A DNA stretch of 64,000 bases from Alphaproteobacteria bacterium (GTDB lineage: Bacteria > Pseudomonadota > Alphaproteobacteria > GCA-2731375): contig CBDDBZ010000027.1 of assembly GCA_965225945.1 (NCBI GenBank), forward strand, positions 1 through 64,000. The letters are read 5' to 3'. Made by a program: the position numbers and the translations under genes. The stretch's first letter is position 1. Every line of letters begins with the position of its first letter. The notes under the pieces were generated by a model. It saw nothing but the letters and a program-made list of their open reading frames with translations, did no database searches and was not told the DNA's origin. Shown here one piece after another: positions 1 through 64,000 of this stretch.

Positions 1-154
1 CGCACGGGTTCGCCGCACGACACGGCGAAGAGACAGCCGCCGGATGGCAAGGGTTGTGGCCGGCGGCCGCGGGATTGGCAGAGGCGGCGACGCCGCCCAT
101 GGCAACCGCCGCGCCAAGCGCGATGACAGTTTTCTTGAGGGAGTTAGCTTTCAT
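1..154 (-). CDS. N-terminus of a secreted protein with NPC-type Cys motifs (runs off the window edge)
   Basis: Manual translation from ATG at 154: MKANSLKKTVIALGAAVAMGGVAASANPAAAGHNPCHPAAVSSPCRAANPC; signal-peptide-like N-terminus; divergent from the LysR gene. Confidence 0.6.
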   Translation of the reverse strand, partial: MKANSLKKTVIALGAAVAMGGVAASANPAAAGHNPCHPAAVSSPCRAANPC

Positions 155-173
155 GGTCAGCATCGTGTTAGGC

Positions 174-1624
174 GGCGATGTCCCGCCCAATGTTGAAAAG
201 TGCGAGATAGGCATCGTCTGATCGAGAGGCTACGCGGCCACCTCGATGTCTTCAATGACGGACTTTGCTCCGGCCTTTCTCACCGCCTCCCGCAGGGCGG
301 CGTCAAGGACGGGGAGCTGGCGGTAGGCCTTGAGGCGGCGGAAGGTCTTTTGCGCCTCCAAGAGGCCGGCGGCGGTCCAACGCAGCGCCATCTCGGCGTT
401 GCGCCAGCGCTTGACGTTCCGCTGCACCGTCCGGACGGTGCCGATCGCGTTCTCGATGGCGTTGGTGCAAGCCAGCGAGTGTCGAAGTTGCGGCGGGAGG
501 CCGAGCCGGATCACGGTCAGGATCTCGTCCAGGCCCTCCAGGATCGAGCCCGAGACGCCGGGTGCGTCATGCTCCAGACGGCGGGCGAGGTTGCGCAAGA
601 GCCGTTCGGCCTTGGCCGCGTCGTCCTGCTGCCAGGCCTGCCGCAAGACCTTCCTGACGCCGGCATGGAGGCTCTCGTCCAGCCGGTCCGTGATGTTGCG
701 CCCCTTGTGCACCTGGCAGCGCTGGAGGGCCGCCGCCCGCCCGAAGGTCCGCCGGATCGCCTTCGAGAGCGCCTTGGCGCCGTCGACGATGTAGAGCCGA
801 GGCCGTTCGGGATCGAGACCGCGCTCGATCAGGTTGTCGAGCATGGCTTGCACCGTGGCCGCGTTCTCCGTCGCGCCCTCGGCCAGGCCCAGCACGTGCT
901 TCGCGCCGCCGGTGTCGATGCCGATCGCCGCCACCATCAGGTGATCGCCGACATGGAGCCCGTCGATCTGGAGCACCACGAGATCGAGATCGTCGAGCGG
1001 GCTCGCCAGCCAGGCCTTCAGCTTGCTTCGCGTCAACGCCACGAAACGGCGCGAGACCGCCGACTTCGAGGTTGCGTCACCCGATGCCGCCGGCAGATCG
1101 CCGCCCGCATCGTCCGGCAGGCGCACCGCGCGGGCATACTTGCGGGTCGAGACGTTGATCACCATCAGATTCATCGCCCAGGCTTGCAAGAGTTCGGGTT
1201 CCGACAGCAGCTCCCAACTCGGCAGGCTCATCTCCCGACCCGCGAAGTCCCGCACCCGAGGGCGCTCGACCTTCACTTTGCCGCCGTGGTAGGCGATCTC
1301 GCTCCGGGTCGTGCCCCATCGATGGCCCTTGCGCTCGCCCGAGCGGGCGTGGCGCGAACCGCACAAGGCTTCCGCGTCCGCCGACATCATCTCGTTCAAA
1401 GACTCGAGGCCCGCCAAAAGGCAGAAGCGATCGACGCTCATGCGCAGATCGTCGAAGGCCTCCGGCATCGATGGCAAGAGCCGACAGGATGGTTCCGAGG
1501 AACGGTCGTTGCGTGTAGTCTTGGTCATGGCGTCGTTCTCCTTGATGGAATCAGCACCCAGAGCCTAGCGGCTCCAGGCGGACGACGCCTACTTCAACTT
1601 TTCAACAGAGCCCGGGACATCCCC
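174..1624 (-). mobile_element. IS256-family insertion sequence
   Basis: Imperfect IRs GGCGATGTCCCGCCCAATGTTGAAAAGT / GGGGATGTCCCGGGCTCTGTTGAAAAGT; 8-bp direct repeat TGTTAGGC at 166-173 and 1625-1632. Confidence 0.9.
230..1528 (-). CDS. IS256-family (Mutator-type DDE) transposase
   Basis: Motifs LQIDG, YIVDGAKAL, QRCQVHKGRN, TNAIE...VKRWRN. Confidence 0.92.
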   Translation of the reverse strand: MTKTTRNDRSSEPSCRLLPSMPEAFDDLRMSVDRFCLLAGLESLNEMMSADAEALCGSRHARSGERKGHRWGTTRSEIAYHGGKVKVERPRVRDFAGREMSLPSWELLSEPELLQAWAMNLMVINVSTRKYARAVRLPDDAGGDLPAASGDATSKSAVSRRFVALTRSKLKAWLASPLDDLDLVVLQIDGLHVGDHLMVAAIGIDTGGAKHVLGLAEGATENAATVQAMLDNLIERGLDPERPRLYIVDGAKALSKAIRRTFGRAAALQRCQVHKGRNITDRLDESLHAGVRKVLRQAWQQDDAAKAERLLRNLARRLEHDAPGVSGSILEGLDEILTVIRLGLPPQLRHSLACTNAIENAIGTVRTVQRNVKRWRNAEMALRWTAAGLLEAQKTFRRLKAYRQLPVLDAALREAVRKAGAKSVIEDIEVAA

Positions 1625-1744
1625 TGTTAGGCTCCGTTAAGGTGATTGTCCATGATCGGAAAGTAAGTGCGCGGTCTTCAGTTGTGAAATACCGGCTACG
1701 CACAAATTCGATAACGATAGGTTATGGAAGTAGAGGCATTGGCC

Positions 1745-2623
1745 ATGGAGATGCATCAGGTGCGCTATTTCCTGGCGGTTTGCGAGACGCTGAACTTCAC
1801 CCGAGCCGCCGAGCGTTGCCATGTCTCCCAACCGGCCCTGACGCGAGCCGTCAAGAAGCTCGAGGAAGAACTGGGCGGGCCGTTGTTCCGGCGCGAGCGC
1901 AACCACACACACCTGACCGACCTCGGTCGGATGATGAAGCCCCATCTCGAGCAAAGCCTTGCCAGCACCATGACTGCCCTGGCCACGGCCCAGGATTTCC
2001 AAAGCCTGGAAAAGGCGCCACTCAATCTGGGTGTGATGTGTACGATCGGTCCGAGCCGCCTGATTGGGCTGATGTCGAAAATTCGGCGCGACCTCCCCGG
2101 CATCGAGCTGACACTGCACGACGTGGTTCCGAACGAAGTGGTGGATCGCCTGTTGGCTGGCAGCCTCGACGTGGCGTTATTCGGGTTACCCGAAGGCCTG
2201 CCGGAACGGTTCGATAGGCGCCCGCTCTATCGCGAGCGCTACGTTGTCGCTTTCCCGCCTGGCCATAAGTTCGAGAACAAAAACGTCGTACCGCTGCGCG
2301 ATATGGACAACGAATCCTATCTCGCACGGCTCAATTGCGAGTATACTGATCACATTCGTGGTCTCATAACGGAATCGAAAGTGTCCCTCGATATCCGCTA
2401 TGCCAGTGAGCGCGAAGATTGGGTCCAGAGCATGATCCTCTCCGGCATGGGGTCCACGTTCCTGCCGGAGCATCTGTCCCTACATCCGGACCTGCCAATG
2501 CGACTCCTCGCCGAGCCAGAAATCACGCGGCAGATCGAGCTTGTTACCGTGGCCGGTCGGCGGTTCTCGCCAGCGGTCAAGGCTTTCGTCGATCTGGCCG
2601 AGACCCACGACTGGTCGACATGA
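1745..2623 (+). CDS. LysR-family transcriptional regulator
   Basis: N-terminal HTH MEMHQVRYFLAVCETLNFTRAAERCHVSQPALTRAVKKLEEELG; typical ~290-aa length. Confidence 0.95.
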   Translation: MEMHQVRYFLAVCETLNFTRAAERCHVSQPALTRAVKKLEEELGGPLFRRERNHTHLTDLGRMMKPHLEQSLASTMTALATAQDFQSLEKAPLNLGVMCTIGPSRLIGLMSKIRRDLPGIELTLHDVVPNEVVDRLLAGSLDVALFGLPEGLPERFDRRPLYRERYVVAFPPGHKFENKNVVPLRDMDNESYLARLNCEYTDHIRGLITESKVSLDIRYASEREDWVQSMILSGMGSTFLPEHLSLHPDLPMRLLAEPEITRQIELVTVAGRRFSPAVKAFVDLAETHDWST

Positions 2624-2957
2624 GGGTGGGCCGTGCCGATAGCGAAGAGATGGATTGGCTTATTCCAGATCGGTCTTGAGCGGATAGAGCACCTTTGCGC
2701 CTTGGCGCAGGTCCCCGAGGTCCTCGAAATGTTCCAGAAAATCAACGACTTGGCCGAATGCCTCGTCTGCCTCCGCATACCCGCGCGCCATCTCCGTGAT
2801 TCTCCTTGCGAATCAAGCGAACCAATAGAGATTCGGAACTTTCTCCCGCTGTCACGCTCAAACTCACCCGATCGCCTTGGCATGTCGGCGGAGGCGAGGA
2901 TTCTCGGCTAAAATACCGCCCGGCAAGCAAAACGGCTCCCGAAGGGGAGCGAAGGAC

Positions 2958-4061
2958 ATGCCCCTGCGCCTGCAACTCGTCATCCTGGTCACGCTCGGCG
3001 CGCTCGCGGCGGGGGGCTGGTGGTGGCTCGTCGGCAAGCCGGGCGAGGCCGGTGGCGAGGCCGCCGAGCCGCGCCGCGCAGGTGCCGCGCGGGTCGTCGT
3101 AGTGGCACCCGTGGCATTTGCGCTCGATCGCGTCACCCTTCGCCTGATCGGCACCGGCCGGGCGATCCGCTCCGCCGCCATCCATCCCAAGGTCGCGGGC
3201 GAGGTGGTCGCGGTCGGCTTCCACGCCGAACAGCGGGTGAAGGCGGGCCAGCCCTTGCTCCGGCTCGATTCCAAGCACCAACGTCTGTCGGTTCGCCTGG
3301 CGAAGGTCGCGCTCGAGGAGGCGCGGCGCGACGTCGCGCGGATGGAGCGGCTCGCACCCTCGGGCCACGCCTCGCGCGCGCGGCTGGACACGTCGCGTGC
3401 CGAAGCGGAGGCGGCGGCGATCCGCCTCGAGCAGGCCCAGGCCGAATTGGCCGATCGAGTCGTGCGCGCGCCCTTCGACGGCGCCCTCGGCCTGACCGAG
3501 ATCGAGGTCGGAGACCGGGTCGACGAGGACACCACCATCGCCAGCATAGACGATTCCTCCCAGATCCTGGTCGAGTTCAACCTGCCGGAGGATTATGCCG
3601 GACGCGTCGCCGTCGGCGATGGCGTCGCCATCCGCCCCTGGTCGATGCCCGGGGCCGAGATCGCCGGCACGATCACCGCGACCGACAGCCGGATCGGCGC
3701 GACCATGCGATCGCTCAAGGTCCGGGCGCGGATCGCCAATCCCGACGGCCGGATCCGTCCCGGCAGCAGCTTCGAGGTCCGCCTCGAGTTCACCGGCCGG
3801 GCCTACCCGAGGATCAAGGAAGTCGCGGTGCTCTGGAGTCGTGACGGCGCCTACCTCTGGCGGGTCACCGACGGCAAGGCCGAGAAGGTCTTCGTCGAGC
3901 TGGTCCGGCGCGACCAGGGCCATGTGCTGGTCGACGGCCCGTTGCGCGAGGGCGACGAAATCGTCGTCGAGGGCGTGCAAGGCCTGCGTGCCGGCCGGAA
4001 GCTCCGCGTCCGGCCCGAAGCGGCGCCGGGCCCACCCGCCACGCGGGACACCAAGTCATGA
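2958..4061 (+). CDS. RND efflux periplasmic adaptor (membrane fusion protein)
   Basis: N-terminal anchor, lipoyl-like VKAGQPLLRLD and VRAPFDG motifs; overlaps the start of the RND permease. Confidence 0.92.
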   Translation: MPLRLQLVILVTLGALAAGGWWWLVGKPGEAGGEAAEPRRAGAARVVVVAPVAFALDRVTLRLIGTGRAIRSAAIHPKVAGEVVAVGFHAEQRVKAGQPLLRLDSKHQRLSVRLAKVALEEARRDVARMERLAPSGHASRARLDTSRAEAEAAAIRLEQAQAELADRVVRAPFDGALGLTEIEVGDRVDEDTTIASIDDSSQILVEFNLPEDYAGRVAVGDGVAIRPWSMPGAEIAGTITATDSRIGATMRSLKVRARIANPDGRIRPGSSFEVRLEFTGRAYPRIKEVAVLWSRDGAYLWRVTDGKAEKVFVELVRRDQGHVLVDGPLREGDEIVVEGVQGLRAGRKLRVRPEAAPGPPATRDTKS

Positions 4062-7000
4062 GCTTCCGTGCGAGCGATCTACCGGCGCTCGCGGTCCGCC
4101 GCCCCACGCTGATCGTCGTGCTCAATCTGCTGATCATCGTCGCTGGGCTCGGCGCTCTTCTCGGTGTCGAGGTCCGCGAACTCCCGGACGTCGACCGTCC
4201 CGTCGTCACCGTCCGCGCCTTCTTCGAGGGCGCCTCGCCGGAGACCATGGACGCAGAGGTCACCAGCGTCATCGAGGGCGCGGTGGCCCGGGTCGCCGGC
4301 GTCACCACGATCAACGCCGCGAGCGAGGAAAATAACGCCCGCATCCGGGCCGAGTTCTCGGCCGACGTCGATCTCGACGTCGCCGCCAACGACGTTCGCG
4401 AGGCGGTGGCGGCGATCGAGCGGCGCCTGCCGGAGGGGGTCGAGGACCTGATCGTCCGTAAGGCGGACCACGACGCCGCGCCGATCATCCGCCTCGCGTT
4501 GGTGAGCGAGCGGCTTTCGCACGACGCGCTGACGCGGCTGGCGGAGGAGGACGTCTCGCCGGAGCTGACGGCGATCCCCGGAGTGGCGGCGGTCAGCCTG
4601 TTCGGCGACCGGGCCCGCGTGCTGCGCATCATCGTCGATCCCATGCGCCTCGCCCGCCATGGCCTCTCCATAGACGATGTCGCCGACGTGCTGGAGAGCA
4701 TCGATCTCGACGTGCCGGCGGGCAGCTTCAAGTCCGACGACCAACTGCTGCTGGTCCGCGCCGACGCTTCGGTGTGGCGACCGGAGGACGTGGAGCGCCT
4801 GGTGATCCGCGACGACATCCGCCTCTCCGACGTGGCGCGGGCGATCTACGGACCGGCGGATGCGGAGAGTCATACCCTCTTGAACGGTCGCCGGGTGATC
4901 GGGCTTTCGATCCAGCGCCGCGCCCGCTCCAACACCATCGAGATATCGGCGGCGGTGGAACGCGCGATGGCGCGCCTGAACCGCCGTCTCGAGGCTGCGG
5001 AGCTGATCAAGATCTCGGACGACGCGCGCTTTATCCGGGGCGCGATCCGGGAGGTCCTGGTCTCCCTCGCCATCGCCGTGCCGGTGGTGCTGCTGGTGAT
5101 CTACCTCTTCATGGGCGCGCTCCGGCCGACGCTGATTCCGGCGGTGGCGATCCCGATCGCGCTCGTGGGCACGGTGGGGGCGATCTGGCTCTTGGGCTTC
5201 TCGATCAACATCCTGACGCTGCTGGCCCTGGTGCTGGCGACCGGCATGATCGTCGACGATGCGATCGTCGTGGTGGAGAACATCCAGCGTCGCCGCGCCG
5301 AGGGCGGCAAGCCGCTGGCGGCCGCCGTGATCGGCACCCGGCAGGTTTTCTTCGCCGTGTTGGCGACCACGGCGACGCTGGTCGCGGTGTTCGTTCCCAT
5401 CGCCTTCCTGCCAGGTCAGGCGGGCCGCCTCTTCACCGAGTTCGGCTTCGTCTTGGCGATCGCCGTCGTGATCTCCTCCTTCGTCGCGTTGACGCTCTGC
5501 CCCATGCTGGCCTCCCGGCTTCCCGGGCCGGGGACGAGCGACGGCGCCGGCCTCCGGGCCAGCCTCGGCCGGGGCCTCGAGGCGGCCTATCGCCGGCTGC
5601 TCGAATTCACCCTCGGCGCCCCCGTGCTCACCCTCGGCACGGCGGGAATCGCGGCCGCAATCGCCGTCACGCTGTTCCCCGCCATAGAGCGGGAGTTGCT
5701 GCCGAGGGAGGATCGCGGCGCGTTGTTCATATACCTGCAGGGGCCGGACGGAGTCGGGCTCGACTACATGGACCGCCAGTCGGCCCAGGCCGAGGCTCTG
5801 CTGGAGCCGCTGCGCCAAGCCGGCGAGATCGAGAACGTGATGGCGATCGTCGGCCGCTGGGACCTGAACCGGGTCTATATCGCCGCTCCCCTCAGCCCCT
5901 GGTCGGATCGCGAGCGGAGCCAGGCGGCGATCGCGGCCGAACTGCGCGGGCCCCTGAAGGCGATCCCCGGCGCCACCGCTCGGGTGCGCCAGCCCAACAG
6001 CCTCAACCTCTGGCGTACCGGCGGGCGGATCGAATTCACTCTCACCGGGTCCGACTATGGGCGGATCGCCCAGGCGGCGGACGCGTTCGTGGCGGCGATC
6101 CACCAGCGCCTCCCCGGCCTGGAGGATCCGGAGATCGAATATCAGCAGACCCAGCCGCAACTCTCGATCAAGGTCGACCGGCGCCGCGCGGAGGATCTGG
6201 GCGTGCCGGTGGAACGTATCGCCCGAACCTTGCGCGCCATGGTCGATGGGCTCGAGGTGGCGGAGCTCAACCTCGACGATCGCGCGGTGCCGGTGAGGTT
6301 GGAATCGGCGGCCGGCGCGATCGACGATCCGAGCGATCTCGCCAACCTCTTCGTCGCCTCGAATTCGGGCGAGCTGGTGGCGCTCGCCAGCTTCATCACC
6401 CTGGAGGAGACCGGCGTCGCGGCGGAGCTCGACCGCGCCGGCCAAAAGCGCGCCATCGAGATCGACGCGCCCTTGGCCCCCGGCTACTCCCTGGCGAGTG
6501 CGATCGAGGATATCGAGGCGCTGGCCGACGAGGTGCTGCCGGAAGGCATCGGGCTCCGCTTCATTCGCGAGGCGGCGAAGTTCCAGGACACCAATTACGC
6601 CGTGGCGATTACCTTCGCGGTCGCCGTACTGGTGGTGCTGTTGGTGCTGGCGGCGCAGTTCGAAAGCTTCTGCTCCGCCGCCGTGATCGTGCTGACGGTG
6701 CCTTTCGGCCTCGCGGCGGCGGTCTTCGCCCTGGTGGCAACCGGTTCCAGCCTCAACATCTACAGCCAGATCGGGCTCGTGTTGCTGGTCGGCCTGATGG
6801 CGAAGAACGGCATCCTGGTGGTGGAGTTCGCCGATCAACTGCGCGACCGGGGGAAGAGCGTGGGCGAGGCGATCCGGACCGCCGCCACCACCCGCCTGCG
6901 AGCGGTGACGATGACCATGCTGTCGACCGTGCTCGGCGCGCTGCCCCTGATATTAGGCAGCGGCCCCGGCGCCGAGGCCCGGGGCGCCATCGGCTGGGTG

Positions 7001-7174
7001 GTGTTCGGCGGGCTCGGCATCGCCACCATCTTCACGCTCGTATTGATTCCGGTGATCTATTCCCTGCTCGCCCCCCTGCGGCCGCCCCGCGCGCATGCCG
7101 GCATCCGCCTGGACCGCGAGCTCCGGGAGCTCGAGGGGCTCCCGGCGCCGGTCTTCGAACGGGCGGCGGAATGA
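4058..7174 (+). CDS. RND efflux permease (AcrB/AcrD/AcrF family)
   Basis: 1038 aa; GMIVDDAIVVVENI and GLMAKNGILVVEFA motifs. Confidence 0.96.
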   Translation: MSFRASDLPALAVRRPTLIVVLNLLIIVAGLGALLGVEVRELPDVDRPVVTVRAFFEGASPETMDAEVTSVIEGAVARVAGVTTINAASEENNARIRAEFSADVDLDVAANDVREAVAAIERRLPEGVEDLIVRKADHDAAPIIRLALVSERLSHDALTRLAEEDVSPELTAIPGVAAVSLFGDRARVLRIIVDPMRLARHGLSIDDVADVLESIDLDVPAGSFKSDDQLLLVRADASVWRPEDVERLVIRDDIRLSDVARAIYGPADAESHTLLNGRRVIGLSIQRRARSNTIEISAAVERAMARLNRRLEAAELIKISDDARFIRGAIREVLVSLAIAVPVVLLVIYLFMGALRPTLIPAVAIPIALVGTVGAIWLLGFSINILTLLALVLATGMIVDDAIVVVENIQRRRAEGGKPLAAAVIGTRQVFFAVLATTATLVAVFVPIAFLPGQAGRLFTEFGFVLAIAVVISSFVALTLCPMLASRLPGPGTSDGAGLRASLGRGLEAAYRRLLEFTLGAPVLTLGTAGIAAAIAVTLFPAIERELLPREDRGALFIYLQGPDGVGLDYMDRQSAQAEALLEPLRQAGEIENVMAIVGRWDLNRVYIAAPLSPWSDRERSQAAIAAELRGPLKAIPGATARVRQPNSLNLWRTGGRIEFTLTGSDYGRIAQAADAFVAAIHQRLPGLEDPEIEYQQTQPQLSIKVDRRRAEDLGVPVERIARTLRAMVDGLEVAELNLDDRAVPVRLESAAGAIDDPSDLANLFVASNSGELVALASFITLEETGVAAELDRAGQKRAIEIDAPLAPGYSLASAIEDIEALADEVLPEGIGLRFIREAAKFQDTNYAVAITFAVAVLVVLLVLAAQFESFCSAAVIVLTVPFGLAAAVFALVATGSSLNIYSQIGLVLLVGLMAKNGILVVEFADQLRDRGKSVGEAIRTAATTRLRAVTMTMLSTVLGALPLILGSGPGAEARGAIGWVVFGGLGIATIFTLVLIPVIYSLLAPLRPPRAHAGIRLDRELRELEGLPAPVFERAAE

Positions 7175-7180
7175 ACGGCG

Positions 7181-7270
7181 ATGGAAATTCGCGATCTGGA
7201 GCCGCGAGACTTTGCTTGGGTGCTGGCGCTCAATCAGCGACACGTGGTCGAGCTGTCGTCACTCACGCTA
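7181..7270 (+). pseudogene. 5' fragment of a probable GNAT acetyltransferase
   Basis: MEIRDLEPRDFAWVLALNQRHVVELSSLTL directly after the RND stop codon; breaks off at the CCAATTACGGTG repeat. Confidence 0.5.
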
Positions 7271-7307
7271 CCAATTACGGTGCCAATTACGGTGACAGCG
7301 CACTTAA
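7271..7307. repeat. 12-bp tandem CCAATTACGGTG followed by ACAGCGCACTTAA (REP-like motif)
   Basis: Seen directly at the junction of two truncated or convergent genes. Confidence 0.5.
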
Positions 7308-8373
7308 CCCCTCGTCGAGGGTGAGCACGATTTTCCCCGTATGTTTTTTAGCCATAAAATCGGTTTGTGCGTCCGCGATCCGCTCGAGCGGGAAGGTTTT
7401 GGCCACGAGGGGAGATATGCGCCCGCACTCGATGTGTTCGATCAGATTTGTGAACACCTCGGGTTCCAAGACCGTACAACCGAACAGGCTCACGGCTGCC
7501 CTCGAATCCTTCAAATAGAGGGTCCGGATGTCCAGTTCGACGATAGGACCGCCAATCGCACCGGCCACGGCGTAGCGTCCTCCCGGGCAGAGCGCGTCGA
7601 GATGTTCCGGCCATTGTGCCCCCCCCAACTAAATCAATCACGACATCCATGCTATCTCGCCCAAGCATTTCGACAACGCTATCCTCTCGTGCAAGCGTCC
7701 GCTCGGCACCGAGACGGAGAAGATCTTTTGCCTTCGTGGGGCTTGTCACGGCGATGACCCGTGCCCCGCGAGAACGTGCCAATTGAATTGCCGCGGAACC
7801 GACACCACCCGAGGCGCCGATGACGAGGAGCCTGTCGCCGGCTTTTGTATTCGAGCGTGTCAGGAGGTTTTCCGCCGTGGAATAGGAGCATGGAAACGAA
7901 GCGAGTTCGGCGTCGTTCAGCTTGCTCTCGATTCCATATGGGTGTCGTGATGCAACCACGGTGTATTCGGCAAATCCTCCGTCGCATTCGGAACCGAAAT
8001 ACCAGGGCCGTTCCAACTCTTGCCCGCCGGCTTCGCGGATGCACGGTTCTATTAAAACGCGCTCGCCGATCCGATCCGCGCTGATCTCTTTGCCGACGGC
8101 AACGATCCGCCCGCAAACGTCGGCACCCTGGATGCGTGGAAAGTGTATGGGCGCACCAGACCAGCTTGCATCCTCGCTTGCACCGTCTTGCTTGGAATAC
8201 CAAGCCGTTCGAGTATTTATATCCGTGTTGTCGACGCCCGCCGCGGCCACGCGAATGAGAACCTCTCGAGGGTTTGGATGGGGAACCCGGATGTCACGAC
8301 GCAGCAAGAGTTTTTCAAGGCCACCATGCCCGGTGAGCCACACGGCCCGCATCGTTTTTGGCAAATCATTCAC
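7287..8373 (-). pseudogene. MDR-family alcohol dehydrogenase/quinone oxidoreductase, frameshifted
   Basis: GHE-equivalent PRIQGADVCG and GASGGVG motifs in one frame; the C-terminus continues in another frame after a C8 run at about 7619-7626 (real frameshift or homopolymer error). Confidence 0.8.
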
Positions 8374-8416
8374 CCGATTTCTCTCATGAAAAACCCTTGT
8401 GCGCGATTTTTGCAAT

Positions 8417-8466
8417 TTCGAGACCGGTAACAAAATACACCGAAGCGAAGGACTTTTTAACCGGGA
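8417..8466 (+). repeat. Intergenic mini-repeat (GCGAAGCGAAGGACTTTT family), copy A
   Basis: Core shared with copies at about 14325, 20901, 30426, 41287 and 56408 (reverse). Confidence 0.65.
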
Positions 8467-8820
8467 GCCGTCGAAACTCCGCTGCCGGCCGCGCGCGCCC
8501 TGGCGCACCGCCTCGAAGCGCGCCATCGCCTCCTGCCGCCTCGCTCCCCTCGGAGTGCGGCGCGGACCACGGCATCCCCGGGTCGCCGTCGCTGTCCTCG
8601 CCTTGGCGTGAAGCCCGCTTCGTGTCCCGAATTGAACACGGCTTCGTGCTCGGAGCACGCGCGGGGCGGGAGACGAGCCAAGGTGGGACAACCCGTCGTC
8701 CGATCCGCCGCACCCATGGATCGCGCAACGGAATGGCACTAATCTTTGCCTGGGCTTGAGGCCCGAAACCGAAACTCACCGATGTTTCCCGCATCGGATG
8801 CGCCGAGGGTGTTCCCTGCG

Positions 8821-10071
8821 ATGACGTTACGGCAACCGTCTTCGACATCTCCGATGTTCGATTCACTCGGTCAGTGGCTGATGGACAGCGGCGTGAAAGA
8901 AGCCGAGGTCGACGAGGTTGTCCAGGGTTTCGGCCGCCGCCTGGTGGATGCGGGCGTTTCGCTCTATCGCGTGAGCCTGGGCGGCATTCTGCTGCACCCG
9001 GTGTTCGGTGCCCTGGACGTGGTCTGGAACTCCCGCGACGACACCGTGGTCAGCCAGAGGGCGCCGCGGCGCCTCGTCACCTCCGAGGTGTTCCAAAACT
9101 CGCCCTTTTTCTGGGCCGCATCCAACCGTGTCGCCTTTCACCGCTTCGAGCTGGGCGCCGGCCCGGTCGACCCGGAGTTTCCGATCTTCGAAAGGCTCCG
9201 CTCCGACGGCGTCACCGACTATCTGCTGTTTTTCGAATCCTATGGCCGCACCAATGACGTGCTCTGGGCCGATCTGCCCTCGGGCATGGAGGGGATCATT
9301 CTGTCCCTTTCCACGCGTCGCATCGGCGGCTTCGTCGAATTCGAGATCGACTATTTGCGGGCCTGGATGCTGCCCTTCGCACTGTGCATCAAGTTGATGA
9401 CGACGCACGCGTTGGCCCGCGCGCTACTCGATACCTATCTCGGAAAGCATTCCGGCAGCCGCATCCTCGACGGCATGGTCGAACGGGGCGACTGCGGGAT
9501 GATAGACTGTGTTCTGTTCTATTGCGATCTGCGCAATTCGACGAAATTGGCCGAAGAGCTATCGCCGGACCAGTACCTGGCGTTGATCAACGACTATTTC
9601 GACTGCACCGCGGGCGCCGTCGTCGATCACGGCGGCGAAGTCTTGAAGTTCATCGGTGACGCGGTATTGGCCATTTTTCCGGTCGATCCCGTGCACCGGC
9701 CGGCCGTGGACATGTGCCGCGCCGCCATCAGCGCGGCGCGCGAGGCCTTCAACCGTGGCGCGCACGGGGACAATTTATCGAGCTCGGCCGAGAAGGCTCT
9801 ACGGTTCGGCATTTCGCTGCACGTCGGGCAAGTGATGTACGGCAACGTCGGCACGGACCGCCGCCTCGACTTCACCGTGATCGGGCCGACGGTGAACCAG
9901 GCGATCCGACTCGACGGCCTATGCAAGGTGCTGGGCACGCCGCTCGTCGCCTCCGAGACTTTCGAGAAATTCTATGACGGCGAGCTGGTGACACTCGGCC
10001 AGCATCTACTGGCGGGAATGGCACCAGAGATCGAGGTTTATACCCTGCCCGAGTTTGCACCCGCGACATAG
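8821..10071 (+). CDS. Class III adenylate/guanylate cyclase
   Basis: FYCDLRNST, EVLKFIGDAVLAIF, GNVG...RLDFTVIGPTVN motifs; start codon uncertain. Confidence 0.92.
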   Translation: MTLRQPSSTSPMFDSLGQWLMDSGVKEAEVDEVVQGFGRRLVDAGVSLYRVSLGGILLHPVFGALDVVWNSRDDTVVSQRAPRRLVTSEVFQNSPFFWAASNRVAFHRFELGAGPVDPEFPIFERLRSDGVTDYLLFFESYGRTNDVLWADLPSGMEGIILSLSTRRIGGFVEFEIDYLRAWMLPFALCIKLMTTHALARALLDTYLGKHSGSRILDGMVERGDCGMIDCVLFYCDLRNSTKLAEELSPDQYLALINDYFDCTAGAVVDHGGEVLKFIGDAVLAIFPVDPVHRPAVDMCRAAISAAREAFNRGAHGDNLSSSAEKALRFGISLHVGQVMYGNVGTDRRLDFTVIGPTVNQAIRLDGLCKVLGTPLVASETFEKFYDGELVTLGQHLLAGMAPEIEVYTLPEFAPAT

Positions 10072-10191
10072 CGATAGCCGCGCAACGCCTCCTCCGGCAG
10101 GTTGTAGGCAGAGGTGGTCCGAGCGTGGGCCATGGCGATGTCGGCTGGACGTCGTTATTCTTCCGCCGCCAACCCCGCGAAGGAATCGCCG

Positions 10192-11538
10192 ATGCCCGAG
10201 ACCACCAAGCTGCTCGCCGCCTTCGCCATCCGGCCCGAGGCCGGCCTGCCCGAGGCGGTCGCCCACGAGGCCAGGCGCGCGCTGGTCAATTGGCTCGGCT
10301 GTGTGCTCGGCGGCACGCATCACCCCTCCACCGAGATCGCGCTCGCCGCGACCTTGGCCGCCGGCGGCGGCGACGCGGCGACGGTGCTGGGCCGCCGGGA
10401 GCGGCTGGGCGCGCTCGACGCCGCCTTCGCCAACGGCCTCGCCTCCAGCGCCAATGCCTTCGACGACACCCACCTCGCCACCGTGATCCATCCCACCGGC
10501 CCCGTCGCCGGCGCCCTGCTGGCGGCGGCGGAGGGACGCCCGGTGTCGGGCCAGGACTTTCTCGAAGCCCTCGCCCTCGGCATCGAGGTCGAATGCCGCC
10601 TCGCCATGATGCTGGTCGCCCCGCCGGCGGAAGCGGAGCTCGGCTGGTACCTGACCGGCACCACCGGCGGCGTCGGCGCGGCGGCGGGCGTGGCCCGCCT
10701 GCTCGGCCTCGACGTCCAGCGGACGGCCTGGGCCTTTGGCATCGCGGCCTCCCAGGCCTCGGGCATCCGCCAGACCCACGCGACGATGTGTGTCGGCTTC
10801 GTCCCCGGCCTGGCGGCCCGCGCCGGCCTGTGGGCCGGGCTCCTGGCGGCGCGCGGCTTCACCTCCTCGGCGCGGGCGATCGAGGGGCCGTCGGGATTCG
10901 CCGAGCTGTTCTCCCGCCAGGCCCACCTCCCGGCCGCGACGGAGGGGCTGGGAGCACGCTGGGAGATCCTGGAGAACGCCTATAAGCCCTACCCCTGCGG
11001 CATCGTCATCCATCCGGTGATCGACGCCTGCCTGGAGATCGCGAGCGAGCCCGGCTTCGATGCCTCGAAGGTGACGGCGGTGCGCTTGGGCGTCGACCCG
11101 CTCTGCCTGCGGCTCTGCGACCGGCCGGAGCCGCCGGGCGCGCAAGAGGCGCAAGTGAGCCTGCAACACTGGACCGCCGTCTCGCTGGTCCGGGCGGCGG
11201 CCGGCCTCGCCGAGGGGAGCGAGGACGCGGTGGCCGATCCCGCCGTGCGGCGGGTCCGTGGCCTGGTCGCGGCCGGCCCCGACGACACGGTGGCCCGCGA
11301 CGGCGCGCTGGTGGTGGTGGAGACGGCCGACGGCGGGCGCCGGGAGCGCCGGGTCGAGCATGCCATCGGCAGCCTGGCCCGGCCGATGAGCGATGCGGCG
11401 TTGAGCGGGAAATTCCGGGACCAGGCCGTGTCGGTGCTGGGCGAGGACGGCGCGACGGCGTTGCTGGAGGCGGCGTGGGCGGTCGGCGGCTTGGCCGACG
11501 CCTCCGAGCTCGCCCGCCTCGCCCGGCCCGCCGGCTAG
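10192..11538 (+). CDS. MmgE/PrpD-family protein
   Basis: AAFANG..S.AFDDTH...VIHP and YKPYPCG..IHP motifs. Confidence 0.9.
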   Translation: MPETTKLLAAFAIRPEAGLPEAVAHEARRALVNWLGCVLGGTHHPSTEIALAATLAAGGGDAATVLGRRERLGALDAAFANGLASSANAFDDTHLATVIHPTGPVAGALLAAAEGRPVSGQDFLEALALGIEVECRLAMMLVAPPAEAELGWYLTGTTGGVGAAAGVARLLGLDVQRTAWAFGIAASQASGIRQTHATMCVGFVPGLAARAGLWAGLLAARGFTSSARAIEGPSGFAELFSRQAHLPAATEGLGARWEILENAYKPYPCGIVIHPVIDACLEIASEPGFDASKVTAVRLGVDPLCLRLCDRPEPPGAQEAQVSLQHWTAVSLVRAAAGLAEGSEDAVADPAVRRVRGLVAAGPDDTVARDGALVVVETADGGRRERRVEHAIGSLARPMSDAALSGKFRDQAVSVLGEDGATALLEAAWAVGGLADASELARLARPAG

Positions 11539-11547
11539 GGCGAGCCG

Positions 11548-12252
11548 ATGGCTTGTGTCGTGGTCTGCTCCGGCGGCATGGACTCCGTGACCCTCGCGCA
11601 CCTGGTCCGTTCCCAGGGCCGGCTCGCCCGCCTCGTCACCTTCGATTATGGCCAGCGCCACGCCCGCGAGATCGACTTCGCGGCGCGCGCGGCGGCCGAG
11701 CTCGCGGTGCCGCACGACGTGGTCGACATCTCCAACCTGCGCGGTTTCCTGACCGGCTCGGCGCTGACCGACGACGTCGAGGTGCCGAAGGGGCACTACG
11801 CCGAGGACAGCATGCGGACCACGGTGGTGGCCAACCGTAATCCCATCATGTTCACCATCGCCTTCGCGATCGCGGCCGGCGCGGGGGCGACTTCGGTGGC
11901 GGCGGCGGTGCATGCGGGCGACCACTTCGTCTACCCCGACTGCCGGCCCGAGTTCACCCGCGCCTTCGCCGAAATGGAGCGCCTGGCCCTCGACGGGCTG
12001 TGGGAGATCGCCTTCGAGACCCCCTTCGTCGAGCTGAGCAAGGCCGAGATCGCAGGCCTAGGCGGCCGCCTGGGCGTCGCCTTCGAGCAGACCTGGAGCT
12101 GTTACGAGGGCGGGACGCGCCATTGCGGGCGCTGCGGTACTTGCGTCGAGCGCCGCGAGGCCCTGGCGCTGGCGGGCCTCGAGGACAAGACAGACTACGT
12201 CGATCCCGACTACTGGCTGACGGTCACGGGCGAAAGCGCGCCGGCGTCGTGA
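11548..12252 (+). CDS. queC: 7-cyano-7-deazaguanine synthase
   Basis: SGGMDS PP-loop, FDYGQRH, YPDCRPEF, TWSCY, CGRCGTC. Confidence 0.93.
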   Translation: MACVVVCSGGMDSVTLAHLVRSQGRLARLVTFDYGQRHAREIDFAARAAAELAVPHDVVDISNLRGFLTGSALTDDVEVPKGHYAEDSMRTTVVANRNPIMFTIAFAIAAGAGATSVAAAVHAGDHFVYPDCRPEFTRAFAEMERLALDGLWEIAFETPFVELSKAEIAGLGGRLGVAFEQTWSCYEGGTRHCGRCGTCVERREALALAGLEDKTDYVDPDYWLTVTGESAPAS

Positions 12253-12345
12253 CGGGGACGCGCATTGGGCGATTGCGCCGCCACATTCGGATAGCGCCCG
12301 ACCGCGTGCCGCGCTATCAACGGCGCGCGGCGAGGGAGGCGCGAC

Positions 12346-12816
12346 ATGGGCGACAGGTATTACGAGGATTTCACCATCGGCGAGGAAATCCACTCGCCCG
12401 CCAAGACTTTCAGCGAGGCGGAGATGATCGACTTCGCCTTCCACTACGACCCACAACCGATCCACATCGACGCCCGAGCCGGCGAGGCGAGCCAATTCGG
12501 CGGCCTGATCGCCAGCGGCTGGCAGATCATCGCGACGGCCTTTCGTCTCTTCACCATGACCGGCTCGCTCGGCCCGGCGAGCGAGGGGTCGCCCGGGGTG
12601 GACGAGCTGCGCTGGCTTCTCCCCGTCCGTCCGGGCGATACGATCCACGCGATCGTGACGGTCGAGGGATTGCGCGTCTCCCGCTCGAAGCCGCATATCG
12701 GCCACGTCACCCTGGGCTACCGGGTGGTGAACCAGGCGGGCGAGACCGTCGCCACGATGCGCGCGGTACAGTTCATGCGCCGGCGCGAGGGGGAGGTGGA
12801 GAGCCGACATGCGTGA
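12346..12816 (+). CDS. MaoC-family dehydratase
   Basis: YDPQPIHID...FGGLIASG and LRWLLPVRPGDT. Confidence 0.9.
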   Translation: MGDRYYEDFTIGEEIHSPAKTFSEAEMIDFAFHYDPQPIHIDARAGEASQFGGLIASGWQIIATAFRLFTMTGSLGPASEGSPGVDELRWLLPVRPGDTIHAIVTVEGLRVSRSKPHIGHVTLGYRVVNQAGETVATMRAVQFMRRREGEVESRHA

Positions 12817-14308
12817 GGATCGCCGCGTCCTGATCGTCGCCTTCGACGGGCTGCGCCCCGACATGGCGACGGCCGAGCGGATGCCCAATCTCGATTCCGT
12901 GCGCAGCGTCGGCGTGGATTTCGCCGACTGCCGCGCGGTCTTCCCGACCGAGACCCGGGTCAACCAGGCAAGCCTGGTGACCGGTCGTCACCCCTCGGGC
13001 CATGGCATCGTCGCCAACAAGTTCGTCGATCCGACGCTTGGTGGCGGCTTCATCAACACCTCGAACTTCGAGGCCTCGAGGCGGGCCGACGACGCCCTCG
13101 ACGGCAAGTTGTTGCACGGCGAAAGCCTGGGCGAGGTTCTGGGCCGGTCCGACGGCAGCCTCGCCGTCGTCGGCTGCGGCACGGCCGGCGGCAACCGGAT
13201 GCTGCATCACACGGCGGCCCGGCGCGGCGAGATCAACGTCTCCGCCCATGGCCCCGAGCACACGACCACGCCGGACGCGCTCGCCTGGCTCGCCTCGCGG
13301 ATCGGCCCGCCGCCGGCCGCCGCCATCCCCAACGAGGGACGGATCGAGTGGGTGGCGCGCGCCTATAGGGAGGCGGTGGCGCCGGAACGGGATCCGACCG
13401 TGACGATCCTCTGGTTTTCCGATCCGGACGTGCCCTATCATTATCGCGGCCTGGCCAGCGCCGAGGCCGACGCCGGCATCCGCGCCGCCGACCGGGCCCT
13501 GGGCGCGCTGCTGGACTGGCGGCGGGAAAGTGGGCGGGACGATAGCCTGCAGATCATCGCCATGTCCGATCACGGCCACGTCACCGCCGTCGGCCCGGCG
13601 CTCGACGTCGCCGCGCGGTTGGCGGCGGCGGGCTTCGAACTGGCCGAGAGCCCCGGTGGCGACGGCGACGCGGTGCTGGTACCGGGGAGCTGCGGCTCTC
13701 TCTATTGCCGCGATGTCGAGGCCCAGGCGGCGCTGGTCGACTGGCTCTGGGCGCAACCCTGGATCGAGCTGATCTTCGCCCGGGCGATGAAGGGCGCCGA
13801 GGCGGCGCCCGAGGGCACGCTGGCACTGGCGGCCGCGCATATCGACAATGCCCGCGCCGGCGACATCGTCTTCACCACGCTCCGCGACGAGGCGGCCGGA
13901 CCGGCCGGCCTGGTCGGGCGCTGCCTGCACGACAACGCCGACATTGCCGACGGCGGCGGCCTCCATGGCGGGCTGTCGCGGACCGAGGCGCGCGCGGTGC
14001 TGGCGGCCGACGGCACGGGTTTCGCGAGCGGCCGGCGGATCGCGGCGCCGGTGGGCCTGATCGACGTGATGGCGATGGTCCTGTCGTTGCTGGAGATCGA
14101 GGCGCCGCCGGCGATGGACGGCCGGGTCCCGGCCGGCGCGCTGGCCGATGACGGCGCAAGGGAGGAAGCCGCCGCCCGCGCCGAGGCGACGACCGCCCAG
14201 CGGGGCGCGCGTCGGCAAACCGTCAAAACCACGCGTGTCGGCGAGGCGCGCTATATCGACGAGGGCCGGCTGGAGGGCGCGCCCGGCATCGACGACGTCG
14301 TCGTTTGA
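12809..14308 (+). CDS. Alkaline-phosphatase-superfamily (NPP/phosphodiesterase) protein
   Basis: FDGLRPD, VFPTETRVNQASLVTG, DPD..H, MSDHGH, HGGL. Confidence 0.85.
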   Translation: MREDRRVLIVAFDGLRPDMATAERMPNLDSVRSVGVDFADCRAVFPTETRVNQASLVTGRHPSGHGIVANKFVDPTLGGGFINTSNFEASRRADDALDGKLLHGESLGEVLGRSDGSLAVVGCGTAGGNRMLHHTAARRGEINVSAHGPEHTTTPDALAWLASRIGPPPAAAIPNEGRIEWVARAYREAVAPERDPTVTILWFSDPDVPYHYRGLASAEADAGIRAADRALGALLDWRRESGRDDSLQIIAMSDHGHVTAVGPALDVAARLAAAGFELAESPGGDGDAVLVPGSCGSLYCRDVEAQAALVDWLWAQPWIELIFARAMKGAEAAPEGTLALAAAHIDNARAGDIVFTTLRDEAAGPAGLVGRCLHDNADIADGGGLHGGLSRTEARAVLAADGTGFASGRRIAAPVGLIDVMAMVLSLLEIEAPPAMDGRVPAGALADDGAREEAAARAEATTAQRGARRQTVKTTRVGEARYIDEGRLEGAPGIDDVVV

Positions 14309-14324
14309 GCCGGGGGGGGCCAAC

Positions 14325-14356
14325 CGAGCGAAGCGAAGGACTTTTCAACCGGAAAC
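14325..14356 (+). repeat. Intergenic mini-repeat, copy B (partial)
   Basis: CGAGCGAAGCGAAGGACTTTTCAACCGGAAA abutting the Lrp stop codon. Confidence 0.6.
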
Positions 14357-14835
14357 TATTCGACATAGCCCAGCGGCAGTTCGGTCGTCGCCTTGAGGGT
14401 CTCCATGACGAAGCTGGATGAAACGTCGTCGAGGTCGATGGCCTCGATCAGCCGCTTGTAGACCGCGTCGTAGCCGGCGATCGAGGGCACCACCACCTTC
14501 AGCAGATAATCGACGTCGCCGGCCAGGCGATGAACCTCGACGACCTCCTCGATGTCCCGGATCGCCTCGGCGAAACGCTCCAGCCAAGTCTGCTCGTGAT
14601 GGCGGGTCCTGAGCCGGACGAAGACCGTCACCCCACAGTTGATCTTATCCGGATCCAGCAGCGCGATGCGCCGGGCGATGTAGCCGCGCGCCTCCAGCCC
14701 CCGCACGCGGCGCCAGCAGGGCGTCGTCGAAAGCCCGATTCGTCCGGCGATATCCGCGACCGTCAAGGTGGCGTCGGCCTGCAACAGGGCTAGGATCTTC
14801 TTGTCGAAGACGTCCATTGGTAAAATATTCTCCAA
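14356..14835 (-). CDS. Lrp/AsnC-family regulator (DecR-like)
   Basis: DKKILALLQADA...IGLSTTPCWRRV; HRLAGDVDYLLKV. Confidence 0.93.
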   Translation of the reverse strand: MENILPMDVFDKKILALLQADATLTVADIAGRIGLSTTPCWRRVRGLEARGYIARRIALLDPDKINCGVTVFVRLRTRHHEQTWLERFAEAIRDIEEVVEVHRLAGDVDYLLKVVVPSIAGYDAVYKRLIEAIDLDDVSSSFVMETLKATTELPLGYVE

Positions 14836-15174
14836 ATCCGCCGACTATTCGGGTAATTTTTCGCTATTTTACGGATTCGGCACCAAATTGGCAATACTCT
14901 TTCTCTAGAAATTTGCACTTCCATTCCCACATCTCGATTCGAACAACGAAGAACTCCATGGGGGTCCCGGTCTGTCAATCGGCGTTGAACATTGACCCCC
15001 ATCGGCGTGCAATGTTGACCCCTTTGGGGATGCACGGCGGAGGTCGTACAGGTAGTCCATAGGAGGGGCCCGCGCGCGGGCCGACGCGCCCACCACGCGG
15101 CTGGCGGCGGACCGCGCGTGGGAGGTTCCTGTGGGCCCACCTGGGCGACCGGGCGGCAGGTGGATCGGTTGCCT

Positions 15175-15903
15175 TTAGGACCGATTCTTGAAGCGCCAGG
15201 AGTCGTTTCCGGTCTCGATGATCTCGCAGTGGTGCGTCAGACGATCGAGGAGCGCGGTGGTCATCTTGGCGTCGCCGAAGACGGACGGCCATTCGCCGAA
15301 GGTCAGGTTGGTGGTGACGATGATCGAGGTGCGCTCGTAGAGCCGGCTGACGAGGTGGAACAGCAGCTGGCCTCCGGTTTGGGCGAAGGGCAGGTAGCCG
15401 AGCTCGTCGAGGATGACGAGGTCGCGCCGGGCCAGCTGATCGGCGAGCCGGCCCTGGCGGCCGGCGCGGGCTTCGGCCTCGAGCCGGTTGACCAGGTCGA
15501 CGACGTTGAAGAAGCGGCCCCGGGCGCCATCGCGGATGCAGGCCCGCGCGATGGCGACGGCGAGATGGCTCTTGCCGGTGCCGGTGCCGCCGATCAGCAC
15601 GGCGTTGCGCTGGTTGGCCAGGAAGCCGCCGACCGCCAACTCGCGGACCAGCGGCTCGTTGACCGGGGTGTCGGTGAAGTCGAAGTCGGCCAGCTCCTTG
15701 GCCAGCGGCAGCTTGGCGCCACTCATCTGGTACTTGATGGATCGCGCCTGCTTGTCGGCGATCTCGGCCTTCAACAGCTCGCCGATGATTCGCTGCATCG
15801 GATGCTGGCGCTTGAGGCCGTCGGCGAGCACCTCGTCGAACGCGTCGCGCATGCCGGCGAGCTTGAGTGCGGCCATCATCTCCAGGACCTCATGGCGCTC
15901 CAT
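15175..15903 (-). CDS. istB: IS21 helper ATPase
   Basis: Walker A GGTGTGKS, Walker [19 protein letters not shown]. Confidence 0.95.
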
Positions 15904-17401
15904 GGCCGACCCCCCTCAAGCGGTCGTAGCGGGTGCAATCGGCCACCGGCTCAAAGCGAAGACGCAGGTTCGCGGGCGTCGGGATCGGCGCCGTCTCGGA
16001 CGGCTGGCGCCGACGATTGAGGATGTTGAGCACGACGTCGGCGCTGCACACGCCGCCAGCGAGCGCCTCGGCACAGGCGGCCTCCACCGCCGCCAGCCCA
16101 TCCGCCAGCACGGCGGTGAGGATCTCGACCATCTGCCTGTCGCCGTCGTCGTGGCCGGCGAGCCGGACGCGCACGCGACCCAGGGCGCCGGGCAGCGCCC
16201 AGTCCTTGAACGGCGCGCCGTTACGAAGCGCACCGGGCTTCCTCGCCAGCACGGGCACGTAGTGCCACGGGTCATAGACGGTCTGGTCGCGGCCGAAGCG
16301 CCGGGCATGCTCGGCGACGATCTCGCCGTCCTGGCGGATGACGATGCGATCGGCGTAGGCATGGACCTCGACCGGACGGCCGACGGCGCGCGCCGCCACG
16401 CTGTACTTGTTGCTGTCGAAGCGCACCAGGCAGGTCTTCGACACCGACGCCGGGACCGCGTGGAAGCCGTCGAACGGCCCGCGATAGCCGACCAGGGACG
16501 GACGCTCGTCCTCGAACACCTGCCAGACAGTCCTGTCCTTGAACACCGGGTGGGGATGACGCCGGGCGTAGGCGACGCACTGGTCCAAGAGCCAGGCGTT
16601 GAGCTCGTCGTAGGTCTTGAAGCGCAGCCGCGGGGTGAAGAACCGACCGCGGATGATCCCGACCTGGTTCTCGACCTGCCCCTTCTCCCATCCCGCTCCC
16701 GGCGTGCATGCTGTCGGTTCGACCAGGTAGTGGCCACACATCTGCACGAAGCGCCGGTTGAACGCGCGCTCCTTGCCGATGAGGACGGTCTGCACCGCCG
16801 TCTTCATGTTGTCGTAGATGCCTCGCCGGCAGGCACCCTGGAACAGCCGGAATGCCCGGTCGTGGGCGTCGAACACCATCTCCTGGCTCTCGCGCGGATA
16901 AGCGCGGACGAAGAACATTCGGCTGTGGCACAGCCGGACGTGCGCGACCTTGACCTTGGTCGTCACCCCCGCCAGCACCACGTACTCGTGGCTCCAGTCG
17001 AACTGATAGGCCTCGCCCGGCGAGAACACCAACGGCACATAGGTCTGCGCCGTCGATGCCGAACGGCGCCACCGCCACGCCTTGGCGTAGCGCCGCACCG
17101 CGTCGTAGCCGCCGCCATAGCCCAGACCCTCGAGGGCTTCGGAGATCCGTAGCAGCGTCAGCCGCTCCCGCTTCGACTTGGTCTCGTTGGCCTCCAGCAT
17201 CCGCTCCAGCTCGGCCGTCCACGGCCCCAGCTTCGGCATCGGCTGGACCCGCCGGTCGTAGGTGAACGCCGTCGCCTGCGAACGGATCACCTTGCGCACC
17301 GTGTTGCCCGAGACCTTCACGTCCCGCACGATCTCCTTGATCGGCTTCCCCTTGACGAAATACTCCCGCCGGATCCGCGCTATCGTCTCCACGACCAACA
17401 T
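15890..17401 (-). CDS. istA: IS21 transposase
   Basis: QFDWS, IYDNMKT, EKGQVEN DDE motifs. Confidence 0.95.
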
Positions 17402-17522
17402 CCCCCACCACCTCGTCCGCCCAAAAACGAGGTGACTTGGACTAGCCAGGCTCAGGGGGTCAAATTTGGACGCCGATCACCCCTCAACAGGGGTCAACTT
17501 TGCACGCCGTTCCACACCGGTC

Positions 17523-17783
17523 ATGCTTCAGCGTCTCTTCTCCGAGCACCCGGCGAGCGTCGGCGAGAGCTATTTCGAGCACATGGGGATGGCATTCGGG
17601 TTTTCCGGCCGCATGGCGCTCGGCGCCTGCGCCTGCGCCCTCCATGGCCTCTTTCCCTTCCTCTGCACCAAGACCGGCAGTAGCACGATCAACGAACTTC
17701 ACCATTCGATGGTGAGCCATCGCGTCGTCGCCGAGCGCGCGCCGGCAAGCACCGCTCCGAGGTCCCCCCAAGCCGCGACCTGA
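17523..17783 (+). CDS. Small membrane protein (DUF6356-like)
   Basis: MLQRLFSEHPASVGESYFEHM...HGLFPFL; the ATG directly follows the IS21 TSD. Confidence 0.75.
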   Translation: MLQRLFSEHPASVGESYFEHMGMAFGFSGRMALGACACALHGLFPFLCTKTGSSTINELHHSMVSHRVVAERAPASTAPRSPQAAT

Positions 17784-17838
17784 TCGTCATTGGGATCGCC
17801 ACGACACGGACGCCGCCCCTCGGGGCGGCGGCGAGCGG

Positions 17839-18705
17839 TCAGTTGCCGCGTCGGTGCATCTGGATGCGGGCGTAGGCGCCCTCGACGTTCAGCGGTCCCC
17901 ACTCCTCGAAGCGGGCCATGTCCTGGTATTTCGACAGGTCGATCGCCGCCTTGGTCTCCTCGAGGCTCTTGCCTTGGCGCGCCAGCGCCAGGACCTGGTC
18001 GTAAAGCGCGGCCATGTATTCGCGGAAGCGCGTGACGTCGGCCATGGTGCCGAGCTTGCCGTGGCCCGGCGCCAGGACGTCGAAATCCATGCCCTCGACC
18101 CGCCGGAGCGAGCTGATCCAATCCGGCAGATAGCCGTCGGAAAGCGTCTTGAAGGCGACCGTCTGGACCGGGATGAAATCGACCGCGAACAGCACGCGCT
18201 CGGCCGGGAAGTTCATCACGATCATGTTGTCGGAATGGTTCCGGCCGAGGTGGCTCAGTTCCACTCGGGCGCCACCGAGCTCGATCGTCATCGCCCGCTC
18301 GAAGGTGATGTCCGGGACCGCCGTCGGCCGCAACTCGGCGATGATCGTCGCCTTCGCGCGGGCGTGGGCGACGACGATGGCGCCGGCCGCCTTGAACACT
18401 TCGCCGCCGGAGCTGTGATCGCGGTGATCGTGGCTCAAGATCAGATAGCGGATGGGCTTGCCGAACCGTTCCTTGATCCGGTCGCGCAGCCAGGCCGCGG
18501 CCTCGGCGTTGATCGGATCGGTGACGATGACACCGTCCGGCGTCACCAGGAAGACCGAATAGTGGAAGTTGTTCTGGAAGCGATAGAGATCGCCGCTGAT
18601 CTGGGTGATGGCGCGCTTGGCCGCGCCCTGCGCCAAGGCCACCCCGCCGAGCGCCAGCACCGCCACGCCCGCCGCCACAACCGTCCTCGAGAGCCGACCG
18701 AGCAT
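17839..18705 (-). CDS. Secreted MBL-fold metallo-hydrolase
   Basis: Signal peptide; SHDHRDH, NHSD and PGHG motifs. Confidence 0.88.
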   Translation of the reverse strand: MLGRLSRTVVAAGVAVLALGGVALAQGAAKRAITQISGDLYRFQNNFHYSVFLVTPDGVIVTDPINAEAAAWLRDRIKERFGKPIRYLILSHDHRDHSSGGEVFKAAGAIVVAHARAKATIIAELRPTAVPDITFERAMTIELGGARVELSHLGRNHSDNMIVMNFPAERVLFAVDFIPVQTVAFKTLSDGYLPDWISSLRRVEGMDFDVLAPGHGKLGTMADVTRFREYMAALYDQVLALARQGKSLEETKAAIDLSKYQDMARFEEWGPLNVEGAYARIQMHRRGN

Positions 18706-18852
18706 GTCCCTTCCTCCGCTTGCATGATCGAGGGGGCGAGTGTAGCGGCCGCGACCGGGAGGATCGCCATCAATCTTTCGTCAGCGCGCCGCTCGAGCCC
18801 GAGGGGTCTGTTCGGGGGCAATCTCGATCCAGAGCTAATGAACATTATCAAT

Positions 18853-18877
18853 TATTCACAATAACAGATTGTGAATA
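18853..18877. promoter_or_regulatory. Perfect 10-bp inverted repeat TATTCACAAT-N5-ATTGTGAATA in an AT-rich divergent intergenic region; putative operator
   Basis: Seen directly; function inferred. Confidence 0.45.
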
Positions 18878-19179
18878 TTGAATAATTATCCATCGAAAAA
18901 AATCTTCGACCCCTTTGAAAATTGAGTCGAAGCGCCGGCGAGCCGGCCTCGTCTACGCGCCCATCCCGCAAATGTGGGGCGGGCGTATCGCAAAGAGCGG
19001 ATTTTCACCTCGCCTGGTCGCCGGCCACCATGGCGCCCGTGACGATGCGTCGAAGCGGGCCCGTGCGGACCCGCAATTCCATGGGTGTAGACGTTCGTGA
19101 CGGGGCCGACCCTTCTCCCTCTCGACGCTTCGGCGACAGAGCCCCTCGCGAACGTCCACCCGCCTGGAGGTAGGACAAA

Positions 19180-20019
19180 ATGCACTGGAAACATCCCAAG
19201 CCGAATTTCGTGCTGCTGGCGAGCCTCGCGATCGTCGCCTGGGGCGCCGGCACCGGTATCGCCACCGCGACCTCGCCCTGCGGCGACTTCGGGGCCTGCA
19301 AAGCCCTCATCGAAATCAACGCCTCCGACGGCGACATCGGCTTTCATTTTCTGAAGGACGGCGACGACCTGAGGGCGACCCATATCGAAAACGCCAGTGG
19401 TCAGAAGATCTTCGAGGACAGGGCCAAGGGCTCCATGGTGGAGCAGAAGTACACCGAGATCTTCGGCGAGAGCGCGGAGCCACTTTGCTGGGTGGATCCC
19501 GAGGCTGACCCGGACGAGGAGATCGTCACCCTGGAGCAGTTCATCGAGCGCTGGGAGCCCGGAACCTACCGGTTTTTCGGCCAATCGGATGCCGGCGAGA
19601 TGTCCGAAGGGGAAACCGAGTTTAGCCATAACCTGCCCGCCGCGCCGGTGGACCTGGACTTCAATTCCAAAACCGGCGTCATTTCGTGGGCACCAGGCGA
19701 CGATTTGGGAAACTGTGCCTCCAATTCGGACTTGGACGCCCTCGTCGCCGACGGCGTTCTACCGATGCACCCCGAGGACGTCACGGTTGCCGTCTGGGAG
19801 GTGGTTTTCGAACCCGACGACGGCTCGGGCCTCAAGTTCACGGTCCGCGTCCCGCCAGGCGTGTCGAGCGTCAAGGTCCCGGCGGACTACCTCGACTCCC
19901 TCCCCGATGATACGCCGGCCAAGATCGAAGTCGGCGCCATCACCCTGACGGACAACGCGACGTTCACGGAGGTGGGTGACATCTGCATCAACGAAACCAA
20001 GAGCGGCTGCCCCGACTGA
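19180..20019 (+). CDS. Secreted acidic hypothetical protein
   Basis: AGGA RBS, signal peptide, Asp/Glu-rich, several Cys. Confidence 0.75.
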   Translation: MHWKHPKPNFVLLASLAIVAWGAGTGIATATSPCGDFGACKALIEINASDGDIGFHFLKDGDDLRATHIENASGQKIFEDRAKGSMVEQKYTEIFGESAEPLCWVDPEADPDEEIVTLEQFIERWEPGTYRFFGQSDAGEMSEGETEFSHNLPAAPVDLDFNSKTGVISWAPGDDLGNCASNSDLDALVADGVLPMHPEDVTVAVWEVVFEPDDGSGLKFTVRVPPGVSSVKVPADYLDSLPDDTPAKIEVGAITLTDNATFTEVGDICINETKSGCPD

Positions 20020-20243
20020 CCCGTGACCGGGGTATTGAAGTCGCTTTCCCCCCTCGATTCCTCACGGCTCCAATTGCCTCCGGCGAAAGGTGATGGCCAG
20101 GGGCGATTGGAGCCGATCGTCGACGCCCTCAAGCCCCACTCGTCGCCGCGCAGGCGCGAAAGGGACCCGCCTACCCCGCCATGGTCGGTTCTGCTAGCAT
20201 GAAACATCATGCGTGATCCAAATCGAGTGAAAGAGGAAGCACG

Positions 20244-20813
20244 GTGAAAGATCTCGGTGAACGCAAAATAAGATGGATTCTCGGCCTTGTCGGCGTGGGT
20301 TGCTACGCCAGCCTGCTCGGCCTGGATATATTGACGGAAACCGACGACGTCTCGTTGGTCGATTTCCTGGTCGATGCCGTGGCGCTACTTTTGACGATCG
20401 GCGCCGCCGTCGGCGTCGCGCTCTTGCTACAGCGCGTGCACAAGCAGCATGAAGAGAGGGCATCGCTGATCGCGGATCTCGAGATCGCCCGCGCCGAGGG
20501 CGAAGAGTGGCGCGGCAAGATGCACACGCATCTGAACGGCATTCGGATCGAGATGGACAAACAGTTCGAGAACTGGGGCATGACGGCAGCGGAACGTGAC
20601 GTCGCGCTACTGATCCTGAAGGGATTGAGCCACAAGGAAGTGGCGACCCTGCGCGGCACCGCCGAGGCCACCGTCCGCCAGCAGGCGGGTTCGATCTACG
20701 CGAAGGCGAAGCTGCCGGGGAAGACCGCGTTTTCCGCCTATTTCCTCGAGGATCTTTGGATTCCCGGGGATGGCGGGATGAACAGCGAGAGGGGCCAGTT
20801 GAATTTGTCGTGA
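20244..20813 (+). CDS. Membrane-anchored LuxR-type HTH regulator
   Basis: Two hydrophobic helices, then MTAAERDVALLILKGLSHKEVATLRGTAEATVRQQ. Confidence 0.85.
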   Translation: MKDLGERKIRWILGLVGVGCYASLLGLDILTETDDVSLVDFLVDAVALLLTIGAAVGVALLLQRVHKQHEERASLIADLEIARAEGEEWRGKMHTHLNGIRIEMDKQFENWGMTAAERDVALLILKGLSHKEVATLRGTAEATVRQQAGSIYAKAKLPGKTAFSAYFLEDLWIPGDGGMNSERGQLNLS

Positions 20814-20900
20814 CGTCGAGGGGCGTCGATAGCACGGAATTTTTACCGTTCACCCGATCGCCCGTGACGTTCCGTCCGACCGCGTCGTGCAATTCTTGAT

Positions 20901-20951
20901 CGTGAAGAAGTCCCTTGGCTGAGCGAAGCGAAGGTCTTTTTAACAGGGATC
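20901..20951 (+). repeat. Intergenic mini-repeat, copy C
   Basis: GTGAAGAAGTCCCTT...GAGCGAAGCGAAGGTCTTTTTAACAGGGATC. Confidence 0.6.
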
Positions 20952-21356
20952 TCACCCGCAAACGCGATAGAGCGCAATCGCGATCGCCTTGGCGGCGATG
21001 ACCAGGTCTTTCAGTTGCACCCGCTCGTCCGGCGTCGGCCATTCGTCGTAGTTGCGGATGTCGCCGGGGCCGTACTGCAGGCTGGCGACGCCGTGGGCGG
21101 CCAGGATGTTGCCGTCGCCGACGTTGCCGAGCCGGCCGACCGGCTGGCGGGTGAAGCCGCCGGCGGCCTTGGGGTTCGCCACCTCCATCATCTCGACCTC
21201 GAGGCCGATGTCGGCCATGTGCTCGGCCAGATAGTCGGCGATCTCGCCTTCCTCGAAGGTCGTGCTCGGGATGCGGATCAGATCGCGCTCCAGCCGCAGC
21301 ACGCGGTCGTCGTCGATCTGGGCCAGGATCCGGCCGCTCACCTCGCCATGGTCCAT
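20952..21356 (-). pseudogene. M20/ArgE-like peptidase with a large internal deletion
   Basis: N-terminus (DLIRIPSTTFEEGEIADYL) joined directly to the C-terminus (DGNIL...YGPGD...PDERV); catalytic core missing; 134 aa. Confidence 0.7.
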
Positions 21357-21388
21357 GGCTCCCCTCCCCCGACGCAGCCGCCCGAACC

Positions 21389-22571
21389 TAGTGTCCTGAT
21401 CGATAAATTGATATGATTATGTCTCTATTTGTTTTCAGGAGGCGCGATTGATGGCGAGAGTGGCGGTGACGATCTCTTTGAGCGATGACGAGCGCGCCGA
21501 ATTGGAGGCGCTGTCTCGTCGTCGCAAGACGTCGCAGGGGCTTGCGCGGCGGGCTCGGATCGTCTTGGCGGCGGCGGAAGGGTTGGAGAACAAGGAGATC
21601 GCCGTTCGTCTCGAGGCGAGCGCGGACACCGTGGGCAAGTGGCGTCGCCGCTATGCGGCGGAGGGCCTCGACGGTCTGTACGACGAACCCCGCCCCGGCG
21701 CGCCGCGTCAAATCGGCGATGACGCCATCGCGGAAGCGGTCCGGCTGACGCTGGAAGAGACGCCGCCGGACGCGACCCATTGGAGCCTTCGCTCGATGGC
21801 GCGGGCGAGCGGCCACGCGCCCTCGACCATTCATCGCATTTGGCGGGCCTTCGGCTTGCAGCCGCATCGCTCGGAGACCTTCAAGCTGTCGAGCGATCCC
21901 TTCTTCGTGGAGAAGGTCCGCGACATCGTCGGTCTGTATTTGGCGCCGCCGGATCGTGCCCTGGTTCTCTGTGTCGACGAAAAGAGCCAGATCCAGGCCC
22001 TGGACCGTTCCCAGCCCCTCTTGCCGATGCGCCCCGGGCAGGCGGAGCGGCGCAGCCACGACTACAAGCGCCACGGCACGACCTCTCTCTTCGCGGCCCT
22101 CGACATCGCCACGGGAGAGGTCATCGGCAAATGTTTCCCGCGCCATCGGGCCCGAGAGTTCCGCAAATTCCTCGACCTCGTCGAGGCGAACGTCCCTGCT
22201 GATCTCGACATCCACATCGTCATGGACAACTACGGGACCCACAAGACCAAGGCGATCCGCGACTGGTTCGCCAAACGGCCGCGCTGGCAGGCCCATTTCA
22301 CACCCACCAGCGCCTCCTGGCTGAACCAGGTCGAGCGCTGGTTCGGGCTGCTGACCGACAAGCAGATCAGGCGCGGCGTCCATCGCTCCACCAAGGAGCT
22401 GGAGCGCACCATCCTCGACTACATCGACACGACAAACCAGAACCCCAAACCCTTCAAATGGACCAAATCCGCCGATGACATCCTCGGCGCCATCCAGCGC
22501 TTCTGCCTCCGAACAATCGAAACCGCTGAACAACAGGCGAAAATCATGCGAACTTCGGAATCGGGACCCTA
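21389..22571 (+). mobile_element. IS630-family insertion sequence
   Basis: CTAG at both ends (TA duplication); imperfect IRs TAGTGTCCTGAT / TAGGGTCCCGAT. Confidence 0.88.
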
Positions 22572-22572
22572 G
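21448..22572 (+). CDS. IS630 transposase
   Basis: [34 protein letters not shown]. Confidence 0.95.
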
Positions 22573-22704
22573 CATGGCGAGCGGCTTTCGCCGCCTGGCG
22601 CCATCGCCTATCGTCGGCGCGCCAGGGCGAGGGGCGCGAGCATGGCGGCAATGGCGAGCGCGAGAGGGAACGGCGATGGCGCCTGAAGGCAGGACCGGGT
22701 GGCC

Positions 22705-23583
22705 ATGACGCCGCCCTCGGACCATGCCAAGGGATTGCTCATCACCTCCCTCGGCGTTCTGCTGATCAGCCCGGATACCCTGTTGATCCGTCTCGCCGAG
22801 ATGGACGTTTGGACGCTGGCGGTCTGGCGCGGCGTGTTCCAGGCGGCCGGCGTGAGTTTCCTGCTGCTCTGCTTCTACCGCCGCCGCACGCCCGAGGTCT
22901 TTCGCGCGATCGGCTGGACCGGCGTGCTGCTGGCGGCGATCTTCGCGGTCAACACCATCACCTTCCTGGTGGCGATCCAGAACACCAAGGTCGCGAACGC
23001 CCTGGTGATGCTGGCGACGGCGCCGCTCTTCGCCGCGATCCTGAGTCGCCTCTTCCTGAAGGAAGGTGTCAGGACCCGCACCTGGCTCGCGATTCTGACG
23101 GCGATGGCGGGCGTCGGGCTGATCGTCTGGGAGGGACTGGGCCAGGGCACGTTCCTGGGCGATGCCCTGGCGCTGCTCGCCGCGCTGCTGCTGGGCGCCA
23201 AGTTCACCATCATTCGCAGCCGGCGGCGGATCAACCTGGTCCCGGCGATGGCGCTTTCGGGTCTCTTCTTCGCGCTCGCGGCACTCCCCTTCTCGCATCC
23301 GAGCGAGGTCGAGGGCCAGCAGATGGTCTGGGTCCTGCTGATGGGCTTCGCGGTGATCGCGCCGGCGACGGCGCTCACCACGCTGGGGCCGCGCTACATC
23401 CCGGCGGCGGAGGTCGGCCTGCTGACCCTCGGCGAGACGGTGTTGGGGCCGCTCTGGGTCTGGCTGGTGATCGCCGAGGCGCCGAGCGCGCTCGGCCTCC
23501 TCGGCGGCGCCATCGTGCTCTCGGCGCTGCTCGTCAACGCCGCGCTCGCGCTGCTGGAAGGGAGACGCATCGCGCGGGCCTGA
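22705..23583 (+). CDS. DMT/EamA-family transporter
   Basis: About 10 TM segments; GPRYIPAAEVGLL..ETVLGPLWVWL. Confidence 0.88.
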   Translation: MTPPSDHAKGLLITSLGVLLISPDTLLIRLAEMDVWTLAVWRGVFQAAGVSFLLLCFYRRRTPEVFRAIGWTGVLLAAIFAVNTITFLVAIQNTKVANALVMLATAPLFAAILSRLFLKEGVRTRTWLAILTAMAGVGLIVWEGLGQGTFLGDALALLAALLLGAKFTIIRSRRRINLVPAMALSGLFFALAALPFSHPSEVEGQQMVWVLLMGFAVIAPATALTTLGPRYIPAAEVGLLTLGETVLGPLWVWLVIAEAPSALGLLGGAIVLSALLVNAALALLEGRRIARA

Positions 23584-23746
23584 ACGGTCGCGGCGACGGC
23601 GCGCATCGCATCGGGCTGGTCTCGCAGTTCTGCCCGGCGGGCGAGATCGCGGAGCCCGGCGTGATTGTGAATATGCCAATGCTCACCTGGTCGGGAGGAC
23701 GGCGCTAGCTCGAATATGACAATTTCGTGAATGAGTGCTTATTGGC

Positions 23747-23778
23747 TTGCAGCCGTACCATGATACGGAGTCTACATT
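23747..23778 (+). promoter_or_regulatory. MerR-type promoter/operator
   Basis: TTGCAG-20bp-TACATT with dyad CCGTA-N6-TACGG in the long spacer, like the Tn501 mer operator. Confidence 0.7.
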
Positions 23779-23808
23779 GGACTTGTGAGCTGAAACGAGG
23801 TGACGGCT

Positions 23809-24249
23809 ATGTCGAGCATGACCATCGGCAAGCTCGCTCGCGAAGCAGGCGTCGGCGTGGAGACGGTCCGCTTCTATGAGCGACGAGGGTTGATCGAGCA
23901 GCCTCCGAAACCCGTGGGCTCTGGATTTCGCCATTACCCGCAGGACGCAGTGGAGCGAATCCGCTTCATCCGGCGGGCTCAGAAGATTGGTTTTACGCTT
24001 CGCGAGATTGACGAGCTCCTATCACTGCGCGCCGACCCGGCTACCGACTCTGCCGATGTGCGCGAACGGGCCTTGGCCAAGCTGGCGGAGGTCAATCGCA
24101 AGATCGCACACCTCGCAGACATGCGTGGTGCTCTCGAGGACCTCATTGCGGCCTGTCCAGGTGGCGGGGCGCTCAGAACATGCTCGATCATGGAATCGCT
24201 CATAAGCGCCAATCCGAATAAATCGCGCGAGGGAAACGACGAGAATTGA
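23809..24249 (+). CDS. MerR-family metal-responsive regulator
   Basis: IGKLAREAGVGVETVRFYERRGL HTH; C-terminal CPGGGALRTC loop. Confidence 0.92.
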   Translation: MSSMTIGKLAREAGVGVETVRFYERRGLIEQPPKPVGSGFRHYPQDAVERIRFIRRAQKIGFTLREIDELLSLRADPATDSADVRERALAKLAEVNRKIAHLADMRGALEDLIAACPGGGALRTCSIMESLISANPNKSREGNDEN

Positions 24250-24274
24250 ACATGAAAACGCTACTGGTTCGAAC

Positions 24275-25029
24275 CTTGCCTATCCGGTTATCACCCACAC
24301 CCACTATATGTAGTGTGCACCCATTTTCCTGAGTAAAGCTCGGTGCAGGTCGAAGCGGAGATATCTCCGGCGATGCCGAGCAGGGACTCGGACGGCATTG
24401 TAGCGCCTTTTAGGCGACACTTTAGCGTGGTGGAAATCCTAATCATTGAGTCGGATTTGGCAAAACGCCACGTTGCATAAAGGACCGTCACTTCATTGAA
24501 ATTTATCTGAAATCGGAGGTGAACGACACCGATGGAATATTCCAGGAAATCAGAGCTTCATTGAATTGTAGGATTCGAGTGCCGGATTATTCACAAATAG
24601 CTCTGTGAACTGGTTTTCAAGTTCGCTCAATACGTCATATGAAGTAAACGGATTGAGGATCACGTTCTTGCGTGTCGCTTCGTCTTCGCTGCGACTCAAA
24701 ACGCGCAGGAGACTAACAGGCGCGGACGGGTTCTTCGCAACGATTCGTGCCAGCGCGTCGCTTTCTTCGACTAGTGCCGTCAATCGCTCAGACGATGTCG
24801 TTTCATCAGCAGCTTCCCGTCTGGCCGTGGGTTTCTTCGTTTTTCCCTTGGTCGCCACCGTTCCGTCCCCCGATGTTAAGTACGTGACGTGAATTAAACT
24901 CCGGTTCGGTTTTCAGAACAATCAAGAATTAGCCGGATCGCCTCCTCAATGCGCCTGCGCCGGCCCTTGCCTGCAGTCCAAGGAGACACACTACATATAG
25001 TGGGTGTGGGTGATAACCGGATAGGCAAG
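24275..25029 (-). mobile_element. 755-bp non-autonomous IS1595/ISSod11-type cassette, copy 1
   Basis: 43-bp perfect TIR CTTGCCTATCCGGTTATCACCCACACCCACTATATGTAGTGTG; 8-bp TSD GTTCGAAC; no intact transposase. Confidence 0.92.
24550..24858 (-). CDS. Passenger protein, leucine-rich-variant/HEAT-like repeat (102 aa)
   Basis: Repeats VAKNPSAPVSLLRVL / VILNPFTSYDVLSEL / FVNNPAL; GGGGGA RBS-like site before the GTG; identical in copy 2. Confidence 0.7.
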   Translation of the reverse strand: MATKGKTKKPTARREAADETTSSERLTALVEESDALARIVAKNPSAPVSLLRVLSRSEDEATRKNVILNPFTSYDVLSELENQFTELFVNNPALESYNSMKL

Positions 25030-25345
25030 GTTCGAACCTGGCTGGTCCTGATGTTGGCGGTGCTTGGCGCAACCACCGCCTACGCTGTCACTCAAACTTA
25101 CAGGCTTCGAGTTGACGGCCTGGCCTGCCCCTTCTGTGCCTATGGCATCGAAAAGCAACTGAGCCGCATTGAAGGTGTCAAGTCCATCGACACCGACATT
25201 CGCGGCGGCGTGGTGACGCTCACCATGACCGACGGCGCGACGCTCGACGAAGCGACCGCCCGGCGGGCTATCGAAGCCGCCGGCTTTACGCTGCGCGGTT
25301 TTGAGCCGGTGCAGGCGAGCGCAAAAGAGTAGGCACCAATAAGCC

Positions 25346-26275
25346 ATGACCTTGCCAGTTGAAACCTTCGAGGCGTGGATACGGTGGGCATCGAGGGCCG
25401 GTACGGCGATCGCCTTGCTGGGCGGGACAGCCACGGCGTGGAGCGCGCCGATTACTTTCAATACCGCGCTGCCGGTCGCCGAAGGCGAATTCGTTTTTCG
25501 CGAACAGGTCGTTCTCAACCAGTCCGGAGATGATCCGAGCGCCGCCGACCGCGACCGGACGGCGTGGTCGGTGGTTTCGGTCCTAGGCTACGGGATCTTG
25601 GGCGATTTCGCCGTGTTCGGCGTCGTACCCTACGTGGACAAGGAGCTTTCGCTGACGACCGGCGGGACGCGGCGCAGCCGAGGTGCGGATGGCCTTGGGG
25701 ACATCAGTTTGTTCGGCCGATATACGCTGTTCCGCGATGATGCGCCTGGCCGCACATTCCGCGTTGCGCCGTTCGCAGGCCTCGAGTTGCCGACCGGCGA
25801 GGATGACGAGACCGACGCCTTCGGTCGGCTGCCGGCGGCCGTTCAGCCGGGCTCAGGTTCGTGGGACCCCTTCGGCGGCGTCGTGGCGACGTACCAGACC
25901 CTCGAGTTCCAGCTCGACGCACAGGTCAGCTACAAAGCCAACACGGCGGCGAACGGTTTCGAATTCGGTGACGTGGCGCGCCTCGACGGCTCTCTGCAGT
26001 ACCGTCTCTGGCCGAGGAAACTGGAGGCGGGTGTTCCCGGGTTCCTGTACGCCATCGGGGAAGCCAACCTCATTCACCAGGACAAGAACCGAAGCGGCGG
26101 CGCGAATGATCCCGACTCCGGGGGCACGAGGCTTTTTCTCGTCCCGGGCCTTCAATACGTCACCAAACGCTGGATTCTCGAGGCGGCCGTGCAGCTGCCG
26201 GTCATCCAGGACCTCAACGGCACCGCGCTCGAAAACGAATATATCGTCCGGGCGGGCTTTCGGCTCAACTTTTGA
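25346..26275 (+). CDS. Putative outer-membrane beta-barrel ('transporter' family) protein
   Basis: Signal peptide, GLGDISL, ELPTG, GSGSWD motifs, C-terminal Phe (RLNF). Confidence 0.75.
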   Translation: MTLPVETFEAWIRWASRAGTAIALLGGTATAWSAPITFNTALPVAEGEFVFREQVVLNQSGDDPSAADRDRTAWSVVSVLGYGILGDFAVFGVVPYVDKELSLTTGGTRRSRGADGLGDISLFGRYTLFRDDAPGRTFRVAPFAGLELPTGEDDETDAFGRLPAAVQPGSGSWDPFGGVVATYQTLEFQLDAQVSYKANTAANGFEFGDVARLDGSLQYRLWPRKLEAGVPGFLYAIGEANLIHQDKNRSGGANDPDSGGTRLFLVPGLQYVTKRWILEAAVQLPVIQDLNGTALENEYIVRAGFRLNF

Positions 26276-27075
26276 TGCTCCGGAAAAACATCATAAGAGG
26301 CCTCGTCGGGCTGGCGGTCGCCATTGCGGCTGTGCTTGCTGTTGGCTGGCTAGCTTTCGTGCCCTTGGCCAAGGAGCCCGAGTATGCGTTTCAGTTCGCA
26401 TGGGGCGAGAAGGGAAGCCAAGCCGGTCAATTTTCCGACCCGACAGGGATCGCCGTCACCGCCGATGAAGTGTTTGTTGCCGACGCTCGAAACGCACGCA
26501 TCCAGGTGTTCGATTTCGATGGCAACTTCAAACGACGATTCGGGGAGCGCGGAGAAGAACCCGGCCAGCTCGGCCGCCCCATGAATTTGGTCATCGTTGG
26601 GGATGAGATCTACGTTGCCGATTATTGGAACGACCGGGTCGAGATCTTCGGCCTTGACGGCACGCCGAGACGGACGATCGGGCGTCCTGGGAGGGGTCCC
26701 GGAGAATTCGACGCACCCGGTGGCATCGCCGTCGGCGACAACGGTGATCTGTTCATCGCGGATTTCTACAATCAGAGGGTTCAGCAGCTTCGCGCCGACG
26801 GCGGTTTCATTCGCCAGTGGGGCACGACGCGATCGGTCGGCATCTGGGCGGGAGAGTTCAATTACCCCACTGACGTGGCCTTGAGCCGAGACGGCACCCT
26901 GTACGTAGCCGACGGCTACAACGACCGGGTCCAGGCCTTTGCAAAGGATGGCCGCTATCTTCACAAATGGGGCGGCCCTTTCGCCATGAACATCTTCGGG
27001 CCGTTCAACGGCTGGTTCGCGACCACGACCAGCATCGCATTGGACAAGGACAGTAACGTCTTCGTTGCGGATTTC

Positions 27076-28354
27076 CACAGTACACGACTCGTTCATGCTG
27101 GCTTTGGCCTGGGCACCTGGACTGGTGGTTTTCCGGGGACGAGGAAACGAATCAGCTCAATGGCTTGACGCCTGTCGATAGGATTGACGAGCTGTCGCCT
27201 TATCCACTCGAAACCGTATCGGAAGATGGATTTTGCCATCCTTTTGTGGGTTTTGAGGCGGATCGGCTCGGCCTCGTGGAGCCAATCGCCGACTTTGTGC
27301 GCCCAGCAGAAGGTGATGGAAAGGACGGCGGTGAGCTTGGAGATGCGCTCCGGGTCGGTCATGTGGGTGTCTTCGAGGTTGAAGCCACGGGTTTTCAAGG
27401 CGGCGAAGAGGGTCTCGCTTTGCCAGCGCTGGGCGTAGATGGCCAAGGCCTCCTCGGGCGCGTCGTTGGTCACGACGATCAACAGTTCGCCGGTCTTGAG
27501 ATGGATGGCCTCCTCGCGGCGCGCGTCTGGTCACGACGAGACGGGCCGGTCCTGAGATGGAGCGCGGCGACGAAGACGGGCCTGGCCTTGGGTTTTCTGG
27601 CCTCCGAGAGGCGCCTGGCGTTGGAGAGGATGCGGCTTTCCCCGGGTTTGAGGTCGCGAAACAGCTCCCTCGCCTTGACCATGCGACCACGCGTGTTGGC
27701 GATCTTGATGTTGGATCGGATGCGGATGTGAAAGGGGATGGCCTTTTCCTGCAACCATGCCAGCCAGGCGTCGCCGATGAATTCCCGGTCGGCCAGGAGG
27801 CTGGCGATCTTGTCGACCCCGAAGAGCCGGAGGACGTGTTCGAGGATCGCGATCCGCTCCTTGGTATTGGAATTGCCCGCCTTGTCGAGCACCCGCCAGC
27901 ACACGGGAATGGCGATGGCGCGGTTGACGATGCCGATCATCAAGATGTTGACGTCGCGGCGACCCAGCCGCCAGTTGGTCCGGTCCATGGTCAGCCGCCA
28001 CGGCCCCGCCTGGAGCCCCATCATCGCGACCAGGAACTCGGCGAGGCGATCGTAATCGAAATCGACTTGCTCGAAAAACCGTTGCAGGCGCCGATAGTTG
28101 GAGCTGGATCGCGCGCGCCCCGGAAAGTGGCAGGCCAAGTGAGAGAGGTTCACCGTCCGGGCGACGAACACGCCGAAGACCAAGACGCAAAGGCTCTCCA
28201 GACGGCTCTTGCGAAAGGCGAAGCCGCATCGTAGCGTCTCACGCAGGGCGTTGATCGGGTTGTCTCGCATGATTTCCCTCTTGACTCGTCGTGGAGTGAA
28301 TCGGGAATCCTACAACCTTTTCAACGTCCTACGTAAATGCCGTCGTGTACCATG
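27076..28354 (-). mobile_element. IS4-family element (IS10-like)
   Basis: IRs CACAGTACACGAC / CATGGTACACGAC; 9-bp TSD GCGGATTTC. Confidence 0.88.
27093..28270 (-). pseudogene. IS4-family transposase, frameshifted by a noisy duplication of about 60 bp
   Basis: MDRTNW, LLADREFIG, Y..RW..E..F...K.RGFNLEDTH in two frames; imperfect tandem duplication at about 27438-27559. Confidence 0.85.
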
Positions 28355-28665
28355 GCGGATTTCTACAATCACCGGGTTCAGAAATTCGCTCCGGACGGAA
28401 CGTTTCTCGCGAGTTTTGGCGAGCATGGCAGCGGACCGGGTGCGTTCACCTATGCCGCCGCGGTGGCGGTCGCCGACGACGGCACTGTTTTCGTCGCCGA
28501 TTTTGGCAATAACCGCATCGAAAAGTGGCAACCGAGAAAATGATCCGCGTGTGAAACGCCCTCCAGCTCGCCGCGCCGCGGAGACCCTCGCGGCGCTGGT
28601 GGCGCGCGTCTTTGACAGCGAGAACCGAGCGGCGACATGATGGCGCCGGCGCGGCGGAGGCAGGC

Positions 28666-30360
<1,695 letters not shown>

Positions 30361-30425
30361 AGCGGTAATTCCAACCGCCATATAAGGCGACTCCCCGGCC
30401 GTCCCGGGGCCGCGTTTTCGCCGTC

Positions 30426-30483
30426 CCGAGAATGTTGAAAAGTACACGTGAAGCAAAGCGAAGGACTTTTTGACAGGGAACTC
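30426..30483 (+). repeat. Intergenic mini-repeat, copy D
   Basis: AATGTTGAAAAGTACACGTGAAGCAAAGCGAAGGACTTTTTGACAGGGAACTC directly before the ATG. Confidence 0.65.
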
Positions 30484-32001
30484 ATGGCGAGCGAAGCCGA
30501 AGGTCTCTCGCGCTTCCATCAGGTGATGATCCTGGTGTCGGTCTCGCTCGGCACGTTGCTCTTCGGCATGACGCTCACCGTCGCCACCGTCGTGCTGCCG
30601 CAGATCCAGGGCAGCCTCGCGGCGACGCAGGATCAGATCGCCTGGATCGTGACCTTCAACATCGTCGCGACGGCGGTGGCGACGCCGACCACCGGCTGGC
30701 TCGCCGCCCGCCTCGGCAGGCGCCGGCTGATGATGGGCGCCATCGCCGGCTTCACGGTCTCGACCATCCTGTGTGGCACCGCCGCCAGCCTGGGGGAACT
30801 GATCCTCTACCGGGTGGCGCAGGGTGCCTTCGGCGCGCCGATGATGCCGATGGCGCAGGCGATCATCCTCGATGTCTTTCCCCGCCGCCAGCACGCCTTG
30901 GTGACCATGTGCTGGGGCCTAGTCTCGGTCACCGGCACCTTCGTCGGACCGGTGTTCGGCGGCTATGTCGGCGAGGAGCTCGACTGGCGCTGGGCCTTCT
31001 ACCTGATCGCGCCCTTCGGTGTGCTCGCCTGGCTCGGCTGCTACCTCTCGATCACCGAGGGCCGCCGGGCGAAGTCGGTGCCGCTCGACTGGACCGGGTT
31101 CCTCACCCTCGTCGTCGCCATCGGCGCCTTGCAGTTGGTGCTGGACCGGGGGCAGAGCCGGGACTGGTTCGAGTCGGCGGAGATCGTGGGAGAGGCGCTG
31201 CTGGCGGTCGGCGCCTTCTACCTCTTCATCGTCCACAGCCTGACCGCGTCCAACCCCTTCATCAGCCTCCGCCTCTTCCTCGACCGCAACTTCGTGCTCG
31301 GTCTGGCGTTGGCCTTCGCCTTCGGCATGCTGTTCCTGGTGCCGACGGTGCTGTTTCCGCCCCTGTTGCAGAACCTGCGCGGTTTTCCGGAATCCAGCGT
31401 CGGTCTGCTGCTTTCGGCCCGCGGCATCGGCAACTGGCTCGCCTTCATGGTCGTGGTGCAGCTCACCAACTTCAATCCCCGGATCACGCTCGCCATCGGC
31501 TTCACCTGTCATGTCGCCGCCGGCCTGGCCATGGCCGGACTGGACATCAACCTGACGCCGGCAAGCGTCTTCTGGACCAATACCCTGCAAGGTTTCGGGG
31601 TCGGGCTGATCTACGTGCCGATGACCATCGTCGCTTTCTCGACCCTGCCGAGCCGAGATCTCGCGGAGGGCTCGGCGCTATTTCATCTGCTGCGCAACCT
31701 CGGCAGCTCCGTCTTCATCTCGATCTCGGTGGCGCTGGTGGTGCGGACCACGGCGACCAGCTACGCCGGCTTCACCGAAGAGATCTCCAACTTCAACGAA
31801 TTTTTCCGCTATGGCGCCCAAGCCGGGCATTGGAGCATCGACAGCGTCGGTGGGCTCAGCGCGCTGTCGGGCGAGATCTGGCGGCAAGCGGCGATGATCG
31901 GCTACATTAATGCCTTCTACCTCTACACCATCGCAGCGGCCATGGCGCTGCCCCTGCTGCTGCTGGTCCGCCCGCCCGAACGCACCCGGACGGCGGGGTG
32001 A
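30484..32001 (+). CDS. DHA2-family MFS efflux permease (EmrB-like)
   Basis: About 14 TM segments; GWLAARLGRRR, LQLVLDRGQ..DWFES. Confidence 0.92.
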   Translation: MASEAEGLSRFHQVMILVSVSLGTLLFGMTLTVATVVLPQIQGSLAATQDQIAWIVTFNIVATAVATPTTGWLAARLGRRRLMMGAIAGFTVSTILCGTAASLGELILYRVAQGAFGAPMMPMAQAIILDVFPRRQHALVTMCWGLVSVTGTFVGPVFGGYVGEELDWRWAFYLIAPFGVLAWLGCYLSITEGRRAKSVPLDWTGFLTLVVAIGALQLVLDRGQSRDWFESAEIVGEALLAVGAFYLFIVHSLTASNPFISLRLFLDRNFVLGLALAFAFGMLFLVPTVLFPPLLQNLRGFPESSVGLLLSARGIGNWLAFMVVVQLTNFNPRITLAIGFTCHVAAGLAMAGLDINLTPASVFWTNTLQGFGVGLIYVPMTIVAFSTLPSRDLAEGSALFHLLRNLGSSVFISISVALVVRTTATSYAGFTEEISNFNEFFRYGAQAGHWSIDSVGGLSALSGEIWRQAAMIGYINAFYLYTIAAAMALPLLLLVRPPERTRTAG

Positions 32002-32050
32002 GCACCATGGCGAGACAGGCACCACCGAGCCGATTGAAAAGGACAGCGAG

Positions 32051-32257
32051 ATGGACGAAGACACGCTCAACATGAGCATCCGCAAATTCTTGAAGAAGGT
32101 CGGCGTGACCTCGCAGCGGGAGATCGAGATGGCGATCCGCAAGGCGGTGGCCGGGGGCGGACTCGCGCCCGGCGCGCCGCTCGCGGCCCGGGCACGGCTG
32201 ACGGTGGATGGCATCGATCTCGACGTGACGATCGAGGGCGATCTGGACCTCGGCTGA
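32051..32257 (+). CDS. Small conserved protein (DUF6494-like)
   Basis: MDEDTLNMSIRKFLKKVGVTSQREIE. Confidence 0.75.
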   Translation: MDEDTLNMSIRKFLKKVGVTSQREIEMAIRKAVAGGGLAPGAPLAARARLTVDGIDLDVTIEGDLDLG

Positions 32258-32274
32258 GCCTCGCCCGGCCCCGC

Positions 32275-32640
32275 TCAGCCGTCCCCGCCTTCGCGCTCGA
32301 CGATGCGGTGTGGCGAGGCGTGGACGCCGTAGGTCTTGAGCGGCCGCTCGCCCACCACGCGGAAGCCGTGCTTGACGCCGGGTGGCATCACCAGCGTGGT
32401 CCCGGGGCCGATTCGTATGACGCCCTCCTGGCCCTCGACCCAGGCCTCGCCCTCGCCCTCGATCACGCTCACCACCTCGAGATAGGGATGCGAGTGGGTG
32501 CCGGTGGAATAGCCGGGCTCGGAGACCTGCACGCCGACGCGGACGGGCGTCGAGCCCTCGGCGTCTCCGACCAGGGTCTGATAGGTGGCGCCGCCCGGAA
32601 AGGTCTGCTTCGCCACCTCGTCCAGGTGGATGATCGGCAT
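32275..32640 (-). CDS. Cupin-domain protein
   Basis: HSHPYLEVVSVIEGEG...PPGVKH. Confidence 0.85.
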   Translation of the reverse strand: MPIIHLDEVAKQTFPGGATYQTLVGDAEGSTPVRVGVQVSEPGYSTGTHSHPYLEVVSVIEGEGEAWVEGQEGVIRIGPGTTLVMPPGVKHGFRVVGERPLKTYGVHASPHRIVEREGGDG

Positions 32641-32727
32641 GGCTGCGTCCTCCCTCGATCGGGGCGATGAAGCGTCAGTCTACACCGACATCGCCGTTCC
32701 CGCACGGCCGAAATTCAGGGCCGAATT

Positions 32728-33291
32728 TCATCGGGCGCATTGATAGAGGACAATCTCCTCGCCGCTCATCCGAGGCAACAGGGCCCTGCGGTCGAAGCCA
32801 CGGCAATGTTCGCCGGCGCGCTCCCGGGCATGCTTGTCGCCGATGCTGGAGACCGGTCCGACGGCCACGCTGGTGGCGTTGCCGGCCAGCACCCGAGGGC
32901 CGCTCGGCGGTGGTGGCGGCGCAGTGGGTCGCGCGGGCGGTGATAGCCCGGCTCTGGGCGCGGTGTTCGCGCCCGCTACCGGGGCCGGCCGGGCCGGCGT
33001 CGCCGACGACGCGGGGTGCCGGTTCGGCGACGGCAGAGCCGATCGCGACGCTGCGCGCGGCGGCGGCAGCGGCGAAACCGCGACCGGCTGGCGCGCCGGC
33101 GCCACGTCGTTCGACACCCGGGGCGCGCTCGCCGCCGGTGCCGGCCGATCGACCCGTTGAACGCCGGGGCGATGCTCCAGGAAATCGCTCCCTTCGCAAG
33201 CGGCCAAAAGCGCGGCCAACGCCAGGGGCACCAAGCGTCCCGCCAGGGCGATTCCAGGCACGAACACTGGACCGTGAAGGGGAGCGGGCAT
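32728..33291 (-). CDS. Putative lipoprotein
   Basis: Lipobox LLAAC; Pro/Ala linker; C-terminal HC...YQC. Confidence 0.55.
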   Translation of the reverse strand: MPAPLHGPVFVPGIALAGRLVPLALAALLAACEGSDFLEHRPGVQRVDRPAPAASAPRVSNDVAPARQPVAVSPLPPPRAASRSALPSPNRHPASSATPARPAPVAGANTAPRAGLSPPARPTAPPPPPSGPRVLAGNATSVAVGPVSSIGDKHARERAGEHCRGFDRRALLPRMSGEEIVLYQCAR

Positions 33292-33298
33292 GTCGAAT

Positions 33299-33895
33299 TC
33301 AGGCCGAAGAGAGGGCGAAATCCGCCGCCGTCAGCACCGCCTCGAGGCGTAGGCCGCTCGCCGCGAGATTGTCCCGCGCGCCCTCCCCTCGGTCGACGAC
33401 GGTAACGACGGTGTCGACGATCGCGCCCTCGGCCCGAGCCGCCTCGACCGCGCGCAACACCGAGCCGCCGGTCGTCGTCACGTCGTCGAGCAGCACCGCG
33501 CGCCGGCCCGCCAGCGCCTCCACCGCCACCCCCTCGACCAGGCGCCGCGTGCCATGCTCCTTCGCCTGTTTACGAACGAAGAAGCCGGCGATGCCGGGGC
33601 CGCCACCGCCCCAACTCCTGACGCAGACACCCGCGACCACCGGAACCGCGCCCATTTCCAAGCCGCCGACGAAAGCCGGGCGCGGCGCGCCGAGGGCGCC
33701 GAGAACCAGTTCGGCGACCAGGTTCGCCCCCTCCGGATCGAACAGCGTCGGCTTCATGTCGAAATAGAACGTGCTCGCCCGGCCGGAGACGAGCACGGTC
33801 GTCCCGCCGACGCTCAACGACTTCGCGGCGATGATCTCCGCGAGCCGTTTCCGCCCGCCGTCGACCGCCGCCGCCGATCCTTCCGCCACGCTCAT
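33299..33895 (-). CDS. pyrE: Orotate phosphoribosyltransferase
   Basis: SGRASTFYFDMK, VRKQAKEHGT, LLDDVTTTGGS. Confidence 0.92.
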   Translation of the reverse strand: MSVAEGSAAAVDGGRKRLAEIIAAKSLSVGGTTVLVSGRASTFYFDMKPTLFDPEGANLVAELVLGALGAPRPAFVGGLEMGAVPVVAGVCVRSWGGGGPGIAGFFVRKQAKEHGTRRLVEGVAVEALAGRRAVLLDDVTTTGGSVLRAVEAARAEGAIVDTVVTVVDRGEGARDNLAASGLRLEAVLTAADFALSSA

Positions 33896-34183
33896 ACCCG
33901 ACCCTCCCGCGCCGCCCCGACGCCGATCCGCCCTGCCCCCTTGCATATCACGGAACCATCCGATCGGAGCGCCGCCCTCACACGAGCGCGAAAAAATTCG
34001 ACCACCGACGGCGTCCCCGTCACGCCTGGGTATCGCCGAGAGTTGACATTCCGGCTTGCTAATATCCATGCATTACCGTCGAGCCGCCACAACCTGGCGC
34101 GCGAGGGGAACGGCGGCCGGCGTTCAGGCCGTTCCGCCGATCAAACGAGATTGAATAGCTTGGCCGGCCGGCTGTCGGGCGGT

Positions 34184-34426
34184 TTATTCCCGGCCTCTTT
34201 TTTCCACGACCTGACTCAATACCAGAAGAGTTACCGGCCATAGAGCGACAAAGATTCCCCACCGCTCTCCATGAGCTTCTTTCAGGACCGCTCTTAGCGC
34301 GGGATCGTCAATACCATCGAGGACCGGCCTGACCAGTTCTATTTGTGGCCCGAAGTACCAAAGGATCCAGGCAAGCGGAATAGAAACAATGCCGAGCCAA
34401 AACAGAGCTTGAGGCAACATTTTCAT
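34184..34426 (-). CDS. Small membrane protein
   Basis: Two TM segments; GGAGAGG RBS; AHGERWGIFVALWP. Confidence 0.65.
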   Translation of the reverse strand: MKMLPQALFWLGIVSIPLAWILWYFGPQIELVRPVLDGIDDPALRAVLKEAHGERWGIFVALWPVTLLVLSQVVEKRGRE

Positions 34427-34782
34427 CTTTCCCTCCTCCGGGCATGTCGCGGAGCTGGTGATCCAGCGCGAGTGCCCTTGGTCCGAGAACGTCTACGACC
34501 CTCCGACGCGGGCGGCGGGCGGCGGTGGTTCCACCACCGGCGGCGGTGGGGGGCGTAGCGGAGGCGGCTTCGGCCGGTCCTTCGGCGGAAGCTTGATCCG
34601 CCAGTTGGGCAACCGGTTGGGCAGCGGCTCCGGAGGCTTTCGCGCTGGTGGCTTGGGCGGCATGGCTATTCTCCGATATCCCATCGCGTCGCCTACAATG
34701 ATAGCACAATCGGGCATCAATGCGGCTTCCAGCGCTCGTTGCGGCCGACTAGCCCGGAATCGTCGCGAACGGTTCCAGCGGT

Positions 34783-35289
34783 TCAGATCTGGGACCAAAA
34801 GATCCGCGTCACGGCGATGGTCACGAGTTCGAGATAGAGGATCATCGCGGCGAGCATGCCGTAGCGCTGGATTTCGCTGACCAGTCGCGATTTACGCCTG
34901 CGGGCGGCGTCGGTGAAGCTCGACCACTTAGAAGTGATGTACTCGATCTTGTTGTGCTCGGCGCCCTGCCACCATTGCAGGCTGAGCAAAACCAGCATCG
35001 AGAGCAGGCTGAAGATCCAGACCACGATCAACAGATAAAACGAGAGCTTCTCGTCCGCCCATCGGGTCCACTGACTGTAGGTGGTCACGGCGATGGCGAA
35101 TGCCGAGAAGTAGAGTACCGAGCGCCACTGCTGCTGCTTGGCGAAACGGATGTTGATCGAGTGCTGCTTGGCGAAACGGATGTTGATCGAGGCATCCTCG
35201 TAAAGGCGCTGGAACTCGACGTGGGTCTGCGCATCCAGCGCGCTCGGCTGGTCTTGCTCGGGATCGAGCGGATCGTCGTTCACGGACAC
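34783..35289 (-). CDS. Hypothetical membrane protein with an in-frame 10-aa duplication
   Basis: Three hydrophobic segments; SINIRFAKQ twice (30-bp tandem 35132-35191). Confidence 0.65.
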   Translation of the reverse strand: MSVNDDPLDPEQDQPSALDAQTHVEFQRLYEDASINIRFAKQHSINIRFAKQQQWRSVLYFSAFAIAVTTYSQWTRWADEKLSFYLLIVVWIFSLLSMLVLLSLQWWQGAEHNKIEYITSKWSSFTDAARRRKSRLVSEIQRYGMLAAMILYLELVTIAVTRIFWSQI

Positions 35290-35576
35290 GTCTTTGTCCT
35301 TCTTGGCTGCGGGCGACAGACATCATAGCTCGGCACTCTGGCTGGCGACACCGTAACGGCCTGCCTCGGCTGCGCGACGTCCGAGCGCGCCATGCCGGCG
35401 TGGATGGCGGCGAAGGCGGGCGGGCGACCGCATGGCCGTCCGCGGAGGAAATCCTGTTCCTTCGACGATGCTACGTGGCTATGATCTCCACGAACCTGGC
35501 GGTTATCCGGGAAATGCCGGCTCGTAGCGGCCCATCGCCGGCAACCCGTCGCCGGCACGGAAAGGGGAGAAACGCC

Positions 35577-36518
35577 ATGTCGGTCGCCGAGCCATCGGCC
35601 CACGACGATTTCACCGTCGCGCCCGTCTCGCCGGTCCTCGGCGCCGAAGTCGTCGGGCTCGACGTCTCGCGGCGGCTGGATCCCCCGACACTGGCCCGCG
35701 TCCGCGATGCCTTCCAGGACCACCACATGCTGTGCTTCCGCGATGCTCGGCTCGACGACGACCAGCTTGTCGCCTTCTCGACCCAGTTCGGAGCCCTGGA
35801 GACGTTCCCGGAGAAGGACAAGACCAAGGGCAAGGTCGAGGTCTACAACGTCGCCAACGTGTCGGCAGAGGGCGAACACCTGCCGGAAGAAGACCCGCGG
35901 GTGATCTTCCAGCGCAACAACGGGCGCTGGCATACCGACAGCTCCTACCGCTACACCCCGTCGCTCGCCTCGATCATGTACGGCATCGAAGTGCTGCCCG
36001 AGGAAGCGGAAGGCGGGGAGACCGGATTCTCGAACATGCTGGCGGCTTACGCGGCGCTGCCCGAAGACATGAAGGCGCGGCTCGAACCCCTGCACCAGGT
36101 GCATTCCTACGCCGACATCCGGCGCCTGGAGCCGAGGATGCCGGCGATGACGGCGGAAGAGCGGGACGCCATGCCGCCGGTCACCCATCCGGTGATCCGC
36201 GTGCACCCGGACCGCGGCTACCGGCGCTCGCTCTATTTCACCTCCAACACCAGCCTCGAGATCGGCGGCATGACCCTCGAGGAGGGCAAGGCCCTGCATC
36301 GCTGGCTCGTCGAGTATGTGAGCCGGCCGGAATTTTGTTATTTCCACCGCTGGCGCCCCAACGACTTGGTGATGTGGGACAACCGGGCGCTGCTGCACCG
36401 GGCGATTCCGTACGACTACGCGCGCTACCGGCGCGTCCTTAGGCGCACCACGGTCGCCGGCGCCGGCCCCATCATGGGGCCGTTCTGGCCCGAGGCCCGC
36501 GAGGCGGCCGGCGGCTGA
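35577..36518 (+). CDS. TauD/TfdA-family 2-oxoglutarate dioxygenase
   Basis: WHTDSSY, HPVIRVHP, WDNRALLHR. Confidence 0.93.
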   Translation: MSVAEPSAHDDFTVAPVSPVLGAEVVGLDVSRRLDPPTLARVRDAFQDHHMLCFRDARLDDDQLVAFSTQFGALETFPEKDKTKGKVEVYNVANVSAEGEHLPEEDPRVIFQRNNGRWHTDSSYRYTPSLASIMYGIEVLPEEAEGGETGFSNMLAAYAALPEDMKARLEPLHQVHSYADIRRLEPRMPAMTAEERDAMPPVTHPVIRVHPDRGYRRSLYFTSNTSLEIGGMTLEEGKALHRWLVEYVSRPEFCYFHRWRPNDLVMWDNRALLHRAIPYDYARYRRVLRRTTVAGAGPIMGPFWPEAREAAGG

Positions 36519-36631
36519 TCCTCGAACGCGGCATCGAGGGGACCGGCGCTACGGCCCAGGCGGAGCCCTCCGCGCGGCTCTCGGAATCGACGAGGGCCCG
36601 GGCGGTCGGCGCCCAGGCCTTCACTTGAAAT

Positions 36632-36707
<76 letters not shown>

Positions 36708-36867
36708 TCAGTTCGGCCACGCGCGCGCGGAAGCGGCTTATAACAAAAGCCTCGCCCCGGCACCAGAGTCGAATGACGCGATGTCGAATGCGGCGATTTC
36801 ACGCGCTCGTCCGGCCGTGGAATGATGGCCGCCGGCCGGCATGGCCAGACCAAGGGTGGGGATGCGC

Positions 36868-37629
36868 ATGAGCGAGGGGCAAGGCGAATTCCGCGACCGC
36901 GTCGCGCTGGTGACCGGCGGCGGGCGGGGGATCGGGCGGGCGAGCGCCATGCGGCTGGCGGCGGCCGGCGCTAGCGTTGCGGTCAACTACCGCTGCGACC
37001 ACGACGCGGCTAAGGCGGTGGTCGCCGACATCCAGACCCGGGGCGGCCGGGCGCTGGCGATCGCCGCCGACGTCGGCGACCGCGCGGCGGTGGGGACAAT
37101 GGTGGCCGAGGTCGCGGCGAGCCTGGGGCCCATCGACCTGCTAGTCACCAGCGCCGGCGCTTCGCCCTCGGAAGGCCCGGGCGGGCCCGACGCCGAAACC
37201 TGGGCCGAGGTCATGCGGGTCAATCTGGACGGGGTCTATCACCCGGTGATGGCGGTGAAGGACGCCATGGTGATGAGGCGCTACGGCCGGATCGTCACCA
37301 TCTCCTCGATCGCCGGCCTCCGCCCGCGCCCGCATATGGTCGCCTACGCCACCGCCAAGGCCGCCGTCATCGCCTTCACCCGCAACATCTCGGGCCTGCT
37401 GGCGCCCGACGTCCGCATCAACAGCGTCGCCCCGGGGCTGATCGAGACCGACATGATCGAGGCCATGAATCCCACCCGCCGGGAGGAGATGATCGAGGCG
37501 ACGCCGCTGCTGCGCCTGGGCCAGGCAGCGGAGATCGCCGACGCCGCCTTCTTCCTGCTGTCCGACGCGAGCCGCTTCACCACCGGCCAGACCCTGGTCG
37601 CGAGCGGCGGCCGCGTCACCCTGCCGTGA
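36868..37629 (+). CDS. SDR-family oxidoreductase
   Basis: TGGGRGIG, YATAK, NSVAPG. Confidence 0.93.
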   Translation: MSEGQGEFRDRVALVTGGGRGIGRASAMRLAAAGASVAVNYRCDHDAAKAVVADIQTRGGRALAIAADVGDRAAVGTMVAEVAASLGPIDLLVTSAGASPSEGPGGPDAETWAEVMRVNLDGVYHPVMAVKDAMVMRRYGRIVTISSIAGLRPRPHMVAYATAKAAVIAFTRNISGLLAPDVRINSVAPGLIETDMIEAMNPTRREEMIEATPLLRLGQAAEIADAAFFLLSDASRFTTGQTLVASGGRVTLP

Positions 37630-37635
37630 GCCGCG

Positions 37636-39954
37636 TCACCTTCGCTCGGCGGCTCGAATGGCGCGCCAGATCCGCTGCGGCGTCGCCGGCATGTCCAGAT
37701 GCTCGATACCGAGGCCTGAGAGCGCGTCCAGCACCGCGTTCATGATCGTCTGCGAGGCGCCGATGCACCCCGCCTGGCCCGAGCCCTTGACGCCCAAGGG
37801 ATTGATCCCGGTCGGCGTCGGTTCGAAGCGGACCTCGAGGTCCGGCAGGTCGGCGGCCCTGGGCAGGACATAGTCCATCAGGCTGGCGCTCAGCAGTTGC
37901 GCCGTCTCGGGCTGGTAGGCGATTGCCTCCCACAGCGCCTGACCGATGCCTTGGGCGAGCCCGCCCTGCACTTGGCCGGTGGTGATGCGGGGATCGAGCA
38001 GGCGTCCGTAATCGTCGACCGCGAGGTAGCGCAGGAGGGCGAGCGCACCGGTCTCGGGGTCGATCTCCAGCTCCGCGACGTGGCAGCCGTTGGGAAAGGT
38101 GAAGCGGCTCTCGTCGTTGTGGGCGAAGCTGTCGAGGCCCACCGCGCCATCCTCGCCGACCCCCGGCGACTCGCGCGCCGCTCTCGCCACCTCGTCGAGC
38201 CCGACCCGGCGATCGGAGCCGGCGACCCGGAATTCGCCCTCGGCGTAGTCGACCTCGTCCTCGCCAGCCTGCAGCAGCCGGGCGGCCACCCCTTTTCCTT
38301 TCCCCAAGGCGCGCTCGATCGCCATCACCAGCGCGGTACCGCCCATGTGCATCGAGCGCGCGCCGCCGTGGCCATGGCCCTCGCGGATCAGCGAGGTATC
38401 GCCCTGGAGGTAGGAGAAGCGCACGGCCGGCAGGCCCAGCCGGTCGGCCGCGATTCTAGGGTAGGTGGTCTCGTGGCCCTGGCCGTTCGATTCCGTGCCG
38501 ACCCTGAGCTCGATAGCGCCGTCGGCGGCGAAGCGGATCTCCGCCCCCTCCCCCGGCGCGCCGCGCGAGGTCTCCAGAAAACACGCTAGCCCCATGCCCC
38601 GGAGGCGGCCCGCCTCGGCCGAGCGCTTGCGCCGCGCCTCGAAGCCGGCGCGGTCGGCCGCCGCCACCGCCACCTCGATCATGTGGGTGAAGCGGCCGCA
38701 ATCGATCTCGAAGCCCAGCGCGCTCCGGTGGGGAAAGGTCCGGATTGCGTTCCGCAGCCGTAGCTCTACCGGATCGCGCCCCAGCCGCCGGGCGGCGATG
38801 TCGATCAGCCGCTCGATCACGAAGTTCGCTTCCGGCTTGCCGGCGCCGCGATAGGCATCCAGCGGTGCCGTGTTGGTGAAGACGCCCCGGCTTTCCATGT
38901 GGACATGGGCGATGGCGTAAATGCCGCCAAACGCGGTAGAGGCGGAATTGGTCGACATGCCGGGCCCGTTGCCGGAGAGATAAGCGCCCATGTTGGCGAC
39001 GAGGCTGGCCTGCAGGGCGAGGAAATTGCCCTCGGCGTCGAGCGCCAGGCGGGCCCGGGTTCGGATGTCGCGGCCGTGCGCGGCGGCGAGAAATTCCTCC
39101 CCCCGCTCGGCTAGCCAGCGAACCGGCCGCCCGTGCCGGCGCGCCGCCCAGAGCACCAGGACCCATTCCGGGTAGAGGAAGTTCTTCATCCCGAAGCCGC
39201 CGCCGACGTCGGGCGCGCGGACCACGAGGCGCTCCGGCGCAATTGCGAAGATATCCTCGCAGAGCTGGCCGTGAATGCCGTGGACACCCTGGCCGCTCAG
39301 CGTCAGGGTCATGACGTCGCTGCCCGCGTCGTATTCGGCGATGGCCGCCCGGGGCTCGATCGGCGCCGCCACCACGCGGTGGTTGTCGATCTCGACCTCC
39401 ACCACGTGCGCCGCCTCGGCGATCGCCCGCTCCGTCGCCGCGGAATCACCCAGGTTCACATGATGCGAAATATTGCCCGGCGCCTCGGGCCAGAGCGCGA
39501 CCGCGCCCGCCGCCATGGCGTCCTGGGGATCGACCACGGCGGGCAGGGCCTCGTAGTCGACCTCGATCAGCTCCATCGCGTCGAGCGCCGCCGCCCGGCT
39601 CTCGGCGACGACGAAGGCTACGGAATCGCCGACATGGCGCACCCGGCCCCGCGCCAGGGCCGGGCGCGGCGGCACGTTCAGGGGCGCCGGCACCCGAAAG
39701 GTCACCTTGCAGGGCAAGTCGCCGATACGATCGGCCGCGAGATCCGCCTCGGTGTAGATGGCGACGACGCCCGGCACGGCGCGCGCCTCGGCGGCGTCGA
39801 GGGAGAGAATCGTCGCGTGGGCATGGGGCGAGCGCAACACGACACTCCAGAGCGCGCCCGGAAGCGCGATGTCGTCGCTATAGCGCCCCCGCCCGGTGAG
39901 GAAGCGCGGATCCTCGCGCCGGGGAACCGATTGGCCGAGATTGATTTCATTCAT
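37636..39954 (-). CDS. Xanthine dehydrogenase/CoxL-like molybdopterin-binding subunit
   Basis: RREDPRFLTGRGRY, DVGGGFG, AYRGAG, GQGHET, GVKGSGQ. Confidence 0.93.
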   Translation of the reverse strand: MNEINLGQSVPRREDPRFLTGRGRYSDDIALPGALWSVVLRSPHAHATILSLDAAEARAVPGVVAIYTEADLAADRIGDLPCKVTFRVPAPLNVPPRPALARGRVRHVGDSVAFVVAESRAAALDAMELIEVDYEALPAVVDPQDAMAAGAVALWPEAPGNISHHVNLGDSAATERAIAEAAHVVEVEIDNHRVVAAPIEPRAAIAEYDAGSDVMTLTLSGQGVHGIHGQLCEDIFAIAPERLVVRAPDVGGGFGMKNFLYPEWVLVLWAARRHGRPVRWLAERGEEFLAAAHGRDIRTRARLALDAEGNFLALQASLVANMGAYLSGNGPGMSTNSASTAFGGIYAIAHVHMESRGVFTNTAPLDAYRGAGKPEANFVIERLIDIAARRLGRDPVELRLRNAIRTFPHRSALGFEIDCGRFTHMIEVAVAAADRAGFEARRKRSAEAGRLRGMGLACFLETSRGAPGEGAEIRFAADGAIELRVGTESNGQGHETTYPRIAADRLGLPAVRFSYLQGDTSLIREGHGHGGARSMHMGGTALVMAIERALGKGKGVAARLLQAGEDEVDYAEGEFRVAGSDRRVGLDEVARAARESPGVGEDGAVGLDSFAHNDESRFTFPNGCHVAELEIDPETGALALLRYLAVDDYGRLLDPRITTGQVQGGLAQGIGQALWEAIAYQPETAQLLSASLMDYVLPRAADLPDLEVRFEPTPTGINPLGVKGSGQAGCIGASQTIMNAVLDALSGLGIEHLDMPATPQRIWRAIRAAERR

Positions 39955-40063
39955 GATTCCCGTCTCTCTTCCTTGCGCGCCCGGGCGGAAGCTAGCACCG
40001 CCCTTTGCGCGCCGCCATGGCGCGAGGCGATACTGGGCACCCCACGCCCGCCGGAGTTCCTGC

Positions 40064-41248
40064 ATGGCCAGCCGAAGCACCGAGGTTATCGTCGTCGGCG
40101 CCGGCATCGGCGGCCTCGCCGCGACGCTCGCGCTCGCAGGGCAAGGCTTTCGCGTCACGCTGCTGGAGCAAGCGGCTCGGCTCGGCGAGGTCGGCGCGGG
40201 CGTGCAGATCAGCGCCAACGGCGCGGCTGTGCTGCACCATCTGGGCTTGAGCCCGCGCCTCGACGCGGTCGCCTTCACGCCGGAACGCGGTGAGGTCCGC
40301 CATTGGCGGATGGGCGAGACCCTGAGCACCCGCCCCCTCGGCCGGGCCAGCCTCGAGCGCTTCGGCCATCCCTACTATCACCTGCATCGCGCCGACCTCC
40401 ACACAGCACTTGCCGAGGCGGTCCGGGCGGCGGCACCCGGCGCGATCCGGCTCGGCGCCGAGGTCTCGGGCTTCGAGGCGCATGGCGCCAGAGTCGCGGT
40501 TCGGACCGAGGCGGGCGAGAGCTTCGAGGGCGACGTCGTGATCGGCGCCGACGGCATCCACTCGACCATCCGCGAGCTGACCCACGGGGCTCAGGCCGCG
40601 CGCTTCACCGGCTGCATCGCCTGGCGCGCGACGATCCCGACCTCCGCGCTGCCGCCGGGCCATGTGCGGCCCGTCGCCTCCAACTGGATCGGCGCTGGCG
40701 GCCATTTCGTCCACTATTACGTCCGCCGGGGCGAGCTGGTGAACTGCGTCGGCGTCAGGGAGCAAGCGGCGTGGCAGGCCGAATCCTGGTCGGCGGAGGG
40801 CGACGGCGCCACCTTCCTGGCCGATTTCGAAGGCTGGCACGAGGACGTGCTGGTGCTGATCCGGGCCGCGAGGCGATGTTATCGGTGGGGCCTCTTTGAC
40901 CGCGAGCCGATGCAATCCTGGTCACGCGGCGCCGTCACCCTGCTGGGGGATGCCTGCCACCCGATGCTGCCCTTCATGGCGCAGGGCGCGGTGATGGCGC
41001 TGGAGGACGCCTATACGCTCGCCGCCTGCCTGGCCCATGGCGAGGCCGATCCGCCGGCCGCCCTGCTCCGCTACGAAAGCCTTCGGCGCGAGCGAACGGG
41101 CGAGGTCCAGGCCCTGTCGCGGGCCAACATCGCCTTCTTCCACGACGCCGATCGCGACGACATCGCCGAGCGGCTGGAGCGCCACCGCGAGGCGCACCTC
41201 TGGCTCTACGGCTTCGACGTCACCGAGCAGGATTTCGCACCTCGGTGA
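40064..41248 (+). CDS. FAD-dependent monooxygenase (salicylate-hydroxylase-like)
   Basis: GAGIGGL, GADGIHS, LLGDACHPMLPFMAQGA. Confidence 0.92.
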   Translation: MASRSTEVIVVGAGIGGLAATLALAGQGFRVTLLEQAARLGEVGAGVQISANGAAVLHHLGLSPRLDAVAFTPERGEVRHWRMGETLSTRPLGRASLERFGHPYYHLHRADLHTALAEAVRAAAPGAIRLGAEVSGFEAHGARVAVRTEAGESFEGDVVIGADGIHSTIRELTHGAQAARFTGCIAWRATIPTSALPPGHVRPVASNWIGAGGHFVHYYVRRGELVNCVGVREQAAWQAESWSAEGDGATFLADFEGWHEDVLVLIRAARRCYRWGLFDREPMQSWSRGAVTLLGDACHPMLPFMAQGAVMALEDAYTLAACLAHGEADPPAALLRYESLRRERTGEVQALSRANIAFFHDADRDDIAERLERHREAHLWLYGFDVTEQDFAPR

Positions 41249-41330
41249 CCGTCATGATGCCACCCCGAGGCCCTATTTTCGCTGTTTCGAGAGTGTGAAA
41301 AAATACACGTGAAGCGAAGCGAAAGATTTT

Positions 41331-42360
41331 CCTGATTACGCACTTTACTCAGCCGGATTGATGTGGTACAAATCGTGAACATTTGGTGGTTTTTCTGGAG
41401 GTTCACAATGCCACGCAACAAGGTTCAGTTCCAGAAGGGGCTCAGCGAGCCGCGTTTTCGTGAGTTGTACGGTACCGAGGAGCAGTGTCGCGAGGCCCTG
41501 TTCCGCTGGCGCTGGCCGGAGGGCTTCTCCTGCCCCCGATGTGGCGCCACGCGCCATTGCGAGATCGCCGGGCGAAAACTCTACCAATGCGCCGCCTGCC
41601 GTCATCAAGTTTCGCTGACCGCCGGCACGCTCTTCCACGCGACCAAGCTGGCGCTGACCCTGTGGTTCTCGGCGATCTATCACATGACCCAATCGAAGAA
41701 AGGGATCTCCTCCCTCGAACTCGGCCGGCGGCTCGGCGTCACCCAGACCACGGCCTGGAAGATCAAGCAGAAACTGATGCAGTCCATGCTCGAGCGCGAT
41801 GCCAAATTGCCGCTCACCGGGCGGGTGGAGATGGACGATGCCTACCTCGGCGGCCGGCGTTCCGGGGCCAAGCGCGGCCGAGGCGCGCCGGGCAAGACGC
41901 CGTTCGTCGCCGCCGTCCAGACCACGAAGGAGGGCCAGCCCGTGCGCATCAAGCTCCGCCGCGTCAAGGGCTTCCGCAAGAGCGAGATCGCCAAGATGGC
42001 CAAGCGCGACCTGAGCCCGCTGGCGACGGTTGTCAGCGATGGGCTCGGCTGCTTCACCGCGGTCACCGCGTAAGGCTGTGCGCACCATCCGATACCCACC
42101 GGCTCCGGACCCGGGGCCGTCGCCGTGCCCGCCTTCAAATGGGTCAACACCACCCTCGGCAACCTCAAAAACACCCTGCGCGGTACCTACCATGCGATCC
42201 GACCCAAGCATGTGCCGCGCTATCTGGCGGCGTTCCAGTACCGATACAACCGCCGCTACCGGCTCGCCGACATGATCGAAGCCCTCGGCCGCGATGCCCT
42301 GCGCACGCCGCCCATGCCATATCGGCTCCTGAAGTTGGCTGAGGTTAGTGCGTAATCAGG
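41331..42360 (+). mobile_element. IS1595-family element (CCTGATT-type ends)
   Basis: IRs CCTGATTACGCACT...AGTGCGTAATCAGG; 8-bp TSD AAGATTTT. Confidence 0.93.
41408..42355 (+). pseudogene. IS1595 transposase with a premature stop
   Basis: Zn ribbon CPRC...CAAC, VEMDDAY, SDG; in-frame TAA at 42071-42073; the C-terminus (YRYNRRY) follows in the same frame. Confidence 0.88.
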
Positions 42361-42381
42361 AAGATTTTTGACAGGGAACTC

Positions 42382-42714
42382 ATGACCACGCCCGAGGGAT
42401 CGCCGCCGCAACCGTCACCGGGATTCGACAAGCGCGGCCTGCTCTTCGCCGTGATCTCGACCGGCTCCGCGGCGGTGAGCTGGTTCAGTTTGGACCTGGC
42501 CGCCTTCCTCGTGCCGATTGCCGTGCTGTTTTGCTTCGCCGGACTTTGGCGCTGCATCCGCGGCTACCGGGGCGCCAACCTGCCGATGGCGATCATCGCC
42601 ACCGCGATCACCGCCGCCGTCGTCTATTCCAGCTTTCAGGAGTTCGGCGGCGCCATCCTGAACGGCGAATGGGTGGAGCTCGCGCGCAAGCGCGGCGAGG
42701 CGTCGTCGTGTTGA
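42382..42714 (+). CDS. Small membrane protein
   Basis: Three hydrophobic segments; RBS and ATG contributed by the repeat end. Confidence 0.55.
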   Translation: MTTPEGSPPQPSPGFDKRGLLFAVISTGSAAVSWFSLDLAAFLVPIAVLFCFAGLWRCIRGYRGANLPMAIIATAITAAVVYSSFQEFGGAILNGEWVELARKRGEASSC

Positions 42715-42814
42715 GCGCAGCGGCCCCGTGGCTTCGGGCCCATCGCCCGGGGTACGGCGAGGAGGTGCTGGAGGCGGGGCTGCCCTTATCCCCCTATCCA
42801 ACCGCCGCGTCGAC

Positions 42815-42998
42815 TCACCCCCCAGCGTCCGCCACCCGAAGGACCCGCTCCCGCAGCACGTCCTTGCGGACCTTGCCCATGCTGTCGAGCGAAAACTCGC
42901 TCATCATCACGATCCGCGACGGAAATTTGAAAGCCGCGATCCTCGGCCGCAGATAGGCGGGGATCTCGTCCTCGCTCAGGCCCTCGCCCGCTTTGGCG
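42815..42998 (-). pseudogene. Displaced, diverged copy of the 3' end of the acyl-CoA ligase at 47095-48765
   Basis: AKAGEGLSEDEIPAYLRPRIAAFKFPSRIVMMSEFSLDSMGKVRKDVLRE aligns without gaps to 47095-47278. Confidence 0.85.
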
Positions 42999-43022
42999 CG
43001 ACGATCACATAACTGCTGCCCC

Positions 43023-43685
43023 CTAGCCGTCTCGAGGCGTGATGCCGAGAACGATGTCGAAGGTACCGGCCAGGGCCGCGGGCTCGACGTGTGGCGCCGG
43101 CTCGAGGCCAACAAGCAGAAGCTCGCGCGCGGCCGCGTCGGGCAGCCGAGCGAACAGAAAATCCGCGTCGTTACGGGGCTCGCCCCGGAGGTACATCTGG
43201 GTCGTGAAGGCCTCCATGCCCGGGCCCGACAGGCGAAAGTGGATGTGCGGCGTCCGGCCCGGATAAGGCACCGGCTTCAGGGTACGGAACCTATAGGCCC
43301 CGTCTTCCCCGACCCGCATGCGGCCATAGCCCTGGAAATAGGGGTCGGCGCCGGCGCGCGGCTCACGCGGATGGTGATAGCGGCCAAGCGCATCGCACTG
43401 CCAGATCTCGATCTCGATACCTCTTGCCGGTCGGCCATCGAGGTCGAGGACACGTCCCATGATATGCGCGATCTGGCCTTGGGCATGACGCGGTTGACCA
43501 GCGACCTGGACCAAGTCGTTGTCCGTATCCCGAGGCTTGACCTTGGGATAGAAGGGCCCCGCGGTCTGGCCCGGCGTCGGCGCCAATACCGCCGCCCAGC
43601 CGAATCGAGAAAGGCCGAGTCCGACGGCGGCTGCCGCGCCCGCACCCAATAGCCGACGACGCGACTTCCATGCTTCTGTGCGCAT
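43023..43685 (-). CDS. Tat-exported intradiol ring-cleavage dioxygenase-like protein
   Basis: SRRRLL Tat motif; GPFYP, EIWQCDA.GRY, YPGRTPHIHF. Confidence 0.88.
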   Translation of the reverse strand: MRTEAWKSRRRLLGAGAAAAVGLGLSRFGWAAVLAPTPGQTAGPFYPKVKPRDTDNDLVQVAGQPRHAQGQIAHIMGRVLDLDGRPARGIEIEIWQCDALGRYHHPREPRAGADPYFQGYGRMRVGEDGAYRFRTLKPVPYPGRTPHIHFRLSGPGMEAFTTQMYLRGEPRNDADFLFARLPDAAARELLLVGLEPAPHVEPAALAGTFDIVLGITPRDG

Positions 43686-44386
43686 CGGTCTTCCTTCTCA
43701 ATGCGACGAAATTCCCATCCCACCGCTTCCATTAAGCTGGGATTGACCAGAGACGGCTGCTCCCGGTCGGTGACGATAGTAACAGAAAGGAAGCCGGACC
43801 ACGAATTCGGCGCTAAACTGATGTGGGGATCGCGATCAATCTTTTTATCGCATCGCGCGGAATCGTCGATGAGATTACGTGCCTCGTGCCACTCCCCGCG
43901 CTACGCGACGCCCTCGCCGCGCTTTGACGCCTCCGACCAACTCGTCGATGACGATACCGTTCTTCGCGTGCATGCAGACCAGCGTGCCGTCCTCGCCCGC
44001 CTTGCGGAACGTGCGGAAGTTCGTGCCTTCGAGGGGCTTTCGATGATGGCCGCCACGCAACGAAAAAGGCCCCAATTTCTCGGGGCCTTGATCGAAACAG
44101 TGTCTCGATTGGACGCAACCGGGCAATTGGATTATTTCGCCTTGACCATCATGGGCTTGCCCGTATCGCCAACCTGAAAAACCATGATCTTGGTGGAAAT
44201 TTTCGCACTTACGTTCTTGGCCACCATCGCCATGCCCGGGACCTCCGGATAGATTTCACCCGCGGGGATCGTAAGCACTTTGTTCTCCAACTCAATCGTC
44301 AACTCGCCTTCCAAGACATAGACAAAGACGTGACCGGGATGGAAATGCTTCCCGCCGACAAATCCCGCGGGTAGCGTGAAATGTTT

Positions 44387-45982
44387 GTAACTGCCCAGGT
44401 AGCTGATTTCGATGAGGCTGCGGATTGGGTCTCTGGGGGCAGATTTTGTGGGTTTGGGGCGCTGACGGCCTAGATTTCGTTTGACATAGGGTGGTTGGTC
44501 GATTCTAAGGATTCGATGGATAGGGATGTTCTTGCCTTTTTGTCGAAAGACGAGCTGATCGATGTGGTGCTGGCCCAAGGGTCGCGGCTCGCCGAGTTCG
44601 AACTCCGGCTTGGTGAACTCGAGCGCCGGCTTGGCCTGAACAGCACGAACAGCGGCAAGCCACCGTCGAGCGATGGATTGAACAAGCCACCGGCGGGTAA
44701 AAAGAAGCGCACCAGGAGCCTCCGTAAGAAATCGGCCCGCAAGCCGGGCGGGCAAAAGGGCCACAAGGGCGAGACCCTGCGCCAAGTCGCCGATCCCGAC
44801 GCCACCGTCGACCATTATCCCGAGACGTGCCAGTGGTGTGGTTCGGGATTGACGCCGGATATGGCTACCGGCCATGGGGCCCGCCAGGTTTTCGATCTAC
44901 CCGAGCCCCGGCCCCTGGTGGTCACGGAGCATCGGGCGCATCGCTGCCGTTGCGGGCATTGCGGCACGTACACTCGGGCTTCTTTTCCCGTCGCCATCAC
45001 CGGCCCGGTTCAATACGGCGCTCGGATCGGAGCCATGGTGGTCTACCTGTCGCACTACCAACTCCTGCCCGAGGACCGCCTGGCTGAATTGATGAAGGAT
45101 CTGTTCGGGGCGGAACTGTCTCCGGCGAGCCTCGCGCGGAGGGGCGGGAACAGCGCCGAGTCCGTCCAAGGCGTCGTCGATGTGATCCGCGAACTGGTGA
45201 AATCGGCGCCGGTCAAGCACATGGACGAGACCGGCTTGCGGATCGCCGGGCGGACCCAATGGTTGCACGTCGCCTCGACCGCGCGGTTGACCTTCTATCG
45301 GGTCTCGGAGCGACGCGGCAGCCTGCTCGGCGGAGTCGGCGGCATCGTCGTCCATGACCACTGGAAGCCGTACTTTACGATGGAGGGCGTACGGCACGCG
45401 CTGTGCAACGCCCATCACCTGCGCGAGTTGCAAGCCCTGATCGAGATCGAGAAGGAGGGCTGGGCACGCAAGATGCAGAGACTATTGCGCCGCGCCTGCC
45501 ACGCGGTAAATCTCGCCCGGGAGCGGGGCGTGGCGCTGAAACCAGGCCTCGTCGAGCGCTTCCGAGGGTGTTACGACGCGATCACGGCCGAGGGCATCGC
45601 CTTTCACGAGGCACAACCTCCTCTTGCGCCCAGATCGAGCAAGGCCAAGCGCCGGGGAAGCAAGCCGCGCCGCACCGGGCACAACCTTCTCCGGCGCCTT
45701 CAGACACACAAGGAAGACGCGCTGCGCTTCCTCATCAATTTCGCCGTGCCGTTCACCAACAATCAGGCCGAGCAGGACGGGCGCATGATGAAGGTCAAGC
45801 AGAAAATCTCCGGCGGCTTCCGCAGCCAGAAAGGCGCCGAAGACTTTGCCACCGTCCGCGGCTTCATCTCGACCGCCAGAAAACAGGGCCGGAACATCAT
45901 CCAGGCGCTCATGGAAAATCCCGAAACCCTGATCGAGCGTCTCCACGCCGCCTAAAAGGCCACCATGTACCTGGGCAGTTAC
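44387..45982 (+). mobile_element. IS66-family element (single-ORF, ISBst12-like)
   Basis: IRs GTAACTGCCCAGGTA / TACCTGGGCAGTTAC; 8-bp TSD AAATGTTT. Confidence 0.93.
44516..45955 (+). CDS. IS66 transposase
   Basis: NSGKPPSSD, HMDETG, LCNAHHLREL, FTNNQAEQDGR. Confidence 0.93.
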   Translation: MDRDVLAFLSKDELIDVVLAQGSRLAEFELRLGELERRLGLNSTNSGKPPSSDGLNKPPAGKKKRTRSLRKKSARKPGGQKGHKGETLRQVADPDATVDHYPETCQWCGSGLTPDMATGHGARQVFDLPEPRPLVVTEHRAHRCRCGHCGTYTRASFPVAITGPVQYGARIGAMVVYLSHYQLLPEDRLAELMKDLFGAELSPASLARRGGNSAESVQGVVDVIRELVKSAPVKHMDETGLRIAGRTQWLHVASTARLTFYRVSERRGSLLGGVGGIVVHDHWKPYFTMEGVRHALCNAHHLRELQALIEIEKEGWARKMQRLLRRACHAVNLARERGVALKPGLVERFRGCYDAITAEGIAFHEAQPPLAPRSSKAKRRGSKPRRTGHNLLRRLQTHKEDALRFLINFAVPFTNNQAEQDGRMMKVKQKISGGFRSQKGAEDFATVRGFISTARKQGRNIIQALMENPETLIERLHAA

Positions 45983-46333
45983 AAATGTTTTATGATGACG
46001 GTCTTGCCATCAACGCCACTCAAAGCACTTTCATACAAAGCCTTTACCACCGCCTTCGGCTTGTACTCCGCAGCCTGAACTTCCAGGCCGGACGCCGCGC
46101 CGAACGACAATACGCCTGCTAGCGCAAGAGCGTATCCGAGCTTGGTCGATTTCATGGTGTTCTCCCCTATCACCTGTCGAGATTTTGCCACATGAACACG
46201 GAATGCCCACAAGGCTCCCCGAGCACCGACGCACAGTATAAAACGAGATTCCCCAGATGACCACCGGTTCCGACCATCAAAATTGGCCATATTTGGCTTT
46301 CCATGGCGATTTGGAGGACAGGATCGAAGATTC

Positions 46334-47088
46334 CTTGCCTATCCGGTTATCACCCACACCCACTATATGTAGTGTGTCTCCTTGGACTGCAGGCAAGGGC
46401 CGGCGCAGGCGCATTGAGGAGGCGATCCGGCTAATTCTTGATTGTTCTGAAAACCGAACCGGAGTTTAATTCACGTCACGTACTTAACATCGGGGGACGG
46501 AACGGTGGCGACCAAGGGAAAAACGAAGAAACCCACGGCCAGACGGGAAGCTGCTGATGAAACGACATCGTCTGAGCGATTGACGGCACTAGTCGAAGAA
46601 AGCGACGCGCTGGCACGAATCGTTGCGAAGAACCCGTCCGCGCCTGTTAGTCTCCTGCGCGTTTTGAGTCGCAGCGAAGACGAAGCGACACGCAAGAACG
46701 TGATCCTCAATCCGTTTACTTCATATGACGTATTGAGCGAACTTGAAAACCAGTTCACAGAGCTATTTGTGAATAATCCGGCACTCGAATCCTACAATTC
46801 AATGAAGCTCTGATTTCCTGGAATATTCCATCGGTGTCGTTCACCTCCGATTTCAGATAAATTTCAATGAAGTGACGGTCCTTTATGCAACGTGGCGTTT
46901 TGCCAAATCCGACTCAATGATTAGGATTTCCACCACGCTAAAGTGTCGCCTAAAAGGCGCTACAATGCCGTCCGAGTCCCTGCTCGGCATCGCCGGAGAT
47001 ATCTCCGCTTCGACCTGCACCGAGCTTTACTCAGGAAAATGGGTGCACACTACATATAGTGGGTGTGGGTGATAACCGGATAGGTAAG
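46334..47088 (+). mobile_element. 755-bp non-autonomous IS1595/ISSod11-type cassette, copy 2
   Basis: Same TIRs (one C>T near the right tip); 8-bp TSD GAAGATTC at 46326-46333 and 47089-47096. Confidence 0.92.
46505..46813 (+). CDS. Passenger LRV/HEAT-like protein (identical to 24550-24858)
   Basis: Identical 102-aa translation. Confidence 0.7.
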   Translation: MATKGKTKKPTARREAADETTSSERLTALVEESDALARIVAKNPSAPVSLLRVLSRSEDEATRKNVILNPFTSYDVLSELENQFTELFVNNPALESYNSMKL

Positions 47089-47094
47089 GAAGAT

Positions 47095-48765
47095 TCAAGC
47101 CCCGCCGTCCGTCGAGCCGAGAACCCACTCCCTCAGCACGTCCTTGCGGACCTTACCCATGCTGTTGAGCGGAAACTCGCTCACCATCACGATGCGCGAC
47201 GGCAATTTGTAGGCCGCGATTCTCGGCTTCAGATAGGCGCGGATCTCGTCCTCGCTCAGGCCCTCGCCCGCCTTGGCGATGACGCAGGCGCAGACCACCT
47301 CGCCATAATAGGCGTCGGGGAGACCGATCACCGAGACCTCGGAGATCCGGGGCTCGGCCACCAGGATCTCCTCGATCTCCCTCGGCGATACGTTGGCGCC
47401 GCCGCGAATGATGACGTCCTTAGCCCGACCGACGATGCGAAAGATCCCCGCCTCGTCCACCGTCGCGAGATCGCCCGAGCGGAACCATCCCTCCCCGTCC
47501 CATGACGAGGCATTGGCCTCCGCGTTATTCAGGTAGCCGGCGCACATGCCCGCGCTCTTGATCACCAGCTCGCCGACCTCGCCCGCCGCGACGGGCGAGC
47601 CGTCGGCGTCGACGACGCGCGCCTCCACCCCCCCTATGGTCCGCCCGATCGTGCCCGCGACGTCGTCCGGGTCGTCCTCGGGCGACCACCAGAAGCCCAT
47701 GCCGAATTCGTTCATGCCGAAGGCATCGATGAAGGCGGGGGTGAATTTCCGCCGCAGCTCCCGAATCGAGGCAATCGGGAAGCTCGCGCCCGCGGACAAC
47801 GCCAGGCGAAGCGAGTCCCGTCGCGTGCGCTCCAACGCCGGGCTGTTGGTGAGCGCGATGAAGGCCGTGGGCGTGCCGGCGAGGTAGGTGACGGCCTCCC
47901 GCTCGATCAGCTCCAGGGCCCGGGTGGCGGAGAAACGGTCCATCAGCACCGTGGTGAGGCCGGCGGCGAGCGGCAGTTGCAGCCCCATGATCACACCAAA
48001 ATTGGTGGAGAACGGCACATAGGCCAGCGCCACGTCGTCGGCGTCGAGCTTGAAATCTTGGACGACCATCCTCCCTGAGTGCGCCAGCGTATTGTTGGTG
48101 TGCATGATCGCCTTCGCCGCGCCCGTGGTGCCGGAGGTGAAGACGATGCGGGCGACCTGGTCCGGGTCCGGCCGCCACGCCGCCAAGGTTTCGGGCGTGA
48201 TTCGGTCTTCGATTCGCTCGGCCAGCATCGCCTCCAAGGACAGGCAGCCGTCCGGCGCCGCGCCGCGCGCGACGATGACGTGGGCCAAGGCCGGAAGCTC
48301 GGGCCCGAGGGCGCGAAGGCAGGCGGGATAGTCGAAGTCCTGGAACTCGCAGGGGATGATCGCCGCCTTCGCGGGCGCGACGGCGAAGCCATGGGCCATC
48401 TCGGCGCCGCGCCAGTCCGCGCCGAGTTGAACCACCACGGCGCCCGCGAGCTGGATGGCGTGGTAACAGACGACATACTCGAACCAGTTGGGCAATTGCA
48501 GGGCGACGACATCGCCCGGCTCGATCCCCAACTCGGCCAGATGCAGCGCGAGGCGCCGGCTCAGGCGATAGAGCGCGGCCCAGGAGAGGCGCGTCTCGCC
48601 ATCGACGATCGCGATTCGCTCTGGGCGTTCCTCGGCGTGTTTCGCCAACAGGTCGCCCGCCACCTCGTCGCGCCAGAAGCCTTTCCCGTAGGACTGCTCG
48701 ATGCGCAAAGCGTCGAGGCGCCCCTCTACCGCCCGAATTGGCACGGCCCGAATTCGCAAACCCAT
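47095..48765 (-). CDS. AMP-binding acyl-CoA ligase (cyclohexanecarboxylate-CoA-ligase-like)
   Basis: FTSGTTGAAK, FGMNE, SGDLA, GRAKDVIIRGG. Confidence 0.9.
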   Translation of the reverse strand: MGLRIRAVPIRAVEGRLDALRIEQSYGKGFWRDEVAGDLLAKHAEERPERIAIVDGETRLSWAALYRLSRRLALHLAELGIEPGDVVALQLPNWFEYVVCYHAIQLAGAVVVQLGADWRGAEMAHGFAVAPAKAAIIPCEFQDFDYPACLRALGPELPALAHVIVARGAAPDGCLSLEAMLAERIEDRITPETLAAWRPDPDQVARIVFTSGTTGAAKAIMHTNNTLAHSGRMVVQDFKLDADDVALAYVPFSTNFGVIMGLQLPLAAGLTTVLMDRFSATRALELIEREAVTYLAGTPTAFIALTNSPALERTRRDSLRLALSAGASFPIASIRELRRKFTPAFIDAFGMNEFGMGFWWSPEDDPDDVAGTIGRTIGGVEARVVDADGSPVAAGEVGELVIKSAGMCAGYLNNAEANASSWDGEGWFRSGDLATVDEAGIFRIVGRAKDVIIRGGANVSPREIEEILVAEPRISEVSVIGLPDAYYGEVVCACVIAKAGEGLSEDEIRAYLKPRIAAYKLPSRIVMVSEFPLNSMGKVRKDVLREWVLGSTDGGA

Positions 48766-48774
48766 CTCCCAAAT

Positions 48775-49794
48775 TCAGATCTGCTTGATCGCGTCCACCA
48801 GCGCGCGGATGTCGTCGTGGCTGAGCTCCTCGAACCACTCGTCGTCGAGCTGGACCCGTTGCACCACGCCGCCGAAACGCGCCCGCAATTTGCCCACGAC
48901 CTCCTCGGGCGTGCCGACGACCGCGTATTCATCGAGCATCTCGTCGCCGACCAGAGTCCCCATCTCCACCCATTTGCCCTCGCGGGCCATGGAGATGAAG
49001 CTCGAAAACTTGTCCTCCCAGCCGTGCAGCGCCAGCAGCGGGCGATATTCCGGCGTCGAGGCGTAGAGCGCGATCCGCTCGCGAAGCCGCCGCCGCACCG
49101 CATCGAGACCCACCTCCGTCTTCGCGCACCCGACGAAGCCATGGGCGCCGAGGTCGAGCTCCGCGAGGCTCCGTCCCGCCCGCTCGGCGCCGATCTCCAG
49201 GTTGGGCAGCATCACCTCCGAGAACCACTTGTAGGTCACCGGATCGCCCGGCAGGTGACCGTCGGCGAGCTCGCCGGTGAGCCGACACATGAACTTGTTG
49301 ATGGCCGCGAGATAGACCGGAACGCGGGGATGGTCGATTGCGCCCGGATCATAATAGGGGATCATCAGGGAGAACCGGTAGTGCTCGCCCTCGTAGGCGA
49401 GCGGCGTGCCGTTTTGCCAGCAATCCCAGATGGCGCGCATCGATTGCACGTATTCGCGCATCCGCGGCACCGGCGGCACGACCTCGGTGCTCCACCGCCG
49501 GGTCAGGTGGGATTTCGTCTGGCTGCCCAAGCCGAGCTGGAATCGCCCCTTCGACAGCGACTGGATCGACCAGGCGTCATAGGCGGTCGCCATGGGGCTG
49601 CGGGGGAAGGCGACGAAGATGCCGGTGAGCAGATCGATTCGGCTCGTGGCCATGGCCGAGGCGACCGCCGAAAGCGTCGGGGGAACGGTCAGCTCGAGCA
49701 AGGTGATGCCGTCGTAGCCCAGCGCCTCGGCGCGACGGGCCTGTTCGGGAAATTCCTCCAGGAGGCGAGGCCGGACCATCAGGTAAACCCGCAT
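48775..49794 (-). CDS. LLM-class flavin/F420-dependent oxidoreductase
   Basis: AFPRSPM..AY.AW..Q..S.GRF.LGLGSQ; YASTPEYR. Confidence 0.88.
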   Translation of the reverse strand: MRVYLMVRPRLLEEFPEQARRAEALGYDGITLLELTVPPTLSAVASAMATSRIDLLTGIFVAFPRSPMATAYDAWSIQSLSKGRFQLGLGSQTKSHLTRRWSTEVVPPVPRMREYVQSMRAIWDCWQNGTPLAYEGEHYRFSLMIPYYDPGAIDHPRVPVYLAAINKFMCRLTGELADGHLPGDPVTYKWFSEVMLPNLEIGAERAGRSLAELDLGAHGFVGCAKTEVGLDAVRRRLRERIALYASTPEYRPLLALHGWEDKFSSFISMAREGKWVEMGTLVGDEMLDEYAVVGTPEEVVGKLRARFGGVVQRVQLDDEWFEELSHDDIRALVDAIKQI

Positions 49795-50002
49795 GAGACT
49801 CTCCCGACCGGCGCCAACGTTACTTACACGCGGGCATGCTATCGCTTCCAGAGCCCGTGCGAAACGCCGGCTTCGAAAACGTGGCGGCCGGACGCGGAGG
49901 GGCCGGCGGAGACCGAGCCGCCCGCTCATGACAAGCCCCGGGCTCGGCCCTATAGTCCAACCCCAAAGTGACCAGGACGGTGGGCGGCGAGGACGGTGGG
50001 CG

Positions 50003-50830
50003 ATGGCTGAGATCTTGCTGGACAGTGTCGAGGCCCTGGTGGGCCGGATCGAGGACGGTGCCAAGCTGGCGATCGTCAAGAACCCGAACGGCGTCGCGAT
50101 GGAAGCGGTGCGCGCGCTGCTGCGGCGCGGCGTCAAGGACCTGCATCTGCTCGGCGTACCCACGAGCGGCATGGCCGCCGACCTGCTGATCGGGGCCGGC
50201 GCCCTCGCCACCCTCGAGAGTTCGGGGATCACGCTCGACGAGCAGGGCCAAGCGCCATGCTTCGCCCGCGCCGTGAAGGCGGGCACGCTTCTGCTCATGG
50301 ATTCGACCTGTCCCGCCGTCTACGCCGGCCTGCAGGCGGCGGAGAAGGGCAACCCCTTCATGCCGCTCAGGGGTCTTCTGGGCACCGACGTGCTGCGTCA
50401 TCGGGCCGACTACAAGGTGATCGACAATCCCTTCGCCGAGGACGACAGAATCGTCCTGCTGCCGGCGATCCGGCCCGACGTCGCCCTCTTCCACGCCGCC
50501 ATGGCGGACGGCCGCGGCAACGTCTGGATTGGCCGCCAACGCGAACTGATGCTGATGGCGCACGCCGCCCGCGAGACGCTGGTCACGGTCGAGGAGATCC
50601 GCGATACCGACTTCCTGCAAGACGAGGCGCTGGCGCCGGGCACCATTTCCACGCTCTATGTCACGGGCGTCGCCCGAGCGGAGAACGGGGCCTGGCCGAT
50701 GCCGCTCCCTGGCCGCTACGCCATCGACGGCGCGCATGTCGCGCTCTACGCCGAGATGGCGGCAAGCGAGGACGGCTTCGCCCGATACCTCGGCGAATAT
50801 GTGCTCAATTCCCGGGCGGCGGCGGAATAG
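50003..50830 (+). CDS. CoA-transferase subunit A (GctA-like)
   Basis: GLQAAEKGNPFMPLRG; PAIRPDVALFHA. Confidence 0.85.
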   Translation: MAEILLDSVEALVGRIEDGAKLAIVKNPNGVAMEAVRALLRRGVKDLHLLGVPTSGMAADLLIGAGALATLESSGITLDEQGQAPCFARAVKAGTLLLMDSTCPAVYAGLQAAEKGNPFMPLRGLLGTDVLRHRADYKVIDNPFAEDDRIVLLPAIRPDVALFHAAMADGRGNVWIGRQRELMLMAHAARETLVTVEEIRDTDFLQDEALAPGTISTLYVTGVARAENGAWPMPLPGRYAIDGAHVALYAEMAASEDGFARYLGEYVLNSRAAAE

Positions 50831-50843
50831 CCGGGCGAGGGTG

Positions 50844-51602
50844 ATGGGCACTTCGCGCGAGGAACTGCTGATCGCGGTGATCGCCCGGCTGCTGGAAGGC
50901 TCGCGCCACGTCGCCGTCGGCATGGCCTCGCCGATCCCGGGCTCGGCCGCGCTGCTGGCCCGGGCACTTTCGGGCAGCGACATGCGGGTCTCCATCCACA
51001 ATAGCGAGAACCTGCAATCCTGGACCGACGGCGGGGTCGAGATCTTCGATTGCGCCGCGCAAGGCCGGATCGACGCCTTCTTCCTCTCCGGCGGCCAGAT
51101 CGACGGCCAGGCGAACGTCAACCTGGTCGGCATCGGTGACTATCCGAGGACCACGGTTCGCTGGTCCGGCTCCTTCGGCTCGGCCTATCTCTATTTCCTG
51201 ATCCCCCGTGTGATCCTGTTTCGCGAGGAGCACAGCCGGCGGACCCTGGTGGAGCGGGTCGATTTCATCTCCGCCCCCGGCACTTCCGCGCCCAACGCCT
51301 ACCGCCCCGGCGGCCCCCGGGCCTTGGTCACCGGGCTCTGCGTCTTCGACTTCGACCAGGCCCGGAAGGGCTTCCGGTTGGCCTCGATCCATCCCGGCCA
51401 CGACCTGGAAGAGGTCCTGGACAACACCGGCTTCGCCTTCGAGGTCCCCGACCGAGTGGCCGAAACGCCGGTGCCCGACGCGGCGCTGCTCGAATTGGTG
51501 CGCGGCCGAATCGCCGCGGAGATCGCCGAGCCCTACCCCTCCTTCGCCAGCCGCGTCTTCGGCCGGGCGGGCGCGGCGGCGTCGACGAGCGTTCAGAGGT
51601 AG
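50844..51602 (+). CDS. CoA-transferase subunit B (GctB-like)
   Basis: FFLSGGQIDGQANVNL; VERVDFISAPG; LASIHPG. Confidence 0.85.
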   Translation: MGTSREELLIAVIARLLEGSRHVAVGMASPIPGSAALLARALSGSDMRVSIHNSENLQSWTDGGVEIFDCAAQGRIDAFFLSGGQIDGQANVNLVGIGDYPRTTVRWSGSFGSAYLYFLIPRVILFREEHSRRTLVERVDFISAPGTSAPNAYRPGGPRALVTGLCVFDFDQARKGFRLASIHPGHDLEEVLDNTGFAFEVPDRVAETPVPDAALLELVRGRIAAEIAEPYPSFASRVFGRAGAAASTSVQR

Positions 51603-52018
51603 GTCGCGACCACGACCAGGCCGATGCCGATGATCACGAACACCGCGCCGCCGATCAGTAGGGCTTCAAAGAGACGGCTCTCGACGTTCGCGAGGGACAT
51701 GAACTGCCCGGGATCCTGGGGCAGGTAGAAGATGGAAAAGCTCGAGCCGGGCGTGGCCGCGAGGTACACATTCTTGTTTACGTCTTCCCAGCCCTCGTGC
51801 TTTTGGCCCGCGCCGTCGGAGTAGACGAACTCGAGCCAGTAGGACCAGCCTTCGTCGTATTCCTTGCCCGTGCCGATCACGGAGGCGTACACCGAAACGC
51901 CGTGAGTCCTGAAGGCGTTGCGTTCCTCGATCGCGAGGTAGCTGAAGACCCCGCCGACGATTCCAATCAGCACGGCGGCAATGCCGAATGTGAGCATCCC
52001 CTTCTTGGCTTCGGACAT
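51593..52018 (-). CDS. DUF3592-like membrane protein
   Basis: TM - beta-rich domain (IFYLPQDP) - TM; AGGAGG RBS. Confidence 0.6.
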   Translation of the reverse strand: MSEAKKGMLTFGIAAVLIGIVGGVFSYLAIEERNAFRTHGVSVYASVIGTGKEYDEGWSYWLEFVYSDGAGQKHEGWEDVNKNVYLAATPGSSFSIFYLPQDPGQFMSLANVESRLFEALLIGGAVFVIIGIGLVVVATYL

Positions 52019-52077
52019 GGCCCCCTCCTGATGACCGCGACAGGGTTTGCTCACGCTAGCATGGTTCCCTCGCCCCG

Positions 52078-53223
52078 TCAGCCGAGCCAGCGGGCCAGGC
52101 GGTCGGTCGCCTCGGCGATGTCCTGGGTCGCGCCGGCGAAGGAGAAGCGGAGGTGGCGCGCGCCGTCGACGGGATCGAAATCGTCGCCCGGCGTCGCCGC
52201 GACGCCGGTCGCTCGCAGCATCTCGGCGCAGAAGGCCCCCGCGTCGTTGGTGATCCAGCCGACGTCGGCATAGACGTAAAAGGCGCCGTCGACCGGGGCC
52301 AGCTTCTCGAAGCCGATTCCAGGCAGGCGCTCCAGCAAAATTTCGCGGTTGGCGGCGTAGCGCGCGACGTTGGCCTGGAGTTCCTCGTGGCAATCGAAGG
52401 CGGCGAGGGCGGCGTGCTGGGCCAGCGACGGCGCCGAGATGAAGAGGTTTTGGGCCAGCCGCTCGAAGGGCCGAACCAGATCATCCGGCAATACCGCCCA
52501 GCCGAGCCGCCAACCGGTCATCGAGAAGTATTTCGAGAAGCTGTTGATGACCACGGCATCGGAATCGAAGCGAAGCGCCGTCGGCGCCGGCCCGCCGTAG
52601 GTGATGCCGTGATAGATCTCGTCGGAGATGTAGCGGATGTCATTCTCGCGGCAGTAGCGAAGGATTTGCTCCAACTCGCCCGCATGCAGTATCGAGCCGG
52701 TGGGATTGGCCGGGCTGGCGATCAGCAGGCCATCGAGCCCGGCCCCGCCCGCCGCCTCGAGCGCCGCAAGCGTCGGCTGATAGCGGGTCTCGGGGCCGAC
52801 CGGCACGTCGATGGCCACTATTCCCAGCGCGCCCAGGATGTTGCGGTAGCAGGGATATCCGGGCCGGAGGATCGCCACCTTGTCGCCCGCGTCGAAGGCG
52901 GTAATAAAGCTCAGCAGAAACGCGGCCGACGAGCCGGTGGTGATCGCCACCCGCGCCGCCGGCAGGCTGAGGCCGTAATAGTCCTGGTAATGCTCGGCGA
53001 CCCGGGCGCGCAAGCTATCGATGCCGAGCGCGAGCGTGTAGCCGAGCACGTTCTCGTCGAGCGCCCGTTTCGCCGCCTCGATCACCCCCCGTGGCGCGGG
53101 GGTCGAGGGCTGGCCCACCTCCATGTGCAGGACATCGCCGCCTTGCCGCTCGCGCTCGGCGGCAGCCTTCATCACGTCCATGACGATGAAGGGCGGGATC
53201 GTCGCGCGGCTACCCAGCTTCAC
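52078..53223 (-). CDS. Class I/II PLP-dependent aminotransferase
   Basis: SPANPTG, SDEIYHG, NSFSKYFSMTGWRLGW. Confidence 0.93.
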   Translation of the reverse strand: MKLGSRATIPPFIVMDVMKAAAERERQGGDVLHMEVGQPSTPAPRGVIEAAKRALDENVLGYTLALGIDSLRARVAEHYQDYYGLSLPAARVAITTGSSAAFLLSFITAFDAGDKVAILRPGYPCYRNILGALGIVAIDVPVGPETRYQPTLAALEAAGGAGLDGLLIASPANPTGSILHAGELEQILRYCRENDIRYISDEIYHGITYGGPAPTALRFDSDAVVINSFSKYFSMTGWRLGWAVLPDDLVRPFERLAQNLFISAPSLAQHAALAAFDCHEELQANVARYAANREILLERLPGIGFEKLAPVDGAFYVYADVGWITNDAGAFCAEMLRATGVAATPGDDFDPVDGARHLRFSFAGATQDIAEATDRLARWLG

Positions 53224-53233
53224 GCGCGCGGCC

Positions 53234-54722
53234 TCAAAGTGCGGCCCCGATGGCGAGGCCGAAACCCCGCCCGTCGGAGGCAAAGCGGCAGGTCTCGGCC
53301 GAGCGTATCAGGCCGCCCGGACACCAGATCGCCTGTACCCGGCCCAACGCCTTGGCCGGCTTGGCGCCGCTCGCCGGCTGAATGCCTTGGCGCGGCTCCT
53401 GGTAAATCTCGCCCCGGGCGCCATGGCGCATGACGCGGGAGGCCGCCATCGCCCGGTCCAGCGGCGAGACCGCCTCCAGCAGATCGAGCGCGACCTGGGC
53501 CACGGCGCCGGACGCGGCCGGACCGGCCGCGTCCGGCGCCAGATAACCTTGAGCGATATTATGGTTGACCACGATCATCGGCGTCAGGCGCGCCGCATCC
53601 CAGCCCGTCGTCGGCGCCAGGATGACGCCCGCCGCCCGGGCCACCCTGCCGGCGCCGAACGCCCGGCCCATGGTGAAGACGCAGGCCACGATCGAGCCCT
53701 CGGGATCGCCCGCGACGACGGCCGCCTCTCCACTGTCTTCCGGCCGGGTGGAGCCGCTCTTCCGGCCGGGTGGAGCCGCGCCCAGTGCCATATCCGGCGG
53801 CGATCGCCGCCACCCGGGCATCGGGCGAGGCGCGCGCCGCCTCGGGGCGGAGCGAGACGACGATATCGTGAAGCGCGCCGAGCCCGGCCGGCTCCGCCGC
53901 CATGAAGTGGCCTATTTCGTCGCCGAACTCGAGCCGTCGCGTTTCTCGCCAGTTGGCGCGGTAGGCGCGGAGATCGGCGATCGTCACCTTGCCGCCGGCC
54001 GCGCTGGCCCCCTCGACGAAGCTGCGTCCCGCGGCGCCGCCATGCAGGTCGCCGGCGCCCTTCACGCGGATCTGGCTAAGCACGCTGGCGAGCTCCACCC
54101 GGGTCCAGGGATCGCCCTCGCCGATCATGCCCCGCCCATCGGTCCCGAACAGCTCGCGCAGCTCGGCCTCGCGCAAGACCCGACGCCCGCCCGCCCGGAG
54201 CCTGCGCGCGAAGGCCCGCGAGACATTGTGGCCGAAGCGCGCCATACGTTCCGCCGGCGCCACCAAGGCGCTCCAGCCGAGGCGGCCGTAGCGGGCATGC
54301 AGCGCCGCCAGCCCGCGAACCGCGCCGGGCACCGCGATTGCGCCGCCCGCCGAGGGCGAGCGCGGCAGGAACTCGATTCCCTGGGCCTCGTTTGCCGCCG
54401 AATCGTAAACCACGCAGGCGCCCCCACCACCGATGCCGGCGGCCACCGGATAGGTCACGGTCATGGTGAAGAAGGCAGCGATCACCGCGTCCGTCGCGGT
54501 GCCACCGGCGGAGAGCACGTCCCGGGCCACCACCGCCGCATGCGGCTCCTCCGCCGCGACGCCGCCGATGAAGCCTTCCACCGCGCCGATCTCTCCCACC
54601 GGTGGGCGTTTGTCACACGCGCCGAGCAGTATCGTGATCGCCAACCCCAAGACGATCCATTGACCTCTCCGACGGGCGCTCCCATGTTGACGGGAAGGGT
54701 CTGGAGATGGACGCTTGCTCAT
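53234..54722 (-). pseudogene. Gamma-glutamyltransferase-like lipoprotein, frameshifted by a 22-bp tandem duplication
   Basis: GGTATDAVIA, GIGGGG, AVPGAVRG; duplicated unit 53736-53757/53758-53779; removing one unit joins the two ORFs; start codon uncertain. Confidence 0.8.
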
Positions 54723-56076
54723 CACACTCCGAAGTCTCGTAATCGTTTCGACACTCGCTCTGGCCGTGATCGCGAGCACCGCCGAGGCCAGGAAGATGTC
54801 GCTCATCCGTGATGAGGAGGTGGAATCTACCATTCGCGCCTACGCGACGCCAATCTTTCAGGCGGCGGGGCTCGAAGCTTCCCAGGTCCGCATTCACATC
54901 GTGCAAGACAGCTCTCTCAACGCCTTCGTCGCCGGCGGGCAGCGGATCTTCTTCCACACCGGCCTGCTGCTGGGAGCCGAAACGCCCAACCAGTTGATCG
55001 GCATCATCGCGCATGAAACCGGCCACATAGCCGGTGGCCACCTGGCCCGCACGCACGAGGCGCTGCGCGACGCGACGGCCGCCACGATCATCGCCGTCGT
55101 GCTGGGCGGCGTGGCGGCGGCGGCCGGTGGCGGGGCCGCCGCCGGCGCGATCATCATCGGCAGCGGCGCCGCCGGGCAAAGCGTCTTCCTCCGCTACACC
55201 CGGACACAGGAAGCGGCCGCGGACCAAGCCGCGATCAAGCTGCTGGAGCAAACCGGCCAGTCGAGCCTCGGCCTGTTGCAATTCATCGAGAAACTGGGCG
55301 ATCAGGAACTGCTGGTGGCGGCGAGCCAGGATCCCTATGTCCGAAGCCACCCCTTGAGCCAGGACCGGGCGCAATCGCTCCGCACCCACGTCTCGCGCTC
55401 CAAGCTGACTGGTCGCCTCGACCGGCCCGCTTACGTGGCGATGCATGCCCGCATGCGGGCGAAGCTCTATGCCTTTCTCGAAAGCTACGCGATTACGCTC
55501 AGGCGCTATCCCGAGCGCGATAGCAGCCTGCCAGCCCGCTACGCCCGGGCCATCGTGACCCATCGCCACAAAAATTCGGAGCGCGCGGTCGAGCTCACCG
55601 ACGAGCTGATCCGCGAGCATCCTAACGATCCATACTTTTGGGAATTGAAGGGCCAGATCCTGGTCGAGTCCGGGCGGGTGGTCGAAGGCATGACGGCCTA
55701 CGAAGAGGCGGTCAGGTTGCGTCCCGACAGCACCTTGCTTCGCGTCGGCTTGGCCCAGGCACAGGTCGAATCCCAGGAACCCGCGGCGGCCCGCGCGGCG
55801 ATCGTCAACCTAGAACTGGCGCGCCGGCGCGAGCCGGACGATCCCTCGATCTGGCGCTGGCTCGCGGCCGCCCATGGCATGATCGGCGAGGAGCCCCGCG
55901 CCGCCCTGGCGACGGCCGAGCGCTATGCGCTGTTGAACCGCTGGCGCGAGGCAGGCGGTCAGGCACGGCGCGCGCTCAAGGGCTTCTCGCCCGGCTCGCC
56001 GAGCTATCTCCGGGCCCAGGACATCGCCAACGTCGCCGCCCACAAGACCCGCCGCGACCGTGGCGGCCGGCGCTGA
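54715..56076 (+). CDS. M48 metalloprotease with TPRs (BepA/YfgC-like)
   Basis: LIRDEE, NAFVAGG, AHETGH, SHP, TPR-like C-terminus. Confidence 0.9.
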   Translation: MLITLRSLVIVSTLALAVIASTAEARKMSLIRDEEVESTIRAYATPIFQAAGLEASQVRIHIVQDSSLNAFVAGGQRIFFHTGLLLGAETPNQLIGIIAHETGHIAGGHLARTHEALRDATAATIIAVVLGGVAAAAGGGAAAGAIIIGSGAAGQSVFLRYTRTQEAAADQAAIKLLEQTGQSSLGLLQFIEKLGDQELLVAASQDPYVRSHPLSQDRAQSLRTHVSRSKLTGRLDRPAYVAMHARMRAKLYAFLESYAITLRRYPERDSSLPARYARAIVTHRHKNSERAVELTDELIREHPNDPYFWELKGQILVESGRVVEGMTAYEEAVRLRPDSTLLRVGLAQAQVESQEPAAARAAIVNLELARRREPDDPSIWRWLAAAHGMIGEEPRAALATAERYALLNRWREAGGQARRALKGFSPGSPSYLRAQDIANVAAHKTRRDRGGRR

Positions 56077-56331
56077 GCGATCGCCGAAGGTGGCTTGGCG
56101 GCCTTCGCCGCCGGCGTCGCCGCCGCCCAGCGGGAAGGCGATATTCCAGCGCTCGGCTCCGGCTGAGGGCGCCAGGGGCCACGACAAGCTCGGAGGCGGT
56201 GGCGGACCCGAAAAACGGTCGCGGCCCGCCTCCGATTTTCTCTTTCGCTTTTGAAGTGTGTCGAAGGGCGCTGCGGCTTCGCTCCCGGAGGGTGTCGAGG
56301 GGCTCTCCGGCGGCGAAATGGCCTACTCATT

Positions 56332-56373
56332 GTGTGCTCAAACGTACTCAAAGTGTGCTCAAACGTACTCAAA
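56332..56373. repeat. Exact 21-bp tandem duplication GTGTGCTCAAACGTACTCAAA
   Basis: Seen directly. Confidence 0.85.
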
Positions 56374-56684
56374 ATCGCCCGAAAATGAATGCATTTCCGT
56401 CCAAATGAGTGCTTTCGCTTCGCTCGGGGCCCGCAATGAGGTCCTACGCGGAGGGTTTCTCAGGGCGCCGCGAGGGCCGGCCTCGAGCCTCGTCGTCGGC
56501 GGGACGGCGAGTCCCTCCGACCGTGGTCCGACCTGCATCGCATGGTGGCCCCCACAGCCCACGGGATGAAGGGCGGCTCGTGGCTCTCGGTGCGTTTGGC
56601 GTGACCCGGCGTCGAGGAAACGGAAAACCGTTGCCCGAAATCCCAGGTGAAGCCACGCCTTCGACAGGTCAGCGAAAAATACGA

Positions 56685-56713
56685 TTGACGTACATCATCA
56701 ATTCTTGTAAGCT
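56685..56713 (+). promoter_or_regulatory. Sigma70-like promoter of the higB-like gene (probably leaderless mRNA)
   Basis: TTGACG-17bp-TAAGCT; ATG 8 nt downstream; no SD sequence. Confidence 0.55.
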
Positions 56714-56721
56714 GGTGGCAG

Positions 56722-57127
56722 ATGATTATCGACTATCGAGACAAAAAACAGAAGCGTTTGCAGCCGGTGAGTTCGTCAAGGCCTTTCAGGGATTCGAACA
56801 GGGCAATCGCGTGAACGCGATTGCCCTGGATTGTTCTTGTTCCCTCAGACGCCGGGCGCGCCCAATCGGGCGCTCGGGCGCTGCTCGCATGGGCTCGCGG
56901 GGCCTCAATGGCCCATTCGCGGCGGTTGACGCGGTATCAAGGCCGTGTCCCTCACTTCACGCGATTGCCCTGGGGATTCGAACAGCGGGCCGAAAGAAGG
57001 CTGGCCGTATTGGACGCGGGGGACCCTTCGAGGGCTGCGCGGCAACCTTTGAGGCCTCGGCGAGACCCTTCGAGGGCTGCGCGGCAACCGCTTTGAGGCC
57101 TCTCGGCGGCGAGCATAAAGGGGGGTC
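56722..57127 (+). pseudogene. higB: HigB/RelE-family (killer-type) toxin, disrupted
   Basis: Pieces MIIDYRDK..TEAFAAGEFVKAFQGFEQ | RAERRLAVLDA...LRGNRFEA..GGEHKG; split by a MITE and cut by IS21. Confidence 0.7.
56799..56972. mobile_element. 174-bp MITE
   Basis: 17-bp perfect TIR CAGGGCAATCGCGTGAA; 10-bp TSD GGGATTCGAA at 56789-56798 and 56973-56982. Confidence 0.85.
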
Positions 57128-57157
57128 TGTCAATCGGAATATTCCGTTGAACATTGA

Positions 57158-57564
57158 CGAGTGCCGGATTATTCACAAATAGCCTGTATCGGCGTGCGGA
57201 TTGAGGAACGTTCTTGCGTGTCGCTTCGTCTTCGCTGCGACTCAAAACGCGCAGGAGACCAGGCGCGGTTCGCAACGATTCGTGCCAGCGCGTCGCTTTC
57301 TTCGACTAGTGCCGTCAATCGCTCAGACGATGTCGTTTCATCAGCAGCTTCCCGTCTGGCCGTGGGTTTCTTCGTTTTTCCCTTGGTCGCCACCGTTCCG
57401 TCCCCCGATGTTAAGTACGTGACATGAATTAAACTCCGGTTCGGTTTTCAGAACAATCAAGAATTAGCCGGATCGCCTCCTCAATGCGCCTGCGCCGGCC
57501 CTTGCCTGCAGTCCAAGGAGACACACTACATATAGTGGGTGTGGGTGATAACCGGATAGGCAAG
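57158..57564 (-). mobile_element. 755-bp cassette, copy 3 (one intact end, other side scrambled), inside the IS21 terminal repeat
   Basis: Intact TIR ends at 57564, followed by GAACATTG of the IS21 end; 57137-57270 is a mosaic of cassette and IS21-end fragments. Confidence 0.8.
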
Positions 57565-57753
57565 GAACATTGACCCCCTATCGGCGTGCAATGTTGACCC
57601 CTTTGGGGATGCACGGCGGAGGTCGTACAGGTAGTCCATAGGAGGGGCCCGCGCGCGGGCCGACGCGCCCACCACGCGGCTGGCGGCGGACCGCGCGTGG
57701 GAGGTTCCTGTGGGCCCACCTGGGCGACCGGGCGGCAGGTGGATCGGTTGCCT

Positions 57754-58482
57754 TTAGGACCGATTCTTGAAGCGCCAGGAGTCGTTTCCGGTCTCGATGA
57801 TCTCGCAGTGGTGCGTCAGACGATCGAGGAGCGCGGTGGTCATCTTGGCGTCGCCGAAGACGGACGGCCATTCGCCGAAGGTCAGGTTGGTGGTGACGAT
57901 GATCGAGGTGCGCTCGTAGAGCCGGCTGACGAGGTGGAACAGCAGCTGGCCTCCGGTTTGGGCGAAGGGCAGGTAGCCGAGCTCGTCGAGGATGACGAGG
58001 TCGCGCCGGGCCAGCTGATCGGCGAGCCGGCCCTGGCGGCCGGCGCGGGCTTCGGCCTCGAGCCGGTTGACCAGGTCGACGACGTTGAAGAAGCGGCCCC
58101 GGGCGCCATCGCGGATGCAGGCCCGCGCGATGGCGACGGCGAGATGGCTCTTGCCGGTGCCGGTGCCGCCGATCAGCACGGCGTTGCGCTGGTTGGCCAG
58201 GAAGCCGCCGACCGCCAACTCGCGGACCAGCGGCTCGTTGACCGGGGTGTCGGTGAAGTCGAAGTCGGCCAGCTCCTTGGCCAGCGGCAGCTTGGCGCCA
58301 CTCATCTGGTACTTGATGGATCGCGCCTGCTTGTCGGCGATCTCGGCCTTCAACAGCTCGCCGATGATTCGCTGCATCGGATGCTGGCGCTTGAGGCCGT
58401 CGGCGAGCACCTCGTCGAACGCGTCGCGCATGCCGGCGAGCTTGAGTGCGGCCATCATCTCCAGGACCTCATGGCGCTCCAT
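57754..58482 (-). CDS. istB: IS21 helper ATPase (identical to 15175-15903)
   Basis: Identical translation. Confidence 0.95.
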
Positions 58483-59397
58483 GGCCGACCCCCCTCAAGC
58501 GGTCGTAGCGGGTGCAATCGGCCACCGGCTCAAAGCGAAGACGCAGGTTCGCGGGCGTCGGGATCGGCGCCGTCTCGGACGGCTGGCGCCGACGATTGAG
58601 GATGTTGAGCACGACGTCGGCGCTGCACACGCCGCCAGCGAGCGCCTCGGCACAGGCGGCCTCCACCGCCGCCAGCCCATCCGCCAGCACGGCGGTGAGG
58701 ATCTCGACCATCTGCCTGTCGCCGTCGTCGTGGCCGGCGAGCCGGACGCGCACGCGACCCAGGGCGCCGGGCAGCGCCCAGTCCTTGAACGGCGCGCCGT
58801 TACGAAGCGCACCGGGCTTCCTCGCCAGCACGGGCACGTAGTGCCACGGGTCATAGACGGTCTGGTCGCGGCCGAAGCGCCGGGCATGCTCGGCGACGAT
58901 CTCGCCGTCCTGGCGGATGACGATGCGATCGGCGTAGGCATGGACCTCGACCGGACGGCCGACGGCGCGCGCCGCCACGCTGTACTTGTTGCTGTCTGTC
59001 GGTGGCGATGAAAAACCGCGCTTAGATGGTGATTTCAGCGACATCGGGCATCGTGGCGCTGTAGCTGCGTGGTTTGCAGGCGGGAGTTGGCTCGGCGCAG
59101 CGGTGGGTAAGTAGCCCGCCGCGGCGACCGCCAAGAGTCTGGCGGCGGCGGGCTGCTTATCCACCGCGGGCGGGCGTCTCGATTCCTGTTTTGGCTGGCT
59201 GGCGGCGGCGGTTCCGCGGACCTGACAAGGGGAGCCGCGGGAGTACACTCGGGCCGCTGAGAACGATGCGGCGCCGGCCCCGTTTGCTTGCTGGCAACGA
59301 CCGGCACCGCACCCCCCGAGCCATGCAAGGCACGACCCATATGCGCAGTATCGTGCGGGTTTGGGCGTGGGTCCACCCCGTTCTCATCGGCTGCGCG

Positions 59398-59838
59398 ATG
59401 AAGAACACCGCCCGCCTGTTCAACTGCGCCTCGTGCCATCAACAGGTGGTTCTCTGCCGGCACTGCGACCACGGCAACATCTACTGTTCACGGAGCTGCA
59501 GCGATCGGGTGCGCCGGCGATCGCAGCGCCATGCCGGGCAGCGCTACCAGAACAGCCGGCGGGGCCGTCACAAGCATGCTGAGCGCCAGCGGCGCTATCG
59601 CGAACGCCGGCGGCGCCGGACGCCGGTGAATCGGCGCCGCGGGCAGGAAGTGACGCATCACCCTTTGACCGCCGCGCGGCGGCGTCCTGTTGTGGTGCGG
59701 ACGCCGGCAGGGCGTCCCGGAACACGGCCCTTCGGGCACGAGCGGCCCGCCAGGGTCTTCCGCTGCGATCGCTGCGGCCGGTTCTGCGGGCAGGCGGTCT
59801 ATCCGGGGCTGCGCCCGACGGGAAAGGGGGTGAGATGA
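59398..59838 (+). CDS. Cys-rich, Arg-rich putative Zn-finger accessory protein
   Basis: CASC..CRHC..YCSRSC and C-terminal CDRC; stop overlaps the istA start (ATGA). Confidence 0.7.
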
Positions 59839-61340
59839 CCATCGACAAGGAGACCCGCGCGGAGATCCTGCGCCTGTATCACGTCGAGAAGTGGACGGTC
59901 GGCACGATCACACGCCAGCTCGGCGTGCATCGCTACACCGTCGAGCGCCTCCTCACCGCGGCCGGCGAGCCCCGGGACGCGAGGTCGCCCAGGCCGTCGA
60001 TGATCGATCCATACGTGCCGTTCATCGCCGAGACGCTGGCATCCTGGCCGACGCTGCCCGCCAGCCGGCTCTACCAGATGGTGCGCGAACGCGGCTATCC
60101 GGGCGGCGGCGACCACTTCCGTCATCTGCTCAGCCACTTCAGGCCCAGGCCCGTGGCCGAGGCCTATCTGCGCCTCAAGACCCTTCCCGGCGAGCAGGCC
60201 CAGGTCGACTGGGGACACTTCGGCAAGGTGACGATCGGCCGCGCGGAGCGCCGCCTGATGGGCTTCGTGATGGTTCTCAGCTACTCGCGGCGGATCTTCC
60301 TGCGCTTCTACCTCGACGCCGGGATGAGCAACTTCCTGCGCGGCCATGTCGAAGCCTTCGAGGCGTGGCAGGGCGTGCCCCGCGAGCTCTGGTACGACAA
60401 CCTGAAGAGCGTCGTGCTGGAGCGCCGCGGCGCCGCCATCCGGTTCAATCCCCGGATCCTCGACCTCGCCGGCCACTACCACTTCCTGCCCAAGCCCGTC
60501 GCGGTCGCGCGCGGCAACGAGAAGGGGCGCGTGGAGCGGGCGATTCGCTATGTCCGGACCAGCTTCTTCGCCGCCCGCCGGTGGCGCGATATCGACGATC
60601 TCAACGCCCAGGCCCTGGCCTGGTGCCACGGCATCGCCGCCGACCGCCCCTGGCCCGAAGACCGCTCGATCACCGTGCGCGAGGCCTTCGAGCGGGAACG
60701 CGGCTCTCTCATCGCGCTGCCCGGCGATCCCTTCCCCGACCACGACCGGGTCGAGGTCGCCATCGGCAAGACCCCCTACGCCCGCTTCGATCTCAACGAT
60801 TACAGCGTGCCGCACACCCATGTGCGGCGCACCCTCGTCGTGGTCGCGACGCTCGACGAGGTGCGCATCCTCGACGGTGTGGACGTCATCGCCAGCCATC
60901 CGCGCAGCTTCGACAAGGCGGCCCGCATCGAGAACCCCGAGCACATCGCCGAGCTGGTCAGGCGCAAGAGCCATGCCCGCCGCCTTCGCGGCCAGGACCG
61001 GCTGGTCCAGGCCGCGCCCAACAGCGAGCGCCTGCTCGCCGAGGCCGCCCAGCGCGGCGGCTATATAGGCGCCACCGTCGCCGCCCTGTTGCGCCTCCTC
61101 GACGCCTACGGCGCCGCCGAGCTCGAGGCGGCCATCGACGAGGCCCTGAAGCGGGACGTTCCCCATCCCAACGCCGTGCGCCTGAGCCTGACCCGGCGGC
61201 GCGAGCTGCGGCACCAACCCCCGCCCATCCCCGTCGAACTGCCCGGCGATCCGAGAGTGCGCGACATCACTGTCCGCGATCACGACCTCGTCGGATACGA
61301 CGGGCTGGCCGGCGAACCCGAGGAGGACAGCGAGCAATGA
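59835..61340 (+). CDS. istA: IS21 transposase (type B)
   Basis: QVDWG, WYDNLKS, EKGRVER. Confidence 0.93.
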
Positions 61341-62125
61341 ACGATACCCTCATGGGCCGTGCCCGGGCGCTCGGCCTGCACGGCCTCGCCGCCCACTGGG
61401 GCGAGGTCGCCGGGCATGACTGGCCCGCTGCGCTGGTCGCCTGGGAAGAGGAGGAACGGCGAAGCCGCAGCCTCAAGCGCCGCCTCGGCGACGCCCGCCT
61501 CGGACAGTTCAAGCCGCTCGCCGACTTCGACTGGGCATGGCCGCGCCGCTGCGACCGCATGGCCGTCGAGGATCTCATGAGCCTCGAGTTCCTCAACGAG
61601 GCCGCCAACGTCGTCCTGGTCGGCCCAAACGGCGTCGGCAAGTCGACCATCGCCGCCAATATCGCCCACCGCGCCGTCCTCGAGGGCCACACCGTGCGCT
61701 TCGCCACCGCGGCCAGCATGCTCGGCGAGCTCGCCGCCCTCGACAGCGACACCCTGCTTCAGCGCAGGCTGCGCTTCTACGCCCGCCAGCACCTGCTGGT
61801 GATCGACGAGGTCGGATACCTGTCCTACAGCAACCGCCATGCCGATCTGCTGTTCAACATCGTCTCCAGCCGCAGCCAGCAGAACTCCACCATAATCACC
61901 ACCAACCGGCCCTTCGCCGAGTGGGGTGAGGCCTTCCCCAACGCCGCCTGCCTCGTCGCCCTGGTCGACCGCCTCGTCCACAACGCCGAGATCATCGCCA
62001 TCGACGCCGAGTCCTGGCGCCGCAAGGAGGCCGAGGAACGCCAGAAGCAGCGCAGCGCCGAGCGCCGCCGGCGGCGAGCCGGCAAGGCCGGCGCGCAGGA
62101 CCGCGGGGAACCGCCGCCGGCGTAG
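61337..62125 (+). CDS. istB: IS21 helper ATPase (type B)
   Basis: [23 protein letters not shown]. Confidence 0.93.
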
Positions 62126-62127
62126 CC

Positions 62128-63330
62128 ATGGATGGTCCCCGCCTCTGGGACCGGCGGGTGCGGGCCGATTTTCCTGAGGCCCTGCGAGGCTATCCCCTCG
62201 AAGACGTCGTCCGCCGCCTTCGGCTACCGCCGCAATCCCACCGATGCCGCGCGCTGGAGGCGTCCCGGACTCAAAACGCGCAGGAGACTAACAGGCGCGG
62301 ACGGGTTCTTCGCAACGATTCGTGCCAGCGCGTCGCTTTCTTCGACTAGTGCCGTCAATCGCTCAGACGATGTCGTTTCATCAGCAGCTTCCCGTCTGGC
62401 CGTGGGTTTCTTCGTTCCCTTGGTCGCCACCGTTCCGTCCCCCGATGTTAAGTACGTGACGTGAATTAAACTCCGGTTCGGTTTTCAGAACAATCAAGAA
62501 TTAGCCGGATCGCCTCCTCAATGCGCCTGCGCCGGCCCTTGCCTGCAGTCCAAGGAGACACACTACATATAGTGGGTGTGGGTGATAACCGGATAGGCAA
62601 GCTACGAACATCTGCGCGGCGAGGGCGGGGGCGGAGCGATCGAATCCATGCCTGCCGGTGCACCGTGCCCGAGGCCCTCGGCTTCTTCTCGGAACTGCCG
62701 TGCCGTGACCGGTTCCCGGCCGATCGCCACCCGAAGCCGCCGTGCCCGGACCGCCACTGGCCCGCCATCCAGAGCTACCTCGTCGAGCAGCGCGGCCTCG
62801 CGGATGTGCTCGTCGCCCTGTGCCGCGACCTCGGCTTGCTCTACGCCGACCGCCACGGCAACGCCGTGTTCGTCCGCCGAAACGCGGCCGGCGAGGCTCT
62901 CGGCGCCGAGATCGTCCCTGCCGCGGCGCCACGCCGCCTCGCGCCGACCGGCGCCGCCGCGCGCGGCGGCTTCTGGATGTCGTGGGAACCCGACTGGCCG
63001 AACTCCGTCATCCTCGCCAAGAACGCAATCGACGCCCTGTCGGTCCTCTCCCTCCACCTCGTCCCGGCCGGGCGCAAGGGATGCGCCGTGGTCTCAACCG
63101 GCGGCGCCACCGCAAGCCTCCCCGAATGGATCGAGGCCTGGAACCCCGGCCGGATCTTCTGCGCCTACGACGCCACCCGCCAGGGCGATGACGCCGCGGC
63201 ACGGCTCATCCGAAACGACAGCAGGGTCGTCCGCCTGCGCCCTGCCCTCGACGGCCTGGACTGGAACGACATGCTCATGCGCGACCGCGCCGGCGAACCG
63301 CTCCAGATCGATGACCGGCCCCTCGACTGA
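62128..63330 (+). pseudogene. DUF3991/TOPRIM-like (primase-related) passenger, interrupted by cassette copy 4
   Basis: GGGGAID, YLVEQRGL, LLYADRHGNAVF, AIDALS, CAYDA...GD, DWND motifs; several frameshifts. Confidence 0.7.
62268..62601 (-). mobile_element. 755-bp cassette, copy 4 (truncated, one TIR)
   Basis: 334 bp matching copy 1 up to the TIR end; followed by CTACGAAC. Confidence 0.85.
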
Positions 63331-64000
63331 ATAGCCACAGCGCGAAACAAAATCAGCCAAGCCCAAAAGCATCCCGTCAGCCAACCGCCACCGACCGCTC
63401 AAAAAGAGCACCATATAAGCGCACCCTGGAACCACCGCTAACAGCTGTCGAAGCGCACCAGGCAGGTCTTCGACACCGACGCCGGGACCGCGTGGAAGCC
63501 GTCGAACGGCCCGCGATAGCCGACCAGGGACGGACGCTCGTCCTCGAACACCTGCCAGACAGTCCTGTCCTTGAACACCGGGTGGGGATGACGCCGGGCG
63601 TAGGCGACGCACTGGTCCAAGAGCCAGGCGTTGAGCTCGTCGTAGGTCTTGAAGCGCAGCCGCGGGGTGAAGAACCGACCGCGGATGATCCCGACCTGGT
63701 TCTCGACCTGCCCCTTCTCCCATCCCGCTCCCGGCGTGCATGCTGTCGGTTCGACCAGGTAGTGGCCACACATCTGCACGAAGCGCCGGTTGAACGCGCG
63801 CTCCTTGCCGATGAGGACGGTCTGCACCGCCGTCTTCATGTTGTCGTAGATGCCTCGCCGGCAGGCACCCTGGAACAGCCGGAATGCCCGGTCGTGGGCG
63901 TCGAACACCATCTCCTGGCTCTCGCGCGGATAAGCGCGGACGAAGAACATTCGGCTGTGGCACAGCCGGACGTGCGCGACCTTGACCTTGGTCGTCACCC

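Follow-up and report, generated by a model that had tools for sequence, protein, structure and literature searches.

Mobile insertion cassettes (MICs) are said to have been first described as MIC231 of Bacillus cereus, which carries the ends of IS231. The cargo of MIC231 is variable and its copy number low. The IS1595 family, in turn, is known for a blurred boundary between IS and transposon, and its ISSod11 group is characterized by nnnGCnTATC termini and by elements of ~1.0-1.1 kb. Passages of PMC3129680 and PMC3281130 present MICs as elements with IS ends, no transposase and one or more passenger genes that are mobilised in trans, and cite De Palmenaer et al. 2004 for them; the same passages describe MITEs as non-autonomous, likewise mobilised in trans and carrying IS-derived ends. 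IS copies with passenger genes are also mentioned in the relevant part of PMC3129680, citing Siguier et al. 2009. For the IS1595 family, a section of PMC8101967 gives a DDE catalytic domain, an N-terminal zinc ribbon and, usually, 8-bp target-site duplications (TSDs) as hallmarks and states that ISSod11 monophyly was not recovered in the tree of that paper.

Here, we describe a 755-bp gene-bearing cassette that is very probably a non-autonomous transposon of the IS1595 family, namely a MIC of an ISAcr1-like IS, most likely moved by a resident transposase. The window, i.e., the whole stretch of 64,000 nucleotides that was analysed (C27:1-64000), belongs to a genome of 6.27 Mb in 39 contigs that is estimated to be 96.55% complete. 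Copy 1 of the cassette spans 755 bp (24275-25029) between perfect 43-bp terminal inverted repeats (TIRs). Read along the direction of its gene, it consists of a 43-bp end, 128 bp of upstream sequence, a 309-bp open reading frame (ORF), a spacer, a ~200-bp remnant and the second 43-bp end (Table 1). Besides antisense frames, ORFs of at least 30 aa inside the cassette include the 102-aa frame and the 66-aa remnant (minus strand, 24291-24491), and zero Rfam families matched in 24200-25100. Copy 2 differs from copy 1 by a single base, G4A, and its repeats match at 42/43 positions because this change sits within one of them. The GC content of the cassette is 51.0%, compared with 61.7% for the related resident IS and 66.3% for the genome.

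Most of this anatomy had been proposed by a sequence-only reading of the stretch, and it was confirmed in each respect: the two full copies of 755 bp are found at 24275-25029 and 46334-47088 in opposite orientations, with 43-bp TIRs and with TSDs that differ from one copy to the other (GTTCGAAC versus GAAGATTC); the damaged copies ending at 57564 and 62601 are genuine by blastn; the interior is AT-richer than the host; ORF listing and Pfam reveal no transposase ORF, only the 66-aa remnant without a domain; and the one intact 102-aa frame has an LRV-type Pfam match. A 1432-bp element with ~46 genomic copies begins at 57565, directly after the first damaged copy, and the second damaged copy is embedded in a repeat of ~21 copies.

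Table 1. Positions of the cassette copies and their parts within the window.
Feature	Position	Strand	Basis or remark
8-bp target-site duplication, left, GTTCGAAC	24267..24274	.	perfect fit to palindromic target consensus GWWYRWWC
43-bp terminal inverted repeat, transposase-remnant end	24275..24317	+	136 exact genomic copies of the 43-mer
Decayed C-terminal remnant, IS1595-family transposase gene	24291..24530	-	66-aa open frame 24291-24491; tblastn
Passenger gene, 102-aa LRV_2 alpha-solenoid protein (predicted), GTG start	24550..24858	-	Pfam PF25591, dN/dS
Passenger-gene upstream region	24859..24986	-	conserved blocks in five-cassette alignment
43-bp terminal inverted repeat, end upstream of passenger gene	24987..25029	-	
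8-bp target-site duplication, right, GTTCGAAC	25030..25037	.	
Second full 755-bp copy, inverted	46334..47088	-	passenger gene 46505-46813, + strand
Target-site duplications of copy 2, GAAGATTC	46326-46333 and 47089-47096		
Damaged copy, cassette bases 375-755 at 96.3%, right end intact	57197..57564	+	blastn
Damaged copy, cassette bases 419-755 at 99.1%	62268..62601	+	blastn

A blastn search of the genome with the cassette returned 305 rows, in which 71 matches reach 700 bp or more and 47 fall below this length; counted from the table, the latter comprise 22 of the 125-bp ends of the related IS (77% identity) and 25 fragments of the cassette or older relatives. The four copies in 40 kb that had been counted earlier are real, but that count is understated given 71 matches of at least 700 bp in 6.27 Mb. 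The motif search located 136 exact occurrences of the 43-nt cassette end, and the repeat is therefore far beyond chance. End-to-end copies at 93% identity or more number 61, of which 22 are identical to copy 1 of the window (which equals the consensus), while the majority of the remainder differ by 1-3 changes. A few variants are common to two or three copies, two of them in the terminal repeat, so activity was not confined to a single source copy. Older relatives of the cassette, at 80-88% identity and with decayed reading frames, are present in the same genome.

A perfect 8-bp duplication brackets 47 of the 61 end-to-end copies, and all 47 sites are distinct. The other 14 lack matching duplications and include pairs with exchanged flanks (e.g., two copies on contig C24), a pattern that recombination between copies would produce. 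We rebuilt the 47 pre-insertion sites and searched the rest of the genome for them, requiring at least 98% identity and at least 30 nt per side. An uninterrupted paralogous site was recovered for 16 of them, 10 matching across all 240 nt; each empty paralogous site holds one copy of the 8 bp, and the cassettes concerned interrupt other multi-copy elements whose other copies stay intact. For the two window copies, no syntenic empty site was recovered in two same-genus genomes, where flanks matched at 66-80% in short pieces, because these genomes are too diverged. The empty sites that the sequence-only reading had called for thus exist within the genome itself, and the recent spread that it read from near-identical copies is in line with the census. 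Taken together, the distinct duplications and empty sites show that the cassette copies arose by real transposition, in a very recent burst that brought them to about 70.

The first 126 bases of the cassette share 77% identity with the right end of a resident IS and hold a decayed copy of its last codons, as expected from the earlier proposal that the cassette derived from an IS by loss of its transposase. When the resident transposase was used as a tblastn query, its residues 279-338 aligned to every cassette copy (24294-24530 at 39%). The likeness of the cassette tail to an IS1595 transposase C-terminus, which the sequence-only reading had noted, is real, because 22 of 33 residues are identical between the resident C-terminus (...SLLGIAGDTSAPTYAELYSGEWRHPTCSGHGR) and the remnant (...SLLGIAGDISASTCTELYSGKWVHTTYSGCG). 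Pfam gave zero matches for the 66-aa remnant. The resident transposase itself (339 aa) matches DDE_Tnp_IS1595 (PF12762, E 3.6e-37) and Zn_ribbon_IS1595 (PF12760, E 3.5e-13), as well as NCBIfam transpos_IS1595 (NF033547) with 192.6 bits against a cut-off of 75, and its IS generates 8-bp duplications. The same first 126 bases match both ends of 1121-, 1631- and 1658-bp elements at 77%. Dissection of the element structures identifies a 1105-bp IS (left end CTTGCCTATCCGGTTTACACCC..., right end CTTGCCTATCCGGTTAACGCCC...) as their ancestral form; in the longer forms, the right end is present a second time as an inverted duplicate of 513 bp, and the 1121-bp form derives from these by deletion.

The cassette and the 1105-bp IS are identical over their terminal 15 bases. 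Overall, the cassette end retains 30 of the 31 positions common to both resident-IS ends, agrees with the left end at 30 of the first 32 bases and differs from each resident-IS end at 8 of 43 positions. Recognition by the resident transposase is therefore plausible. Alongside the exact cassette ends, the terminal-motif search yielded 21 right and 8 left resident-IS ends, and no element of the genome besides the cassette and the resident IS carries CTTGCCTATCCGG ends; the remaining IS1595-family transposases in the genome are at most 48% identical to the resident one (tblastn). The sequence-only reading had suggested looking for an autonomous IS1595 with the same ends, and the outcome is divided: the 1105-bp IS does share the terminal 15 bases, but an autonomous IS with the exact 43-bp cassette ends is absent from this assembly by motif search. 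The helper would therefore be a close relative of the cassette's parent and not demonstrably the parent itself. The ends read CTTGCCTATC, which, with an IS length of 1105 bp, fits the features given above for the ISSod11 group, and the group label may apply.

Target preference is common to the two elements. The 47 cassette sites share the palindromic consensus W-N-[G-W-W-Y-R-W-W-C]-N-W and have a GC content of 48%, compared with 66% for the genome. The same G-W-W-Y-R-W-W-C emerges from 43 full-length IS copies, retrieved by BLAST-based extraction (33 of 40 fetched from G029, plus 10 from the genome studied here), whose flanks contribute 86 8-mers. Six of the own-genome rows give an internal junction of the long forms and not a true flank. 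Perfect 8-bp duplications surround 18 of these 43 IS copies. On contig C26, cassette and IS lie in tandem with one 8-bp target occurring three times, in the order GTTCGATC-cassette-GTTCGATC-IS-GTTCGATC.

We then consider how far the element extends beyond this genome. Among 40 relatives, seven had some match, consisting of fragments or an 89% copy in G002, G017 and G029 and of IS-like ends only in the others, and in an even sample of the class the gene is carried by 3 of 401 genomes, including the one studied here (G000). G218, a genome of another family in 4 contigs, has 755-bp cassettes at 98.8-99.6% identity with their own 8-bp duplications at 5/5 loci examined, together with an IS whose transposase is 99-100% identical; matches to the transposase number 47 there, and those listed are mostly at 99%. 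Near-identical IS and cassette in two bacterial families indicate recent horizontal spread. G029, from the same family as G218, has 164 transposase matches yet only fragments of the cassette, so the IS alone is no guarantee of cassette expansion. G001 has neither IS nor cassette. G017, a 360-contig assembly, has cassette fragments at contig ends, and the transposase was not found in it at E 1e-60 or better. MAGs of soil and marine Alphaproteobacteria contain a short cassette of 523-547 bp, made of ends and gene without the transposase remnant; two of these genomes also carry an IS with an 81%-identical transposase, and in one of them the terminal trinucleotide of the IS equals that of its cassette. 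At least one cassette-type end lies alongside close homologues of the gene at 10/10 loci, whereas none of four distant homologues (three Cyanobacteria and one unclassified MAG) has such ends, the match there falling inside longer open frames.

Across 13 studies, 20 public runs also contain the element; some of these runs are labelled sponge metagenome, and six are RNA libraries. In three studies, the element interior is covered by RNA-library contigs, which may stem from DNA. In the contigs of four runs, position 24406 consistently changes from C to G and position 24642 from A to G, i.e., C132G and A368G, the pair that marks a small subfamily among the copies of this genome. No contig of these four runs covers the flanks of the 24275 site, which is uninformative.

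Turning to the passenger gene, its protein matches Pfam LRV_2 (PF25591) with 34.1 bits, above the cut-off of 27; for Pfam LRV (PF01816) it reaches 19.4 bits, below the gathering cut-off of 21.6, and some database members of its family do carry Pfam LRV. The 102-aa frame is intact in 53 of the 61 end-to-end copies, 45 of which encode the identical protein, and is broken or altered in length in the other eight. We estimated dN/dS from the window gene and four intact orthologues of other genomes, leaving out L045 for its internal stop, the truncated or interrupted L031 and L047-L049, and those copies of this genome that have decayed. All ten pairs fall between 0.17 and 0.34 at dS of 0.13-1.3, and these ratios show purifying selection on the gene between lineages. 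Three ORF variants common to at least two burst copies appear to change amino acids, so selection is visible between lineages only. The position of the start codon is conserved, as GTG here and as ATG or TTG in relatives. Upstream of it, the alignment of five cassettes reveals a conserved Shine-Dalgarno-like block (GGGGA/GGAGA) and a conserved TTTAATT/TTCAATT block, a candidate -10 of a putative promoter. A scan for the sigma-70 consensus gave one match only, inside the remnant and at chance level, and none upstream of the gene. The gene is presumably expressed.

A protein database search gave 234 clusters at E 1e-3 or better; the 120 clusters listed are mostly of exactly 102 aa, on contigs of ~0.5-1.5 kb, with this length kept down to 74% identity. 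With a 35-member profile, 4678 representative proteins were matched, the best being LRV/HEAT repeat proteins of 500-2200 aa in which the match is usually N-terminal. The passenger gene accordingly has the appearance of an N-terminal module that was captured, and this homology makes a protein-binding adaptor the most likely role of its putative product. Within this genome, 83/83 profile matches lie in cassette copies and none elsewhere. The AlphaFold2 model (pLDDT 81.5) has seven short helices, with residues 1-6 below pLDDT 50 and the first twenty averaging ~50; the N-terminal tail is basic and modelled as disordered, and several of its residues are nearly invariant. As modelled, the protein is a one-module helical-repeat protein of LRV type with a basic disordered N-terminal tail. 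A search of the language-model atlas points solely to LRV clusters. Inspection by eye revealed no obvious signal peptide, Foldseek against the PDB had no match at E 1e-3 or better (weak HEAT/ARM-like rows only), and a profile search against PDB sequences had 0 matches. Complex prediction for the transposase and the LRV protein gave no support for a pairing, a result that is not evidence either way. Longer homologues (12 proteins, five of which were inspected along with two others) read as accidental fusions. One protein, P0121, was considered as a transposase-plus-LRV ancestor and rejected, as its frame continues through an inserted IS1595 copy, which lies 42 nt upstream of the gene. Literature retrieved under the name LRV_2 consisted of Leishmania RNA virus papers only.

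A mechanism that would account for these observations starts from an IS whose ends and a dead stump of the transposase gene were kept while the rest of that gene was replaced by a passenger gene, which would bring its own ribosome-binding site. A DDE transposase made elsewhere in the cell would bind the 43-bp ends and insert the cassette at GWWYRWWC-like sites, duplicating 8 bp; its source would most likely be the resident 1105-bp ISAcr1-like IS. We infer that the resident transposase moves the cassette from the shared target consensus, the tandem target on C26 and the co-occurrence of the two elements.

Alternatives to this scheme concern the reality of the copies, the identity of the mover and the role of the cargo. 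That the copies are assembly artefacts or segmental duplications deserves consideration in a genome of which 20% is repeated, and 14 of the 61 copies lack matching duplications; these exceptions, however, include the exchanged-flank pairs expected from recombination between copies, and 47 different perfect 8-bp duplications in unique flanks, empty paralogous sites with a single copy of the 8 bp and the same element with new duplications in the 4-contig assembly of G218 make such an origin practically negligible. A different mover, i.e., the exact parent IS of the cassette, now lost or missing from the 39-contig assembly, with the ISAcr1-like IS a bystander, is a more serious matter: the remnant and the first 126 bases are just 77% identical to the resident IS, the cassette end is nearer to the right end of ISAcr1 (39/43) than to the resident IS (35/43), and completeness is estimated at 96.55%. 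Against this, the terminal-motif search yielded ends of the cassette and the resident IS only, tblastn found no closer transposase (others at most 48% identical), the two elements have the same target consensus and one 8-bp target in common in tandem, and the same IS-cassette pair recurs at ~99% identity in G218. We therefore regard a bystander role for the resident IS as improbable.

Regarding the cargo, the 102-aa frame could be a functionless relic that is intact because the burst is recent, given that 22 of 61 copies are identical, leaving too little time for decay, and that 8 of 61 frames have already been disrupted or changed in length. The dN/dS of 0.17-0.34 at dS 0.13-1.3 between lineages contradicts this, and so do the 102-aa length retained down to 74% identity among the 120 clusters listed, the conserved start position (ATG, GTG or TTG), the Pfam match above cut-off and the fact that shrunken cassettes keep exactly this gene; a relic is thus very improbable. 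A gene that benefits the host, for instance a repeat protein for life inside an animal host, with the cassette as its vehicle, is easier to entertain. Purifying selection, the runs labelled sponge metagenome and the typical role of helical-repeat proteins as protein-binding modules (Pfam LRV/HEAT in large relatives) all speak for it, but it leaves ~60 intact copies unexplained, the gene adjoins cassette-type ends at 10/10 related loci examined and never stands alone there, the older diverged copies in the same genome have decayed frames, the N-terminus is basic and predicted to be disordered and shows no obvious signal peptide on visual inspection, and the gene occurs in only 3 of 401 genomes sampled from the class. 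Host benefit is therefore possible but rather doubtful, and we lean slightly towards a role that serves the element. One specific version, in which the LRV protein is the cassette's own tool and aids capture or use of the IS transposase or blunts a host response, is offered tentatively as unlikely in this exact form. It would explain why the gene is confined to cassettes and survives their shrinkage, why conservation extends to its entire sequence, even the predicted disordered region, and why it rides with the IS across host families. If this were true, the cassette would be a semi-autonomous parasite of an IS whose gene is kept by selection among element lineages.

Whichever role the gene has, gene-carrying non-autonomous elements are rarely annotated, and this one adds ~60 intact copies of one small gene to one genome. 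Its relatives (234 clusters) are mostly on contigs that do not exceed the element in length, so the cassette probably breaks many metagenome assemblies. As a clean natural system with a helper IS, a cassette, defined ends and a defined target motif, it is suited to asking how far a transposase tolerates changes in its ends and why a hitchhiking element keeps a selected protein gene.

A survey of the full-text literature on MICs, IS1595 (also with passenger genes and MITEs), ISSod11 and IS and MITEs of sponge symbionts returned no description of this element, and no mention of ISAcr1 was found in the full-text literature. By NCBI annotation, ISAcr1 (IS1595 family, from plasmids of Acidiphilium cryptum JF-5) is the nearest named IS. 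The transposases of ISAcr1 and the resident IS are 82% identical; ISAcr1 is 1080 bp long with an 8-bp duplication (ATATATTG), its terminal 15 bases (CTTGCCTATCCGGTT) are identical to those of the cassette, and its right end matches the cassette end at 39/43 positions. ISAcr1 is autonomous and without the LRV gene, whereas all that the cassette retains of a transposase gene is a dead stump. The "transporter IS" of the IS1595 family likewise retain their transposase, whereas the cassette has lost its own. Among LRV_2/LRV proteins, the passenger is a stand-alone single module of 102 aa, in contrast to its large multi-repeat relatives.

With MITEs, the cassette shares a high copy number, near-identical copies and IS-derived ends. 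MITEs are non-coding and usually shorter, however, and the cassette measures 755 bp (523-547 bp in other hosts) and has a selected protein gene. Assignment to the MITE class was therefore rejected, as a 755-bp element with a selected 102-aa gene is neither small nor non-coding. The likeness to MICs is closer, since both combine IS-type inverted repeats and a passenger gene with the lack of a transposase, and the cassette adds duplications of the parental length of 8 bp and evidence of transposition; we assume here that the cargo gene is unrelated to transposition. It differs from MIC231 in belonging to IS1595 and not to IS4/IS231, in its MITE-like number of ~70 copies and in the single cargo gene kept with its ends across many lineages. 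The MIC concept, IS with passenger genes and the groups and hallmarks of IS1595 are already in print; unusual in this cassette are the MITE-like copy number, a selected cargo kept with the ends and the spread across families together with a helper IS.

The helper IS, a resident 1105-bp ISAcr1-like element that likely supplies the transposase moving the cassette, is also found beyond its host's family. With a 99-100% identical transposase, it recurs in two genomes of a family other than that of the window's genome (G000): G029 has 164 matches and G218 has 47. This indicates that the element was transferred horizontally very recently and multiplied in separate bursts.

Within G000, the helper IS also occurs as rearranged forms of 1631, 1658 and 1121 bp. 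The 1631- and 1658-bp forms carry an inverted, 513-bp duplicate of the right end outside the original left end, so that a right end lies at both of their working ends, and a single internal junction, CAACGAAC, is common to all of them. The 1121-bp form derives from a deletion and is missing the normal start codon. Every rearranged form is associated with its own 8-bp duplication, showing that these forms have moved. At one locus, the cassette and the 1105-bp IS stand in tandem, and the 8-bp GTTCGATC is present three times, namely between the two elements and at both outer flanks; the later-arriving element was inserted at the exact target of the earlier one. A like 8-bp spacing was also noticed at C32.

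Cassette relatives with 80-88% identity in the same genome contain insertions, and in the two that were translated (C24 and C28) the passenger frame, which encodes the 102-aa LRV protein, is broken, pointing to an earlier wave of the cassette family. In a predicted 422-aa protein from the database (P0121), the LRV protein is joined to the frame antisense to another IS1595 transposase gene; the end of that IS meets the cassette 42 nt ahead of the LRV gene's start. This arrangement, seen at the protein level, is interpreted as one element inserted next to the gene within another and mistaken for a fusion by gene callers. The first window copy of the cassette begins 25 bp after the stop codon of a MerR-family regulator gene, and it lengthens backward, into the cassette, the open frame of a heavy-metal-associated (HMA) domain gene lying just downstream; an effect on metal-responsive regulation is possible.

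The genome is crowded with recent repeats: non-self matches (≥95% identity, ≥300 bp) cover 20.1% of its bases, and 13.9% have at least ten other copies. Besides the cassette, at least eight further element families, each of 21-56 copies, occur within the 64-kb window. Another IS1595-family transposase gene, which lies in the window and is contained in a repeat of about 31-33 copies, shares 27% identity with the helper IS transposase, and tblastn recovered several more IS1595 subfamilies in G000, at 26-48% identity to the helper transposase.

Locations of the helper IS, cassette relatives and other elements (C, contig; L, locus)
Feature	Genome	Position
Helper IS	G029	C1, e.g. L092, L095, L098-L137
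Helper IS	G218	L093, L096
Rearranged helper IS	G000	C14:57696-59326 (L068); C1:44070; C15:7573; C33:95821; C38:177697; C19:59701; C34:188810
Cassette-IS tandem	G000	C26:1253-3136 (L067)
Like 8-bp spacing	G000	C32:60935/60944
Older cassette relatives	G000	C24:106414-107275; C28:77653-78519; C29:77331-78160; C9:37498-37865; C36:141299-141866
MerR-family gene	G000	window 23800-24249
Lengthened HMA frame	G000	window 24949-25332
Other IS1595-family transposase gene	G000	window 41444-42259
Other repeat elements	G000	window 1-1500; 14987-17500; 21500-22500; 27000-28500; 41500-42500; 44500-46000; 57565-58996; 59000-63900
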